DNA of 64,000 nt from Prorocentrum cordatum (lineage: Eukaryota). The stretch spans positions 2,542,001 through 2,606,000 of the forward strand of contig CAUYUJ010000001.1 of assembly GCA_963575745.1 (NCBI GenBank), in the 5' to 3' direction. Under the pieces are notes generated by a model that was given only the letters and a program-made list of their open reading frames with translations, ran no database searches and was not told the origin of the DNA. This document shows, piece by piece, positions 1 to 64,000 of the stretch. Numbering within the stretch: position 1 is the first letter of the stretch; every line of letters starts with the position of its first letter. A program made the position numbers and the translations under genes.

Positions 1-177
1 AGCCCAGCGTAGAGAGGAGTCCCCTACCAGTCCTCATCCTGGGCCCCTCGCCTCGTCGGGCGGGGCAGCGGCGGGCCACGCCGTCGAAGTTGGCCGAACT
101 GATATCAGACCGCACGGCGGCGGCAGAGCAAAGAACGGGAGGATGCTGCCGGCAGAAGACAGGCAGACCATAGAGGA

Positions 178-330
178 AAGAGAACTATGCACATACACCG
201 ATTCTGGCCAGGCCCATCCTGAGCCCAGGATCGGTGCATACGCCCTCCTACCCTGGCCAGGAAGGCACATGCACTGATCATGGGTCAAGGATGGGCCTTG
301 CCAGGATCGGTGCATGTGCATAATTCTCTT
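178..330. repeat. ~153-bp imperfect palindrome (fold-back / MITE-like)
   Basis: AAGAGAACTATGCACATACACCGATTCTGGCCAGGCCCATCCT (from 178) is nearly the reverse complement of AGGATGGGCCTTGCCAGGATCGGTGCATGTGCATAATTCTCTT (to 330); pairing continues inward to a loop near 250-258. Confidence 0.8.
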
Positions 331-1009
331 CGCCCGAGACCAGGGGAACATGGCGCGGCAGCCAGAGGAGGAGCGGGAGGGGGGCAGGCATCGGTAGAAG
401 CACGCCTCGGGGAGACGAACGCCGGAGCGGCGATGGGTGGCGCAGGCGGCACGGCGGTGACCGGGAGGGGAGAAGCGGCCGGGGAGGAAAGACCGTCTGG
501 GGAGACAAACGCGGGACAGACAAGCTGGAGCAAAGGCTGGACAGCGGGCGAATCACGATCGGGGGAGGGGACACAATGCGCGGAGACAATTGAAGCTAGG
601 GCGGCCTGGAGATGCTCAGAGTTCTCGCAACTGGAGAGGTGAAGAGGAGCCAAGATCTCGCGGGGCGGGCGATGTCGAGGATGTCTTTTCTGGCGGCAAC
701 GAGCGGGCACGAGCCGACGAGATCGGAGTAGCGAAAACAGTCGACAATGATCCACCCGCGCCTCCGTCTCCCGGCCCCTCCTGGCTCCCTCCTCCTTCCC
801 TCCCTCCTCCCTCCTCCCGCCGTGCGCCCTGCAAAGGAAGGGCGCGGGGCCCTGCCCGAGGCGGCCAGGCGCCCGCCCGTGTGAACCCGGGACGGTGTCA
901 AGACGACGCTGTCCTGGGATTGTCCGGCGTGTGGGACTTCGGAACTTGCGTGCTGCGGGTGGCCCCCGTAGTGCCACCGGGTCCGCCACGGCCTTGGGCG
1001 GTAGGAACA

Positions 1010-1203
1010 GGAGGAGGAGGAGGAGGAGGAGGAGGAGGAGGACGAGGAGGAGGAGGAGGAGCTGGAGGAGGAGGAGGAGGACGAGGAGGAGGAGGAAGAG
1101 GTGGAGGAGGAGGAGGGAGGAGGAGGAGGAGGAGGGGGAGGAGGGGAAGGAGGGAGAGCAGGAGGAGGAGGAGGAGGAGGAGGAGGAGGAGGAGGAGGAG
1201 GAG
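1010..1203. repeat. (GGA)n microsatellite
   Basis: Direct reading. Similar tracts lie at ~15550-15660, 16140-16795, 29610-29670, 43530-43940 and 56945-56995. Confidence 0.95.
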
Positions 1204-1689
1204 CAAAAGGGCATCCAACCCCGCGCAGCTCCTCCCGTTGTCGCTCCGCCGCCGCCAGCCGCTCGGAGAGGTCCTGGCGCGGGGGCGGCCACGAGGACAC
1301 GCCCGTGCCCCAACCCGCCTCTCGCTCGGGCGCGCGCTGACATTCGGCGGCGCGCCCAGGGGGGAGGGGAAAAGGTGGCGGGTCTCCTCCTGGCCATCGC
1401 TCGGACGTCCATTCCCTGTGTTTTTTTCGGTTTCGTGCGTGGCTTCTTCGCCAAATGATCACGGATGCTCCTCGATGGTTCTCGCCGAAGGAAAAATGCA
1501 CACGTCCGAGCGATGCCGAGCCTCGGAAGGCTCAGAGGGCACCCGGGCATCCCGAGTAGCCATCTGCGCGATCTTCGAGGCACCGACGCCTGCGGAAGAG
1601 GTCTGCCCCACCTCACTGCCGCCCTCGGCGCGCCGCCGAGCCTCCCTCTCGGGCACGCGCTGACGTGCATCACGGATGCGCGGATCTGG

Positions 1690-1896
1690 TGTCAAGGGGC
1701 TCGGGGGGCTCGAAGTGTAAAGGAGTAAGTGGGGAGGGCGAGCGTACATTTTAGTGCTTACGCCAGAATCCTCAGCGACTCCAGGGCGAGTCGCACCCTA
1801 AGCCAAAAAGGCTGTGCACTACTGCAGAACACAAAGAGCGGGAAGAGGGAGGGAGACCAGGAACCCGGGGCCAGGGCGAGCCGGGTTACGATGACA
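1690..1896 (-). repeat. 3' LTR (207 bp)
   Basis: Runs TGTCAAGGGG...TTACGATGACA; differs from 10926-11136 by 4 transitions and one 4-bp indel. Confidence 0.96.
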
Positions 1897-4800
1897 GTGC
1901 ACCCAACTTCGGTGGGTTCTGCAGGGGGAAACCCCCCGCGGCACCCACCCTGGCCTCGCAGGACAGGTACATGGGGGCGTCCGGCCCGGCGCCCCGCGCC
2001 TCCAGCCGCCGGTCGCCGGCACTGGCGGGGATCTGGCGGGCGACTCGCCCCGCCTCGGGCTCCTCGCGACCTCCGCTCCTCCGGCTCCTCTCTGCCTCCT
2101 GTGGTACCTCCTCCTCATCCTCAACCTCCTCGGCCTCCGCCTCCTCCTTCCTCCTAGAGCTGTACTCCTCCTCGCCTCCCCGGGGCTTATCCTCCTCGAC
2201 CTCGCCCCTCCTCCTCGCCTCTTCGATCAAGGCTTTCCGGCTAGCCCCGCGAGACCGGGACTTGAGGGACATATTCAACGCTCGCTCGTCGAGATGCCCC
2301 CCTTCGTCGACGAGACGCATCGATCCTCGACAAAGTAAGTCGTGCAGGGCCAGGTTGCTTTTTGACGGATCGGCATGTGTCAACGGATCAGCAGGCATGC
2401 GTCCGCGGGGGAGCCAACGGATCTGCGAGCCAGTCGAGCTCAACGAGTCTCTGACAACAGCAAGTTCGATCGCGTTACGTCGATCGGACCGGGACCCAGC
2501 AGCGTTTTTGCTCAACGTGTCGAACACCGATTTGGCATCCACCACGGCCAGGGACGCGGCTCGATCACTCAACTCGCAAGTCGAGGACATCACGACCGAG
2601 AACGGAGAGGCTCCAATATTCCAAGACGGCTTCTGGACATCTCCGAAAACCGCATCACGCCAAATAACCTGCAAGTACTGAGCCTCGGCCACAGCACCGC
2701 TCAAGGCGAGAGTCTCTGCAGCGACGGTGGAGCTGATCACCCGCTTCAGTCGCTGCGAGCGCCACGAGAGCAGTGACGCGCGAGCTCGGCGGTTCGCCCG
2801 GATCGAGGCGTCCGCAGCCATAACCAACCAAGCACCCTGAGATCCTCCGCGGCTCGCGGAGCCCGGCCCGGAGGCGTCGGACGCCGCGACGAACGCGAGC
2901 GAAAGCGGGTCGAGCCCCCACACGGTCAACCTCTGAGAGGCCGTGGCCTTCAAAAACTTGCAAACCTTGATGAGCGTGAGAGCGTGGGAAACGAGAGGGG
3001 TCGGCATGGCCCCCGCGAGAATCGAAGCCGATCCCGCCACGTCTGGACGCGACTCCCTGGCCACCCACTGTACCTGGGCCACCACTGCCCGATACGACTT
3101 GACCTCAGTAGGCGCGAGGGGGGAATCAGGATCACAGCGACGAGAGCGATCGAGAGGCATAACCGTAAGTTGCTCCCGTATATATTTCTCCTGATCAATG
3201 GTTATCCGATCCCTAAACTGGCGCAGGTGCCGACCGGCAAACTCCGAATCGGACTGGCGCCACTTGCCAAACCGGAACCTAGACGTCGCTCTCTCCTTGA
3301 ACCGACCCACATACTCCTGGCGGCCGGTCACAATGAGGTCGTCGACCTCAATAAGCACCAGGCCCTCAAGGGCCCCCATCCGGTCCCGTTTGAGCCAGAG
3401 GCACGGTTCAAGCATGGACTTCGTGAAGCCCTCCGCCGCGAGCCAATCAGTCAGCGTCCGATGCCACAGAAGTGGAGCATCGTTGAGACCATATACGGGC
3501 GCAACCAACTCGATCAACTGATCTGGGCCAATCGGCAGACCCGAGCACGGCTCAACAAAAATCTTTCCACGGGGGCGCTCTAAACGCTGGCTCTGGCAAA
3601 ACGCGTTCTTCGCGTCAGCGATGGTAAGGGTCCATCCGAATGACGCGGCAATCTGCAGGCAGGTAAGAACGCTCTCTGACTGAGGTGTCGGGGCGTAGAC
3701 CTCCAAAGTTTCAGAGTCGGGGTCCTGGTGCCCGTGGACGCACCAACGGGATTTGGGCTCGGGGCGAGAGCCTACCCCCTCAACCGGTTTCAGCCGTCTA
3801 ACCATGCGAGAAGATAAAATGCGGTCGGGAAGCCGCCTCCGAGCTGACACCGACTCCTCAGGCGAGAGCACGCGCACAGCTCCAGTGCCCAGCATCGCCG
3901 CCCATTCCTTAGCGTCTGACTCCGAAAATCGGGCGCGATCTTCCGGGGACAAGTCTTTAAGTCTCACCTCGGCCCCCCGTGGGTTGATCTTGGGCGGAGT
4001 CTTGTCAGACGCCGAGGTCGGGTACGACAGCTCGTCGAAGGGACCTAAGTCTCTCAAAAAGAAGCGAGCCAGATCGGGGGCCCCCCGCGCCGCGGACCAC
4101 TCGAGGAGCTCTTGGACCAGAAAGCTGTCCTGCTCCTCGTCAGGAGCGTCCCAGTCACAATCACTTCCGCTGGCCTCCAGGTCCTCTCCGCCGGCATCCG
4201 TACTTTCGCCGGCCTCCTCCGCCTTCCCGCCGAGCTCCGCCAGGAAGTCGCCGGCGCCAGGGCGGGGCCCAGGGGGCCTGCTCCTGCCCGAGGACCGCGC
4301 GGCGGGGGCCTCCGGGGACGCGCGAGCGTCAGACGAAGGGCGAGCCCGGGGGACAGAGATGTCCCGCCCGGACCCCAAAACTCGTGCTGAAGGCGGCCGC
4401 TCCCTCGCCATGGGAACGTCCAGCGCCGGGGCCTCCGGCGCCGGGCGAGGAAGCGGCTCGACGCTCACAGGGGCAGGACTGCTAGCGGCCCCCTCCGCTG
4501 AGGGGGAAGGCGCCGACCCAGGAGGGGCAGCGGCGGATTGACTTGGCGGGCCTTGGATGGCCGCCACTCGCTGCAGAACGGAAGGCCTGTCTGGATACTC
4601 CTCAATCGGGGTAAAACGCGGACGCTTATCCTGAGGCTCAGGGCCCGGGGAAAGCCGGACCTCGCCCCGGGTCTCCGGGAGGGCGTCCGATCCAGGTTCC
4701 GAGGCGACCGATCCGACCGCGGGGACGAGAGAATCCGCGGGGGCCGAGGGCACCCGAGTGCCCTGAGAAACCTGGCGAGAGGGGCCCTGGGAAATCGGCG

Positions 4801-7800
4801 GATCCGGGATCACCGGGACCTGCTGCCTCGCCGAGGGGTCCTCCGGGGGCGCCGCTTCGGGGGCATCGTTGGCCTCGGGAGGCGGGGGTCCTTCGGCGGT
4901 GACATCCACCGCGCCAGACCTCTTGCCTGGGGAACGGATGTCTTCGCGAAGGCGGTCGAAGGCAGCACTATCCAACAACTCGGCCCCCATCGACTCTGAC
5001 CGAGTCGCCAGGCGCACCTGCTCGGCAGTGCACTTCAACAACTTGGCCCTCATGGCCACCCAGACGGTTCCGCCACCCTTGCTTCCACCGGCTCCCGCGG
5101 ACTGGTAGATGACGACCCCGGGACCGGTCCACCTGTCACGCTGGAGGGAGTGGGATCGATTGGAGGCGGTGATCCTCCGAAACACGTAAACCCAATCCCC
5201 CGGCCTGAATTCTCGCTCCTGATGAGGGCGAGCACGAGACGCCTCAGCAAGCCTAGATCGCGCATCCAGACCGGCGAGCGCCTTCCGGGCCTCCTCACGG
5301 ATCCGATGCTGCCGCGCAAACTCGCCGGCGGCCGAGTCGAGGTCCACAGCGCGGGCCGAAACGTCATCCGAGCCGATCAAGTCGACTGGGTCGTCTGACA
5401 ACAAACTCCGAGGGATCCGAAGGTTTTGTCCGAAAACAAGCTGGGACGGGCTGAAACCGCCACGGTGAAAACCCCGATTTTTGCTGGCAACCACTTCGCA
5501 GAGAAGGAAATCCGTCTCCTCTCGGGTCTCGGGATTGATCGACTGGGCTGCTTTCGACAGGGCTTCCTTCACTAAGCCGCCGTGGCGCTCACATTTGCCA
5601 TTCTGATGCGGAGAGTTGGCCGGAATAACGTGCTGCATCACTCCGTGATGTTCACACCCCCTCGCGAAAATCCCCTCAAACTCCCCTCCCCCATCACGCG
5701 CGAGGACCTCCGGGACCCCGAATGGCCTCACCCACCATCTAAGAAACGCGGCCCAGACCGACTTGGCCGTGTCGTCAGACAGAAGAGCGCACTGCTGGAA
5801 CGAGGTTCCATGATCAATGATGTTCATGACGGGGGTGCTCTTTCCATCGATGTCGAGATAGAACAGGTCTATCGCGATAACCTTATTGAAAGCGTAAGTG
5901 TGGGGCAAGTGCGCTCTCCTACGCCAGCTGGCCTTGGTGTGCGAGGCACACTGATCGCACTTAAACTCATCCTTCACCCAGGTTAACACCTCCAAGCGGG
6001 CCCCTGCCACGCGCAGGGCACGAAGGAAATCTTCATTCGAGGGGTGTCCGAGATTCACGCGCAGGCGGGCCACCTCTTTCTGAAGGGCCAGATCCAGAGA
6101 GGCCGCTTTCACGGGGCCCTGGGGCCGGGGAAGGCCCTCGGCGGGACCCGAACGGCCCCTGGAGGCCTCGTCTTCCTCGGAGACCGCGGGATCGGCTTCC
6201 TCGACCGGAAACGACCACGACTCAGCCTCGGAGGCCTCGTCCTGCTCAAACAGGGTAGCGGGGCCCGCCTGTCGAACCTGGGAGCGCCGGCGGTGAAACG
6301 CCAGAGCCCCGTCTTCCACGCCGGAGGCTAAACTACTGATCAGCTCCCTCGGGAAGTTCTCCGCGGCGTGCGTCCTGGCGCCGCCGAGAAGGGGAACGCG
6401 GACATGCTTGTGACTGCAGCGTCGCTGGCAGTGTGCGAGGAGGGGGGAAGAGTTGGACATCGCCCTGGTGGGTTTCTTGGCCGGTCCGAGCTCGCCGGTC
6501 CACAACCCATGCATGCGCTGATCCAGCTTCGAGACCTGGACCTCCGGCCTCTCGCACAGCACTCGCGCGCACTCGAGATGCCAAGAGCTGGCCGTGTCGG
6601 GGTGCTCCAAGGCAAAGAAACGACCGTGGGTAATCTGATACTCCGCAACTCTCATGCACAACTGCATTGCGGCAAGTCCGAGCCGCTCCTCCTCCTCCTC
6701 CCGAATTGGGTCCATCCGCCCCCAGTTGGAGGCCCGGGGCGCGCTGAATGCCTTGCACATCGGAGTCATAAGGACGAAGAGCGGCTGATCCTCACGAAGC
6801 TGGCGCCGCAGGCGCGCCTCCCCCTCGGGAGAAAGGAGATCAGTACCCAGGACTAGATCCAGAGGCGCCGACACGCTATGCCCGCGGCGCTGCAACTCCG
6901 CTGAAACCTTAGACGAGCTGAACATCTCTAAAGCTAAGGCCCCCCCCCGCTGAGCCTCCCGCGCCTTCACCACCTTCCGGCGGGTCCTTCGGCCCGATCT
7001 GAGCCCCTCACCTCCTAAGGCGCGGGCCGCTGCCTCGCGCACTTGCCGGGGGGCCGACGGGGCCGCGGGGGCGACAGCTAAGCGACCATCTAAGGCTGCC
7101 GCTGTGAACCGGTCCTCCTCTATCATGGTCACCTCCTCCACCTCCCTCGATCTCCTCGCCTCTTCCTCTCCTCCTCCAGGCGGAGCCTTTTCGCACCAAA
7201 AAGTCACCTGAAGCACAGACTTCAAAGTCGAGCCGAGCGCCCGGCTGATCTCGGAGGCCCCCGAAGTGGCCCACAAGCCGGTGTAAAGCACGGAATCTCC
7301 GAGACCCGCGATCTCGAGCCATCTTGGGCCAGAGGGAAGAGACGAGTCCGGAGGCTCCTCACCGTTGGCAGCGAGCGCGAGGCCTACGAAAAAGGCGCTG
7401 CGCTCGGAAGGCGAGAGACGAACGGGGGTCCACTGCTGACTCTCGCAGACCCTCTGAGGACTGAGAAGGGTGCCCGAGCTTTCTCCCCAGAATCCGAGGA
7501 CCTCCCGAGACGATCGACGATGCCGAGAGCCCCTCCGGAATCGATTCAAATAAGTTCCCAGATCCTTGAGGAAGACGTCGCGGGGGTCGCAACAGGAGAA
7601 GGTTCTACCAGCCAGCTCAGCCTGCTTCTCAGGAAAGACGTCGCTTAGACGCCGGATGCGTTCGCCTCCTCGGCCACCGCGGGCAAGAAGCCGCCCGGAG
7701 ACCTGCCCGAGGAGATCGCCTGCATCATCGTCGCGATGCGAAGGAGGTCGTCGTTCTGGATCGTCGCAGGGCGGGTCGCCAGCTCGGTCATCGTCGTCTC

Positions 7801-10045
7801 TGCCCAGGCCCTCTGGTCGGCGATCATGTTGCGAAGGTTCATGAACGTCAGCTCGTTGTCGCGGCGCTGCGACTCCAACACGGTCGTCATATCGAAGAGC
7901 GCTCTCTGCATCTCCTGCACAGTCATCGGGCGAGTGCTCGACGATCCCGGCGTGGGCCCCGAGGTCTTCGGCGTCGCGCCAAGCTCCCGAGACGCCGGAG
8001 GGGGCTTCACCGGAATGTAGCCCTCGGCGCACTTGACCATCGGGATCGGGTGCTGGTCGAACTGGTCCTTCTCCTTCCGGCCAGGCGCCGGCGGCGGAAC
8101 CGGAAGGGGCAGCGCGGGCGACTCCTGCCAGGGGTCCGTCGCCTCGTCCCAGGCCCGCACCCTGGCCTTGCACTCGTCCTTGTACTTGGCCTTGATCTGC
8201 TTCTTCTTCTCGACCAGGGCCTTCTTCGCGCGGCGCGCCTCCTTTTCTTCGGTCGTGAACTTGGCGAAGTGGAGCTGCACCGAGCACACCGTGCACTTCG
8301 AGTAGGTGCCGTGCTGGTTCTCCCCGTGCCAGTGGGCGTGCGGCGGGTGTGGGCAGTCCTCTGGGTCCTCGCGCTCCTTGATCATGTTCGGCATAAGGGT
8401 CGAGGCCAAGACCGCCTGGGTGCACGCGTGCATGTGCCAGAAGATCCTGATCGTCATCCTGCGCCAGCGCTGCACGTTCGTCTTCAGACTCATGTGGCCC
8501 TCCACGAACCACTCCTGCTCCTGGTCGTCCAGCGCCTCGAGTTCCAGCATCGTTTGCAAGTCCTCGTCGGGCGCCTGCTGCTCCGGCAGCTCCTCCCAAT
8601 CGTCCATCTCGGTGTCCTTCGGGCCGTTCTCCAGGATACTCGAAGCGCGAGTCCTCATCGCGCTCAGGTCGAAGCGAACCCTCCGACTGGCCTGCACCCT
8701 CCTCGAAGGATGCGGGGACTTGCCACGCGACTCCTTCTTGCTGACGCCGGGCCGCCCACTGCCGGATGACATCGTGGGCGCTGCGGCCTCCTCCTGAGCT
8801 ACTCGCGGGGGCTCGCCTCTCCTCAGAAGTTTGAGCTGAGAACTCTGGAGTGGGGGGGTCGGGTCCACAACATCGCAACCCCCTCGGGCCCCCGCTCGAA
8901 GGAGAGGAGAGAAAAGGAGAGGGGCTGACGCTGCTGCTGACCGGCGCGGGCCGACTCTCACCGGCGGCCGATCCCTCCCCGCGGTCCTGGACCACGAACT
9001 GCTGGGCCGACATCCCCAGGGCGTCCTGGATCTCGCGGGCCAGCACGAACTGGGAGGCGGGGCGCTGCACCAGGTCGACCGAGCGGTGGCCGGACGGGTG
9101 CGAGACCAAGTCAAAAGCAATCGATCGGCCTCCCACCTTCACGCTCATCTGGTTCCGGGGGAGATCGATAACCGAGCCGAGGCAAGTGAGAAATTTGGCG
9201 GGCAGCAGTGGCGGACAAGATCCCTCTAGAATCAAAAACTCGACGATGCCGCAGCCCCCCAACGTCACAGGCGCCCAAGCCTTCCCGACCGGAACAGCTC
9301 GACCTCCGATCCCGGAGGCTGCGATGCCGATGACCGGCGTCCAGTCGAGGACGAGCTGGTAGCCCCGGAGCTTCAGAGCACCCTCCAGCTCCAGCACCTC
9401 GGCCCGCCCGATCAGAGCCTGCGCGGCCGCGGTGTCCACCAGCGCGTGCGTGCCGAGGCTCCTGAGGGTCGCGTCGGCGAACGTCGCGCGGACGAGGTCG
9501 ACCATCCCCGAGAAGCCGTCCACGTCCTCGTTCACGAAAAAGTAAGTGAAACCGGTCGGCGCCTTGGCGCCAGCAGCCTTCTCCTTGGCCAACCGATCCG
9601 CCTTGGACTGGAACGGGTTCGTGCAGCTCTCAGCCCAGTGGCCTCGCTGCCCGCAATTCGCGCAGCGCGACTTGCGGCGGAAATCCTTTTCCCCGATCTT
9701 CCGAAACCCTGGACGAGCTGGCCTCGAGGATTTACGGCGGTCGAAGAAGTCACGGTCCGTCTTCTTAGCCAACTTCAGTTTCCGAGATTCGGTCCAAGTT
9801 CGTCGACGCTCCTTACCGTATTTCTCCTCCACCACTTTAGCAAAAACTTCAGCGGCCTCATGTTCGTCCATATCCTGTTCTTCCACAGCCGTCAGGAAAG
9901 CCAAAGCCTCGTCCTCCGGTAGCTCTATCTCGTCGTCGTCGCCCTCATAGTAGGTTTCCGGTGGCGGCGGACACTCCGACGATGAGGATCCTTCGTGCAA
10001 GAAGCTCTTGGGGACGGGTACCGGATTGGCTGGAAGGACCCGCTT
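1886..10045 (-). CDS. pol: Gag-Pol polyprotein body: zinc knuckle, aspartic protease, insert, DNMT-like domain, integrase, RT, RNase H
   Basis: Open for >2700 codons. CANCGQRGHWAESC knuckle (9623-9664); LVDTAA protease (D at 9434-9436); GHP...CDQC and IDLF/DGGGEF/GKCER DDE integrase (~6080-5430); RWCVHGHQDPD, ADAKNAF, PVYGLNDAP, EVDD RT (~3760-3000); SDAS/AAET/VDAKS/ADPLT RNase H (~2900-2350). The stop lies inside the 3' LTR. In frame with the gag ORF across one TAA. Confidence 0.95.
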   Translation of the reverse strand, partial: KRVLPANPVPVPKSFLHEGSSSSECPPPPETYYEGDDDEIELPEDEALAFLTAVEEQDMDEHEAAEVFAKVVEEKYGKERRRTWTESRKLKLAKKTDRDFFDRRKSSRPARPGFRKIGEKDFRRKSRCANCGQRGHWAESCTNPFQSKADRLAKEKAAGAKAPTGFTYFFVNEDVDGFSGMVDLVRATFADATLRSLGTHALVDTAAAQALIGRAEVLELEGALKLRGYQLVLDWTPVIGIAASGIGGRAVPVGKAWAPVTLGGCGIVEFLILEGSCPPLLPAKFLTCLGSVIDLPRNQMSVKVGGRSIAFDLVSHPSGHRSVDLVQRPASQFVLAREIQDALGMSAQQFVVQDRGEGSAAGESRPAPVSSSVSPSPFLSSPSSGGPRGLRCCGPDPPTPEFSAQTSEERRAPASSSGGGRSAHDVIRQWAARRQQEGVAWQVPASFEEGAGQSEGSLRPERDEDSRFEYPGERPEGHRDGRLGGAAGAAGARRGLANDAGTRGAGRPGAGVVRGGPHESEDERAALAQDDDQDLLAHARVHPGGLGLDPYAEHDQGARGPRGLPTPAARPLARGEPARHLLEVHGVLGAAPLRQVHDRRKGGAPREEGPGREEEADQGQVQGRVQGQGAGLGRGDGPLAGVARAAPSGSAAGAWPEGEGPVRPAPDPDGQVRRGLHSGEAPSGVSGAWRDAEDLGAHAGIVEHSPDDCAGDAESALRYDDRVGVAAPRQRADVHEPSQHDRRPEGLGRDDDDRAGDPPCDDPERRPPSHRDDDAGDLLGQVSGRLLARGGRGGERIRRLSDVFPEKQAELAGRTFSCCDPRDVFLKDLGTYLNRFRRGSRHRRSSREVLGFWGESSGTLLSPQRVCESQQWTPVRLSPSERSAFFVGLALAANGEEPPDSSLPSGPRWLEIAGLGDSVLYTGLWATSGASEISRALGSTLKSVLQVTFWCEKAPPGGGEEEARRSREVEEVTMIEEDRFTAAALDGRLAVAPAAPSAPRQVREAAARALGGEGLRSGRRTRRKVVKAREAQRGGALALEMFSSSKVSAELQRRGHSVSAPLDLVLGTDLLSPEGEARLRRQLREDQPLFVLMTPMCKAFSAPRASNWGRMDPIREEEEERLGLAAMQLCMRVAEYQITHGRFFALEHPDTASSWHLECARVLCERPEVQVSKLDQRMHGLWTGELGPAKKPTRAMSNSSPLLAHCQRRCSHKHVRVPLLGGARTHAAENFPRELISSLASGVEDGALAFHRRRSQVRQAGPATLFEQDEASEAESWSFPVEEADPAVSEEDEASRGRSGPAEGLPRPQGPVKAASLDLALQKEVARLRVNLGHPSNEDFLRALRVAGARLEVLTWVKDEFKCDQCASHTKASWRRRAHLPHTYAFNKVIAIDLFYLDIDGKSTPVMNIIDHGTSFQQCALLSDDTAKSVWAAFLRWWVRPFGVPEVLARDGGGEFEGIFARGCEHHGVMQHVIPANSPHQNGKCERHGGLVKEALSKAAQSINPETREETDFLLCEVVASKNRGFHRGGFSPSQLVFGQNLRIPRSLLSDDPVDLIGSDDVSARAVDLDSAAGEFARQHRIREEARKALAGLDARSRLAEASRARPHQEREFRPGDWVYVFRRITASNRSHSLQRDRWTGPGVVIYQSAGAGGSKGGGTVWVAMRAKLLKCTAEQVRLATRSESMGAELLDSAAFDRLREDIRSPGKRSGAVDVTAEGPPPPEANDAPEAAPPEDPSARQQVPVIPDPPISQGPSRQVSQGTRVPSAPADSLVPAVGSVASEPGSDALPETRGEVRLSPGPEPQDKRPRFTPIEEYPDRPSVLQRVAAIQGPPSQSAAAPPGSAPSPSAEGAASSPAPVSVEPLPRPAPEAPALDVPMARERPPSARVLGSGRDISVPRARPSSDARASPEAPAARSSGRSRPPGPRPGAGDFLAELGGKAEEAGESTDAGGEDLEASGSDCDWDAPDEEQDSFLVQELLEWSAARGAPDLARFFLRDLGPFDELSYPTSASDKTPPKINPRGAEVRLKDLSPEDRARFSESDAKEWAAMLGTGAVRVLSPEESVSARRRLPDRILSSRMVRRLKPVEGVGSRPEPKSRWCVHGHQDPDSETLEVYAPTPQSESVLTCLQIAASFGWTLTIADAKNAFCQSQRLERPRGKIFVEPCSGLPIGPDQLIELVAPVYGLNDAPLLWHRTLTDWLAAEGFTKSMLEPCLWLKRDRMGALEGLVLIEVDDLIVTGRQEYVGRFKERATSRFRFGKWRQSDSEFAGRHLRQFRDRITIDQEKYIREQLTVMPLDRSRRCDPDSPLAPTEVKSYRAVVAQVQWVARESRPDVAGSASILAGAMPTPLVSHALTLIKVCKFLKATASQRLTVWGLDPLSLAFVAASDASGPGSASRGGSQGAWLVMAADASIRANRRARASLLSWRSQRLKRVISSTVAAETLALSGAVAEAQYLQVIWRDAVFGDVQKPSWNIGASPFSVVMSSTCELSDRAASLAVVDAKSVFDTLSKNAAGSRSDRRNAIELAVVRDSLSSTGSQIRWLPRGRMPADPLTHADPSKSNLALHDLLCRGSMRLVDEGGHLDERALNMSLKSRSRGASRKALIEEARRRGEVEEDKPRGGEEEYSSRRKEEAEAEEVEDEEEVPQEAERSRRSGGREEPEAGRVARQIPASAGDRRLEARGAGPDAPMYLSCEARVGAAGGFPLQNPPKLGALSS
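6320..6940 (-). other. C5-cytosine DNA methyltransferase-like domain within the polyprotein
   Basis: Ordered DNMT-like motifs: LEMFS (degenerate motif I), PLDLVLGTDLL (II/III), MTPMCKAFS (motif IV, Cys at 6755-6757), FALEHP (motif VI), KKPTRAMSN (VIII-like), AAENFPREL (X-like). Boundaries approximate. Confidence 0.72.
7645..8772 (-). CDS. Overprinted ~375-aa protein (CxH...CxxC zinc finger plus coiled coils) nested in an alternative frame of pol
   Basis: ATG at 8772, TAA at 7645, frame offset from pol. Protein-like composition and GC3-rich codons (CPHPPHAHWHGENQHGTYSKCTVC; KEARRAKKALVEKKKQIKAKYK), while the pol frame here reads as R/G/A/P-rich filler. Confidence 0.75.
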   Translation of the reverse strand: MSSGSGRPGVSKKESRGKSPHPSRRVQASRRVRFDLSAMRTRASSILENGPKDTEMDDWEELPEQQAPDEDLQTMLELEALDDQEQEWFVEGHMSLKTNVQRWRRMTIRIFWHMHACTQAVLASTLMPNMIKEREDPEDCPHPPHAHWHGENQHGTYSKCTVCSVQLHFAKFTTEEKEARRAKKALVEKKKQIKAKYKDECKARVRAWDEATDPWQESPALPLPVPPPAPGRKEKDQFDQHPIPMVKCAEGYIPVKPPPASRELGATPKTSGPTPGSSSTRPMTVQEMQRALFDMTTVLESQRRDNELTFMNLRNMIADQRAWAETTMTELATRPATIQNDDLLRIATMMQAISSGRSPGGFLPAVAEEANASGV

Positions 10046-10807
10046 TTATTGCACGTCAAGAAGTAGAAGGGCGGACCGAATGGATGCTGCATCCTTTTGA
10101 CCACCTGCCAACGTCCGCATGTTGATCTTGTTTTGTGCCGATAGATTCGCTCCTTCTTCCAGGTAACGTGCCAGTACATTGTCTGGGAGCACGAGCCCCC
10201 GAGCAGCCGCATCTGCAAGTTGGGCATTGCGTCGAAGTGCGAAATCGGTGATGCTTTCATTCCGCTGGATCATGTAATCGAACAACGCGTGACTATGACT
10301 GAGACGATCTCTGTCGCCGGGCCGCTCTCCGTTGAGAATGCTCAAGTGGTCCAAGTATGTGTCCACGCCGTTTTCGAGCTCCAACGCCTGTCGCACTGGC
10401 TTGAATTTCAGTTGGAGCTCCACGGGCAAAGACTCCACCAGCCTCGACGCCTGGGTCTCCGGCTGGTGGCCGGTCCTCGTGGACCACGCCCGCACGTTGC
10501 TACTGTACAGCTCTAAGTGTTCTAGTCCGAGCCAATTTGGAGGAGGCCCGAAGTCACGACTACGCTCCGGGCGGCCCCAGGTCGCGCCCTTCCAATCCTG
10601 GGCGTCGTGCTCATCCTGGTCGCCGCCGCCGTCGCTACCTGCAGCTGCCCACGGTGTCCACGAGTACCACCAGCCAGAGCCCCAGCCCCAGCCGTTCCAC
10701 GCACTCTGACCCCAGCCAAGGTCTGACCCCGACGCTTGAATGCCGACGGAGCGCGCGCCATCACTGCCTATCTCGTCGAAGCCGTGGTCGCCACCATCCG
10801 CCGGCAT
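10046..10807 (-). CDS. gag: Gag (capsid) N-terminal region
   Basis: ATG at 10807 just after the PBS; W/G-rich N-terminus followed by PPPNW...YSSNVRAW...RNESITDF capsid-like motifs; ends in TAA in frame with pol. Confidence 0.82.
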   Translation of the reverse strand: MPADGGDHGFDEIGSDGARSVGIQASGSDLGWGQSAWNGWGWGSGWWYSWTPWAAAGSDGGGDQDEHDAQDWKGATWGRPERSRDFGPPPNWLGLEHLELYSSNVRAWSTRTGHQPETQASRLVESLPVELQLKFKPVRQALELENGVDTYLDHLSILNGERPGDRDRLSHSHALFDYMIQRNESITDFALRRNAQLADAAARGLVLPDNVLARYLEEGANLSAQNKINMRTLAGGQKDAASIRSALLLLDVQ

Positions 10808-10906
10808 GCCGGCGGCAAGAGGGCTCGAGCACTCCCTTCTCGCGCCGAGGGTCCAGCACCTGCCACTTCTCGGCACGTCCGCTCCTCCCACGATCTGCCT
10901 CACAAC

Positions 10907-10924
10907 CACGTGCTCCGCTTACCA
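10907..10924 (-). promoter_or_regulatory. Primer-binding site (probably tRNA-iMet)
   Basis: TGGTAAGCGGAGCACGTG begins 1 nt inside the 5' LTR; TGG pairs with tRNA CCA and the rest resembles iMet-type PBSs with a bulge. The tRNA identity is inferred. Confidence 0.75.
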
Positions 10925-10925
10925 C

Positions 10926-11136
10926 TGTCAAGGGGCTCGGGGGGCTCGAAGTGTAAAGGAGTAAGTGGGGAGGGCGAGCGTACATTTTAGTGCTTATGCC
11001 AGAATCCTCAGCGACTCCAGGGCGAGTCGCACCCTAAGCCAAAAAAACTGTGCACTAATTACTGCAGAACACAAAGAGCGGGAAGAGGGAGGGAGACCAG
11101 GAACCCGGGACCAGGGCGAGCCGGGTTACGATGACA
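10926..11136 (-). repeat. 5' LTR (211 bp)
   Basis: Direct repeat of 1690-1896 and adjacent to the PBS. Confidence 0.96.
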
Positions 11137-11699
11137 CTGGCGCGCGAGCAGACTCGCGGATCGGGGAGCGTACCCCCCGAGACATGGTACAGTTGGCGAC
11201 GGAGCTGGTCCGCACGCCTTGATCCAAATCTGCGCGCTTCCTCGACCCCCTCCCGTCGGACTTCCGCTGCGGCTCGCCTTCCCCTGGTCCCCCTCCCCCG
11301 AGGGCTGGGTGAGGGGCCCAGAGGAGGCTGATGCAGGACAGGCCTCCCAGACATGCGACGTCCTGATTTTTTCAGGACGGGGTCCGTGGAAGTAAGTCCC
11401 GACCAGTTCCCCGGGACCGGTTTTTCATCCTGCGTCGTTTTTTGAGGGCCCCGAGGCCCGGCGAGGGCCTCCTGAGGGCGAAATTGGCCAAAAACTTGCC
11501 GTCCTGACTTTTTACGACGCGATCATGTCTGGAATACCATCCCACACTGCTCGACAGTGAGAACATGCGGCAACACGACACATCGCTGTAAGAAATCTGG
11601 GGGCGCATCCTTCGTCGACTGCGAGTTTCGCACGGTGCTGCAGGGCTCTGCGGGCTGATCGGGAGATAAAACATTGAGCCGCCACCAGCTGGCAGGCCA

Positions 11700-13420
11700 A
11701 TCCCACCAGCCCTTCGAACGACAGGTGGTCTAAGGAGGGTCTCTTTCCTCTGCCACAGTTCCACTCCCCTCCCTGAGGTTTTTTTGGGGAGGGATCGCGA
11801 TGTGTCAGAGGCTCCTTTTTCGGCCAAGGGGGGGGCCAGTTTTTGCCACCCCTCACGAGGATCGTGGCCCAAGAGGGGGGGACCTAAATCGAGTACCCCC
11901 CCTCTTTTGACCGACCGCCTCCAAGGTGGCCTCCAGGGCTCCCCAGAGGCCCCCAAGAGGGTTCCACTAGCACCCCAAGAGGCCCCCGAGGGGCCTCCAA
12001 GAGGCCCCCGAATGGCCCCCAAGCGGCCTCAGAGAGCCCAAGATGACCTCCAAGATTGCTCAAGATAGTCCAAACTCAACAAGGCCCCAAAATGCCTGGA
12101 GAGGCCCCAGGACCGCTCCAAGACAGCTCGAAATGGCCACGGACCCCCCGAAGGATGCCGCCGAGATGCCCACATCCTTCACAAACGTACCGAACATTAA
12201 TGAGTTTGGCATTCTCGCCTTTTTGCTTTCGATGACCTTCCGGGGCCTTCATGTGGCTCCAAGATGGCCCAAGAGGGCCCCAAGAGAGGTCCAAGAGAGC
12301 CCCAAAACGGCCCCAAGAGCGCCCAAGAGCGCCCCGAGAACGCTCCAAGATGGGCCCAAGAGGCAATCCCTCCAACCCTTTGGGCGACACGTGGTCTAAG
12401 GAGGGTCTCTTTCCTCTTCCACGACCCCTCTTCCCTTCTGGGAGGGGAGTCCTCCACCTCCCCTCCGTGGGTTTTTTTGAAAGGGGTCGCGAGGTGTGGT
12501 AAGCTTCTTTTTCGGCCATTGGGAGGGCAATTTTTTGCCACCCTCACGAGGATCGTGGCCCCCGAGAGGAAAAACCTAAATCGAGTACCCTCCCCTCTTT
12601 TGACCGACCGCCTCCAAGATGGCCCCAAGAGGCCCCCCAGGGCTCCCCAGGGGCCCCCAAGAGGGTTCCATTAGCTCCCCAAGGATGCCCCAAGAGGGCT
12701 CCAAGAGGCCCCCGAGAGGCCTCCAAGAGGCCCCCGAATGGCCCCCAACCTTCGTCAGAGAGCCCAGCGACGACCTCCAAGATGGCTCAAGATAGCCCAA
12801 GCTGGCTCAATATGGCCCCAAAATGCCCCAAGACCGTTCCAAGACGGGTCGAGATGGCCACGGAGCCCCCCCCAGGATGCCGCCGAAATGCCCAAATCCT
12901 TCACAAACGTACCGACAACGAATGAATTCCACCAGCCTTTGGGCGACCGGTGGTCTAACGAGGGTCTCTTTCCTTTTCCACGACCCCTCTTCCCTTCGAA
13001 GGGGGGACCCTCTCCCTTCCCTCCCTGAATTTTTTTTTGGGGAGGGGGTCGCGATGAGTCGGAATTTTTCGTTCGGCTCCTGGACAAGGGGTCATTTTGC
13101 TACTCCTCACGAGGATCGTGGCCTCCGATGGGGGGGGCGCAAATCTAGTACCCCTCCTCTTTTGACCGACCGCATCCAATATGGCCCCACGAGGCTCTCC
13201 AGGGCTCCCAGGAAGCTCCCAAGAGGTCCCAAGGAACGCCCCAAGAAGCCCCAAGAGGCCTCCAAGGAGGCCTCCAAGGAGGCCCCGAACGGCATCAGAG
13301 ACCCCAGGATGACCTCCAAGATAGCTCAGATAGTCCAAGCTGGCTCAAGATGGCTCCCAATATGCCCCAAGCGGCCCCTGAGACCACTCCACGACGGTTC
13401 GACATGGCCACGAAGCCTCA
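11700..13420. repeat. Three degenerate ~600-bp tandem units containing CCCAAG-type simple repeats
   Basis: Blocks GAGGGTCTCTTTCCT, CTCACGAGGATCGTGGCC and CTTTTGACCGACCGC recur in units starting near 11735, 12400 and 12960. Confidence 0.75.
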
Positions 13421-16400
13421 TCCGCCTCCCTCGCTGTTCGACTATGCGTGTCTCTTCCTCTTCCCCCCCCCGCCAACTCGCATGGGCATCGTTTCTCGAT
13501 GGGCTGGTGGGGATGATTTTTTGTACGCGGGCAGGCGAAGCCAAGTCGAACGCCGAGCACGCTAGGGCGGGCCGCGCCGTAGCGAAGGAAAAAAACGAAG
13601 TGAACAGCGTCCGCCACAGAGCGGAATAGAGCGAGGCGCAGCCAAAATGGCGCGTGATGCATCACGCAAACACCGAAAACACGTCCACGAAGATGCCGAT
13701 GAGGACGCCGGTGGCTGGTGTTTTTTTTTTCGCTCTCGAGCGCGAACGGAAAGGGCCGCGCGCCGTCCAGAGCTACACGGCTGGTGGGGATATTTCTTTC
13801 GTCGCGGCCGCAAGCGGAAGCGTAGGCGGATTCCGAAGCCAACCCAAACTACGAGGCAAACCTACTTACCTAAACGCGCGAACTAACGGCCGCCGAAACT
13901 GCCGCCGAGGGACGCCGAGGAGCAACGCCGGGGACTGAAGGCAGAGCTGCAAGAGGTGCCAGGTGTGCCAGGCGGTTGAAGCGCAACCAGTCCAGGGGCG
14001 AGAACACCAGGAAGGCCTTATCGCGCTAGGCGCCAGAGGTAAAGGAGCCACCCGAGCAAAGCACGGCATATAATGGGGCTGAGCAAGCAGCCCAGCGTGC
14101 CTATGTCGCACGCCAACATTGGCAACGTTGGGTGGTTGAACAAGAAGGCGAAACCACTCATGGGCAATCCACGTGGAGGTGCATCCCACCATTGCAAGGC
14201 GGCAGCTGCAAACACGGCCAGGCTGTGGCAGTGTCTGGGGACCAGGGGCCAGGAACATGCGAGCGTGCTAGCTGGAGCTGGTCGACGTGCAAATCACCGG
14301 GACGCCAGGGTTACCTCATGAGGCTCAAAGGAGCCAGCACGGACACCAACGGGACTGAGGGCGAAAACCCAGGAGCCGCAACCAGGCTGTGGTCGGCGGC
14401 GGGGCGGCGGTGGCCAGGGGGGGGGCTTGACGGCTGGTGGGGATCCCTTTTGCTCGCAACCGCAAGCGGATAGCCGCGCGGCGTCGTGAGGTCGTGCGAA
14501 GAGCGTAAGCCAGTGCAAGAACACAGCGCGGCTGTCGTCGGGCGAACGCGGAAAAAGAACGGGGCCACCAAGCGATAGCGGCGCTCAGCGACGAAAGTGG
14601 CCAGGCGGGCTGGTGAGGGTACTTTTTTGGTCAGCGGGCTCGCGAAGCAGGTCGGATGCCGTCCAAACACTAGCCAGGCCGCGACCAGGCAGCAAGAAAA
14701 GAGGCAAGCAAAGTGAGCGCGCGGGCAGCCACTCAGAGGAAGAAGAGCCTGAAACAACACTCCCAACTCGGTGACGTGGAGACCCCGGTGGCGACCACCG
14801 AATGCGCAGCCAAAATGGCGCAGCGGCGCGACCATGAACACGTAGAAGTCGATCACCCGGTGTGAGTCGGCACAAGGCCCGATGCGAGCAGGACCGACAG
14901 GCACACCCGGACGACGTCCGTGCTGTAGGTGACACAACAGCACCGTGTCAGCGCGAGAGTGAGGAGGGGCTACCTCGTCACAGACAGGACTGCAAAAGGC
15001 AGTACTTCTTGTTTGTACAGGAAGTGGCACATGTCGAAAGCGAAATCCATGTAACTAGGAGAAAGCAGCCGACGGGCGCACGTTGGTGTATGCGAAGCGT
15101 CAAGAATTTCTTATTTGGTGTGCCCAATTGCCTGATGGGCCAATCCTCTCTGCCTCCCAAAGCTTCCGAAATCATGCATCTTGTTCCCGACGTGTGCCTC
15201 GAGAACCCTCGACACCATCCCCAGGACCGGCTTTCCACCGCGGGCTGTTCTCTAATTGCTCCTGGGCCTGAAGAAAAGCTCCTGGGACCGAGGTCGTGAC
15301 GTAACCGCCGTTCTTGCTCGCGATGCTGGGAGGTCTTGGCGGTGGGCACCCGCTTCAGATCGTGGAGCGCGCTCCGACGAGGATCTCGAGGCGGACACGG
15401 CCGCAGCGACGAAGGCACCTCAGGAGGTGCAAGGAACACCAGAATCATCAAACTCCCCTACGATGCTCCCCCTCCTACACCTCCCCCCTCGCCACCTCTC
15501 CCCCTGCATCTTCCCCCGCAAGTGTGGGAGAGCGCGCGCGAATGAACGGGGAGGAGGAGGAGGAGGAGGAGGAGGAGGAGGAGGAGGAGGAGGAGGAGGA
15601 GGAGGAGGAGGAGGAGGAGGAGGAGGAGGAGGAGGGGGAGGAGGGAGGAGGACGAGGAGGAAGAGAGTCGTCGCCGCCGCCATCGTCGTCGTCGTCGTCG
15701 TCATCGTCGTTGTCGGCGTCGTTGTCGTCGTCGTTGCCGCCGCCGTCGTCGTCGTCGTGATCGTCGTCGTCGGCGTCGTCGTCGTCGTCGTTGCTACCGC
15801 CGCCGTCACCGTCGTCGTCGTCGTCCTCCTCCTCCTCCTCCTCCTCATCCACATCCAAGAGGCCGACATATAACAGCTCTAGGTACACTGACGTTGGCCT
15901 CTCCCGAGGGGGGACATCTTCGACTAAGGAGGACAGGCAGGAAAGAAGCAGGAGGAGGGAGGGTGACAAATGTAAACCGAACATCCATCAACAAATTTGC
16001 AATAGACACTGACTCCAAATTCTTGTTCATAGGCTCCTGCCAAAATCCGCCGACCCTGTCGGCGTGTGGAATGGATTGTTCTTCTCGTCCGTGCCTCCTT
16101 CCTTTTCCCACCTTCTCCGTCTCCTTCTCGTTCGTCTCCCCCTCCTCCTCCTCCTCCTCCTCCTCCTCCTTCCTCCTCCGTCTCTTCCTCCTTCATCGCT
16201 TCCTCCTGCGTACAGTCAACTGACTCGAAACGTTTCCCCTTCCCTTTCTTCCCTTCCCCGGCCGGGGGGTGTGGGGGGGTCCCGGGAGACACCCGTGGGG
16301 GTCCCAGGGGGGTCCTGGGGGGGGTCCCGGGTCAGAATACCACCTCCCTCCTCCTCCTCCTGGGTGTCTTTTGCCACCTTGGGGGGGTCCCGGGGTCCTG

Positions 16401-17149
16401 GCGAGGTCCCGGGGGGGGTCCCTGGACGGGTCCAGGGGGGCAGCCCAGGGGGGGTCCCAGGTCAGACTACCACCTCCCTCCTCCTCCTGGGTGTCTTTTG
16501 CCACCTTGGGGGGGTCTCGGGGGACATCGGGGAGGGGTCCTGGGGAGGTCCCTGGGGTCCTGCAGGGGGGTCCCGGGTCAGAATATCACCTCCTCCTCCT
16601 CCTGGGCGTCTTTTGCCACCTTCTCCATCTCCTTTTCGTTTGTCTCCCCCTCCTCCTCCTCCTCCTCCTCCTCCTCCTCCTCCTCCTCCTCCTCCTCCGT
16701 CCCTCCTCCTCCTCCGTCCCTCCTCCGTCCCTCCTCCGTCCCTCCTCCTCCTCCTCCTCCTCCTCCTCCTCCTCCTCCTCCTCCTCCTCCTCCTCACACA
16801 CTTCCTCCGCCTACCCTGTCACGTTGTCCTTTAGCTCCTTCCTGTGATCAGACATCCCGTCGCCATCGACGGCCAAAACCTTCAGGGTCGGCGGAACCGG
16901 CCGTAAGGCCTTCACAATCCACCTTCACTGCGGGAAGGACCCACTTGGAAGACACCCGTCTGAAAATCTTCAACCGTGCCAAAGCACCGTTCCTGAAACA
17001 TCAACGCCGCGAATCAACGTGACTGTTGTGACCTGACGATCCTAACTCGTACCAGAACACCATTTCTAGGACGCCAACGCCGCGAAACAATGTGACCGTC
17101 GCGCCCTGACAAGCCTAAACCGTGCCCAAACAGATCTTCCTGGACGGCA

Positions 17150-17600
17150 GCCGTTCGAATCCTTGCATATGCTGTAGCGAGTTGAAGCGAATTTGCGCGG
17201 AGCTGGGGCGAGAGACGCATTGTCGAAACCGCCCACCCTCCATCCGTGAAGCTCTGCCAAACTTTTAAAACGAATGCGCGCGGAGCTAAAGCGAAAACCA
17301 CATTTTGAAAGCCGCCCAGGCTCCATCTGTGAAGCTCTTGCAAACTTCAAACACGAATGTGCGCTGCGCGAAAGCAAGAACCACATGTTGGAAACCGCCC
17401 GCCCTGCATCCGTGATGCTCTTCCTGCGAAATTTGCAAGACGACTGTGAACGGCGCTAAGACGAAAGCCACACGGCCTGCCCTGTGTCCGTGAAAGTCTT
17501 GCGGGCTTTTCAAACAAATGTGCGCGGCGCTGAAGCGAACACCGCATTTTGAAAAACGACCCGCCCGCCATCCGTGAAGCTCCTGCAAATTTAATCTTCA
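17150..17600. repeat. Degenerate ~82-bp tandem repeat (~5 copies)
   Basis: CATCCGTGAAGCTC-like anchor at ~17241, 17324, 17407, 17486 and 17569. Confidence 0.7.
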
Positions 17601-19859
17601 GGATCATAAGTGGCCAGGAAGTCTCAGGGGAAAACGCCCGACCCGCCCTACCGACCCGTCGCGGGTGCGACTTGGAGCAATTATCTCTAAGGAGGAGGGA
17701 TGAAGGTGAGGAGAGGGGGCAAAGAGGAGGAGGAGGAGAAGGAGGAGGAGGAGGAGAGGGGAGGGGGGTGAAGGGAGGCACGACAGGATGGGGGAGGGGG
17801 GAGGAGGGGCGAGAAGGAGCGTGGGCAGTCCTCGGCCCGAGCCTCCGCGGCCTCTAGGCGCCCGGACAGCTCGGTGGTCGCCTGCTGGTCGCCGCCGCCG
17901 CTCGCGAGACATTGCGGTCATTGTCGTGGACGACGCCAGTGTCTGCGCCAGTGTCGACATCGTCGAAGTCTTCGTCAGATCGTTATTTGTCGTCGTTGAC
18001 GTCGAGGTCGTTGTCTTCCTTCCTCCCTTCCTCCCTCGGCCTCTTCGCCCTCTCCCCGTTGCCTCCTCTTCCTCTTCCGCTTCCTCTTCCTCTTCCTCCG
18101 CCCCCTCTCCCTCTTCCTCCGGCTACCCTTCGTCCTCCATCAACGGATTCTCCTGTACCTCCGCCTCTTCCTCACCTTGCTCATCGTTATTTCCCTCCTC
18201 CTCCTCCTTCTCCGCCTCCTCCTCCTCCGCCTCCGCCTCCGCCTCCGCCTCCGCTTCCTCGTCTTCCTCATCCGACCGACCCGCGATCCGCGGGGCTCCA
18301 GCCTTCGCGGCCTCGGTCTGAAGAGCTTGGACCTTCTGGCTGTAGCTCCTGCGCCGCGACTCCCTCTGGAGGGAGCGGCGTCTTGTGTGTCCTCTGTTTC
18401 CCAATACCTTTCTGATATGGGAGCCTGCGCCCGCCCCCACCCCCGAACGAGACCCCCGTGGGTTCCTGGCACCGGGACCCCCCAGACGCCCCTGCAGGTC
18501 CCCATGTGCAGCCCGGGGCTCCTAAAGCCCCTGCTGGGCCTATGCAGCGAGCACAAATCGGTCAGGAGGGCAGCCGAACGGCCCCGCGAGGGCCCACAGA
18601 GGCCCCAGACACGCACCAGACGCCCACCCCCCTTACTAGGCTTTCGAAGCGCAGAAAATCAGAGTGAGGCCGAGCGGTCCTTCACTGTCCCTGGATGCGT
18701 GGCTACATGGGGCTTCCAAGGTGCGGATGGAAATCTCATTTCCTAAAAATGAATTCCAATTATTCTTGATCCCCCCTCTGGTAACATTGTAATTGTTTTC
18801 CATTTAAATGCTCCTTCGGGGGCTGGCGCCCTGTTTGTTTACAAAGGACAATGTGGGGTCACCAAGCTGCGCCCCTGGCTCCCGGTCTGCAACAACAGCG
18901 GTTCCCGGCTGATACTTCCGTACAAGGTATTACCACATCGCGTTCTCGCGCGGGACTTCCTCACAACTTATGCAGGAATCGCGCAACTCATTCAGACGCC
19001 ACGCCTTCGACACTCAGGAGTCACCTCTCGCTTTGGTTTTCTGACGATTTATTGGGGAATCGCGCTATCGATCGACACTTCCTCGCGATTCATGCAGGAC
19101 GCACGCTTCAACAACCCGCCTGCTCGACCTGGCCGCCTGAACCCGCCTTCGTTCCCGACGCGCCCGTTAGGGTCTACCCGCCCGATCTGCCTGTCTGGCT
19201 CTGCCAGATTCTTTCTGCTCCCAGACCCCCTCCTCCTTCCCCCTGGTTCCTTCCTTCCGTCCGTCTCTTCCCCTGATTTAGGGGGTGCACGAAAGGCGCG
19301 GTTCAGGTTAGAAAGATCTTTACACTCAAGGGGGTACGATCAAAGACGAAGAAGGCGGGTATCGATTGCTTGGGATATACATATTGAAAGACACACGAGC
19401 GGATAAAACGAACAGTCTTACATGAATATTGTAGTCGTCATCGTTGTCGTTGCTAATGTAATTGCGACTATACTTGTAAAAATTGTCGCCACATTCCCAT
19501 TGGATTCTACAAAGCAAATGCGATTTACCCCCCATCCGGTAACCGTTATATTCTTCAACTGAAGTATTTCTCCGGGGGCTCGCACCCTGGTTTTGGACAG
19601 GAAAAGTGACGTGCCGCCAAATTAAAGATGTTCCCCACGTGAACAACAACAAAAACAACGGCAACAACAACAAAGCAAAACAACCTGCTGGTGCACCCGG
19701 ACCGGGTCTTCCAGTTCGCTCTTTCGCTTCACGTATAGAAACATCTCACTGGTGCACCCGGACCCCCCCATCACCCCCCGCAGCGCAACGCAACACGGTT
19801 GCCGGTGCAGCCTTGGTTGCGTTGCGTTGCGTTGCGGGGGGGGGCGGAGCTGGATACTC

Positions 19860-20810
19860 CTCTGTAAGGGATCCTCAGGAAGGAATCCGGAGGAATCTCT
19901 AGGGAATCCATAAGGCTTCCTTTGGAATCCTAGGATTGCCTTAGGAACCCTTAGCACTCCCTAGTGTATCCTCAAGACTCCCGAAGGCACCTTTAGCTCT
20001 CCCTGAGGAATCCTTCGCTATCCCTACGGAATCCTCGGCACTTCCTACGGAATCCTTCGCACTCCCTAAAAAATCCTTTGCACTCCCTACGGGATCCTGA
20101 GGCCTCCCTACGGAATCCTGAACACTCCCTGGGAATCCTTCTCCCTACGGAATCCTTAGGAACCCCTAGGAAATCCTTAGGAATCCCTCCGGAATGCTCA
20201 AGGAATCTTCAAGAATCATCAGGGAACCCCTCGGAATCCCAAGGGGATCCTTAGAGAATCCTCTGCACTCCCTGAGGGATCCTTAGCAACCCCTAAGAAA
20301 TCCTCATCACTCCCTTGGGAACCCATCGGAAGCACCAAGAAACCTTTAGGAATTCTTAGGGTATCCGTAAGGCAATCCATAGGAATCCCGGAGGAATCCT
20401 TAGGAATCCCTTCGGGAATCCTTAGGGATCCTCTTGGATCTCTCATAGGAGTCCTCAAGAATCCCTATGGCATCCTTTGGGGATCCTCAGCAATCCTTAA
20501 GGGATCCTACAGAAACCCCCAAAGAATCTTTAGAATCCTCTAGGGAGTTCATGGGAAACCGTGGGGAATTAGGTCAGGACGAATCCCTTTGGGAATTCTT
20601 TCCGGGAGTTCTCACGAATCCCTGAGTCATCCTAAGGAGGGTCCCCAGGGATTCCTTAGGAATCGCTGAGGAATCCTTAATTAGGAGGGCCTCTGTGGGA
20701 CACCGTAGGGAATCTTTCAGACGTTTTCAAAAATCCTTAGGAGTCCCCCGGGCATCCGTAGGATTTCCTTCAAAACCAGGAGGCATCCTTCAAAAGTTTC
20801 CAGGAATGCA
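19860..20810. repeat. Degenerate GGAATCCT/TAGG simple-repeat tract
   Basis: Dense recurrence of GGAATCC(T) and CTTAGG at roughly 10-20 bp spacing. Confidence 0.8.
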
Positions 20811-20829
20811 TCGGACATCGGTCGAAGTA

Positions 20830-21044
20830 GTTATAGTAGCAGAAAATACGAATAGAAGTAATACTAATCGTCGTCGTAGTCGTTGTCGTCGTCGTAAAAA
20901 TAGTAGTGTCAATATTGTTATTGTTATTGTTGTTAATATTATTAGTAGTAGAAGTAATCAGGGTCGTAGTAATAGTCGTAATAGTAGTAGTAGTAGTAGT
21001 AGTAGTCGTTGTAGAAGTAGTAGTAGTAGTAGTAGTCGTATTAA

Positions 21045-21085
<41 letters not shown>

Positions 21086-21341
21086 ATAGTCGTGGTAGTT
21101 GCGATGATAGTAGTGGTAGTCGTCGTCGTAGTCGAAATCATAGTGATAGTTGTAAGGCTAATACTAGAAGTAATAGTATTAGTAACTGTAGCAACAATAA
21201 AGGTCGCCGTAGTAGTCGGAGAAGGAGTAGTCGCAGTAGTCGCCATCGTCGAAAATAGTAGTTGTAGTAATAGTAATGGTAGTAGTCGTAGCAACAATAC
21301 GAGTAGTAGTCGTACTAGTAGTAGTAGTAGTAGTAGTAGTC

Positions 21342-21378
<37 letters not shown>

Positions 21379-21910
21379 CAGTGGTAGTAGCAGTAGTAGT
21401 AGTAGTAGTAGTAGTAATAGTAATAGTATTAATAAAGGTAGTTGTAATGGTGGTACTAAGTACTCCTAGTAGTAGTAGTATTAATAATAATCTTAATAGT
21501 AGTAGCAGCCGTCGTTGTAGTGGGCGTAGTAATATCGTAGTCGTACCAGTCGTAGTTGCAATAGCAGGAATAGTGGTAGTAGTCGTAGTAAAAAAAGTAG
21601 CAGTAATACTTGTAGTAACTATCGTAGTCGTGACAGTAGTAGTCGTGAACCTAAAAATAGTGATAGTAGTAGTAATAAAAAGAGTAATATTAATAGTGGT
21701 CGTAGTTTTAGTAGTCGTAGTAGTAGCAGTAGTTGTAGTAGTAGCAAGTGTTGTACTAGCAGTAGTAGCAACAGTAGTAGTGGTAGGCGTAGTAGTGACA
21801 GCAGTCATATGAGTAGTAGCAATCATCGTAGTAATCGTGGGGGAAGTAGTAGTAGTTGTAGCTGGAGTAGTTGTAGTAGTAGTAGTAGTAGTAGTAGTAG
21901 CAGTAGTAGC

Positions 21911-21961
<51 letters not shown>

Positions 21962-21977
21962 CGTAGTAGTCGTAGTC

Positions 21978-22026
<49 letters not shown>

Positions 22027-22315
22027 GTAGTAGTAGCGGTAGTAGTAGTCGTTGTCGTAGTAGTCGTAGGAATGGTCGTCGTGGTTGCAAGAGTAGTAGT
22101 GGTAGAAATAGCAATAATCGTATTATTAGCAGTGGTAGTCGCCGTAATCATAGTATTAGTAGGCATAGTAGTGTTTAGTGGTAATTGCCGTAATCGTGAT
22201 GATGGTAGTAGTAGTACGAATCCTACAAGCCGGAGAAATAGAAATACTAAAGAGAATAATAGTCGCCGTAGAAGTCGTAGTACCAGAAACAATACCCGTG
22301 CTCGTAATAGTCGTA

Positions 22316-22346
<31 letters not shown>

Positions 22347-23028
22347 GCAATAGTTATCGTGGTCGTACGTACGTAATACGTAGTACCGAATACGCAGTAC
22401 GTTTCAGCCCTTCGCTATCTAGTAATAGGTGGGTAGTAGTAGTAGTGGAGTACTCTTAGTAGTCGTAGTATGAATGGAAAAGAAGAAAAAGTAGTAGTTG
22501 TTATGGTAGAAGGTGTGCTGCTGGTAGTAGGTAGTAGTAGTACTAATAAAAATGGTGGCATCAGTAGTAATAATAGCAGTCGTACTAGTAGGAGTAGCAG
22601 TAGTGGTAGTAGTAGCAGCACTAGTGGTAGGAGTGGTAGTAGTAGCAGTAGTAGTGGTAGTAGAAGTAGTAGTGGTAGTAATGATCGGAGTAGTCGTATT
22701 ATTAACACTGATGCCCGTAATAGTAGCAGTAGTAACAGTAGGAGGAGGAGAAATAGTAGTAGTCATGATAGGTATAAAAAGTAAACTGAGAATATTAAAA
22801 GTAGTAACCGTCTCAAACTATGTTGTAATAACATCAGACATGCTACGAATCGCAGAAGTGGTAGTCGTAGCAGTAGTGGTAGAAATCGTAATAGTAGTAG
22901 TAGTAGTAGTATTTGAAATACTCGTACTAGAAGTAATTGTAACAGTAGACGTAATAGCAGTAGTAATAATAATAGTTTAGTGGTCGAAGCAATCGTAATA
23001 GCTGTAGAAGTCGTAGTAGTAGTAGTAA

Positions 23029-23092
<64 letters not shown>

Positions 23093-23170
23093 CGTCGTAG
23101 TTGTAATAGTCGTCGTCGTCGTCGTAGTAGTAGTAGTAGTAGTGCTAGTAGTAGTAATAGTAGTAGTAGC

Positions 23171-23203
<33 letters not shown>

Positions 23204-23366
23204 CGTCGTCGCAAAAGGAGAGCTAAAAGTAGTAATGGTCGCAGTCGTAGAACTAGAACTGAAAATCGTAGCGGTCGTCGTCGTAGTAGTAGTAGTAGTA
23301 GTAGTCGTAGCAGTAGTAGTCGTAGTAGTGAAAATAATCGTGGTAGTGCTAGTAGTAGTAGTAGTA

Positions 23367-23413
<47 letters not shown>

Positions 23414-23442
23414 AGTAGTAGTGGTAGTAGTAGTAGTAGTAA

Positions 23443-23477
<35 letters not shown>

Positions 23478-23545
23478 ATAGTAGTAGTAGTAGTAGTCGT
23501 AGTAGTAGTAGTAGTAGTAGTAGTCGTAGTCGTAGTCGTAGTCGT

Positions 23546-23600
<55 letters not shown>

Positions 23601-23681
23601 TAAGTAGTAGCAGTAGTAGTAGTAGTAGTAGTAGTAGTAGTCGTAGTAGTACTAGCAGTAGTAGTAGTAGTAGTAGTAGTC

Positions 23682-23724
<43 letters not shown>

Positions 23725-23875
23725 TAGTAGTGGTAGTAGTAGTGGTAGTAGTAGTGGTAGTAGTAGTGGTAGTAGTAGTAGTAGTAGTCGTAGTAGTAGT
23801 AGTAGTAGTAGTAGTAGTCGTAGTAGTAGTAGTCGTAGTAGTACTCGCAGTAGTAGTAGTAGTGGTAGTCGTCGC

Positions 23876-23907
<32 letters not shown>

Positions 23908-23933
23908 CAGTAGTGGTAGTAATAGAAGTAGTG

Positions 23934-23966
<33 letters not shown>

Positions 23967-25017
23967 CTAGTCGTAGTAGCCGTAGTAATGGAACTGATAG
24001 CCGTAGCAGTAATAATAATAGTAGTGGTAGTCGTAGTAGTAGCAATGGTAGAACAAGTATTAGTTGCTCTGTCAGAAGGTGTACGGCTCGTAGTACGTAG
24101 TCGTACTAGTAGTATTAGTGGTACCAGTAGTCGTAATAGTAATGAAAGTACAAATGCTAGTAGTAATGGTAGTAGTAGTGGTAGTAGTATCAATATTCGT
24201 AGTAGTAGTAGTAATAATACTAGTCGTAGTAGTAGTCGTAGTAGTAGAAGTAGTAATAGCCATCGGAATAACCGTAGAATTCACACTGATGCCCGTAGTA
24301 ACCGTAGTAGTCGGAGTAGTAGTAGTAGCAGCAGTAGTAGAAGTTATGATATCATACAAATATTCAGACTCGTAGGCATGGTAGGAGAAGTAATAATAGT
24401 AGTAAGGGTAGTCGTAGTCGAACTATAAGTACTAGCAGTCGCAGTTGTAGTAGTAGTATTAGTAGTAGTAGTCGCAGTAGTAGTAGCGATAGTAGTGGTA
24501 GTCGTATCAGTAGCAATAGCAGTAGTAGTAGTAATAGTAGTAGTAGTAGTAGTCGTAGTAGTAATAGTAATCGTAGTGCTAGTAATAATTGGAACCGTAA
24601 TAATAGTCGGAGTTGTGGCAGTCGTAGTAGTAGTGATGATCGTAGCACAAGTAATAGTAGTAGTAGTAGTAGTAATAGTAGTCGCAATCGTAGTAGTCGT
24701 AGTAGTCGTCGTAGTAGTAGTAGTAGTCGTAGTAGTACGAGTACGAGCACTAGTAGCAGTGATATTAAAACTAGAAGTGGAAATGGTGGTGGCCGTAGCC
24801 GTCGTAGTAGTAGTAGTAGTAGTAATAATAGCAGGAGACGTCGTAGTAGTAGTCGTAGTAGTAGTAGTAAGAACAGTTTGTAGTAGTAGTCGTAGTAGTA
24901 GTAGAAGTCCTAGTAGTAGTAGTAGTAGTCGTAGCAGTAGTAGTCGTAGTAGTAGTAGTAGTCGTAGTAGTAGTAGTAGTAGTAGTCGTAATAGTAGTAG
25001 TAATAGTAGTCGTAGTC

Positions 25018-25048
<31 letters not shown>

Positions 25049-25079
25049 AAGTAGTAGTAGAAGTATTAGCAGGAGTGGC

Positions 25080-25117
<38 letters not shown>

Positions 25118-25173
25118 CGGTAGTAGTCGTAGTAGTGGTAGTCGCACTAGTCGTAGTAAGCGTAGTAGTAGTC

Positions 25174-25210
<37 letters not shown>

Positions 25211-25560
25211 TAATAGTAGAAGTAGTAGAAGTAGTCGTAGTAGTAAAGTAGTTGTAGTAGTAGTAGTAGTAATAATAATAGTAGTAGTAGTCGTTGCCGC
25301 CGCCGTAGTAGTAGTAGTAGTAGTAGTAGTAGTCGTAGTAGTAGTAGTAGTAGTAGTAGTTGTAGTAGTAGTAGTAGTAGTAGTGATAGTAGTAGTGGTC
25401 GTAGTCGTATTATTATTATTATTAGTAGTAGTAGTAGTAGTAGTCGTAGTAGTAGTACTACTAGTAGTAGTAGTAGCAGTAGTAGTAGTAGTAGTAGTAG
25501 TCGTAGTAGTAGTAGTAGTAGTAGTAGTAGTGCTAGTAGTAGTGCTACTACAAGTAGGAG
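20830..25560. repeat. ~4.7-kb degenerate (TAG/TCG/TAA)n microsatellite
   Basis: Direct reading; it explains the poly-V/S/T/L/Y ORFs. Confidence 0.97.
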
Positions 25561-27454
25561 TAGGGACGCACAGGGACGCCACGACGGTTGCGTCCTCCTC
25601 CTCCTCCTCTTGTTCCTCCTGCTGGTCTTCTTCCATCTTCTGCTACACTCCTCCTCCCCTGCGTCCGTTGCGTTGCGTTGCGCCTGGGGGGGGTGGGGGG
25701 GAGGGTCCGTTGCGTTGTGTCGAGTTGCGCTTGGGGAGGGGGAGGGGGCGCCAACGAGTGGTTTCGTCAACAACAACAACATCAAGTATTGGTTTAAGAC
25801 TGTTCGCTCCTATCTGCTCACGTGCCAATCGATACGTATATTCCAGGCCCTCGGTACCCGCCCTCGTCGTCTTCGATCGTACCCCCTTGGGGGTATCTCT
25901 TCCTTACCTGCCACGTGCAATTACTGCAGCCTCTAAGACAGACGAGGAGAAAACGGGTGGAAAGGGGGAGGGGTAATAATGGAGCACTAGAGAAATTTGC
26001 AGGACAAGGGGGCAAGGAGCAGAAAACAAGTGATATAACCAGACGGGCAGATCGGGTGGGCAGACCCATAGCAGGCAAATCGGGAAAGCGGGTCCAGGCG
26101 ACCACGTCGAGCAGGCGGGTTGGTGAAGCGTGGGTCCTGCGTGAACCGCAAAGAATTCTCCAGCGATCGTGCGCTTTCCAAGTAAATCGTGAGAAAAGCC
26201 AAAGCGAGAACGTGATTCCTAAGCGCCGAGGGCGCATCGTTTGAATAAATTGCGAGGGAGTCCCAAGCGAGAGTGCGATCCGTTTACAAAGTGTGAAAAA
26301 GTCCTGCGCGAGAGCGCGATCTGGGAGTAACTTGTGAGGAAATGTCAGGCGGGAACCGCTGTTGTTGCAAACCGGGGGCCAACCACATAGTTTGAACCCC
26401 CTGATAGAAAAACAAGGTGCGAGCCCCGAGGGAAACACTTCAATTGAAACATACAGTGGTCACCGGGGGGGGATAAACTATACTCATTCTGTAATAACCA
26501 TAACTCAACAACAACAGCAAAAACAACAATCACAATCATTTTAATACAATTCGCTCTTACTGGCACGCGCGTCTTGCATTCCATATACCCCAACCCTCGA
26601 TACTCGCCCATGTCGTCTCCCATTGCACCCTCTTTCGGGGGGAATCTCTTCCTTGTCGGCCACTGACTGAGGACGGATGGGTCCTCGAGCGAGAGCGCCG
26701 TTCCTGAGCTCGGGGGCCTCTGTGGCCAGGGGCTCTCGGAAGTTCCATGGAAAGATATCGAAGGAGAGCCCTTGTCGCCGTGTCCGGGCCTCCACCAACT
26801 TGCCCGAATTAGAGAAGTTCTCGAGCGAGAGCGCCGTTCTTGAGTTCGGGGGCCTTCTTGGCCGGGGGCTCTCGGAGTAAATCGCGAGGGGGTATCGAGC
26901 ACGAGCCCTTGTCGTCGTGGCTGGGCCTCCGCCGACCTGACTGACTTGCGAAGAAGCAGTTCCTGAGTTCGGGAGCCTCTCTGGACAGGGTGTCAAGCCA
27001 ACGCTCGAGCGGGAGCCTCGCTTCCAGAGAAAATGTAGCTGGCGTCGAGGCGAGAGCGCGCGGAAACGTTTCCGGAGATCAGCAATCATTATTCTTGAGA
27101 AATGAATATTCAACAACAACAACAATCAAGTTAAGACTGTTCTCCCTGATCTGCTCGAGTGTCCAATCATGCGTATTGCCCAAACCCTCGATACCCGCCC
27201 TCTTCGTCTTCGATCGAACCCCTTTTATGGGGTATACCTTTCTTCCCTGCAGGCCGGGCCCCGGCAAGCGGCGGGGCGGCCGCGGACCGTCGGCCTGGCC
27301 AGTGGCAGCGCTGATCGGCGGGGCGACCGCGGACCGTCGACCCGACCCCAAGAGGGGCGGACAGGGGACCGACCACGACGACGACGACGACGACGACGAC
27401 GACGTCGGCGACGACGGCGACGACGACGAGCGAAAGCGAGAGAGAACGACAGCA

Positions 27455-28200
27455 GGGCCACAAGGACACGAAGCAGACCACGAAGGGCGACAGCGGGGAC
27501 ACGAAGGGAATGCGTATGGGGCCACGAAGAGCGCGAACGAGCGGGGGCCACGAAGGGCAGATAATGCGGGGCCACAGAAGGCAACGATGGGGCCACTGAG
27601 GGTAGAAACTGGGCCACGTAGGACAGTGAGGGGGCCACAAACGGCGACAGCGGGGCCACGAAGGGCACGCACATGGGGCCACAACGGGCGCGAACGAGCG
27701 GGGGCCACGAAGGGCATACGTATACTGGGCCGCGGAAGGCAAGGACGGGGCCACTGAGGGCAGCAACGAGGCCACGAAGGGCAGCGAGGGGGCCACGAAG
27801 GGCGACAGCGGGGCCACTGAGGGCATGCATATGGGGCCACCGCGGGCGCGAACGAGCGGGTTCCACGAAGGGTATACATGTACGGGGCCACGAAGGGCTG
27901 CGACGGGGCCACGAAGGGATGCAACGGGGCCACGAATGGCAGCGAGGGGGCCACGAAGGGCTGCAACGGGTCCACGAAGGGCCGCGACGGGGCCACGAAA
28001 GGCTGCAACGGGGCAGCAAAACAAACCGAGGGGGGCCACGAAGGGCTGCAACGGGACCACGAAGGGCAGCGAGGAGGCCACGAGGGGCTGCAACGGGGCC
28101 ACGAAGGGCAACGAGGAGGCCACGAAGGGCTGCGACGGGGACACGGAACAAAGCGAGGGGACCACGAAAGGTTGCAACGGGGCCACGAAGGGCAGCGAGA
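27455..28200. repeat. GGGGCCACGAAGGG minisatellite (~20-bp degenerate unit)
   Basis: Direct reading; a second copy lies at ~33885-34115. Confidence 0.85.
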
Positions 28201-28949
28201 TCCCGATTCGTAGGTAATATGTGAGGGGGTCCTAAGCGTGAGCACGACTCCTCGATGCCTGGGTGTCGGGAGCGCGGCGCTTGAGTACATTGCAAGAAAT
28301 TCCAACGCAAGGGCGCTATTAGCCTCCAGCGCGAGCGCGACTCCAGAGCGCCGGGAAAGCGATTCCGGAATAAATTGTAAGGGAGTCCCAAGCGAGAGCG
28401 CGACTCCTGAATCAAATGCGAGGATGTCTCGGGCGGGAGCGGGGGTCCTGTCTAAAGTGTGAAGACGTCTCAAGCGGGAGCCGTTGTTGTTGTGATCCGG
28501 GGGCCGGGGGCGCAGTTTGAGCCTCAAGACTTTCCCTGGTAACAAAACAGGGTGCGAACGTCGAAGGGCACAGATTGATTGAAAAAACAGTATGCGCCGC
28601 ACCGGTGGGGGGATCAATAATAATTATTCTTCAGAAACGAAAACTCAACAAGAACAACAACGATCATTCTAAGACTGGTCGCTATTACTTGCCCGTGTGT
28701 CATTCAAAGCGAGTCCCCCACACCCTCGATACCCGCCCTGTTTGTCTTCGATCACACACCCTCTGGGGGGATTCATTCTCTTTGCGGACAATCCTTCATG
28801 GGCGTACATGTACCCGCCATTGGAATTGGTGTGGGCCCTGCAAAAAGAAGAGGGGGAAAACGAGGGAGAGCGGGAGGAAGGGAGGGGAGGCACGAAGGAA
28901 GAGGGAAAACGCCAGGAGAGAAGGAACGAAGATGGGGGCGGTTGATTAG

Positions 28950-29250
28950 AGGCAGAGAGAGAAAGAAAGAGAAAGAGAGAGAGAGAGAGGGAGAGATAGA
29001 GAAAGAGAAATAGAGAGAGAGAGAGAGGAAGACAGATAAAAGAGATAAATATTGAGAAAGAGAGAGGGGATAGAGAGAGAAAGAAAGAAAGAAAGAGGGA
29101 GGGAGGAGGCAGGAGAGGGGAGGGAGAAGGGAGGAGGGAGAGGAGGGAGAGGGGATAGGGCAGAGAGGCATAAGGATGAGGGAAGAAAGGAGGGAGGAAA
29201 AAGGAGGAGAGGAGGAAGGAGGGAAAGGGAGGAGGAGAAGCAAGAAGGTA
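28950..29250. repeat. Polypurine (GA/GGA) tract
   Basis: Direct reading. Confidence 0.9.
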
Positions 29251-29821
29251 AGAGCGTGAACGTCCGAGGCAGTCCTAGGCGAAAGCGCCGTTCCTGAAGG
29301 AAGCCTCGGGTGGAAACCCACGACGGGCGGGCGATCCCCTGACGGGCGGGTCGGGCGGGTGGGACATTCAACCGGGATGCCTGAGTATGGCGAGAGCGCG
29401 ATTACTAAGTAAATTGTAGCGGCGTCCTTGGCGCAGCGTGCTGCCTGAGCGTCGAAATTGCGATTTCTGAATACATTGCATGGAAGTCACAGGCGAGAGC
29501 GCAATTCCTGAATCAAATGTGAAGGGTTTTTCCCCACATGCTTCGTGGGGTTATGGTTTTCTTCCCTGCCGCGCCGCGCCCGCGTCTCCCCCACACCCGC
29601 CCTCCTCCCCTCCTCCTCCTCCTCCTCCTCCTCCTCCTCCTCCTCCTCCTCCTCCTCCTCCTCCTCCTCAGCACAGCGCAGCATAGCACAGCAGACCGCA
29701 GCACAGCATAGGACAGCACAGCACAGCTCAGCAGAGCACAGCACAGCACGTCTCGGCGACACGCGTCTACATACAGCCGCACGCATGCACACACTCGCAC
29801 ACACAAGACGACACCAGTCCT

Positions 29822-31419
29822 GGCATAGCAGGCGTGGCACTTTCTCGACACCATGGGGGGTGCGCAGGGGGTGGTCTCTCGCTGCGGTCTCTATACGCGC
29901 CCGGTCGTCCGTGGCATAGCAGGCGTGGCACTTTCTCGACACCATAGGGGGTGCGCAGGGGGTGGTCTCTCGCTGCGGTCTCTATACGCGCCGGTCGTCC
30001 AGGCATAGCAGGCGTGGCACTTTCTCGACACCATAGGGGGTGCGCAGGGGGTGGTCTCTCGCTGCGGTCTCTATACGCGCCGGTCGTCCAGGCATAGCAG
30101 GCGTGGCACTTTCTCGACACCATAGGGGGTGCGCAGGGGGTGGTCTCTCGCTGCGGTCTCTATACGCGCCGGTCGTCCAGGCATAGCAGGCGTGGCACTT
30201 TCTCGACACCATAGGGGGTGCGCAGGGGGTGGTCTCTCGCTGCGGTCTCTATACGCGCCGGTCGTCCAGGCATAGCAGGCGTGGCACTTTCTCGACACCA
30301 AGGGGGTGCGCAGGGGGTGGTCTCTCGCTGCGGTCTCTATACGCGCCGGTCGTCCAGGCATAGCAGGCGTGGCACTTTCTCGACACCATAGGGGGTGCGC
30401 AGGGGGTGGTCTCTCGCTGCGGTCTCTATACGCGCCGGTCGTCCAGGCATAGCAGGCGTGGCACTTTCTCGACACCATAGGGGGTGCGCAGGGGGTGGTC
30501 TCTCGCTGCGGTCTCTATACGCGCCGGTCGTCCAGGCATAGCAGGCGTGGCACTTTCTCGACACCATAGGGGGTGCGCAGGGGGTGGTCTCTCGCTGCGG
30601 TCTCTATACGCGCCGGTCGTCCAGGCATAGCAGGCGTGGCACTTTCTCGACACCATAGGGGGTGCGCAGGGGGTGGTCTCTCGCTGCGGTCTCTATACGC
30701 GCCGGTCGTCCAGGCATAGCAGGCGTGGCACTTTCTCGACACCATAGGGGGTGCGCAGGGGGTGGTCCCTGAGCGCGGCTGCTATACGCGCCGGTCGTCC
30801 AGGCATAGCAGGCGTGGCACTTTCTCGACACCAGAGGGGGTGCGCAGGGGGTGGTCCCCGAGCGCGGCTGCTATACGCGCCGGTCGTCCAGGCATAGCAG
30901 GCGTGGCACTTTCTCGACACCAGAGGGGGTGCGCAGGGGGTGGTCCCTGAGCGCGCGGCTGCTATACGCGCCGGTCGTCCAGGCATAGCAGGCGTGGCAC
31001 TTTCTCGACACCATAGGGGGTGCGCAGGGGGTGGTCCCTGAGCGCGGCCGCTATGCACGACGGTCGTCCAGGCACAGCAGGCGTGGCACTTTCTCGACAC
31101 CAGAGGGGGGCGCAGGAGGTGGTCCCTGAGCTCGGCCGCTATGCGCGACGGTCGTCCAGGCACAGCAGGCGTGGCACTTTCTCGACACCAGAGGGGGGCG
31201 CAGGGGGTGGTCCCTGAGCGCGGCCGCTATGCGCGCCGGTCGTCCAGGCATAGCAGGCGTGGCACTTTCTCGACACCAGAGGGGGTGCGCAGGGGGTGGT
31301 CCCTGAGCGCGGCCGCTATGCACGACGGTCGTCCAGGCACAGCAGGCGTGGCACTTTCTCGACACCAGAGGGGGGCGCAGGAGGTGGTCCCTGAGCTCGG
31401 CCGCTATGCACGATGGTCC
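29822..31419. repeat. 89-bp tandem satellite, 18 copies
   Basis: Unit GGCATAGCAGGCGTGGCACTTTCTCGACACCATAGGGGGTGCGCAGGGGGTGGTCTCTCGCTGCGGTCTCTATACGCGCCGGTCGTCCA starts at 30002, 30091, 30180 and so on; no unique spacers. Confidence 0.97.
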
Positions 31420-31479
31420 TCCTCCCTTCTCTCCTCTTCTTCCTCCTCCTCCTCCTTGCCCTCTACCTCCTCTCCAGGA

Positions 31480-31880
31480 GGCCGACCTGGCTTGTCCGTG
31501 CTCGGCCGCCTTAGGTGTCTCGTGCTCGACCGACCTGACTTGTTCGACCGCCTTAGGTGTGGCGTGCTGGATCGATCTGACTTGTTCGACCGCCGTAGGT
31601 GTCTCGTGCTGGACCGACTTGACTTGTCCGACCGTTGGACAGCTCCGCTCTCGTGCTCGACCGCTTTGGGTGTCCCGTGCTCGCCCGCCATAGGTGTCTC
31701 GTGCTCGGCCGCCTTACGTGTCTCGTGCTCAACCGCCCTAGGTGTTCCGTTCTGGACCGACCTGACTTGTCTTTGCTCGGTCGCCTTACGAGTCCGGTGC
31801 TCGACCGACCTGGCTTGTTCGACCGCCCTAGGTGTTGCGTGTTCGGCCGACCTGACTTGTCCGCGCTCGGCCGCCCTAGC
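31480..31880. repeat. Degenerate ~21/42-bp minisatellite
   Basis: Recurring GCTCGACCG, GACCTGACTTG and CCTTAGGTGT blocks. Confidence 0.75.
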
Positions 31881-34800
31881 GGAGGAGATGTGAGGAGGAG
31901 GATTTGAGAGGAGTGCGGAGGTGTTCAGAGGAGCGCGGAGGAGTTGAGAGGAGTGCGGAGGAGTGCAGAAGGAGGAGTACAGAAGGATATGAGAGGATGA
32001 GTTGAGAGGAGTGCGGAGGAGTTGAGGGAAGTGCGGAGGAATTGAGAGGAGTGCGGAGGAGTTGACAGGATGGGGTGGGACGAGGAGGAGGCGGACGAGG
32101 AGGAGGAGGAGGACGACGACGACCACGAGTGCGGCGACGAATACAACGAGCACTACCAACACAACGAGTACGACGACGTCGAGTGCGACGACGTCGAGTG
32201 CGACGACGAGTGCGACGAGCACGACGACGAATGCGAAGACGAGTACGACGGCGAGGTACGACGACGAGTACGATGACGAGTAAGACGATAGAGCGGCAAC
32301 GAGTACGACGACGAGTACGACGAGTACGACAACGAGTACGACAAGTACGACGACGATTCGCGACGAGGGTTTAGAACGCAGCATTGCGCATAGATGATAA
32401 TGACAAGCAAACACATAATATTAAAAATCAGTATGTGGGGTTCCTCGGTAGCGTAATTTGGCGGGAGCGGGGGTCTTGATTCAATTGCGAGGAAGTCTTG
32501 ACTCAATGGCGAGGATGTCTCAAGCGGGAGCGCCGTTCCTGAGTAAAGTGTGAGGAAGTCTCAAATGGGAACGAGGGTCCTGACTAAATTGCGAGGAAGT
32601 CCCTGGCGGGAGCACCGATCTTGAGTAAATTGTGAGGAAGTCTCAGGAGCCGGGGTCCTGAGTAAATTTGAAGGAAGTCTCAGGCGGGAACCGTTGTTGT
32701 TGTAATCCGGAGGGGCCTGGGACACAGTTTGAGCAGGAAGACTTTCCCTGTGAAAAAAACGGGTGCTAGCGTCGAGGGGCACACTTTGATTGAGAAAAAC
32801 AATATGCACCGGTGAGGGGGGATCAACAATAATTATTCGTCAGGCATGAAAGTTCAACAACAGCAACACTTTGTTTAATACTGTTCGACCTTACTGGCAC
32901 GCGTGTATTGCATTCTGTATACCCCAACCCTCGATACCCGCCCACTTCGTCTTCGATTGCCCCCCCCTTCGGGGGGAATCTGTTCCGTGTCGGCCACTAC
33001 GTCTCGAGCGTTCCTGAGCTCGGGGGCCTCTCTGGCCAAGGACTCTCGGAATACCGATGGATAAATCGAACGGGAGCCATTGTCGCCGTGTCCGGGCTTC
33101 CACCAACTTGCCTGAAATATTGGAAATTCTCAAACGAGAGCGCCGTTCCTGAGTTCGGGGGCCTTCTTGGCCGGGGGCTCTCGGAGTAAATCGTGAGGGG
33201 GTATCGAACAGGAGCCCTTGTTGTCGTGGCTGGGCCTCCGCCGACCTGGCTGAATCGCGAGGGGGTCTCGAGCGAAAACGCCGTTCCTGAGTTCGGGGGC
33301 CTCTCTGGACAGGGTGTCTCGGGGTAAATTGTGAGAAAATATCGAACGGGAGCCGTTGTTGTCGTAGCTGGGCCTCCAACGGTCCACATTTAGGCTCAAG
33401 CCAGCGCTCGAGCGGGAGCCTCGCTTTCAGAGAAAATGTAGCCGGCATCGAGGCGAGAGCGCGCGGAACCATTTCCGGATATCAGCAATATTAGTTCTTG
33501 AGAAGTATTCAACAACAACAACAACAGCAACAACAACAATAATTTTAAGACGGTCCGCCCTTATATGCTCGAATGCCCCATAACGCGTATTTCCCAAACC
33601 CTCGATACCCGCCCTCTCCGTCTTCGATCGAGCCCCTTTTAGAGGGTATACCTTTCTTCCCTGCAGGCCGGGCCCCGGCAAGCGGCGGGGCGGCCGCGGA
33701 CCGTCGGCCTGGCCAGTGGCAGCGCTGATCGGCAGGGCGGCCGCGGACCGTCGACCCGACCCCAAGACGGACGGACAGGGGACCAACCACGACGACGACG
33801 ACGACGACGACGTCGAAGACGACGGTGACGACGACGACGACGGCGACGACGAGCGAAAGCGAGAGCGAGAGAGAACAACAGCAGGGCCACGAAGGGCACG
33901 AAGTATGCCACGAAGGGCGACAGCGGGGACACGAAGTGATTGCGTATGGGGCCACGAAGAGCGCGAACGAGCGGGGGCCACGAAGTGCAGATAATGCGGG
34001 GCCACAGAAAGCAACTATGGGGCCACTGAGGGTAGCAACTGGGCCTCGTAGGACAGTGAGGGGGACACGAATGGCGACAGCGGGGCCACGAAGGGCATGC
34101 ACATGGGGCCACAACGGGCGCGACTCCTGGGTGCCTGGGTGTCGGGAGCGCGGCGCTTGGGCAAATTGCAAGAAAGTCCAACGCAAGGCCATTCTTCAGT
34201 AAGTTGCGAACAAGTCTCCAGCGAGAGCGCGACTCCAGAGCGCCGGGAAAGCGATTCCTGAGTAAATTGTAAGGAAATCCTCACCGAAAGCGCGATTCCT
34301 GAATCAAATGCGAGGAAGTCTAGGGCGGGAGCGGGGGTCCTGGCTAAATTGTGAGGAACTCTCAAGCGGGAGCCGTTGTTGTTGTAACCCGGGGGCCAAG
34401 GGCCCAGTTTGAGCATGAAGACTTTCCCTGACAAAAAACAGGGTGCGAGCGTCGAGGGGCACACTTTGATTGAGAAAACAATATGCGCCGGTGGGGGGGG
34501 ATCAACAATAATTATTCTTCAGAAGTGAAAACTCAACATCAGCAGCGGCTCCCGCGGGGGACGCTCCTTCAAGTTATGAGGGAATCGCGATCTCGCGTTG
34601 GACTTTCTCGCAATTTATTCAAAAACCGCGCCCTCGACATTTAGGAATCACGCAGTCGCTGCGGATTTCCTTGCGATTTATGTGGGAATCGCGCTATCGC
34701 TGCAGACCTCCTACCAGTTCATGCAAGAGCAAACGCTTCAGCAACCCGCCTGCTCGACCTGGCCGCCGGGGCCCGAGTCCTGGACCCGCCGGTTGGGGTC

Positions 34801-37679
34801 TACACGCCCGATGGTTCTGCAACGTGCTTTCTGCTCCTAGCCCTCCTACTGCTCCCTCTCTCTCATGCTCCATCCTCCTCCCTCTCCCTGGTCCCTTCCT
34901 TCCATCCTTCCTCTCGTCCCCTGCCTTAGAGGCTGTACGATATACACTCTGCAGGTAAGAAGGATAGACCTCTAAATGGGGTACTGCTCAAAACGAAGAG
35001 GTGGGTATCGAAGGTTTGGCATAGACGTGTTGAGGGAATGGCACGCGAACGAATAACATCGATCAATCTTTATTCTGGATTTTGAATGGATCAGCAGGAA
35101 CTGCTGTTGTTCAAGTGATAATTAGTAATTGGGTGATGCTGCTGAATTCTCATTCGGGAAACAACTATTGTTCATCCCTCCCCTGCTCAGTAACCTTTCT
35201 GTTCTTCCAATTCAAGTGCTTATCCCAGGGCTCGCACCCTATTTGTGCAACAAATAAAATGTTACCAAACTGAGCCCTTGGCACCCGAATTACAATAAGA
35301 ACATCAACGGCTCCAGCCTGCTACTTCCGCACAATTGATTCCCAAGTCGCGCTCTCGCGCAAGACCTTCTTGCATTTTTTTTACAAGAATCGCGCTCTCG
35401 CGTGGGCCACCCTCGCTGTTTACTCTGACGCGTCGCCCCCGACACTGAGGAAACATGTTCTCCCTGTGGATATTCCCACGATCTATTTGGGAATTGCGCT
35501 ATTGCTTGGATCTTCTTCGCGATTCATGCAGTACCCACGCTTCAGCAACCCGACTGCTCGACCTGGCCACATGGGCCCGCCTTCCCGACCCGCCCGCGAG
35601 GGCCCACCCGCCCGATATGCCCGTCTGATTCTGCCATGTGCTTTCTGGTCCTAGCCCCCCTCCTGCTATTTCTTGTGTTCCATCCTCCTCCCTCCCCTTT
35701 CGTCCTTTCCATCCACCCTCTCTTCCCCTGCCTTAGGGACTGCACGACATACGCGTTGCAGGTCAGAAGATCTACCCCCAAGGGAGAACGAACAAAGACG
35801 CCGAGGGCGGGTATCGCAGGTTTGGGATATACATGCTGGACGCACGTGAGCAGGTGAGAGCGAACAGTCTTCAAATTACTGTTGCTGTGGAGTTCTCATT
35901 TCTACAACATTATTATTGTTGATCCTCCCTCTCTCCCTGGCCCTGTTTTGTATAAGGGAACACGAAGTGCCACCAAACTGCGCTCACCCGTGGGACTTCA
36001 TCAGACTTTCTGCAGGAATCGCGCTCTCGCGTGGGACTTCCTCACAATTCACTCTGGCGTCGTGCCTCCAACCTTTAGGAATCACGCTGTCACTCTGGCC
36101 TTTCTCACTAACTACTAGGGAATCGCGCTATCGCTCGAGACTTCTTCGCGATTCATGCCCACGCCTCGGCAACCCGCCTGCTCGACCTGGCCACATGGGC
36201 CCGCCTTCCCGACCCGCCCGCTAGGGTCTGCCCGCCCGATCTGCCCGTCCGGTTCTGCCACGTGTTTTCTGGTCCTAGCTCCCCTCCTGCAGATCTCTCT
36301 CGTGTGCCATCCTTCTCCCTCCCCCTCCATCCATCCTCTCCTCCCCTGTTTTAGGGGCTGCGCCAACTACGCGCGGCAGGTAGGGAAAATACACCTCCAA
36401 GGGGGTACGATCGAAGACGAACAGGGTGGGTACCGAGGGTTCGGGATATGCGTGTTGAATCGCAGGTGAGAGCGAACAGTCTTAAAATGATTGTTGCTGT
36501 TGCTGTTGTTGTTTTGGAGCAGTCCTAAAATGATTGTTGTTGTTGATCCCCTCTGCCAGGTAACCATTGCATGTTGCAAATTAACATGCTTCTCCTGACG
36601 CTCGCGCTGTATTCTTTTACAAAGGAAGACGGACTGTCACCAAACTGCGCCCCCTGACCCAAGAATTACAGCAGCAGCGGCTCCCGCCAGATACTGCCTC
36701 ACAGTGGATTTCAAATATGCGCTCTCGCGTGTGACTTCCTCGCAATGTATTCGGGCGTCGCGCCTCCAATCCTTAGGAATCACGCTGTCACTCTGGCCAT
36801 TCGCACGAACTACTGAGGAATCGCGCTCTCGCTCGAGACTTCATCGCGATTCATGCAGGACGCACGCTTCAGCAACCTGCCTGCCCTTGGCCCCTCCTTC
36901 CATCCGCCCTCTCTTCCCCTGCCTTAGGGGCTGTACGAAATACACGTTGCAAGAAAGACAAACATGCCCGTCACGGGGTACGGTCAACACGGAGAGGGCA
37001 CGTATCGAGAGTTTGGAATATACGTGCTGAGTGGCATGCGAGCAGATAAGAACGACCAAACTTACAAGTTTTGGTTGTTGATGTTGACTCTCACTGCTGC
37101 AAGATAATTGTTGTTGATCCCCCCTCCAGTAACATATGTGTTTGTTTCAATTGAAGTGCCCCTCTGGAAGCTGGAACCCTGTTTAAAAAACAACAACAAG
37201 GAAAATATGCCACGTCAAACTGTGCCCCTGGCCCCCAGTTTACAACAACGCCAGCAGCAACAATAATCATTTTAGGACTGTTCGCTCTTACTGGCACGCG
37301 TGTCTTGCACTCAGTAAATCCCAACCCTCGATACCCGCCCACTTCGTCTTCGATTGCCCCCCCCCTTCGGGGGAAATCTCTTCCTTGTCGGCCACTGATT
37401 GGAGTGCGAAGATATCTCGAACAAGAGCGCCGTTCCTGAGATCGGGGGCCTCTCTGGCCAAGTGCTCTCGGAATACCAATGGAGATATATCGAACGGGAA
37501 CCCTTGTCGCCGTGTCTGGGCCTCCAAACTTGCCTGAATTACGAAACTTTCTCGAGCGAGAGCGCCGTTCCTAAGTTCGGGGGCCTTCTTGGCCAGGGGC
37601 TCTCGGAGTAAATCGTGAGGAAGCATCGAGCAGGAGCCCTTGCCGTCGTGGCTGGGCCTCCGCCAACTTGATTGAATTA

Positions 37680-38470
37680 GTGGCCCCGTAGGGAGCTTCA
37701 CCGAACGCCCCAGAGGCAAAGTCCACATGCAGCTCTCCGACCGCCGCGCGTCCATTTCGGGCCCCCCCGCCCGCCGCATGTAAATTTCGGCACACCGCTC
37801 ACGCGTTTCGTGGCCCCATAAGGATGCGGCCCCCCGCCCACCACATGCCCATTTCGGCACACCCCTCACACGGTTCGGGGCCCCAAGGGGAGCTCCACCA
37901 AAGGCCTCCATGGCAGGGTTCGCATGCAGCTCTCCGCCCACAGCATGTCGATTTCGGCACGCCCCTCGCACGGCTCGTGGCGCCGCAGGGAGCCTCACCG
38001 AAGGACCTGGTTGCAAGGTTCGCATGCTGCCCCCTGCACACCGCATGTCCACTCCGGCGCACCTCTCACACGTTTCGGAGCCCTGTAGGGAGCCCCACCG
38101 AGGGACCCAGTGGCAAGGTTCGCTTGCTGCTCCCCGCCCACCGCATGTCCATTTTGGCACACCCTCACACAGATCGTGGCCCCGTAGGGAGCTCGCCCGA
38201 GGGCCCCAGTGGCAGGGTTCGCGCGCAGCCCCCACCCCACGTCCATTCTGGCACACCTCCTACAAGTTTCGTGGCCCCATGGGGAGCTCCACTGAAGGCC
38301 CCTGTGGCAAGGTTCGCATGCGGCCCCGCTCACGGCACACCCCTCACACGTTTCGTGGCCCCATGGGAAGCTCCACCGAATGCCCCAGTGGCAGGATTCG
38401 CACGTGCCACCCACGCAAACTGCTTGTCCATTTCGGCACACCCATCACACGGTTCGTGGCACCATAGGGG
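37680..38470. repeat. Degenerate ~100-bp tandem repeat (~8 copies)
   Basis: ATTTCGGCACACCCCTCACACG...GTGGCCCC...GGAGCTCCACCGAA...GCAGGGTTCGC recurs. Confidence 0.8.
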
Positions 38471-39552
38471 CCTCCCTTTCTTCGTCTCACTTGCCTCGCC
38501 GTGCTCACACCTGCATATCGTTGGGTTCTTCGCTAGGATCAGTGGATCAGTTCTTCGGGTTTTCCGGGCGTCCGAGATCGCCCAGGAGGCCAGGAACTCG
38601 CCCCCCCCCAAAGGGCTTCCAGGCAGTCCAAGAAAGCACCCAAACGGCCCATCAGGGCCCGAAGATGGCCCGAAGAAAACCCCATGACGGCCCCAGATGG
38701 CCCTACGACGCCCCCCGAATCATTCCAAATCGCGACCCGTTCAGGGAGTCCGCGGTTGGAAGCAGGGTGGACCGAAGTACCCGAGGCCCCCAGAAGGAAC
38801 CCAGGAGGCCTCCAGAAGGGGACCCAAGAAGCCCTTAACTACTTTGGTGAGGCCCACAAGAAGCTCTCCAAGGAGGAGCATCCGCAAAAAGAGCTAAGGA
38901 GGATTGGGACGAATACGCAGGTTAGGGCGAGCGTGAGCAAAAGGAAGAGGAAGCATGAGGAAAGGATGATTAAACACATGATTACAACGACGATGTCGAA
39001 CAGCAAACAGCAGAGAAATATCGCTACATTATCCGTTTTGCCTTGTCACCCTCCCGCCTGCATGACAAACCTCAATGACCAAGGTGCATGGCGCGAAGCG
39101 CCAATGCAGTCTTATAAATCTATGTATATACATAGAGATATAACGCAATGCGTACACAAGGAGCCGTGAGGACAAGAAGCAACTTTTGCGCTGCCAGTGA
39201 CTGTGGAAACCCTGCCAGGGAGTTTGTGCTCCTGTGACGAGGCGGGGATGCTTCCCTTGGGCTCGCCGGGTCATCCCAGTAACTCGCCCTAGGAGGTGGG
39301 CGGGCACGTGCTCTATACCCCCCTGGAGGGCTCGGCTCTGGGGCCAGCCCTTCGGAAGCTCTGGAGCTCTTGCTCTGGCAGGCTTCCTGATGGAAACAAC
39401 TGGTGAGAGCAGAAGCGATGGACAAAGAGACGCAACACACACACACACACACACACATACAGGCACTGCCTCTTGTTGTGTAGTGCCTCTTGCTATTCTT
39501 CTACCTATGTACACTTTGATGCATCTGTGTTTCCAAGGCTCCGCGGCTGGGG

Positions 39553-40431
39553 TCACGCCGCCGCTCCGGATGCCTCGGCCTCCGTGGCCTCGGGCGCTGG
39601 CGCCGCGTCCCCTCCGGGGCCCTCGGCGGCGAGAGCGCCGCCGGCGGCGCGCCCTGGCCGGCCAGGGAGCCCAGCTGCCGGCAGGCGGCCGGAGGCGGCC
39701 GCGGAGCGGAGCACGGCGCGCAGCCTGCTGCCGTGGGCCCGCGCCGCGCCGCCGCCGAGCAGCTCCTGCAGCAGAAGCGCCGCCGCGGAGGGCGCGCCCG
39801 CGAGCCACCGCCGCTCCGCCGCGGCCAGCCGCCGCTCCGCCTCCTCGCGCGGGAGCGCCTCCTCCCGCAGCTTCGTGAGCACCAGGCCGAGGAAGCGGGC
39901 GGCCGGCCGAGGGCGCGGGCGCGCCGCGGGGCCCGGCGCCTCCCCCCCCTCCGCCCTCGGCTCCTCCAGCCCCTGCGGCCCGAGCGGCGCCTGGGGTGCC
40001 GCTGGGGCTGCCGGGGCCGTGCGGCCCAGCGGCCCCTGGCCTTGAGCTGGCGCCGCCCCGTCGGGGCTGAAGCTCCAGCCCAGGTGCGCGTCGCAGAGCC
40101 GGCAGTGCGCCATCGACCAGGAGAAGCCCGGGAACCAGGAATGCTCCTGCGTGGGCTCGCCGCTGCAGCGTATGCTCGGCCCAAGAGCGCTGGGGAGCAC
40201 CCGGACGACGTCGAACCGGTGGTCGTGGGCGTTGGTCGCGGAGTAGCACCATGTACTCTCCCGGCCGAGCACGCCCAGCTCGTAGGCCCACGTGACCTTC
40301 TGCCAGGACGCGAACTTCTCCTCGATGAGCTCCGCGGCGGTCGCCAGCGGCAATGCACACTGCCGGCACGCCAACCACTGCTCGGCCTCCCCGCCGGGCG
40401 GCGCCTGCGTACCCCCGGCGGACGCGGCCAT
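39553..40431 (-). CDS. Stand-alone CULT-domain (cereblon thalidomide-binding-like) protein, 292 aa, intronless retrogene
   Basis: LACRQC...TNAHDHRF...EHSWFPGFSWSMAHCRLCDAHLGWSF...FLGL matches the cereblon CULT signature (EHSWFPGYAW..C..C..HIGW.F), with 4 Zn cysteines and the tri-Trp cage. CCATGG start; SL relic ~70 nt upstream. Confidence 0.92.
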   Translation of the reverse strand: MAASAGGTQAPPGGEAEQWLACRQCALPLATAAELIEEKFASWQKVTWAYELGVLGRESTWCYSATNAHDHRFDVVRVLPSALGPSIRCSGEPTQEHSWFPGFSWSMAHCRLCDAHLGWSFSPDGAAPAQGQGPLGRTAPAAPAAPQAPLGPQGLEEPRAEGGEAPGPAARPRPRPAARFLGLVLTKLREEALPREEAERRLAAAERRWLAGAPSAAALLLQELLGGGAARAHGSRLRAVLRSAAASGRLPAAGLPGRPGRAAGGALAAEGPGGDAAPAPEATEAEASGAAA

Positions 40432-40499
40432 GGGCCGTCGGTCTCCCGCTGTGCGAACGCCGACGCCGACGCCGCCGACTCCGACTCCCGCGCGAGGGC

Positions 40500-40521
40500 C
40501 TTGAGCCAATATGGCTACGGA
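40500..40521 (-). other. Dinoflagellate spliced-leader relic
   Basis: TCCGTAGCCATATTGGCTCAAG matches DCCGTAGCCATTTTGGCTCAAG at 21/22. Confidence 0.95.
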
Positions 40522-41029
40522 GAGGGGGAGCGGGGAGGACGGGAGGGGAGGACGTGAGAAGGAGGGAGGGGCCAGAGTAGAGCATGAGGGGAGCGAAGGA
40601 GCGGACAACACTCAACGCAAAGCACAGGCAGGGGCGAAGCAGATGAAACATGACGAGAGCCAAGGGAATCGCAAACGGTCAAACGCAGCGGCAGAAGCAG
40701 ACAACGCAACACACGACGAAGGAGGCGGGGGAGGAGAGGAGGGCAAGACAGACGGCAACAAAAAGAAAGCACGCGAGTAAATATAACCAGAAAATCAACA
40801 AACCTGTCAAGCAAAACTCTGCTTTGGAAAGGACCCGTCCCCCGTCAGTGTAACTGTCGCACACCCGCCACCGTGCCCCCTGGCACGTTGAGGCGTGCTA
40901 GAATGCCAAGTGCTGTCTGGCAAGGTTTCTGTATCTTCTAAAGGCCTCCCCCCCTCCCGGGTCGCGTAGAATGCGTGCATCGCCCCCTCTTCCAGAGGCT
41001 CTGTCGGCGCCCAGACACGTTCCTGGCGC

Positions 41030-41640
41030 TCTCCAAGGCGTTCAAGATGCCCAAAATGGCTTCCAAGACGGACATCCACAGCCGCCAAGAGGCCCAAGAT
41101 GCCTCCTTCAAGACGGCCGAAGATGGCTCCCAGATGACCCAAGATGGCCTCGGGACGGCACCAGCGGCCTCCAAGACGGGCCAAGAGTGCTCCAAGAGAG
41201 CCTCCAGCAAGGCCCGAAGAGGCCAAACTCGTCGATTTCCCGTATGGTTTTGAATATTTTCACATCCTCGCCTTTTCGAGCTTCCGTCGGCTCCAGACGG
41301 CCCAAGAGACATCCAAGATGGCCCGACGACGGCCCAAGGGAGCCTCAATATAGCCCAAGAGGTCTCCAAGACGGCCTTCAGACAGCTCAAGACAGCTCCT
41401 GGACAGAAAAGGGCGGTCTCAAGAAAGCTTGAAAATTGCCCTAAAGGCCTTCAAGAGGGACATAAGACGGCCTAAGAGGACCTCTGAACGGCCCAAGACG
41501 GCCCCTTGATAGCCCAAAGAGACTCCCAAGGCGGTCACGAAGGCCCCAAGAGAGCCCAAGAAAACCCAAGAGAGCCTCAAGACGGCCGAAGAGGGTCCCA
41601 AAGGAATCCCAACATGGCCTCTCAAGAGCTCAGGACAAAC
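41030..41640. repeat. GGCCCAAGA-type degenerate simple repeat
   Basis: Same family as 57950-62900. Confidence 0.8.
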
Positions 41641-44600
41641 CACTGACGCCAAATAAACGCCACTGGTCACAAAAGCTCACGGGTCACAACACGTTGAAAG
41701 ACAGCCCAAGGAACCCCGAAAGAGGCTCCACACATCTTTTCAAATGGACCGACATGTCACACATGACAGGCACCCGTGCCCTGTCGAAAGGTCGACACCC
41801 AACAAGTTGGGCTGGCCCGGTGGCGGGATTTGCCGCAGGCAGCTGGATATTTACACGCACGGTCATAATGTTTGGCACAAGTCTAAGCGAGAGCGCCGTT
41901 TGGGGGGAAACAACATCCTGCATCCTTACAGCTGTGGGCAACTTCTATGACGAATGTGCACGGTGCAGAGGCGAGATCCATATTTTGAATTTCACACGAC
42001 CTCCATCCATGTAGACGTTGAAACATTGTTCGACGCATGCGCGCCACGCTACTACGAGAGAAATATGTTGAACACCACCCGTCTTCTATCTTTCTATGTG
42101 TCGGATTGTTTTACGACGCTCAAGCGATAGCCACACATTGAACACGATTCGCCGTCCGTCCTTGTCACTGCTGACATCCTTCAAACCGACTGCGCGCGGT
42201 GCTCAAGCGAGAACAACATTGTGGATGCGTTTCCCCTCACATGATTAGCCCCTGAAAGCTATGGTGGTGGATATGCGCGGCGCTCAGGCGACAACCACCC
42301 TTGAAAGCCGACCACGTAGCCGTTGGAAATGTCAAGCTTCATGATCACAAATGACATCGCAGGCGAAACGCTCGGCCCGACCTGTGGGAAGGAGGAGGGA
42401 GAGCTCGACTCCAAAATCCACTCTGAAGGACCTACCTGGATCCCTCCCCAGGTCATCCTCGATGTATAGATGTCTGACTGTCCCCACATGCCTGAATCGA
42501 GGATTACTTTTTCTGTTCCAAAGCAAGCGCTCCCGTTCGGGTTGCTATACATCAACACGTTACGCAGGCGCACAAACTTTCAATAGACAAATCGTGGCCG
42601 CTGTGATGCCAACCATTTCCAATGGTGCTGCTGCTGTACGCCTGGATAGACCGCGTGGTCCGGGATGTCCTACGACCTGTATGCCATGACCCCCATCCGA
42701 CACCTGGTGAAAGACATCTGACGAACAATCACTGCTTCGCCACAACTACTCCCAACTCTTCCTGGGCAACTTAGTCCGTTGCATTGCCGGCTGGTGACTT
42801 TGTTTTACTTGATATTTGACAAGGAAGCCTGCATCCGTGTTCCGCTCCCTCGGCCTCCAATCCACAAGGTATACATATCAGCCGTTAGGTCCAATAGGCC
42901 CCAGTGTGGCATTAGCTGGTCCCGCCACTGACACATTGCCCCCACAAAAAAAACTCTAATTGAACCTTGTTCGACGCGTGATGGTAAGAAAGCACATCCT
43001 GGTCCAAGGCGGATGACATAGGGAATGCGTCCACTTGTTTTTCGCAGATCAAGTGTTCGGAGAGGGGGGACGGACAGGGAACTCGCAAAAGAAACTCTTC
43101 TAGACTCTCTGGTATAGTTGGGTTCAAACGTGATTAGACAATCTCCCTGCCCCGACGGGCCCAAAAAACAAAGCCGGTTCAAGGAAAACCCTTCACCCTT
43201 CCTCGGGGGCGTCCAAAGAGGGGGGCTCCCAAACCATGGCCCGACGAACGTGCGCGGCCCATGGGGGGTGCCAAGTGTGACGTGCTAAGTGAGCCAGGGC
43301 GAGGGGGCCATGATATGCACCCCTTCCCTGGCCATCGCCTTCCTCTTTAGGAGGCAACTATTGGGAGGTCTTCGTCGGAAGGGTTGAAGAGGATTGAACC
43401 CCTTTGGGGGGCTCTTAGGCCAGAAAGGCCGCATATCAAGCGGGATTGAGCGGGATTGCGCCGGATTGAGCCGGATTTCGGACCAGGGCAAAATACGAAT
43501 TTGACCTCACAGGAGTTGCATCCGAACCCTCCTCCTCCTCCTCCTCCGCTTCCTTCTCCTCCTCCTGCTCCTCATCCTGCTCCTCCTCCTCCTCCTCCTC
43601 CTCCTCCTCCTCCTCCCCCTCCTCCCCCTCCTCCTCCCCCTCCTCCTCCAGGCACCAGGTGCCGTCCGGGTCCGCCGGCGGGGCCCCCGGGCGCCGCGGC
43701 CGTGTCCTGGCGGCCGCCTCCGCGGCCTGGGAGTCCCTGGCCAGCTTGGCGACGAAGACCCTGTTGGTGGCCTGGGCGCTCTCTGGCGGCCCTCCTCGCC
43801 GCCGCCTTCTGTTTTTGTTCCTTCTCCTGCTCCTCCTCATCTTTTTCCTCCTCCTCCTCGTGCTTGTTGTTCTCCTCCTCCTCCTCCTCCTCCTCCTCCT
43901 CCTCCTCCTCCTCCTCCTCCTCCTCCGCGTCCTCCTCCTCGTCCTCCAAACTGATCGAGGTCTGAAGTGCCTGCATGTTTTCAGGGTCCTGTTTCGGCCT
44001 CCCGGGTCGCCCTCGTGGCCGCGGGTGGGTCCGCATCGAAAGCTCTCGGCAGGGACGCGCACCGGGACAAGGGGGCATGTTATGGCGCCGAAGGCGATCT
44101 CGACGCTGACACGGCGATCTTGATTCGCATCGACTAACCGAGTGCGGGCGATAATAAAAGTCGCCCCCCCCCCCCCCCCCTGAACACCCCGAATGCTTTT
44201 AACCTCCGGCCACAGGGATTTATGTGTGGGGAAAGCGCGGAGGCCGAACGTTATAATCCACTGGAAAATGGCGGGGATCGAAGTTGCTATCATATCAGGT
44301 TGATGAGCAACAACCTCAAAAACGCTGAGCATTGCCATGGTGGTCTCACCACACCAGCTTGCGATCACGAGCGTGTGGCAGGGCTGTGGAACTCTCACCA
44401 CTTCAATTTGCCCGCGTTACGACCGTGCTGCAGGGCCATGGGATTCTCATTTTCTTAGCCGTTCCCGAGACAGGAACGTGTGGCAGGGCCATAGGGACCG
44501 ATTGGATTTGGATTGTGCATGCGTTTTTCGAGCAGGAAGAGCACTGGAGTTAGTTAGTTAGTTCAATGAATTACTTCTTTAGCGCACCCCTCACACTGTT

Positions 44601-44912
44601 CGTGGCCCTTCCTCCTCCTCCTCCTCCTCCTCCTCCTCCTCCTCCTGTTCCTCCTCCTCCTCAGCCCCTGCAGCTCCCCAGGCCCAAGCTTCCCCGAATC
44701 TCCGAGACACCAAGCTCTCGAACCTCTTCGAGGCGCAGAGCCTCTTCGCCCCAGGGGCAGCGATAGGGGGGCATAGGCATGCCTATGCATCGGCGATGTA
44801 TCGCCGATGCGCCCGATGCATCGGCGATGTATCGCCGATTCCAAGTCGATGTCCCCCCCCGAATGCGTATCCCTCCACATCGTTGCCCCTGACGGCGTCG
44901 CGAGCCCCAGCG

Positions 44913-45973
44913 ATGGCCCAGCCCGCCGAGCGCGCAGCGGCGGCGAGCGTCCCCGTTGAGGCGCTGAAGAACGCGGCGGCCCCGAGCCCGAGCTCGAACG
45001 AGATTCCCGAGCGCATGGCCAAGCAGGACGAGAAGATCCTCGAGAAGCTGTCCTACATCGCCAAGAAGGCCTCCATCGCCGAGACGCGCCAGTGCCAGTC
45101 GAGTGAGCATTGCACGGATGCAGCGAGGATGACGAGCTGCTAGTTCAAGGCCGAGAGCGCCTTGTGGTCAAGCGGCGCCCAGCAAGCCGTGCTCGAGATG
45201 GCGCGCCGTGGCGGGTCCTACAAGAGCATCGGGTACGGCCGCATCTTCGACGACAAGGACAAGAGGCGCATCAAGCTGGCCGTGGCGGTGTTCTTCAAGA
45301 CCTACGTCGAGAGGCGCGAGCACGTGTGCAACATTTTCGAAAACCGCGGAGAGCCGCCCGAGGACCTCTTCTGGCCCATGCCGAGCTTCAGGGCCAAGAG
45401 CTCGGCGCCGGGAACGTTAAGAAGCTCGCCCACGGCTCCTGCACCGAGCGCACCGGGCATGCCCTCCCAAGCATCCCCGCCGAGCTCCACCACCTCCACG
45501 AGCTAGTGCTGCCGCTCAACGCGAAGTTCGAGCCCGTCGAGCACTTGGGCGAACGGCCCGCCGAGAGTGCCGAGATGCTCTTCAACATGATTCCGGGCAA
45601 GGCCCGAGAGTGCGCCAGGTGGTGCAACGAGAGCTCCACGATCTCGATCGCGACCGACGGGGTCGCCAAGGCCACCACGCAAGCAATTATCAAGTGGCGC
45701 TGGTCCATCAAGAGGACCGCCGACATGAGCTACGAGCTGCGTGAGCAGAGCGACCGAGACAAGCGCGCAAAGCTGGACTACTCGAAAACCGTCAAGCAGC
45801 AGCAGCACGAGCAGATGCTTCTCGAGAACCACATCAAGCTGCACTTCGACAAGCTCGCGTCGATCCAGGCCGAGCACGACAAGCCCAACACGAACAAGCG
45901 CGATGACGAGAGGAGCCAGGCCGACGCAAAGGCCGAGTCAGAGCCCGCCTCGTTCATGCTCGTGGGCGCCTGA
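44913..45973 (+). pseudogene. Intronless pseudogene of an unknown ~350-aa protein
   Basis: GCGATGG start and strongly GC3-biased codons. In-frame TAG at 45141-45143, then the same frame continues (MARRGGSYKSIGYGRIFDDKDKRRIKL), with a frameshift near 45410 into the frame ending FMLVGA*. Confidence 0.65.
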
Positions 45974-46059
45974 GCGCGCGAGCTCCCCGAGCCAGGCACC
46001 CCATGTTTTTTTCGCTACGAGGGCGCCGTTTCGAGGCGCGCGCTCGAGCCCCATCTGCT

Positions 46060-47040
46060 TTTCAAGCTCCAAGAGAGCGCTCGAGCACGCGCGAGTGGCG
46101 GTCCGAGCTGCGGTCTACTACTCCTCCCCCTCTCGCCGAGTGATCCTCGATCGAGCATCGAGAAATCAAGTGGGCTCGATCCTCTATCCTCGGATCGATG
46201 ATCCGAGATCTTGAGTCCAAGCATCCTCGAGCACCTTGGGTCCTAGATCCGAGGGTCGCCAAGTTTGGACTCGAAGATCTCGGGTTCGCGTTCCGGGGAT
46301 CGAGAATCGAGCCTCGGCGGCCCCCGATTGTCGCACTGCCATCACACATGCTCGATCCCCCATCCTCAGATCGAGGGTCCGAGATCTTGAGTCCGAGCAT
46401 CTTCGAGCACCTTGGGTCCTAGATCCGAGGGTCGCCAAGCTTGGGCTCGAAGATCCCGGGTTCGACGTCCGAGGCTCGAGGGCCGAGCGTGGGCGATAAT
46501 AGATCGCCCTCGCCGCCGTCCTCGAGCCCACGCTGCCGCCGAGCAGGCTCGACCCTCCATCCTCGGATCGAGGATCCGAGATTTTGGTCTTGAGCGTTTG
46601 CGAGCACCTCGGATCCTGGATCCGAGGGTCGCCAAGCGTGGACTGGCAGATCTCGGGCTCGACATCCGGGGCTCGAGGGCCGGGCCTCGGCGATGGTAGA
46701 TCACCCCTCTCGCCGTCCTCGAGCCCGCGCTGCCACCGAGCAGGCTCGATCCTCCATCCTCGGATCGAGGGCCCGAGATCTTGGTCTGAAGCGTCTGCGA
46801 GCACGTCGGATCCTGGCTCCGAGGGTCGCCGAGCTTGGACTGGAAGATCTCGGGCTCGACATCCGAGGCTCGAGGACCGAGCCTAGTGCTCCTCTGGTCG
46901 TCCTCGGGCCCACTCTGTCACCGAGCAGGCTCGATCCTCCATCCTCGGATCGAGGATCCGAGATCTTGGCCTCGAGCATCTACGAGCACCTCTGATCGTA
47001 GATCCGAAGATCGCCAAGTTTAGACTCCAGGATCTCGGGT
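46060..47040. repeat. ~180-197-bp tandem repeat (~5 copies) rich in GATC/TCGA palindromes
   Basis: CCTCGGATCGAGG(A/G)TCCGAGATCTTG-like anchor at ~46188, 46364, 46561, 46758 and 46943. Confidence 0.85.
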
Positions 47041-47057
47041 GCCCCGACACCTGGCGG

Positions 47058-47250
47058 CCACGCGCGCGCACAAACGCGCAAACGCGCACACGCGCGCGCA
47101 CGCGCGCGCACGCGCGCGCACGCGCGAATGAACGCACGCGCGCACGCGCACACTGGCACGCTCGCACGCTTGCACACACACAGTCACACGCACACGCACT
47201 CCCCCCCCCCCCCCACACACACACACACACTAACACACACTCACACACAA
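47058..47250. repeat. Alternating purine-pyrimidine (CG/CA)n tract
   Basis: Direct reading. Confidence 0.9.
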
Positions 47251-47459
47251 GAACACACAAACAACAGCAGCCACGGCAGCAACAGCAAACAGCAAAACAG
47301 CAGCAATTGCAGGGCAGAGCAACACCGAGACAAACAGCAGGGAGAACAAACAACGGCTGCACACCCGCACGCTCGCAAACAGCAACAGAACACACACGAA
47401 TAGCAAAGCAACAGGACTAACGAGAACAGCAACAAGACAAACAACATGAACAACAAACA

Positions 47460-47482
47460 ACCGTAACCAATCTAGGCTCAAG
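47460..47482 (+). other. Degenerate spliced-leader relic
   Basis: ACCGTAACCAATCTAGGCTCAAG keeps CCGTA, CCA and GGCTCAAG; lies 31 nt before a GCCATGG start. Confidence 0.75.
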
Positions 47483-47513
47483 CATTCCAAGCCAGCTGAG
47501 GACACCACGCGCC

Positions 47514-47939
47514 ATGGCCGAGACGCAGCACGCCGTGGCCGAGTCGGACAGCGACGATCGTCGGCCTGTCGCCGAGCGGTCGGACGACGAGAGCGTCGGC
47601 GAGTGGGCGAAGGGCGACGAGTGGACGAGGGGGGCGGAACCCACCGCGCTGGGGGAGGACGCCAACACACCCGAGGACAGGAGCCTCGAGGACAAGAAGC
47701 TTGACGAAAAGAAGGCCGCGCTCGAGGTCAAACCGGACGGCGTGAAGGTCGAGCTGGAAGACAAGGAGGGCTCCCCCGAGCTCGAGAACAAGAAGAAGCT
47801 GGAGGTCAAGCTCGGCCCCGAGGAGAAGCGCAGGCGCCTCTGCAAACCCGCAACGGCGAGGCAGCGCGATGCCTCGCAGGCCTCGGCGCCGAGTCCTGAC
47901 TCAGCCCTGCGGCGCCTCGCGAGCCGCTGGGAGCTCTGA
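47514..47939 (+). CDS. Hypothetical 141-aa acidic/charged protein (retrocopy)
   Basis: GCCATGG context, GC3-rich codons, SL relic upstream, no introns; no family recognised. Confidence 0.6.
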   Translation: MAETQHAVAESDSDDRRPVAERSDDESVGEWAKGDEWTRGAEPTALGEDANTPEDRSLEDKKLDEKKAALEVKPDGVKVELEDKEGSPELENKKKLEVKLGPEEKRRRLCKPATARQRDASQASAPSPDSALRRLASRWEL

Positions 47940-48292
47940 GCGAAGTGCTTTCGGGCAGAGTGAGGGCGACGCGCTGGCTGCTCTGAGCGAGGCGGCCCCG
48001 GGCCTCGAGGGCGCCAGAAAAAAGACCGAGAGACAGGTGCCAGAGCAAGACCACCAACACACAGAACACAAGCACACGCAATCAAACCGACACGCGCAAA
48101 CAACAGCAGCGGCCATACAAACAACTGCAACAGCAAACGGCACAACAAAAGCACCACCAAAAACAGCATAATCCGCAGCGATCACAACAGCAACACCAGC
48201 AACTGACGCAACAACAAACCACAGCAGCAAAACAAGCAATAACAACAAGCGAACACCAAGGAGCACCAACGACAAGCTAACAGTAACAACCT

Positions 48293-48314
48293 TCCGTAGC
48301 CACGTTGGCTCGAG
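48293..48314 (+). other. Spliced-leader relic
   Basis: TCCGTAGCCACGTTGGCTCGAG matches the dinoSL at 19/22. Confidence 0.85.
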
Positions 48315-48356
48315 GTTTTCTGTTTCGAGCTACTGCAGCTTTGCAGCGAGACTCCG

Positions 48357-48540
48357 ATGGTCGCGCCGACGAAGCAGACGAGCTCGTCGAGCCTCCGGGG
48401 CCCGCAAACCTCGCCGCCCGCGGCCCCGAGCTCGCGCGAGAAGCTGAGAACCTCGCCTTGCGAGGCGGTCGACTCTGCGGCGACCTTCCACAGGCAACTC
48501 GAGGCCGCGAGGCTCGAGGCTGAGACGGCTAAGCAGGACT
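48357..48540 (+). pseudogene. Truncated retrocopy or first exon behind an SL relic
   Basis: ATG 42 nt after the SL relic; coding-like for ~60 codons (MVAPTKQT...EAARLEAETAKQ), then runs into pyrimidine-rich sequence. Confidence 0.45.
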
Positions 48541-49299
48541 CCTCTTTCTCGTATTTCTTCTGCTCTTCCCTTCTTTATCATTGTTATTCTCCTCTTCTTT
48601 TATGCTTCGGATCGAGGCGGCTATCGCTTCGCGCTAACTGGCGACAGCTGCAAACGTGCTTTGCCTTCTCTTCCCCTTTCCCCTTGCTTCTCTTCCTTCT
48701 GTCTTTCTCTTCTTTCCGCCGCCCCCCCCCCCCCCCCCCCAGGGGCCGAACTTTTCTATTTCAAATTTATTTCGTCGCCCGCGGGGCCCCATCATGATCC
48801 CCCTCCCCCCCCCTCCATGCGCTGCTGAAAACGATCAGAAATAATGTGTGTGTTTTTTCAATACGAATCCAATTTTGGTTCAAAATCGATCCTCCTGAGG
48901 CCATCCTCCTCTCTCTTCCGTCTCCCCCTATGATGATTATCTCTCCCTGTCCGCGCTCCTACTAATAATATTGCAATCAACTCGCGTGGTGGGGATGAGC
49001 AGTATTGCTGTGCCCTTGCGTTCTTGCCACTTCGGCCCATCTCTGGGCCTCGCAAGGACCGCGCACATTTGCCGCTCATCCTTCCTGCGCGAGTCGACTG
49101 CAATACTTCGAGCCCCCCCCCCTCCCATGCAGGAGCGATCCGCGGCCGCGCCCGCGCGCCGAGAGCTTGCGAGCGCCGAGGGCAGAGGCCCCTCGCCCCG
49201 CGCGACTTCGGCCGGGGCGCGAAGCGAGGCTTCGGCAGAGGCGGCGACCCCACGGCACGAGCGCGGAGCGCAAGGGGGCGCACAAACCCCACGCTGCGC

Positions 49300-49950
49300 C
49301 CACGCTGCGACGAGACCCAACAGCGCAGTCCAAGCTCCAGGCCCCCCTCGACTGGAGCCAGCACGCGGACGAGCACACTGCGACGAAGTTCGCCTCCCTG
49401 CAGCCTCGAGCGAGAGCGGAGCTGCAGCGCAAGTGGCACTGGATCCACGAGACGGTTGCCCGATGGCACGGCCTCCGGGCTGCGCCCGAGAAGAATGTTG
49501 CCACGGCGAGGCTCTGCAAGAACGGCGCCCGAGGCTGCGGGCGCGCCCGGGCGAACCAGCAGAAGCGCAGCGGGAGCTAAGGCGCCGGGCTGCCCTGCGA
49601 GACCCCTGGTCAAGTCACAGCCCACCGCCCGCTCGAGGGCCTCGTGCGCCACCTCGAGAACTGGTCCAATCGGGGGCGCGAGCGAGGCCGCGAGGTCAGG
49701 AAGAAGACCCTTTTGACGCGGCTGCGCTACGAGCTGGCCTTCGAGCAGGACAAAGCAGCTCATCCTGCAGAAGATCGGCCACGAGAGCTACGACGCCGAG
49801 GTCCCCAAGAAGGTGGCCAAGCGCCTGAGTACCTTAGTGGGTAGACGAATTCGCCCTCGCGAGGATAAACGCGAGCGGGCGCAGGGGCCAGCGCCTGTCC
49901 GACCAGGGGAAGCAGACCCTCAGCAAGGGCAAGGCCAAATCTCACCAGGG
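49300..49950 (+). pseudogene. Degraded coding fragment, unknown family
   Basis: Protein-like same-frame pieces (LDWSQHADEHTATKFASL...KWHWIHETVARWHGL; LVRHLENWSNR...LLTRLRYELAFEQDK) separated by a stop. Confidence 0.35.
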
Positions 49951-50044
49951 CCACGGCGGACAGGTAATTCCAATAGTTTTAGTAATAGTTCGCCGTAGTC
50001 GTGGTCGTACTCACTAAAACTAATCGTACTGGTAGTAGGAAATA

Positions 50045-51403
<1,359 letters not shown>

Positions 51404-51593
51404 CCCGAACAAAACCAGCGCCCGCAGAGTGAGTGGGTCGTCCGGGTGCGTCTGTCCTTGCCCGTCCTCAGGACAGACTGACCCGCCCCCCTCCCCAGAA
51501 TCGTCGCCAAACATGATGGCCCCTTTGCCTTCCGCAGGTCGTCTCGGCCACATCCGCACTCGGAGTCGAAGAACATCCCCGAAGATGCCCACG

Positions 51594-52686
51594 TCAATCA
51601 TCGTCTTCGCCGTCCTCGCAAGCCACCTGAATCATCGCCGCCGCGGACAGCTCGTCGGCATGGCAATCGCGAGAACAGGCAAATGATTTACACTCGCACG
51701 CAGCCGACGTGACACCTAGAGGCGAGCCTGCGGCTGCTGGTGACGTCGCGCGGCCAGCTCGGAAGCCCTCCAACGTGCACTGGTCTGCGCTCTCATGGGC
51801 CAGTAGTCGCTGCAAACGGCGCACCTGCTTGAGGAGGTTCGCGCCAGAAAATTCGAAGAGCTTTTCCCCTGGGGCTGATGAGTCATAAGCCCCAGTCATA
51901 AGCCCCAGCGGAAAAGCTCGTCGAATTCTCAAGATGGGTGACGTGACATGGGCCGCGCAGCGCCGGGGCTGTGCGCCAGCGCATGCGCGCGTCCGTGCCA
52001 GCGTGCTCCCACGTAATCGATGCTTGCGCCTCGTGAGGCGGATGCGGAGCGCCTCGGCGGACCTGCCATTTTCGCCGATCCAAACGGCCACGTGCTGGCC
52101 GCGAGCCACCTGCTGGGCTTCGCACTGCGTGCCCACCTCTAGGCCGATCGTCTTGCCCCACATCCTCAGCAAGGAAAACCACCGACGCGAGCACCGCTGC
52201 CTAGACCGAGGGCACGCACGTAGACTCTACCAGGAACGCCAGCTGCGCCACACAGTCGTCGGTCAGCAAGACTCTCGCGCTGACGGGCCGCCGGTGGCTC
52301 TGACCTGCTCCGCGCGCAAGTTTTGATAGTGAGCGCGACCGCCTCGGTCCACCACGCTGTTGGCAACGCCGGGTTGACGTGGGCCAACTTGACATGCCTG
52401 ACCAAATTTGCTACGGTGCCAACGTTGTGAGGGCCGCGAGGAACTGGCGCGCTCCCTGCTCGCTCCTCAGCGGCAGGGTGGCAGCATCAGTGTGCCCGAA
52501 GACCTGGGCCGCAAACGCGCGCCAAGCACGGGGCCCCGAAAGAACTGTCTGGAGAAGGCCACGCTTGCACTCTAGTCGGAAAAACCTGACGCGTTCGTCG
52601 AGGAACCGTAGCGCGGCGCAGAAGCACGCCCAAACTGTTGGCCTCGTCGCCCCGCGCACCTTGCGCCAGAGGTCGCTTCGGACAGG
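51594..52686 (-). pseudogene. Decayed tyrosine recombinase (DIRS/Crypton-type YR)
   Basis: Across frameshifts: SGPRAWRAFA...TLP (N-terminal binding domain), FL/LRMWGKTIGLE (first Arg box), LRIRLTRRKHRLRGS (Lys loop), TLEGFRAGRATS.AAAG...ECKS (HxxR box and W/H-Y region, degenerate). Confidence 0.68.
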
Positions 52687-55650
52687 GGCAAAAAGGGCGC
52701 GGCGGCTAGCGCTGGCTTCGCTGCGGATGGTTCGGGCGCAGCCTAGCTGGAGGCCGCGCTCCTCGGCCTGGCTGGGGTGGCCTCGCCAGCTGGGCCAGTG
52801 CCCCGTCGCTGCTTGACCCCGCAGCAGTGGCCTCGTCCACCGCGCGCTCCAGCAGCGCCGCCTGGCTCGCGTTGTTGACGTGGAGAAGCTGGACGCTGGC
52901 CTGACAGAGAGTCCAAGTCGTGCCAGTCGCGGAAGCCATGCTTCGCGAGCGCGGCCGCAGCGTTGCATCGGACACCAAGCGGCCCACTCCAGTCTCCGCC
53001 AGCATGCGCCGCGTGGGCGCGTTGCCTGCGAGGGATTTTGCAACGGGCTGCAGCCGGCCGCGCTCGCCCCATTGGAAGGCCAGCGGGCGCCGCGTTGCGG
53101 GGCCGGCCCAACCTGGTCACGATATTGTTGCGCGCCACTTCTTCTCGTTACAAATCGTCGCCAGCCGTCGCGAGTAGGAGGGGGGCGGGCGGGCGGGCGG
53201 GCGCGCGCGGCCACGGGCGCGGCCGGCGAGCGACCGTCGCCGCCGGAGCTCCCCCGCCCCGCCCAAGACGACGATGCGCCACTGGGCAACTCGGGCCAAA
53301 AGGGAGCGGGGGGCGCTCGGGGCGACCATATTTCTTCAGAACCAAACAATCCATATCCTGAAGCCACATCGTCTGAAGCTCTGCAGGCAGCGACGGCTCT
53401 ATCCAGATTGCGCCCAGGCGCCTGGCCGGGCCGAACTCGCGGCGAGAAGGGCCATCGGCGATGTTGGCAGCCGACTCTGCGCGGCCCCACCCCAGAATGG
53501 GACCCGCGCCCATTGGGCCGCGCCCGCAGTCCGTCGGCAAGCAGGTTCGCCTCGGGCGCCATGGAGCAACAAGTGCTGAGGCTGCCAATCGCGCCGTTGT
53601 CGCCCACGAGCGCGCAGACGGCCTTCTCGGCAATCAGCTCGGCGAAGACGCGCGTGAACAGGCCCGCCGCATCTCGAGAAGATTGATCTGGTCGTCGCGC
53701 CTCGTGAACAGCTGGTCGATGATCGCGGCGGGGGCGCCGGTGCGGGTGCAGTGCGGCGCCACTGGCCACTCGCGAGTGCGACCGCGCCCAAGCACCGATC
53801 CTCGCCGCTGGCGTCCGCCCCCGCCCACGCGCCGTCGCGGACAGCGAGGCCCGCCAAAAGCTGGGCGGATGGCCGCAGAGCCAAATACTTCGCCCACCGC
53901 GCGGCCGCGTTCGCCAGGGGCGGCGATGCGGAAAACGCTTGCAAAGGCGAACTCGCCTGAGCACGGAACGGTTTCGCGGATGCGGGCGTTCCACGCCGAG
54001 GCTGCCGTTGCTGGAGCGGCGTGTGGCTGGGGGGAGCAAGCCAAGTCGGTCGTGGCTGTCGTTGCGCCGCCGGGCATCGCCGCCGCGGCGCGCCCTCTCT
54101 GGGCCACGGACGATGTCCTGACGTCGGTGGCCCCTTCGGCCGACGGCCCGGCCTGCCGCGCGCGCGGCGTCGACTTCGGCGGCGGCGCGGTCAGCGCCCA
54201 GTTCCTCGCAGCTCGCAGCAGCGGACAAGATGGCAGCCGCCCGCGAAGCGCTGGGCCTGCTGCAGGACACGCCCGCCGAACTCGCGCTGCTCGCGCTGAT
54301 GCGGCGGTGTGCAGACGTCAGCTGCTCGGGGTAGCTGGCCCGGCCCTCAGCGAAGAGGTATTGGCTCGCTACGATGGCGCGCTTCGCCGCGCAACGACAC
54401 GCCTGCTCGGCGGGCCGCTCGGCGACGCGTCGTTGGCCCAGCGTTCTGTGGGCGTCCGCGAGGGGGGGCTCGGCCTCCGCAGTGCCAGCGACGTGGCGCT
54501 GCCAGCCTTCTAAGCCTACCGCGCGGAGTCGCGGGCTCACGTGGCCGGCCTTCGCGAGGCCCTCGTCGGGGCAGGATTCGCGGGGATCCCAGTGCTGGAG
54601 CGCTTCGACGCGCAGACCGCCGCCGCTCTGCAGGCCTTCAAAGCCAGGCTGCCCCCGGCTGCCGCGGAGGAGGCCCGGGCCGCGGTCGACGACTGGGCTG
54701 CGAGCGGCGAGCTGAGGGCGCACTGCGGCTGGGGGCGGCCTTATCCTGCCAGCTGGCGCAGAGGGCCCCGAGCGGACCCAGGACTGCCGTCTGCAGTCTC
54801 GCCTGTGCGCCGTGGCCGACGGCGTCGCGGCCGACAACCTGTCCGCCGACCTCGCCGCGGCTGGCCGAGACGTTGATTGCGGCCGGCTGCGGGAGCTTCG
54901 AGACCCTTCCATGAGCCACGACTGGCTCTGGGCTCTGAATCCGGCGCGCGGCCCGACCCTCGGCCACGGGGAGTACCTCGTCGCGGTGCGCGTGCGAGTC
55001 GGCGCCCCCGCAAGGACGCTCGACCGGGCATGTTCCCACTCTCTCCAGAGCGCCATTCCAGAGGCCACACGGGGCCATTGCGAGGTGCGCGACCACGTCC
55101 TGTCGTTGGCGCACCTGGCCGACCCTGGCGCCGAAGCCGAAACTCCCAGGCTGCTACCGTCAGCACCATTGCTCCGCCCTGCAGATGTCCTGACCAGCGC
55201 GGCCCTGGAGGGTCGCTTGGCGGCTCTAGATGTTGGCGTGTGCAGCCCGGAAGCACAAGGCGTTGGCGAGGAATGCTGCAGCGCGACGCACGCTCGGAAG
55301 CTCGGCGACTACCGCGGCCACCTTGCGGAGCTGGCGGCGCCGGGCATCACCTACGTGCCCGTCGTGTGGTCCGCCTACGGCCGCGTCCACCCGGAGGCGC
55401 AGGCGGTGTTGCGAGCGTTGGCGTTGCGGGCCGCGCGGCGCCGTGGGCTGCGCTGCCACCGCGCGCTGCTGTGCAGGACGCATACGGCCCTTGGCGTCGC
55501 CATGTGGCGGCGCGCCGCCGCCGTGTTTCATGCGTGCCTGCCCACGCTCACGCTGGACGAGGAGCGCCTGCTGTTCAGCGAGGCGGCGCCGGCGTGGGCT
55601 TGAGGCGGCCGCGGGCTGGCGTTGTGCGGAGGGGTTGGGGTCTTGGGTTC
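52687..55650 (+). mobile_element. Decayed CRE-like non-LTR retrotransposon (RT plus C-terminal restriction-like endonuclease)
   Basis: Frameshifted RT remnants (PPQNGTRAHW, DAENA, VREGGLGLRSA) and C-terminal TRGHCEVRD...RPADVL...ALDVGV.SP...K...Y...PVVWSAYGR PD-(D/E)xK domain ending at 55603; flanked by TCGGACAGG at 52678-52686 and 55651-55659. Confidence 0.82.
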
Positions 55651-55659
55651 TCGGACAGG

Positions 55660-56440
55660 AAAAAACGCAATAACGGATTTCTACATGTCTGGCGGCAGCG
55701 GGACGTCGTCCACGGCACCGACGATGCCGTCCATGGCGTGGCAAAGTGCACCTGAAAATGGGAATCGAAAAAGGAACGGATCGGAATCCGCGGTGCCCGA
55801 GTTAAAATGGTTACGGGATGTTCCTCTGCTAGTCTGCGCAAGAGAAGCCCCCTGACGAAAGAGCCGCCCAACAGTACATGCAGACCTCCCCCCCCGACTT
55901 GCACTGGGCCGGCCCCGCTGGCAGGGTCCGCGAAGCGGCCCGCCACAATTTGGCACGACCCTCGCGCACTTCGCGGCCCCAGAAGGATGGGACACCAAGG
56001 TATCCCAGCACGAGCCCCACGGACGGCCAGGGAGGTCTGCATGTATTGGTTTTCCTTTTCCACGGCCAGGGAAACGACCGGCGCAATGTGGCGGCATCCT
56101 TGTTCACAGAACGACCCCACCGCCGGCACCGCCAAGGCAAAGCAAGGATGCACCCCACATCCGGGTCCGCCGCCACCTGCTTCCACCAGCCGCCGCACGC
56201 CCCCCAAACCCTGGGAACTGCAAGCAGCTCGTCGGCCACTGATCCTTCAACTTGCGCCTCACGCACGACCTGCGGTCCAGCGTGCACCACAAACTGGGCG
56301 ACTGGTCCAAGACGGCCAGGGGGTGCGGCATCAGGAGTTTCATCCAGGTGAAGATATCATGCTCTGATCCCCCGTCGGCCTCGCATTGCCATTGCTCCGC
56401 TGCGCCAGCCTCTGCCAGCGCCGCCGTGGTACCTCGCCAC
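55660..56440 (-). pseudogene. Probable 5' part of the YR-encoding element
   Basis: Removing the non-LTR element plus one TSD joins ...KSVIAFF to PVRSDLWRK... in frame; the upstream extent is uncertain. Confidence 0.4.
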
Positions 56441-56500
56441 ACACTCCTGGCGCTCTCCTGAATCTCGCGAGCCAGGAAGGAAGATTACACCAGAGAGGAA

Positions 56501-56712
56501 CCCCAATCAGTGAATGGTTTGATCGATAAGGAGATCGACTGGGAACCTGGGAACCCAGAACCCACCAAAGTCGGCCCGGAACCAATAACCAAGAACCTGG
56601 GAACTCGGAACCGGGAACCCAAGAACCCAGCGTGCGACCAAAATCGGCTGGAAACTTTCGCCAAATCTTTCAACTTCCGCGAGGACCCCTTCAGTGCAAG
56701 CACTGATTGGGG
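56501..56712. mobile_element. 212-bp MITE-like element
   Basis: Perfect 12-bp TIRs CCCCAATCAGTG / CACTGATTGGGG, AA on both flanks, internal GGAACC subrepeats. Confidence 0.65.
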
Positions 56713-57949
56713 AATAAACTGCCCCTCCCCCCCCGCCCCCTCCTCCTGACCCTTCCAGCTTGCTGGGCTCGAAGCCCGCTGCCGACTGCGTGCTCTTGGC
56801 CCCTGCCGCGCTCCTCCTGCCCTGCGTCGTTTCCCAACTGCTGCGGCTCGCTGGAGCGACGGTCGGTGCAGGGGGCGGGCTGGCCACACCCTGGTCCCCA
56901 TCTGGGGTCTTCTCGATGCGGATGTCAGAAGTCCACGCTCCCGCGCCTCCTCCTCCTCCTCCTCCTCCTCCTCCTCCTCCTCCTCCTCCTCCTCCCTCGC
57001 GGCCGCGGGTCTGTCCCGAGCACTTTACATTGGTGCCGGCGCGTTCCACCAACGCACAGCGTCGGCCCCCACAGGATGGCCTTTGCACCGGGCGACAGCC
57101 ATCCTTTAGCAGGGGGGCGGGACGCGCCGGCCGGGGCCTATACCTGGCGCTACCTGGGAGCACGACGCCGAGAGCGACGACGGTGTAGTCGCGCGCCCTG
57201 GGCCTCCTCCCCGCCAGTGCGCCCGCGAGCGGCTCCCGGCAGTGCGCCATGCGGCCCCCCAGGGCGCCTCCGCCAGTGGTTGCCCAGCGCCCAGCGCCCC
57301 CCAGCCCGGGCCGCGCCCGGCCGCCGTCCGTCTCCGTCGGCGTCGCTGGCCCTGGCAGCGCGGCCAGCCGCCTTGAGCGCGCCCAGCCGTCGCCCGGCGC
57401 TGGTCTGCGGCTGGTCCAGTTCAGCTCAGTTCGGCCAGAGCGGCAGCCTCCTCTTCCTCCTCCTCCTCCTCCTCCTCCTCCCTCCAACTCCCTCCTCCTC
57501 CCTCCGGCTCCTCCCTCCTCCGCCCGCCGCCCGCACGCGCCCGCGGGTGGCGGTGCGGAGCCGCGCGGGGGGGGCGGCGCCGGGGGAGCGGGGCCTCGAC
57601 GGACTGGAGGCGGTCCTGTGCGCCGCACGCTTCCCCCACGCTCGAGGCCCGAGCACGGAGGATCACAGGCATTGGACGTTTTGCGATCGCTCGGGTCCCT
57701 GGGAGCCTTCTCGTCGCCACGGCCCGAGTCGTCTCGAGGGTCTGGCCAGAACGCACCCTAGGATCCGCCGATCCCCACTCCTCCCCCTCGCCCCTTCCCC
57801 AATGCCCCAAATGCTGGTCACGGGGAGGGCGACTCGGGGGGAGGGGGCTCGAGAGCTCCTCATCGCACCCCCTGGGCCCTCTAAGCCTCCAAGTCTCGCC
57901 CCCAACGTCTACACGATGCTCCAGATGCACTCCGCGAGGGCACAAGAAC

Positions 57950-60900
57950 GGTTCCAATACGCCCTAGAGGTCTCAAGAAGACCCAGGATGGTCGCAAAGC
58001 GGTTCGGACAGCTACCAAGACGCCCAAGAGGGCTCAAAGTGGACACCCAAGATGGCTGTAATCCGCCGACCCCTTGGGGTTCATCGGCGTGTGAGATGCT
58101 CCCCCCTCCCCCAACCCCTCCCCCGGGAGCTGGATTCGGTCGATTTGGAAGGGGGGGGTTTCCCCGGGCCGGCCGGGGGGGAGAACTTTTGCCGGGGAGG
58201 CATCCAAGGCCGCACAACGGGTCACGAGGGCCCCAAGAGACCTCCAAGACGTTCCAACAAGGCGCCAAGTCGCCGAAACATCGTCCCAAGACGCCCACGG
58301 TGGCCCCCAGACGACCCAAAATGCATCCAAGACGCCCCAAGAGGCTTCGACGAGACCTCACACGAGGGCCCCAAGAGGCCAAAATTCTTCATTTCTATGT
58401 GCTGTTTGAAGGTTTTTGGCTTTCTCGCCTTCTCGGGCTTCCGACGCTCCACGAAGGCCCCATAGGCCCCCAAGACCGCCTTAAGACGGCCCGTCCCCCG
58501 AGAAGGTCCCGAGACGGCCCAATGGGGGTCCGATCACTGGTCAAGAGGGCCTCAAGACAGCCCAAGAGGCCTCCAAGAAGGCCCCAAGAGGGGCCCAAGA
58601 AGGGGACCACGAACCGAAAATTCTAGCTCTCCGCCCCAAGAGACTCCCGGAATAGCCCAAGAGGCCCTCAAGGGGCTCCACGAGGCCCCCACGAGATTCC
58701 CAAGAGCCCTCAAAGAGTCCCAGGAGGCCCCAAAACAGCCCCCAAGAGGCCGCCAAACTTCTTCGGGAAGGCCCCAGCGACGCTTCTCACGAGATCCCAC
58801 CGAACGTCCAAGAGGCTCCTGAGCCATAGCCCAGGCACGGTGGCGGGGGTTCTTTTCCAAACGAACTCCCCCTGGGGCTTCGGCCCGTCCCGCCGGCCAC
58901 CCGAAGGCTCCCTAAAGGTGGCTGCAAAGATTTTTCCTGCTCCACACGGCTCCAAGATGGTCTCCAAGATGGCCTCCAAGTTCGCCCAAGATGGTCCAGT
59001 ATGTCCTCCAAGGCGGTCCAAGAGAGCACAAGATGCCTCCAAGTTCGCACAAGAAACCTCTAAGACGGACCAAGACGGTCCCAAAGGCCTCCAAGAGGAC
59101 TCCAAGACGGCCCAAGAGCCCTCCAAGAGGTCCTCCACGAGGGCCCGAACAGGCCAAAATGAATGGTTGCCCTCGGGTTTTTGATGGATTGTGGCTTTTG
59201 CTATTTTCCAGCCGCCAGACGGCCCACGACGGCTCAAGAGGGCTGAAAGATCAGCCCCAGAGCGCCCAAGAGGCCTCCAAGATGGCCCTATGACGGCCCA
59301 AGAAGCCTCCAAGACGGTCCCAAGAGGGCCCCAAGACGGCCCAACAGGCCTCCAAGACGCCCAAGATGGCCTCCAAGACGGGCAAGATATCCTCCCAATG
59401 CCTTCAAGACGGACAATCTTACCTCCAAGACGGCCAAGATGTCCGCTAAGACGGCCACGATGGCCCAAGATGGGCCCGAGAGGCTTCCCAGATGGCCCCA
59501 GAGGAATCCAAGAGGTTCTCCAGGAAGGCCCGGGGGAGCCAAAATCATTCATGTTCTTTAGGTTTTCGAAGGATTTCGGCGTCCTCTGTTTTGGTGTTCC
59601 GACCGCCCAAGACGGCCTAAGGAGTCCCCAACATCGTCCTAGATGCCTCCAAGATGGCTCCAGAACGGTCCAAGAGGCCCCCAAGCGAGCCCCAAGAGGG
59701 TCCCAAGACGGCCGAGATGGCCTCCAAGACGCCCAAGATGGCCTCCACGATGCCTCAAGACGGCCAAGATGACCTCCAAGACGGCCGAGATGGCCTCCAA
59801 GACGGCAGAAATCTCACCAAGAGAGCCGGAGATGGCCCAAGAGGTGCCCAAGGTGCCTCCAAGACAGCCCAAGATGCCTCCAAGAGCTCCACCAGGAAGG
59901 CGCGAAGAGGCCAAACTCATTGATTTGACATAGGTTTTTGAAGACGTTTGGCAGGTTCTTCTTTTCAGCTCTCCGACGGTCCAAGACGGCCCAAGAGGCC
60001 CCCAACATCGCCCCAAGAGCGCCCAAGAGGCCTCCAAGATGGCCCCATGACAGACCAAGAGGCCCCCAAGAGGGCTCCAACAAGACCCCAAGACGTCCTC
60101 CAGGAAGGCCCGACAGGGTTAAACTCATTGGGTCTCCTCAGGTGTTTGAAGAATGTTGGCTTTTGCTCCTTTTCAGCTCGCCGACGGCCCAAGACGGCCC
60201 AAGCGGCCCCCAACATCGATCCAAGAGAGCCCAAGAGGCCTCCAAGATGGCTCCATGACAGCCCAAGAGGCCCCCAAGAGGCCCCAAGAAGGCCCCAAGA
60301 CGGCCCAAGACGCCCAAGATAGCCTCCAAGACGGTCAAGATGGCCTCCAAGATGCCTCCAGCACGCACAAGATGGCCGTCAAGACGGCTAAGATGGCCCG
60401 AAGATGTACGCAGGACGGCCCAAGATGGTCCCGAGATGGCCTAAGACGGCCCTATAGGCCTGCAAGAGGCCTCCAAGGCGGCCCAAGAGGCCTCCAAGAC
60501 GACCTCCAGGAAGGCCCGAAAGGGCAAACATCATTGAGTTGCCCTAGGGCTTTGACAGACTTTGGCATGTGCGTCTTCTCTGGATTCCGACGGCTCAAGA
60601 CGGCCCAAGAGGCCCCCAAGATCGCTCCAAGATCACCCACGAGGCCTCCAAGATGGCCCCTATGACAGCCCAAGAGGCTCCAAAGGCGGCCCCAAGAGGG
60701 CCCAAGAGGCCTCCGAGACGGCCAAGATGACCTGCAAGACGGCTAAGATGGCCCTAATATTCCTCCAAGACTGCCCAAGATGCACCAACAAAGTCCTACG
60801 ATGGCCTCCAAATGGCCTACGATTGCCCAAAAAGCCAGCAAGAGGTCTCCAAGACGGCCCAAGAGCCCTCCAAGACGTCCCCCAGGAGGAGCCGAAGAGA

Positions 60901-62900
60901 CCAACATCAGAGATCCTCCTACGGTTTCTAAGGGATGTTGGCAGTTGCTCCTTTTCGGCGATCCGACGGCTCAAGACGGCCCAGGAGGCCCTCAAGATCG
61001 CCCAAAGATCGCCCACGAGGCCTCCAAGATGGCCCCATGACTGCCCCAGAGGCCCCAAAGACGGCCCCAAGAGGGCCCCAAGAGGCCTCCGAGACGGCCA
61101 AGATGGCCTCCAAGACGGCTAAGATGGCCCCAAGATGCCTCTAAGACGGCCCAATATGCACCCACGACGGCCTAAGATGGCCTCAAGATGGCCCAAGACG
61201 GCCCAAGAGGCCCCCAAGAGACCTCCCTCCCGGCCCAAGAGGGTTCCAAGAGTTCTTCCAGGAAGGCCCGAAGATGCCAAAATCATTGCTTTCCTTTAGA
61301 TACTCGAAAGATTTTGACATTTGCGCCTTGTCGGCCTTCCGACGGCACAAGACTCCCCAAGAGGCCCCCAAGGTCGCCCTAAGATCGCTCAAGAGGCCTC
61401 CAAGATGGTCGCATGACGGCCCAAATGGCCCCCAAGACGGCGACCTCCAAGACGTCCAAAATACTCTCCAAGACGGCCCTGAAGCGCCTCAAGAGAGCCC
61501 CAAGTCGGTTCAGAGAGGCCCCCAAGACGGCTTCCGACGGTGTCAGATGAGTCGGGAACGCCCTAAGACAGCCAAAGAGGCCCCCAAGAAGCCCCTAAAG
61601 GCCCTGTGAGGCTCCCAAGAGGCCTCCAAAAGGCTCCCAGGAAGCTCCGCAGAGGCCCCCTAAGAGGTTTCGCAAGACGGACCCCAAGAAGTCTCCTCCT
61701 CCTACTCCTCCTCCTCCATAATCCCCATCCTCATCCTCATCCTCATCCTCCTACTAATCCTCCTCCTCCTCCCATCCTGATCCTCCTCCTATTGCTCCCC
61801 CACGCGTTCCCCGAAGGCTTTCCAAACCGACTCGGGGAACAACTGGTCCGATAGCTTGGCCCAGCTCTAGCCCAACTGTCGGCCACATAGGCGCTTCCAG
61901 AGGGGCAGGGGGCGGCGGTGATTCGCCGTAGGCGTATTCGATACACATACAAGCATAAGTGCCGCAGCAGCCGGAAGCAGCAACAGCGCCCTAGGATGCC
62001 TCTATGACGTTCCACGAGGCATCGAAGAGGCTTCCCAAGAGGACCCCAACAGTTAGATAATCTTGCATAATGGTTAGCTTTCATCGTTTTTTGTCCAAGG
62101 TGTTTGGCCTTCCAGCCTTCTCGGGCGTCCGAACGACGGCCCAAGAAGCCTCCAACACCGTCTCCAGACGACTGACGAGGCTCCCACGCGGGCTTGTAGA
62201 CAGCCTACGCTGGCCCCACGACGGCCCAAAAGAGCTTCAAGTCAGCCTCATAGCGCTCGAAGACAGCTATATCAAAGGCCCAGGGCGGGGACCACGAACT
62301 GCGAACTCAGCTCCCCGCTCCCCAAAATCGGTTTGGAGACCCCAACAAGAGTCCCACAAAACACACCCCTGGGCAAAACATACCCACGGGGGAAGGTCTA
62401 CCCGGCCAGGCCGGGCCAGCTGGGAAGGGTACTTTGCTCCAGCAATTCTGCCAAGGTGGCATCGACGGCTTCACAACCGGCCACGAGGGCCACAAGAGAC
62501 GTCCAAGACGGTCCACGAAGGCCCCAAGTCGCCGAAACATCGTCCGAAGACGCCCACGGCGACCTCCAGACAGCCCAAGATGCCTCCGAGACTCCCCAAC
62601 AGGCTTCGAAGACATCTCCCACGAGGGTCCCAAGAGGCAAACAATATGTATGTATTTTCATGTGTTCTTCCCCGGTTCTTGCCTTGCTCGCCTTCTCGGC
62701 TGCGACCTCCACGACGCCCACAGAGGCGCTCAAGACCAACTCCAAAAGAAAACTAGCCGAAGGACCCGATCGGACACTCCGAGCCCTCGGCCCCAAGAAG
62801 ACCACATGAGGTCCCACCAGAACCCCCACAAGGCTGACACGAGGCCCCCACAGGACGGCATCTACTACACCCCCAGGGGGTGCGGCGTAAGCCCGAGAAT
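57950..62900. repeat. ~5-kb degenerate GGCCCAAGA/GCCTCCAAGA (~11-bp) repeat field with T-rich spacers
   Basis: Direct reading; all ORFs here are repeat translations. Confidence 0.9.
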
Positions 62901-64000
62901 CAGCAACGGTCGTGGGTTTCCCATGTGTTTTTGAAGGTTTCGGCCGTCCTCATGCTCAAAACGGGCCAAGGAGCCCGTCACACAAGCCTGTGCCGGCCCA
63001 CGAGACCCAGAAGAGGACCCGGAGACTGCCCAAGAGGGGCGCCAAAGCTGCACAAGTGGCCCCCCAATACGGCCGCCCAGTAGCCTTCGAAATTGGCGAC
63101 AGTCTCGCAGCGCACATCCCCCCTGGGGTGGTGAGCTTTAAACAGAGACTGCGCTTGGTGCCCATTATGCACCTCTCCAAAAAAGCAGCCCAAACTGGCG
63201 ATCGCAGCCCCCCAAGGATGTTGAAGTCTAACATGAGTCTGCGCCATGACCCCCTCGAAAGTGGTGACAATTCTGCACTCCGCAGCCCCTCACGAATGGT
63301 GAGGATTAATATGAGAGGACGAGGGGGTGGTATGACAATGAATGTGTTAACTGCGATGTTCTCTGCGACGTACCCGACCGATTTGCATCAAGTGACCAAA
63401 ACGGTTGGCCCAAAGTTGTATGGACAACGACAGTGCATGAACTCATCGTGCAATCTACTGCGATGCGCGTGCGTTGCACCTTCCACAGGACAGCAACAGA
63501 AAGACGAGGAATGATCCCCCAAGCTCGACGAGGAAGGGGAAGGGAACGATGGGGCAGGAAGAGAACGGAAGTGGAGCCGAAAAGTCAACGCGGCAACAAC
63601 AGGGAAATGGAGGAAAGAGAGGACGACAACGAGGGAGGAGGGATGAGAAAGGATGGTTGCGATTGTTTCATGTGGCTCTGGCTGGTGATGGGCAGGGATG
63701 CCCGCGTCATTTCGCTCTGTCGATTCGAACGAGCAGCTGTTCGTAACTAGTTGCAGGAAGCGAACGTGGCCAAGCGCGCCCACCAGCCGCTCCGCTTCCT
63801 TCCTGCACCGTTCGGTCCCCCCCCAGCAGCCTTCGAAAGTGCTGACGGTTTCGCACTTCGCCCAACCCAAGGCATGGCGATGTCTAATACGAGTCCCCGC
63901 TCGGTACCCACTAGACTGCCTACCCCAACAGCCCTCGAAAATGCCAACTGTTTCGCAGTTCGCAGGCCCCCAAGCATAGCGAGGTGCAATCGGAGTGATC

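What the first reader, a model, noticed from the sequence alone, without database searches (positions are those of the whole stretch)
7645..8772. Hidden overprinted gene inside pol: 375-aa Zn-finger/coiled-coil protein in an alternative frame
Seen: between protease and the DNMT-like domain two same-strand frames stay open for >1.1 kb. The alternative frame has its own ATG and TAA, host-like GC3 codons, a CxH-x18-CxxC motif and charged helices, while pol reads as filler. Pol codon position 1 is the nested gene's position 3, so high GC3 keeps pol free of stops. A polypyrimidine tract plus AG at ~8924-8895 could be a trans-splice acceptor. Inference: a captured accessory gene (anti-silencing, targeting or env-like) expressed from a subgenomic SL-trans-spliced mRNA without breaking the polyprotein.
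Basis: partly seen in the sequence, partly recalled or inferred. Interest (0 to 1): 0.87.

Follow-up and report, generated by a model that had tools for sequence, protein, structure and literature searches.

The report
Accessory gene nested in retrotransposon pol
A copia-type retrotransposon of a dinoflagellate carries a real 375-residue zinc-ribbon protein gene in a second reading frame inside a spacer of its own polymerase gene, an arrangement that most resembles the way hepatitis B virus hides its envelope gene inside its polymerase.

Summary
On the minus strand an ATG (8772) to TAA (7645) ORF of 375 codons lies in the +1 frame wholly inside a 2,719-codon gag-pol frame (10045-1886) of an LTR retrotransposon (LTRs 11139-10926 and 1899-1690, RVT_2 reverse transcriptase). 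The nested frame carries the coding signal: its GC3 is 0.90, and the switch falls at its ATG and its TAA. It has 42 database relatives down to 22% identity that share a C-x-H-P...C-x-x-C zinc-ribbon motif. The pol frame over it reads as filler (79% G/A/R/P/D/E/Q/H, no Met). Yet it has 0 stops where about 6-7 are expected (P about 5e-4), while the third frame has 14 (13 expected). The best reading is a true dual-coding spacer: pol must be read through the nested gene to reach integrase and RT. This is organised like the hepadnaviral PreS/P-spacer overlap.

Not shown:
- Any transcript or peptide.
- The spliced-leader route of expression.
- A captured origin.
- Any function. An env-like role is disfavoured, since there is no membrane segment.
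- The 'DNMT-like' and 'protease' labels, which got no tool support.
- Both frames in diverged sister copies, whose DNA could not be fetched.

The parts
10926..11139 (-). 5' LTR (214 bp, TG...CA), preceded by the 4-bp target duplication CCAG
   Evidence: Local alignment with 1899-1690, 95.8% identity with one 4-nt indel
10913..10925 (-). Primer-binding-site-like sequence starting TGG one base after the 5' LTR
   Evidence: Read directly from the sequence. No tRNA was matched.
10046..10807 (-). gag ORF (253 aa from ATG 10807). It ends at TAA 10048-10046, in the same frame as pol.
   Evidence: All 3 sister contigs that cover 10048 (2 in X1, 1 in X2) read a Glu codon there, so the stop is private to this copy.
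1886..10045 (-). pol frame, 2,719 codons stop to stop: zinc knuckle, protease-like motif, spacer, unassigned domains, integrase-like part, RVT_2 reverse transcriptase, RNase H-like tail
   Evidence: Pfam RVT_2 E 2.2e-17, zf-CCHC E 3.5e-4, rve_3 E 0.014.
7645..8772 (-). Nested gene, 375 aa, in the +1 frame of pol. It has a basic N-terminus, an acidic stretch, a W-R-R helix, a zinc-ribbon motif, a charged helix, a Pro-rich linker and C-terminal long helices. The same bases read in the pol frame form the spacer (P0001 residues 410-786).
8284..8355 (-). C-x-H-x17-C-x-x-C zinc-ribbon motif (nested residues 140-163), the best-conserved block of the family
   Evidence: Alignment A1. The AF2 core at residues 140-210 has pLDDT 92-97, with three short strands and a helix.
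8895..8924 (-). Function untested.
   Evidence: It is the only tract of 20 nt or more on the element's sense strand.
8823..8873 (-). 16-codon upstream ORF in the third frame, between the proposed acceptor and ATG 8772
7570..8769 (+). Antisense open frame (399 codons), a by-product of the nested gene's codon choice and not a separate feature
   Evidence: Its stop count was unchanged in all synonymous shuffles.
1690..1899 (-). 3' LTR (210 bp), followed by CCAG

Best explanation
The window holds a Ty1/copia-type LTR retrotransposon of a dinoflagellate. Its single gag-pol reading frame contains a spacer of about 376 codons between the protease-like region and the next conserved pol domain. The same 1,128 bases, read one base downstream (+1 frame), encode a discrete 375-residue protein with its own ATG and TAA. 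That protein belongs to a family so far seen only in dinoflagellate-derived data. Members are about 210-400 aa, with a basic N-terminus, a W-R-R helix, a C-x-H-P...C-x-x-C zinc ribbon and long C-terminal helices.

The nested frame dictates the sequence. The pol frame there is a compositional by-product: a Gly/Ala/Arg/Pro/Asp/Glu-rich, probably disordered tether. It is kept free of stop codons because integrase, RT and RNase H can be made only by translating through it.

Shown: both frames are open, the nested frame carries the coding signal and has many relatives, and pol-frame stops are avoided more than chance allows.

Inferred: both products are made. The nested protein would be translated from ATG 8772 on a shorter RNA; spliced-leader trans-splicing inside pol is the obvious route in a dinoflagellate. 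It would act as a soluble zinc-dependent nucleic-acid- or protein-binding accessory factor of the element rather than an envelope protein.
For: Nested frame is a real gene:
- GC3 is 0.90, against 0.40-0.51 at pol position 3 in the same stretch. The switch lies within about 50 nt of the ATG and the TAA.
- An exhaustive HMMER search found 42 representatives at E<=1e-3 (6 at <=1e-10), 22-60% identical, all 65-398 aa.
- In the alignment of 25 of these with the query, the W-R-R block and the Cys/His motif are shared. Most full-length members start at a Met at a similar distance from the core. The closest N-terminal fragment starts with the same M-S-S-G as the query.
- Of 20 hits looked up, 7 are Prorocentrum cordatum gene models, 7 come from one EukProt data set, 4 from ENA, 1 from Logan and 1 is an unnamed NCBI record.
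- AlphaFold2 gives a confident core at residues 140-210, pLDDT 92-97.

Pol frame is kept open:
- It has 0 stops against 6.2 expected; 8 of 20,000 synonymous shuffles reached 0.
- T-ending codons before AA/AG/GA-starting codons are 0 of 102, against 26 of 272 elsewhere (Fisher 3.3e-4). Corrected for context bias, P is 5.6e-4.
- The third frame is not depleted (14 observed, 13.0 expected). Other pol segments carry 5-18 off-frame stops.

Pol downstream is functional in the family:
- Of the 34 listed differences between this copy and sister contigs outside the nested gene, 26 are synonymous in the pol frame.
- Inside the nested gene, 3 of 5 are synonymous in the nested frame (all 3 change the pol residue) and 1 of 5 is synonymous in pol. 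None makes a stop.
- Sister contigs 94-96% alike cover parts of the nested gene, and one more diverged contig lies piecewise across 7929-9026.

Other points:
- The spacer is 79% G/A/R/P/D/E/Q/H with no Met.
- Dinoflagellate origin: two spliced-leader relics in the window, 0 expected by chance.
Against: - No RNA run holds the stretch, so there is no evidence on transcription, translation or the expression route.
- No DNA of diverged sister elements could be fetched. Whether both frames stay open at 60-80% identity, the decisive test, is open.
- Only 5 sister differences inside the nested gene were listed, out of a table with 1,222 rows not shown.
- This copy is not pristine. Its LTRs are 95.8% identical, and a private TAA separates gag from pol.
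- Other coding stretches of the window also show a milder lack of +2-frame stops: 4 against 8.1, 7 against 12.6, 10 against 16.7. This was allowed for.
- The finding was picked from a scan of many windows, so a P near 5e-4 is less striking than it looks.
- No homologue is longer than 398 aa. Seven of the 20 looked up are annotated as separate genes in P. cordatum, so the family may mostly live outside pol.
- A 16-codon upstream ORF lies in the proposed leader.
Confidence: 0.6

Rival explanations
1. The nested gene is real, but pol is not read through it. The element works as gag-protease, then the nested gene, then a downstream pol part expressed in another way (its own trans-spliced mRNA, re-initiation or splicing). 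Alternatively the family is non-autonomous. On this view the open pol frame is a by-product of very high GC3 plus luck and of the first reader's selection from many windows.
For: T at nested position 3 is only 6.9%, which alone removes most potential stops. Milder +2-frame stop deficits occur in other ORFs of the window. GC-rich stretches with several open frames are common here, for example three minus-strand frames at 39553-40514. Dinoflagellates can resolve long transcripts by trans-splicing (recalled).
Against: Conditional on the nested gene's own codons, 6-7 stops are still expected and none is seen (P 4e-4 to 6e-4). The third frame shows no deficit. The pol frame resumes a protein-like sequence directly after the nested TAA, with no ATG-initiated restart needed. 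A single gag-pol frame is what sister contigs show at the gag/pol junction.
Confidence: 0.2
2. The nested ORF is a passenger without a role for the element. A gene, or an ORF of another mobile element, was inserted out of frame into pol. It is still intact only because the insertion is young, and the homologues reflect the donor family.
For: Homologues are annotated as stand-alone genes of 216-398 aa in P. cordatum, and none is fused to pol domains. No function or fold could be assigned. No expression data are available.
Against: The block fits the spacer exactly and leaves pol open, which a random insertion would do about 5 times in 10,000. Sister contigs from 96% down to under 90% identity carry the region. 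Of the 5 listed differences, 3 are synonymous in the nested frame. No target duplication, A-run or spliced-leader relic marks an insertion.
Confidence: 0.12
3. The nested frame is reached by programmed +1 ribosomal frameshifting from the protease region, as in Ty1. This would give a gag-protease-X fusion rather than a free protein.
For: The nested frame is the +1 frame, and it is open for 122 codons upstream of its ATG, overlapping the end of the protease-like region.
Against: The coding signal of the nested frame starts only near the ATG. Homologues begin at a Met at the matching place. No Rfam element was found.
Confidence: 0.03

Closest known systems
Hepadnaviridae: PreS/S envelope ORF nested in the polymerase (P) ORF, with PreS over the P spacer (PMC5604429; passages read)
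   Same: Both are reverse-transcribing elements. In both, an ORF of about 1.1 kb lies completely within the polymerase ORF, shifted one nucleotide downstream. The overlapped polymerase part is a flexible spacer between functional domains. Both frames are selected against stops. That paper proposes that extra nucleic acid inserted between two P domains gave the spacer and PreS in the two frames.
   Different: Here the nested ORF covers only the spacer and overlaps no catalytic domain. Its product has no membrane segment, so it is not an envelope protein. It has a family of 42 independent relatives, so it need not have arisen de novo. The host element is an LTR retrotransposon of a dinoflagellate, not a virus. 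Expression is unproven.
Overprinted accessory genes of retroviruses (deltaretrovirus regulatory genes; named in PMC5604429, passages read; details recalled)
   Same: These are small to medium accessory proteins encoded in alternative frames of a reverse-transcribing genome and expressed from subgenomic RNAs.
   Different: As recalled, those overlaps lie mostly 3' of pol or within env and arise de novo. Here a 375-aa gene with the stronger codon signal sits inside pol, and pol is the 'slave' frame.
Retrotransposons that acquired accessory modules: SymbioLINE-Dnmt and SymbioDIRS-Dnmt3 of Symbiodinium (PMC5890265; passages read)
   Same: These are dinoflagellate retrotransposons that carry an extra, conserved protein module beyond gag/PR/IN/RT/RH.
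   Different: There the module is a DNMT domain in a separate upstream ORF or in frame within Pol. That paper states that Symbiodinium Copia elements lack a DNMT. Here the module is a zinc-ribbon protein in a different frame of pol, and the neighbouring 'DNMT-like' stretch has no Pfam support.
Ty1/copia LTR retrotransposons (Pfam RVT_2 type). Heat-activated Ty1-copia elements of Symbiodinium microadriaticum (PMC5776459) were seen in a search listing only.
   Same: Shared features are the LTRs, a gag zinc knuckle, the integrase-like part upstream of an RVT_2 reverse transcriptase, and one long gag-pol frame.
   Different: At about 3,000 codons, gag-pol is roughly twice the length I recall as usual for copia elements. 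It has a 376-codon dual-coding spacer and further unassigned domains.

Membership tests
Ty1/copia LTR retrotransposon | Direct long terminal repeats with TG...CA ends and a target-site duplication | tested here: met
   The LTRs at 11139-10926 and 1899-1690 are 95.8% identical, with TG..CA ends and CCAG on both sides.
Ty1/copia LTR retrotransposon | Copia-type reverse transcriptase (Pfam RVT_2) | tested here: met
   PF07727, E 2.2e-17, 63.9 bits (cut-off 31.6), at P0001 residues 2083-2277.
Ty1/copia LTR retrotransposon | Integrase encoded upstream of RT | tested here: inconclusive
   There are only weak matches, rve_3 at E 0.014 and MLVIN_C at E 0.1, in 4901-6100, upstream of RT and below the Pfam cut-offs. 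An H-x-C-x-x-C-like stretch is seen by eye.
Ty1/copia LTR retrotransposon | Aspartic protease with a D-T/S-G motif | tested here: inconclusive
   No Pfam protease family matched at E up to 5. Only a V-D-T-A-A stretch is seen by eye.
Ty1/copia LTR retrotransposon | gag with a CCHC zinc knuckle | tested here: met
   zf-CCHC, E 3.5e-4, 21.0 bits (cut-off 20.8).
Dual-coding polymerase spacer of the hepadnavirus PreS/P kind (works-like comparison, not homology) | Second ORF wholly inside the polymerase ORF, same strand, +1 frame | tested here: met
Dual-coding polymerase spacer of the hepadnavirus PreS/P kind (works-like comparison, not homology) | Stops avoided in both frames beyond chance | tested here: met
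   The pol frame has 0 stops against 6-7 expected, P 4e-4 to 6e-4. The nested frame is open and conserved as protein.
Dual-coding polymerase spacer of the hepadnavirus PreS/P kind (works-like comparison, not homology) | Both frames stay open in diverged relatives | not testable with these tools
   No genome is held. Metagenome and viral scans found no relatives. The read-laying table was truncated.
Dual-coding polymerase spacer of the hepadnavirus PreS/P kind (works-like comparison, not homology) | Nested product is a membrane envelope protein | tested here: not met
   The best 19-residue Kyte-Doolittle mean is 0.85. The N-terminus is basic, not signal-like.
Dual-coding polymerase spacer of the hepadnavirus PreS/P kind (works-like comparison, not homology) | Both products expressed, the nested one from a subgenomic RNA | not testable with these tools
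   No RNA holder was listed.
Unnamed dinoflagellate zinc-ribbon / long-helix protein family (42 representatives) | W-R-R helix, then C-x-H-P-x6-G-x-N-x4-Y-x2-C-x2-C, then a T-x-E-E charged helix, a Pro-rich linker and a C-terminal helix | tested here: met
   phmmer E down to 2.5e-31 and alignment A1. The profile scores the window's ORF at 311 bits, and no other ORF of the window scores better than E 0.04.
C5 cytosine DNA methyltransferase (label given to the neighbouring pol domain) | Match to a DNMT profile (Pfam DNA_methylase) or to solved DNMTs | tested here: not met
   0 Pfam families at E up to 5 for 6101-7603. There was no DNMT among PDB sequence matches at E up to 10. The fold model was unusable at pLDDT 36, so a remote relationship is not excluded.

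The most novel reading that the evidence does not exclude
The zinc-ribbon gene is an old, stable component of a dinoflagellate copia lineage. It is always encoded in the +1 frame of a pol spacer and is released as its own mRNA by spliced-leader trans-splicing inside the pol coding region. This would be the first LTR-retrotransposon counterpart of the hepadnaviral PreS/P overlap. In it the polymerase is the 'overprinted' frame laid over an acquired gene, and many of the 42 related protein clusters are likewise hidden inside pol genes that annotation has missed.
Probability: 0.25. Interest if true: 0.8.

Novelty: new variant of a known kind. Interest (0 to 1): 0.62.

Why it matters
Fully nested, same-strand dual coding of a 375-residue conserved protein inside pol is textbook for hepadnaviruses. 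Three literature searches turned up no such case in an LTR retrotransposon.

If both frames prove to be translated, three things follow:
- Retrotransposons can carry sizeable accessory genes at no cost in length, by letting pol read through them as a disordered tether.
- Dinoflagellate trans-splicing would gain a possible role in making subgenomic retroelement mRNAs.
- A dinoflagellate protein family of unknown function would gain a context that can be tested.

It also warns annotators. In GC-rich genomes the longest ORF can hide the frame that is actually under protein-level selection.

Tried and rejected
Genome and sister-copy DNA:
- Whole genome: none is held.
- Other copies in the window: none by blastn, tblastn or the family profile.
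- Sister-element DNA from metagenome contigs: none encoded a relative. A degenerate motif pattern gave 2 AT-rich chance matches, L001 and L002.
- Viral contigs: 0 matches to the motif pattern and no relative of the protein.
- Alignments A1 and A2 were too diverse for the search for related loci.

Protein searches:
- The word-based search with the nested protein at 206-657 aa gave no hit.
- Pol residues 150-1000 at 1,487-4,732 aa gave no hit among 8,000 scored candidates.
- Pol residues 786-1290 against shorter proteins gave 7 short fragments, 57-93% identical, none reaching into the spacer.

RNA and reads:
- No RNA holder was listed.
- Only contigs could be laid. Parts without cover say nothing, and most difference rows were not shown.

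Function of the nested protein:
- Pfam gave nothing above cut-off. The best were HDV_ag at E 0.024 and zf-C3HC at E 0.08.
- The ESM Atlas gave no usable hit.
- A PDB profile search gave nothing below E 0.76.
- Foldseek's best E was 1.8, with weak rows for small zinc ribbons.
- VIA-align's best Z was 6.1, all generic long helices.

DNMT-like neighbour: Pfam, PDB sequences and AF2 gave nothing usable.

Other checks:
- Capture marks: no spliced-leader relic within the element and no A-run after the TAA.
- Ty1-type +1 frameshift heptamer: absent from the element. Rfam: no family in 1500-11400.
- Pfam on 8 other long ORFs of the window gave only one sub-threshold DUF4834 match.
Full report
**What is there.** The minus strand of 1690-11139 is an LTR retrotransposon.
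- Two direct repeats (11139-10926 and 1899-1690) are 95.8% identical, start with TG, end with CA, and are flanked by CCAG on both sides. A TGG-starting primer-binding-like sequence follows the 5' repeat.
- A gag ORF runs from ATG 10807 to TAA 10048-10046. The same frame then stays open from 10045 to 1886, 2,719 codons.
- Pfam finds a CCHC zinc knuckle (E 3.5e-4), weak integrase matches (rve_3, E 0.014) and a copia-type RVT_2 reverse transcriptase (E 2.2e-17), in that order.
- All 3 sister contigs that cover position 10048 read a Glu codon where this copy has TAA. The family therefore has one continuous gag-pol frame, and the window's copy carries a private nonsense change.
- Two near-matches to the dinoflagellate spliced-leader core elsewhere in the window (40500-40520 and 48294-48314; 0 expected by chance) show a dinoflagellate genome.
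- Relatives of the element's proteins are labelled Prorocentrum cordatum, or come from one EukProt data set that shares a 90%-identity cluster with a P. cordatum protein.

**Check of the observation.**
- The ORF from ATG 8772 to TAA 7645 (375 aa) is real, and it lies one base downstream of the pol frame. Nested position 3 is therefore pol position 1.
- Along the pol frame, GC is highest at position 3 except between about 8800 and 7640. There GC at pol position 1 is 0.82-0.96 and at pol position 3 only 0.26-0.64. The nested frame has GC3 0.90. The switch coincides with the nested ATG and TAA to within about 50 nt.
- The zinc motif is C-x-H-x17-C-x-x-C, at 8355-8284.
- The pyrimidine tract is at 8924-8898, with G-AG after it.

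**Is the double openness more than chance?** The test kept the nested protein and its own codon usage and shuffled synonymous codons.
- The pol frame should carry 6.2 stops on average. Only 8 of 20,000 shuffles had none.
- The reason is visible in the sequence. None of the 102 codons that precede a codon starting AA, AG or GA ends in T, whereas 26 of the 272 other codons do (Fisher p 3.3e-4).
- A milder bias of the same kind exists in gag and in the rest of pol (ratio 0.74). With it, 7.2 stops are still expected and P(0) is 5.6e-4.
- Controls: the third same-strand frame has 14 stops (13.0 expected). Six other 1,128-nt pieces of pol have 5-18 off-frame stops, near expectation. Other GC3-rich ORFs of the window show at most a two-fold deficit.
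- The antisense ORF 7570-8769 follows automatically from the nested codons. Its stop count never changed in the shuffles.
- A caveat is that this finding was selected from a very large scan, which weakens any single P value.

**The nested frame is a real gene.**
- An exhaustive HMMER search of 1.84 billion representatives found 42 proteins at E<=1e-3 (6 at <=1e-10, best 2.5e-31). They are 22-60% identical, and none is longer than 398 aa.
- In an alignment of 25 of them with the query, the family shares an F-x-E-G...W-R-R helix, the C-x-H-P...G-x-N...Y-x-x-C-x-x-C block, a T-x-E-E charged helix, a P-[FY]-D-P-P-like linker and a C-terminal helix.
- Full-length members begin with Met and a basic N-terminus at a similar distance from the core. 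The nearest N-terminal fragment starts with the same M-S-S-G as the query. So the ORF is a discrete protein, not a piece of a frameshifted polyprotein.
- AlphaFold2 with this alignment gives mean pLDDT 69. The core (residues 140-210) is confident at pLDDT 92-97, with three short strands and a long helix. Further helices lie at 98-126, 285-333 and 340-355.
- No known fold or family was recognised. Pfam gave nothing above cut-off, the Atlas gave no usable hit, Foldseek's best E was 1.8 (weak small zinc-ribbon rows), and VIA-align's best Z was 6.1 (generic long helices).
- There is no membrane-like segment; the best 19-residue hydropathy is 0.85. That argues against an env-like role.

**The pol frame over it.**
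- The 375 pol-frame residues are 79% G/A/R/P/D/E/Q/H (56% elsewhere in pol). They contain no Met, and 10% I/L/M/F/W/Y/C against 20% elsewhere. This is what a frame whose first position is forced to G or C must give, and it reads as a disordered tether.
- Directly after the nested TAA the pol frame becomes protein-like again. Fragments 57-93% identical to the region further downstream exist in the databases.

**Sister copies.**
- Contigs of two DNA runs lie on the whole element: 1,080 in X1, most under 90% alike. The family is therefore multi-copy and diverged.
- I analysed 39 of the 40 substitution rows that the tool listed. The row left out lies in the 3' LTR.
- Outside the nested gene there were 34 rows: 26 synonymous in the pol frame, 7 not, and 1 the stop-to-Glu change.
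- Inside the nested gene there were 5 rows. Three are synonymous in the nested frame and change the pol residue, one is synonymous in pol only, and one changes both. None creates a stop.
- This small sample agrees with selection moving from the pol frame to the nested frame inside the overlap. However, 1,222 rows were not shown, and the listed ones are the best supported, not a random sample.
- The one indel listed near the nested gene, a 3-nt deletion at 8962, keeps the frame.

**Most likely mechanism.**
- Shown: there are two open frames, the nested one carries the protein-level signal, and the pol frame is purged of stops.
- Inferred: the element needs translation through the spacer to deliver integrase, RT and RNase H as part of gag-pol. 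The nested protein is made separately from ATG 8772.
- That ATG has A at -3, read from the sequence. It is the first in-frame ATG of the nested frame.
- It lies about 2 kb from gag's ATG 10807, so a shorter RNA is needed. In a dinoflagellate, spliced-leader trans-splicing at an internal AG is the obvious route (recalled biology). The tract at 8924-8895 is a candidate site.
- The evidence for that site is weak. There are 33 tracts of 20 nt or more in the window (12 on the minus strand, one of them in the element). A 16-codon upstream ORF (ATG 8873) would sit in the leader.
- Function is inferred only from anatomy. The basic N-terminus, zinc ribbon and long helices suggest a soluble nucleic-acid- or protein-binding adaptor that may oligomerise.

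**Origin.**
The nested frame is clearly the dominant one and the pol spacer the dependent one, so pol reads over a pre-formed gene rather than the reverse.
- Both A and T are rare at nested position 3 (3.2% and 6.9%). Stop avoidance alone would not require that.
- However, pol's own GC3 is 0.88-0.94 just upstream. No relic of a spliced leader and no A-run flank the block.
- Whether the 42 relatives are host genes or are themselves hidden in pol genes could not be determined.

**Comparison with known systems.**
- The closest analogue is the hepadnaviral PreS/S gene. It is 'fully nested' in P, 'frameshifted downstream by one nucleotide', with PreS lying over the flexible spacer of P. Both frames are selected against stops. 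The proposed origin is an insertion between two P domains that gave the spacer and PreS in the two frames (PMC5604429, passages read).
- The present case shares that geometry and logic. It differs in host (an LTR retrotransposon of a protist), in the product (not a membrane protein), in overlapping no catalytic domain, and in having many independent relatives.
- Dinoflagellate retrotransposons with extra modules are known. The DNMT-bearing LINE and DIRS elements of Symbiodinium carry the module in frame or in a separate ORF, and Symbiodinium Copia elements are said to lack a DNMT (PMC5890265, passages read).
- Three literature searches listed no report of a same-strand gene nested in pol of an LTR retrotransposon. 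This is a limited search of an open-access library, not proof of absence.

**Verdict.**
- I rate it a new variant of a known kind (dual-coding polymerase spacer), with interest 0.62.
- The decisive tests are both frames in diverged copies, spliced-leader-joined cDNAs, and footprints or peptides in both frames. None could be run here.

Noticed in passing
window 10046-10048 (minus strand): The TAA that separates gag from pol is private to this copy. All 3 sister contigs that cover the site (2 in X1, 1 in X2) read a Glu codon there, so the family has one continuous gag-pol frame of about 3,000 codons.
   Followed up: yes
window 40500-40520 (-) and 48294-48314 (+): There are near-matches (1 and 3 mismatches in 21 nt, 0 expected by chance) to the dinoflagellate spliced-leader core. 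These are likely relics at the 5' ends of retroposed genes. Three minus-strand frames and one plus-strand frame are open over about 39.5-40.5 kb, downstream of the first match.
   Followed up: partly
window 20000-26000: An AT-richer island (GC 0.40-0.43, against about 0.6 around it) has strongly positive GC skew (up to 0.54) and long overlapping ORFs on both strands. Pfam found nothing significant in three of those ORFs. A second low-GC stretch lies at 50-52 kb (GC 0.48, skew -0.38).
   Followed up: partly
window 2107-2148: A CT/CCT-rich simple repeat in the pol tail attracts a very large number of contigs in the laid runs (summed depth 5,484 in X1, against 10-48 elsewhere). It is a genome-wide microsatellite, not a sign of the element's copy number.
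   Followed up: no
window 7181-7185 and 7308-7310: Sister contigs show paired 1-nt deletions and insertions a few bases apart in the pol region just downstream of the nested gene. These look like compensated frameshifts or alignment ambiguity.
   Followed up: no
Fragments 57-93% identical exist in one EukProt data set, so it is a conserved but unassigned pol module.
   Followed up: partly
proteins P0010 and P0055: A protein of the EukProt set labelled Pyramimonas sp. CCMP1952 shares a 90%-identity cluster with a Prorocentrum cordatum gene model. That set also holds the closest relatives (up to 93% identity) of this window's pol. It therefore seems to contain dinoflagellate sequences.
   Followed up: no

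What the first reader, a model, noticed from the sequence alone, without database searches (positions are those of the whole stretch)
6320..6940. Copia-order LTR retrotransposon with a cytosine-methyltransferase-like domain fused ahead of integrase
Seen: an in-frame ~200-aa segment with DNMT-like motifs in the right order (EMFS, PMC, EHP, KKPT, AAENFP) directly N-terminal to the integrase zinc finger. Established: canonical copia polyproteins lack such a domain; to my recollection DNMT capture has been described in dinoflagellate LINE and DIRS elements and an algal gypsy element, so a copia carrier may be a separate acquisition. Inference: it would be packaged with Pol and could pre-methylate the cDNA, as camouflage or self-regulation. 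Motif I lacks the FxGxG glycines, so it may be a divergent or binding-only fold.
Basis: partly seen in the sequence, partly recalled or inferred. Interest (0 to 1): 0.88.

Follow-up and report, generated by a model that had tools for sequence, protein, structure and literature searches.

The report
Copia retrotransposon with cryptic DNMT-like domain
A nearly intact copia-type jumping gene carries, just ahead of its integrase, a strongly diverged relative of the enzymes that methylate DNA cytosines, and the same hidden domain sits in thousands of related elements from dinoflagellates, a group whose copia elements were reported to lack such a domain.

Summary
Window 1690-11136 (minus strand) is a 9.4-kb Ty1/copia-order LTR retrotransposon. 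It has ~98% identical 207/211-nt LTRs, a CTGG target duplication, and the order gag-CCHC, protease, extra domain, integrase, RVT_2 reverse transcriptase, RNase H.

The extra domain (window 6275-6943) has no Pfam or PDB sequence hit of its own. It belongs to a family of 2627 clusters, and in relatives it always lies before the integrase.

An AlphaFold model (pLDDT 88) is closest to C5 cytosine methyltransferases. The top 11 of 48,161 chains are all C5-MTases (Z 11.4-9.2), and every Foldseek hit at E<=1e-3 is a DNMT. Ten of 41 family members match the phage DNA-methyltransferase family phrog_757, which genuine C5-MTases also match.

- Kept: the Pro-Cys loop (Cys 95/95), the Glu of motif VI (94/95) and an Asp after strand 2 (95/95).
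- Lost or changed: the glycine SAM loop is replaced by F/Y-S-P-P-R, there is no target-recognition domain, and a Cys/His cluster is added.

Catalysis is therefore open. I favour cytosine methylation of the cDNA (about 0.4); a binding-only module is the main rival.

This copy looks damaged: TAA in gag, DTA in protease, and Cys182Arg in the domain. I rate it a new variant of a known kind.

The parts
10926..11136 (-). 5' LTR (in element orientation), 211 nt, TGT...ACA ends
   Evidence: Direct repeat with 1690-1896. Ends read.
1690..1896 (-). 3' LTR, 207 nt. The long frame's stop codon (1886-1888) lies just inside it.
   Evidence: 4 substitutions and one 4-nt indel against the other LTR.
1686..1689 (.). 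Target-site duplication CTGG. The second copy is at 11137-11140.
   Evidence: Read directly. A 4-nt match has a chance of about 1 in 256.
10910..10924 (-). Primer-binding-site-like stretch starting TGG, one base after the 5' LTR
   Evidence: Sequence read. Assignment is inferred and was not compared with tRNAs.
10049..10918 (-). Gag-like frame (290 codons), ended by an in-frame TAA at 10046-10048 that lies before the CCHC knuckle
   Evidence: Relatives' proteins align across the stop in the same frame. No Pfam hit.
9623..9664 (-). CCHC zinc knuckle of Gag/NC
   Evidence: Pfam zf-CCHC, E 0.0012. Coordinates.
8960..9445 (-). Aspartic protease region. The active-site motif reads D-T-A-A (9407-9442), where the two relatives inspected read D-T-G-A and D-I-G-A.
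   Evidence: tblastn of relatives. Motif compared with P0004 and P0005.
7645..8772 (-). Other-frame ORF of 375 codons (P0218) with its own ATG and stop, and GC3 of 0.88-0.95. The main frame here is its stop-poor shadow.
   Evidence: Sister-copy contigs bridge both frame junctions without frame-changing gaps.
6275..6943 (-). DNMT-like domain, residues 40-262 of P0002. It comprises motif I position (LEMFSSSK), Asp68, the Pro-Met-Cys loop, Glu-His-Pro, D-Q-R (family D-x-C), K-K-P-T, C-x3-H-x-R (family C-x3-H-x-H), and a motif X-like helix.
5576..6049 (-). Integrase: N-terminal zinc-finger region (5948-6049) and D, D, E core motifs (5855-5875, 5678-5704, 5576-5602)
   Evidence: for coordinates. 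Weak Pfam rve_3 hit. Relatives carry Pfam rve at the same place.
3170..3754 (-). Copia-type reverse transcriptase
   Evidence: Pfam RVT_2, E 2.2e-17.
1886..2890 (-). RNase H region and C-terminal tail of Pol
   Evidence: Homology to relatives' C-terminal parts. 13 of 14 listed differences from a sister copy at 2339-2504 fall on third codon positions.

Best explanation
The segment is a real, conserved domain of the Pol polyprotein of a large lineage of Ty1/copia-order LTR retrotransposons. It descends from a C5 cytosine methyltransferase catalytic domain of the short type without a target-recognition domain, as seen in phages and giant viruses. I put this identity at about 0.9.

The domain is translated with Pol, between protease and integrase, so it should end up in the particle next to integrase or still joined to it (inferred).

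The nucleophile loop (Pro-x-Cys), the motif VI glutamate (Glu-His/Gln-Pro) and the acid after strand 2 are almost invariant across the family. I therefore think it most likely still performs Cys-dependent chemistry on a flipped-out cytosine of the double-stranded cDNA or the integration site. The most probable reaction is SAM-dependent C5 methylation, which would give a new copy the CG methylation of its host genome. This mechanism is inferred and I put it at about 0.4.

A family-specific cluster of residues (Cys182, Cys215, His219, His221) takes the place of the target-recognition domain. It may bind zinc (inferred).

The copy in this window is probably no longer functional. It has TAA inside gag, D-T-A in the protease motif, Cys182Arg, and His221Arg (the latter shared with two of the three close fragments that cover the position).
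For: Family and position:
- 2627 representative proteins at E<=1e-3.
- In 11 of 11 long relatives with a Pfam rve hit, the domain lies upstream of the integrase (domain positions).
- In 76 of 76 session proteins where both pieces are detected, the order is domain then integrase. This set includes near-identical cluster members.
- Seven proteins show the full order gag-PR-domain-IN-RT-RH or PR-domain-IN-RT-RH.

Fold:
- AlphaFold2 model with pLDDT 88.1 and pTM 0.82.
- VIA-align against 48,161 chains: the top 11 rows are all C5-MTases. DNMT3A and DNMT3B score Z 11.4 (rmsd 4.1-4.2, 194-196 aligned) and M.HhaI Z 10.6. The alignments start at the enzymes' N-termini.
- Foldseek on PDB: 42 hits at E<=1e-3, and every listed one is a DNMT.
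- BFVD: the best hits are 210-225-aa viral proteins. The named ones include the Lactococcus phage P087 putative DNA methylase and the Tetraselmis virus 1 putative cytosine MTase. Best E 3.3e-7, target-normalised TM 0.69.

Sequence:
- 10 of 41 members hit phrog_757 'DNA methyltransferase' at E<=0.01 (best 6.3e-6). Matches cover up to profile positions 42-225 of 247.
- 5 of 7 genuine C5-MTases hit the same profile at positions 11-134.
- The family profile against PDB has DNMT2 as its best hit, on the PPCQxF motif, at E 0.04.
- P0017 hits PF00145 at E 4.6e-4 over motifs II-IV.

Conservation:
- Cys102 95/95, Asp68 95/95, Gln142 95/95, Pro154 95/95, Glu152 94/95.

Context:
- Passages of PMC5890265 propose cDNA methylation for the DIRS-borne Dnmt3 and describe widespread CG methylation in Symbiodinium.
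Against: - No glycine-rich SAM loop: the motif I position reads F/Y-S-P-P-R in the family and F-S-S-S-K here.
- None of the 14 phrog_757 matches at E<=0.1 reaches profile positions below 42. That is where genuine C5-MTases align their motif I.
- The window's own domain hits no Pfam, PHROG, NCBIfam or PDB sequence.
- PF00145 is reached by only 1 of 90 relatives at E<=0.05, and below the curated cut-off (20.1 against 22 bits).
- The family HMM against 8 real C5-MTases scores no better than shuffled controls: 2.1 bits against 3.3 bits for the best of 168 controls.
- hhalign gives only 11% probability, P 0.0028.
- Generic Rossmann folds follow closely in Z: FtsJ 9.1 and short-chain dehydrogenases up to 9.0.
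- No target-recognition domain is present.
- No activity, SAM binding or zinc site was or could be tested here. Model coordinates could not be inspected, so residue-level placement in the active site is inferred from motif order and secondary structure.
Confidence: 0.4

Rival explanations
1. Binding-only pseudo-enzyme. The DNMT-derived fold has lost cofactor use. It serves as a DNA-binding or base-flipping module that tethers or aims the neighbouring integrase, or recruits host factors.
For: - The SAM loop is replaced by S-P-P-R, and the N-terminal part is unrecognisable to methyltransferase profiles.
- The domain is always placed directly before integrase.
- There is no target-recognition domain, and an added Cys/His cluster could be a DNA-contacting zinc site.
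Against: Strict conservation of the catalytic-type Cys (95/95) and Glu (94/95), and of Asp68 at the motif II position (95/95), is more than a pure binding role would usually demand.
Confidence: 0.3
2. An enzyme with other C5/C6 pyrimidine chemistry that needs no canonical SAM pocket. It would use the Cys nucleophile to remove, exchange or add another group on cytosine or uracil derivatives, or act on RNA. One candidate target is the 5-hydroxymethyluracil that marks silenced transposons in dinoflagellates.
For: - The catalytic Cys and Glu are kept while the SAM loop is not.
- Passages of PMC11572971 report 5hmU as a transposon-silencing mark in a dinoflagellate.
- Recalled and not checked here: C5-MTases can catalyse SAM-independent reactions at C5.
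Against: There is no direct evidence of any kind. Asp68 at the ribose-binding position is invariant, which fits a nucleotide cofactor. Named hosts are few.
Confidence: 0.12
3. A Rossmann-like domain not derived from a DNA methyltransferase. The PxC and ExP motifs would be convergent, and the function unrelated to base modification.
For: - Z for FtsJ and short-chain dehydrogenases (8-9) is only about 2 units below the best DNMT.
- Direct profile-sequence and profile-profile tests against 8 C5-MTases are not significant or weak.
Against: - The top 11 of 48,161 chains and all Foldseek hits at E<=1e-3 are C5-MTases.
- There are collinear matches of up to 184 profile positions to phrog_757, which true C5-MTases also match.
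- Motif order and spacing agree with PF00145 positions 26-76.
Confidence: 0.08

Closest known systems
Retrotransposon-borne DNMTs: SymbioDIRS-Dnmt3, SymbioLINE-DNMT, Klebsormidium Gypsy-Dnmt3, and EpiLTRs of Cymbomonas and Euglena. Sources are passages of PMC5890265 and of bioRxiv 10.64898/2026.05.21.726589. PMC12344493 also mentions DNMT3 in 'LTR Copia and DIRS' structures.
   Same: A cytosine-methyltransferase-type domain encoded inside a retrotransposon coding region. In the DIRS case it lies inside Pol, and methylation of the cDNA was proposed there.
   Different: - Those domains are recognisable DNMTs by Pfam-type searches and keep the key residues. This one is missed by PF00145, lacks the glycine loop and the target-recognition domain, and carries a Cys/His cluster.
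- It sits in Ty1/copia-order elements between protease and integrase.
- PMC5890265 states that the Symbiodinium Copia superfamily 'lacks any DNMT domain'.
Short viral C5-MTase-like proteins of about 210-250 aa: phrog_757 and the BFVD models of Lactococcus phage P087 'putative DNA methylase' and Tetraselmis virus 1 'putative cytosine DNA methyltransferase'
   Same: Same size and no large target-recognition domain. These are the best structural matches (E 3.3e-7 to 8.4e-5). They give the only significant sequence matches (10 of 41 members, best E 6.3e-6).
   Different: - They are free-standing viral proteins, not part of a retroelement polyprotein.
- Genuine C5-MTases align to the motif I part of phrog_757, whereas the copia family does not.
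- Whether these short viral proteins are themselves active was not examined.
DNMT3A/DNMT3B catalytic domains
   Same: Highest Z (11.4) over 194-196 aligned residues, with the same strand order implied by collinear alignment from the N-terminus. The small target-recognition region is recalled, not checked.
   Different: About 10% identity. DNMT3 has FxGxG, ENV and RxR motifs and binds SAM. The copia domain has S-P-P-R, E-H/Q-P and K-x-T.
Canonical Ty1/copia elements (Pseudoviridae), including the Symbiodinium SmTCL elements of PMC5776459
   Same: LTRs, gag with CCHC, the order protease, integrase, RVT_2 reverse transcriptase and RNase H, and a short target duplication.
   Different: - There is an extra ~220-aa domain and ~700 further residues between protease and integrase.
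- The passages of PMC5776459 that I read list only RT, integrase, RNase H and LTRs.

Membership tests
C5 cytosine methyltransferase superfamily (PF00145 type) | Overall fold of the catalytic domain | tested here: met
   - The top 11 of 48,161 chains are all C5-MTases, Z 11.4-9.2.
- All listed Foldseek PDB hits at E<=1e-3 are DNMTs.
- The margin over generic Rossmann folds is only about 2 Z units.
C5 cytosine methyltransferase superfamily (PF00145 type) | Significant sequence match to the family model (Pfam gathering score) | tested here: not met
   - P0002 has no Pfam hit.
- 1 of 90 relatives reaches PF00145 at E 4.6e-4, with 20.1 bits below the 22-bit cut-off.
- Indirect link only: 10 of 41 members match phrog_757, which 5 of 7 true C5-MTases also match.
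C5 cytosine methyltransferase superfamily (PF00145 type) | Motif IV Pro-Cys nucleophile loop after strand 4 | tested here: met
   - P-M-C in the window.
- Pro100 92/95 and Cys102 95/95 in relatives.
- Aligned to PPCQxF of DNMT2 and of Dcm.
C5 cytosine methyltransferase superfamily (PF00145 type) | Motif VI Glu (E-N-V) at the end of strand 5 | tested here: met
   - E-H-P in the window.
- Glu152 94/95 and Pro154 95/95 in relatives.
- It lines up with ENV in the extended hhalign alignment, at low confidence.
- Strand 148-154 is present in the model.
C5 cytosine methyltransferase superfamily (PF00145 type) | Motif I F-x-G-x-G SAM-binding loop | tested here: not met
   - F-S-S-S-K in the window, F/Y-S-P-P-R in the family.
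- Gly at these positions in at most 2 of 95 relatives.
- No phrog_757 match extends below profile position 42.
C5 cytosine methyltransferase superfamily (PF00145 type) | Acidic residue after strand 2 (motif II) that holds the SAM ribose | tested here: inconclusive
   - Asp68 is invariant, 95/95, and sits after the second strand of the model.
- The PF00145 match of P0017 covers this stretch collinearly.
- Contact with a cofactor could not be examined.
C5 cytosine methyltransferase superfamily (PF00145 type) | Motif VIII R-x-R and a target-recognition domain | tested here: not met
   - K-x-T (Lys196 93/95, Thr198 92/95) stands where a hairpin follows strand 6.
- Only about 30 residues lie between it and the last helix. 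They hold Cys215, His219 and His221.
- The equivalence to motif VIII is inferred.
C5 cytosine methyltransferase superfamily (PF00145 type) | SAM-dependent methyl transfer to cytosine C5 | not testable with these tools
   Needs biochemistry.
Ty1/copia-order LTR retrotransposon | RVT_2-type reverse transcriptase with integrase upstream of it | tested here: met
   RVT_2 at E 2.2e-17, window 3170-3754. Integrase motifs at 5576-6049.
Ty1/copia-order LTR retrotransposon | Two LTRs with TG..CA ends and a target-site duplication | tested here: met
   LTRs of 207 and 211 nt, TGT..ACA ends, CTGG on both flanks. A 4-nt duplication is shorter than the 5 nt I recall as usual for copia.
Ty1/copia-order LTR retrotransposon | Intact coding capacity (autonomous copy) | tested here: not met
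   - In-frame TAA inside gag at 10046-10048.
- D-T-A in place of D-T-G in the protease.
- About 1.1 kb where the long frame is only the shadow of another frame.

The most novel reading that the evidence does not exclude
The domain is an active nucleic-acid-modifying enzyme that works without the canonical glycine SAM loop. It would be carried by what may be the most abundant retrotransposon lineage of dinoflagellates. It would either methylate the element's own cDNA, feeding or exploiting the near-complete CG methylation of these genomes, or use its Cys nucleophile for SAM-independent C5 chemistry, for example on the 5-hydroxymethyluracil silencing mark. Either way the element would write or erase its own epigenetic state at the moment of integration.
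Probability: 0.12. Interest if true: 0.9.

Novelty: new variant of a known kind. Interest (0 to 1): 0.62.

Why it matters
DNMT capture by retrotransposons is known for LINE, DIRS and gypsy-type elements. The reference study states that the most abundant Symbiodinium retrotransposons, the Copia superfamily, lack any DNMT domain (passages of PMC5890265).

Here a copia lineage with thousands of diverged members carries a DNMT-derived fold that profile searches miss, with the catalytic Cys and Glu held nearly invariant.

- If active, a large share of dinoflagellate retrotransposition would come with self-encoded base modification next to integrase. That bears on how their unusual methylomes arise and on how transposons evade or use silencing.
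- If inactive, it is a clear case of a methyltransferase fold recruited as an integrase accessory.

Either outcome is directly testable with one recombinant domain. The case also shows that Pfam-based surveys undercount epigenetic domains in transposons.

My seven full-text searches found no description of such a domain in copia elements. Repbase or Dfam notes and supplementary files were not searchable here and may hold one.

Tried and rejected
- Whole-genome search for sister copies: no genome is held for this window. No second copy lies in the window (tblastn).
- Word-indexed homologue searches were poor: 1 hit, 4 hits, and 2 hits with the alignment. The exhaustive search was needed.
- Direct sequence tests against genuine C5-MTases were weak or negative.
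  - phmmer of P0002 against PDB gave 0 hits.
  - hhalign of the family against 8 MTases gave 11% probability, P 0.0028, confined to motif IV. The forced extension has no confidence outside it.
  - The family HMM against the same 8 was not above 168 shuffled or reversed controls.
- NCBIfam gave only an IS481 transposase hit, to the integrase part of one member.
- ESM Atlas: the 30 nearest clusters are unnamed. The nearest cluster with a Pfam family is PF00145 at 0.84, which is only a lead.
- Cysteine-protease readings (papain-like or Ulp1-like order of Cys, His, Asp, Gln) were considered from the conserved residues and dropped. His153 is only 63/95 conserved, the residue order does not fit, and an aspartic protease is already present upstream.
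- Expression: no RNA holder was listed among the sequencing runs.
- Runs X3 and X4 held next to nothing beyond a simple repeat at 2107-2148.
- dN/dS of the domain between sister copies could not be computed. The laid-contig table shows only the best-supported differences, and none inside 6275-6943.
Phage records were used instead.
Full report
**What is there**

On the minus strand a single stop-free frame runs from 10045 to 1886 (2719 codons). A further 290 codons precede it in the same frame (10918-10049), separated by one TAA at 10046-10048.

Two direct repeats of 207 and 211 nt bound the element, at 1690-1896 and 10926-11136. They differ by four substitutions and one 4-nt indel, begin TGT and end ACA, and are flanked on both outer sides by CTGG. 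A TGG-led stretch follows the 5' LTR by one base. I take it as a primer-binding site by position only.

Pfam finds a copia-type reverse transcriptase (RVT_2, E 2.2e-17, aa 2098-2292), a CCHC knuckle (aa 127-143) and a weak integrase-core hit. The integrase zinc-finger region and D, D, E motifs lie upstream of the RT.

**The observation**

The domain as I delimit it is window 6275-6943 (residues 40-262 of the 287-aa segment P0002). About 90 mostly acidic residues separate it from the integrase zinc finger, so 'directly N-terminal' is slightly too strong.

**It is a family, not an accident**

P0002 alone has no Pfam family and no PDB sequence relative even at E 10. The exhaustive phmmer search over 1.84 billion representative proteins gave 2627 hits at E<=1e-3, 723 at E<=1e-10 and 2 at E<=1e-30.

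In their alignment 24 positions are conserved at 90% or more:
- Invariant in 95/95: Asp68, Cys102, Gln142, Pro154.
- 94/95: Glu152, His221, Pro93.
- 93/95: Glu45, Cys182, Lys196, Cys215, His219.

The family signature reads:
- E-(V/L)-(F/Y)-S-P-P-R
- D-L-x-x-G-W-D
- P-x-C-x-x-F-S
- Q-x3-G-x2-F-x2-E-(H/Q)-P-x2-A-x-S-W
- D-x-C-x2-G
- K-x-T-x4-N
- C-x3-H-x-H
- A-x2-Y-P

**Where the domain sits in relatives**

Among 31 long relatives scanned with Pfam, 11 have an rve integrase core, 6 have RVT_2, several have CCHC knuckles, and 13 have no Pfam hit at all. In all 11 with rve the domain ends upstream of it, about 80-150 residues upstream in 10 of them and 346 in one (domain positions).

All 76 proteins in which both the domain and the integrase are detected have the order domain then integrase. 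Seven show the whole series with gag and/or protease upstream and RT and RNase H downstream. This set contains near-identical cluster members, so the counts are not independent events.

Three proteins by blastp, and four more by Pfam, have the domain followed within about 100 residues by RVT_2 with no room for an integrase. I did not follow up this second layout.

The only organism names attached to cluster members are Cladocopium goreaui and Durusdinium trenchii (Symbiodiniaceae). A EukProt set labelled Pyramimonas sp. CCMP1952 holds the closest fragments, up to 93% identity. Twenty clusters were looked up and most members are unnamed metagenome or assembly proteins. The true host range is therefore not established, and I did not try to identify the window's source.

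**Fold**

An AlphaFold2 model of P0002, built with 40 relatives as the alignment, is confident (mean pLDDT 88.1, pTM 0.82; pLDDT above 90 over residues 41-260).

- Exhaustive structural alignment to 48,161 representative PDB chains puts C5 cytosine methyltransferases in the first 11 places:
  - DNMT3A and DNMT3B at Z 11.4 (rmsd 4.2 and 4.1, 196 and 194 aligned)
  - M.HhaI at Z 10.6
  - a prophage MTase at Z 10.3
  - DIM2, MET1, DNMT1, M.MpeI, DNMT5 and a C5-carboxymethyltransferase, down to Z 9.2
- The first unrelated fold is FtsJ at Z 9.1 with 141 residues aligned, followed by short-chain dehydrogenases at 9.0 and below. The preference for C5-MTases is consistent, but the margin over generic Rossmann folds is about two Z units.
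- The alignments start at the N-termini of the enzymes (M.HhaI residue 10, Dnmt2 residue 6). This places the first strand and LEMFSSSK at the motif I position.
- Foldseek against PDB gives 42 hits at E<=1e-3, every listed one a DNMT (best 5.9e-5, TM 0.43-0.45).
- Against predicted viral structures the best matches are proteins of the same small size. These include:
  - an unnamed 210-aa protein (E 3.3e-7, target-normalised TM 0.69, rmsd 4.4)
  - the 212-aa 'putative DNA methylase' of Lactococcus phage P087
  - the 218-aa 'putative cytosine DNA methyltransferase' of Tetraselmis virus 1

**Sequence link to methyltransferases**

The link is real but indirect.

- Ten of the 41 sequences of alignment A2 match PHROG family 757 ('DNA methyltransferase', 247 positions) at E<=0.01, and 14 at E<=0.1 (best 6.3e-6). 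The matches are collinear and run up to profile positions 42-225.
- Single members also touch phrog_363, phrog_2882 and phrog_116.
- As a control I took E. coli Dcm and six of the seven phage DNA-cytosine methyltransferases fetched from public records. All 7 match phrog_116 and phrog_363, and 5 of 7 also match phrog_757 (E 1.3e-7 to 4.4e-4) over profile positions 11-134. So phrog_757 bridges the copia family and genuine C5-MTases.
- The family profile's best PDB hit is DNMT2 on the PPCQxF motif, E 0.04.
- One relative (P0017) reaches PF00145 at E 4.6e-4 over profile positions 26-76, below the gathering score.

Against this:
- hhalign of the family against Dcm plus the seven phage MTases (eight in all) gives only 11% probability (P 0.0028) on motif IV.
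- The family HMM against the same eight does not beat shuffled controls.
- The window's own copy hits no family library.

**What is kept and what is lost**

Kept:
- the Pro-Cys loop after the fourth strand
- the Glu at the end of the fifth strand (E-H/Q-P in place of E-N-V)
- an invariant Asp after the second strand, at the motif II position
- a final helix with A-x2-Y-P, which resembles motif X (the last equivalence is inferred)

Lost or changed:
- The glycine loop of motif I is replaced. No phrog_757 match reaches the part of the profile where real C5-MTases align motif I.
- There is no target-recognition domain. Only about 30 residues lie between the K-x-T hairpin and the last helix.
- That stretch, together with Cys182, carries a conserved Cys/Cys/His/His set that could be a zinc site (inferred).

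**How it most likely works**

- Shown: the domain is an integral, conserved part of Pol in this lineage and has a DNMT-type fold with the two catalytic-type residues nearly invariant.
- Inferred: it is packaged with Pol, lies next to or on the integrase, and meets the double-stranded cDNA.

I think the most likely activity is Cys-dependent attack on a flipped cytosine with methyl transfer from SAM. That would give a new copy the CG methylation that passages of PMC5890265 describe as nearly genome-wide in Symbiodinium, and which those authors proposed for the DIRS-borne Dnmt3. I put this at about 0.4.

The remodelled SAM end makes a binding-only role (0.3) or another kind of C5 chemistry (0.12) serious rivals. 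A non-DNMT origin of the fold remains possible (0.08).

**State of this copy**

The window's domain keeps 21 of the 24 conserved positions. It has Lys for Arg51, Arg for Cys182 and Arg for His221.
- A 93%-identical fragment has Cys at 182, so that change is private to this copy or to very close kin.
- Arg221 is shared by two of the three close fragments that cover the position.

Elsewhere in the element:
- The TAA at 10046-10048 lies inside gag, ahead of the CCHC knuckle, and relatives align across it.
- The protease motif reads D-T-A-A, where two relatives read D-T-G-A and D-I-G-A.

The copy is young by its LTRs but probably not autonomous.

Contigs of one public run (coded X1) cover the whole element at roughly 90-96% identity, so sister copies exist elsewhere. 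In the RNase H part, 13 of 14 listed differences fall on third codon positions.

**An unexplained feature inside the element**

Between about 8800 and 7640 the third-position GC content is 0.88-0.95 in another frame and only 0.38-0.58 in the long frame. That other frame is an ORF of 375 codons with its own ATG (8772) and stop (7645).

Its C-x-H-P...G-x-N-Q-H-G...C-x2-C motif recurs in three relatives upstream of their DNMT-like domain (E 4e-6, 0.001 and 0.007). The long frame stays open there because its stops would need T at the other frame's third positions.

Sister-copy contigs bridge both junctions with no frame-changing gaps: 7348-8082 has none, and 8132-9115 has one 3-nt gap. The layout is therefore shared, not a private pair of frameshifts.

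It follows that about 375 residues of the '2719-aa polyprotein' are probably not the ancestral protein sequence. The DNMT-like domain itself lies downstream, where the long frame is the real one.

**Literature**

- PMC5890265 (passages) reports DNMTs in Symbiodinium LINE and DIRS elements and a Klebsormidium gypsy element. It states that the Copia superfamily, the most abundant there, lacks any DNMT domain.
- PMC5776459 (passages) lists RT, integrase, RNase H and LTRs for Symbiodinium copia-like elements.
- PMC12344493 (passages) mentions DNMT3 members in 'LTR Copia and DIRS' structures, citing the 2018 work.
- The preprint 10.64898/2026.05.21.726589 (passages) lists the TE-borne DNMTs known to its authors and adds EpiLTRs. 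None is a copia-order element with a hidden DNMT fold.
- PMC9998398, PMC9651163, PMC11453091 and PMC11572971 (passages) add nothing on such a domain.
- Seven searches found no description of it. Supplements and TE databases were not checked.

**Verdict**

The identity reading, a DNMT-like domain in a copia element ahead of integrase, is supported by fold, by indirect sequence links and by conservation. The functional reading is open. I rate it a new variant of a known kind, with interest of about 0.6.

Noticed in passing
window 7645-8772, minus strand, frame shifted by one base from the long frame: A nested 375-codon ORF (P0218) with its own ATG and stop and GC3 of 0.88-0.95, far above the rest of the element (0.65-0.8). 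The long polyprotein frame is its stop-poor shadow here. It carries a C-x-H-P...G-x-N-Q-H-G...C-x2-C motif that three relatives have upstream of their DNMT-like domain. Sister-copy contigs keep the same frame layout. It is unknown whether this is a separate gene, a recoding site or a tolerated double frameshift.
   Followed up: partly
window 10046-10048: An in-frame TAA inside gag, between the capsid-like part and the CCHC knuckle. Relatives' proteins align across it. It is probably a nonsense mutation rather than a gag/pol boundary.
   Followed up: partly
window 9407-9442: The protease active-site motif reads D-T-A-A, where the two relatives inspected read D-T-G-A and D-I-G-A. This may be an inactivating change.
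   Followed up: no
proteins P0081, P0105, P0132 and P0065, P0082, P0091, P0113: A second architecture in relatives. The DNMT-like domain is followed within about 100 residues by the RVT_2 reverse transcriptase, with no integrase between them.
   Followed up: no
proteins P0003, P0009, P0016: The closest relatives of the window's domain (56-93% identity) are transcript-derived fragments filed in EukProt under a green-alga label (Pyramimonas sp. CCMP1952). All other named family members are Symbiodiniaceae. Either the family's host range is wider than dinoflagellates or that data set is mixed.
   Followed up: no
window 20943-25543 and 50079-51404: Very long trinucleotide arrays: TAG about 1519 copies over 4.6 kb, and TAC about 435 copies. 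They match the low-GC, strongly skewed stretches in the composition profile.
   Followed up: no
window 29817-31389: An 89-nt satellite with 17.7 copies at 96% identity.
   Followed up: no
window 11698-13305: Three diverged tandem units of about 560-690 nt directly beside the element's 5' LTR (families D3, D5-D7, D9 and D10).
   Followed up: no
window 2107-2148: A short purine/pyrimidine-rich stretch inside the Pol tail (Glu-rich coding). It attracts thousands-fold depth from all four laid runs, so it is a common simple repeat and not evidence of element copy number.
   Followed up: no
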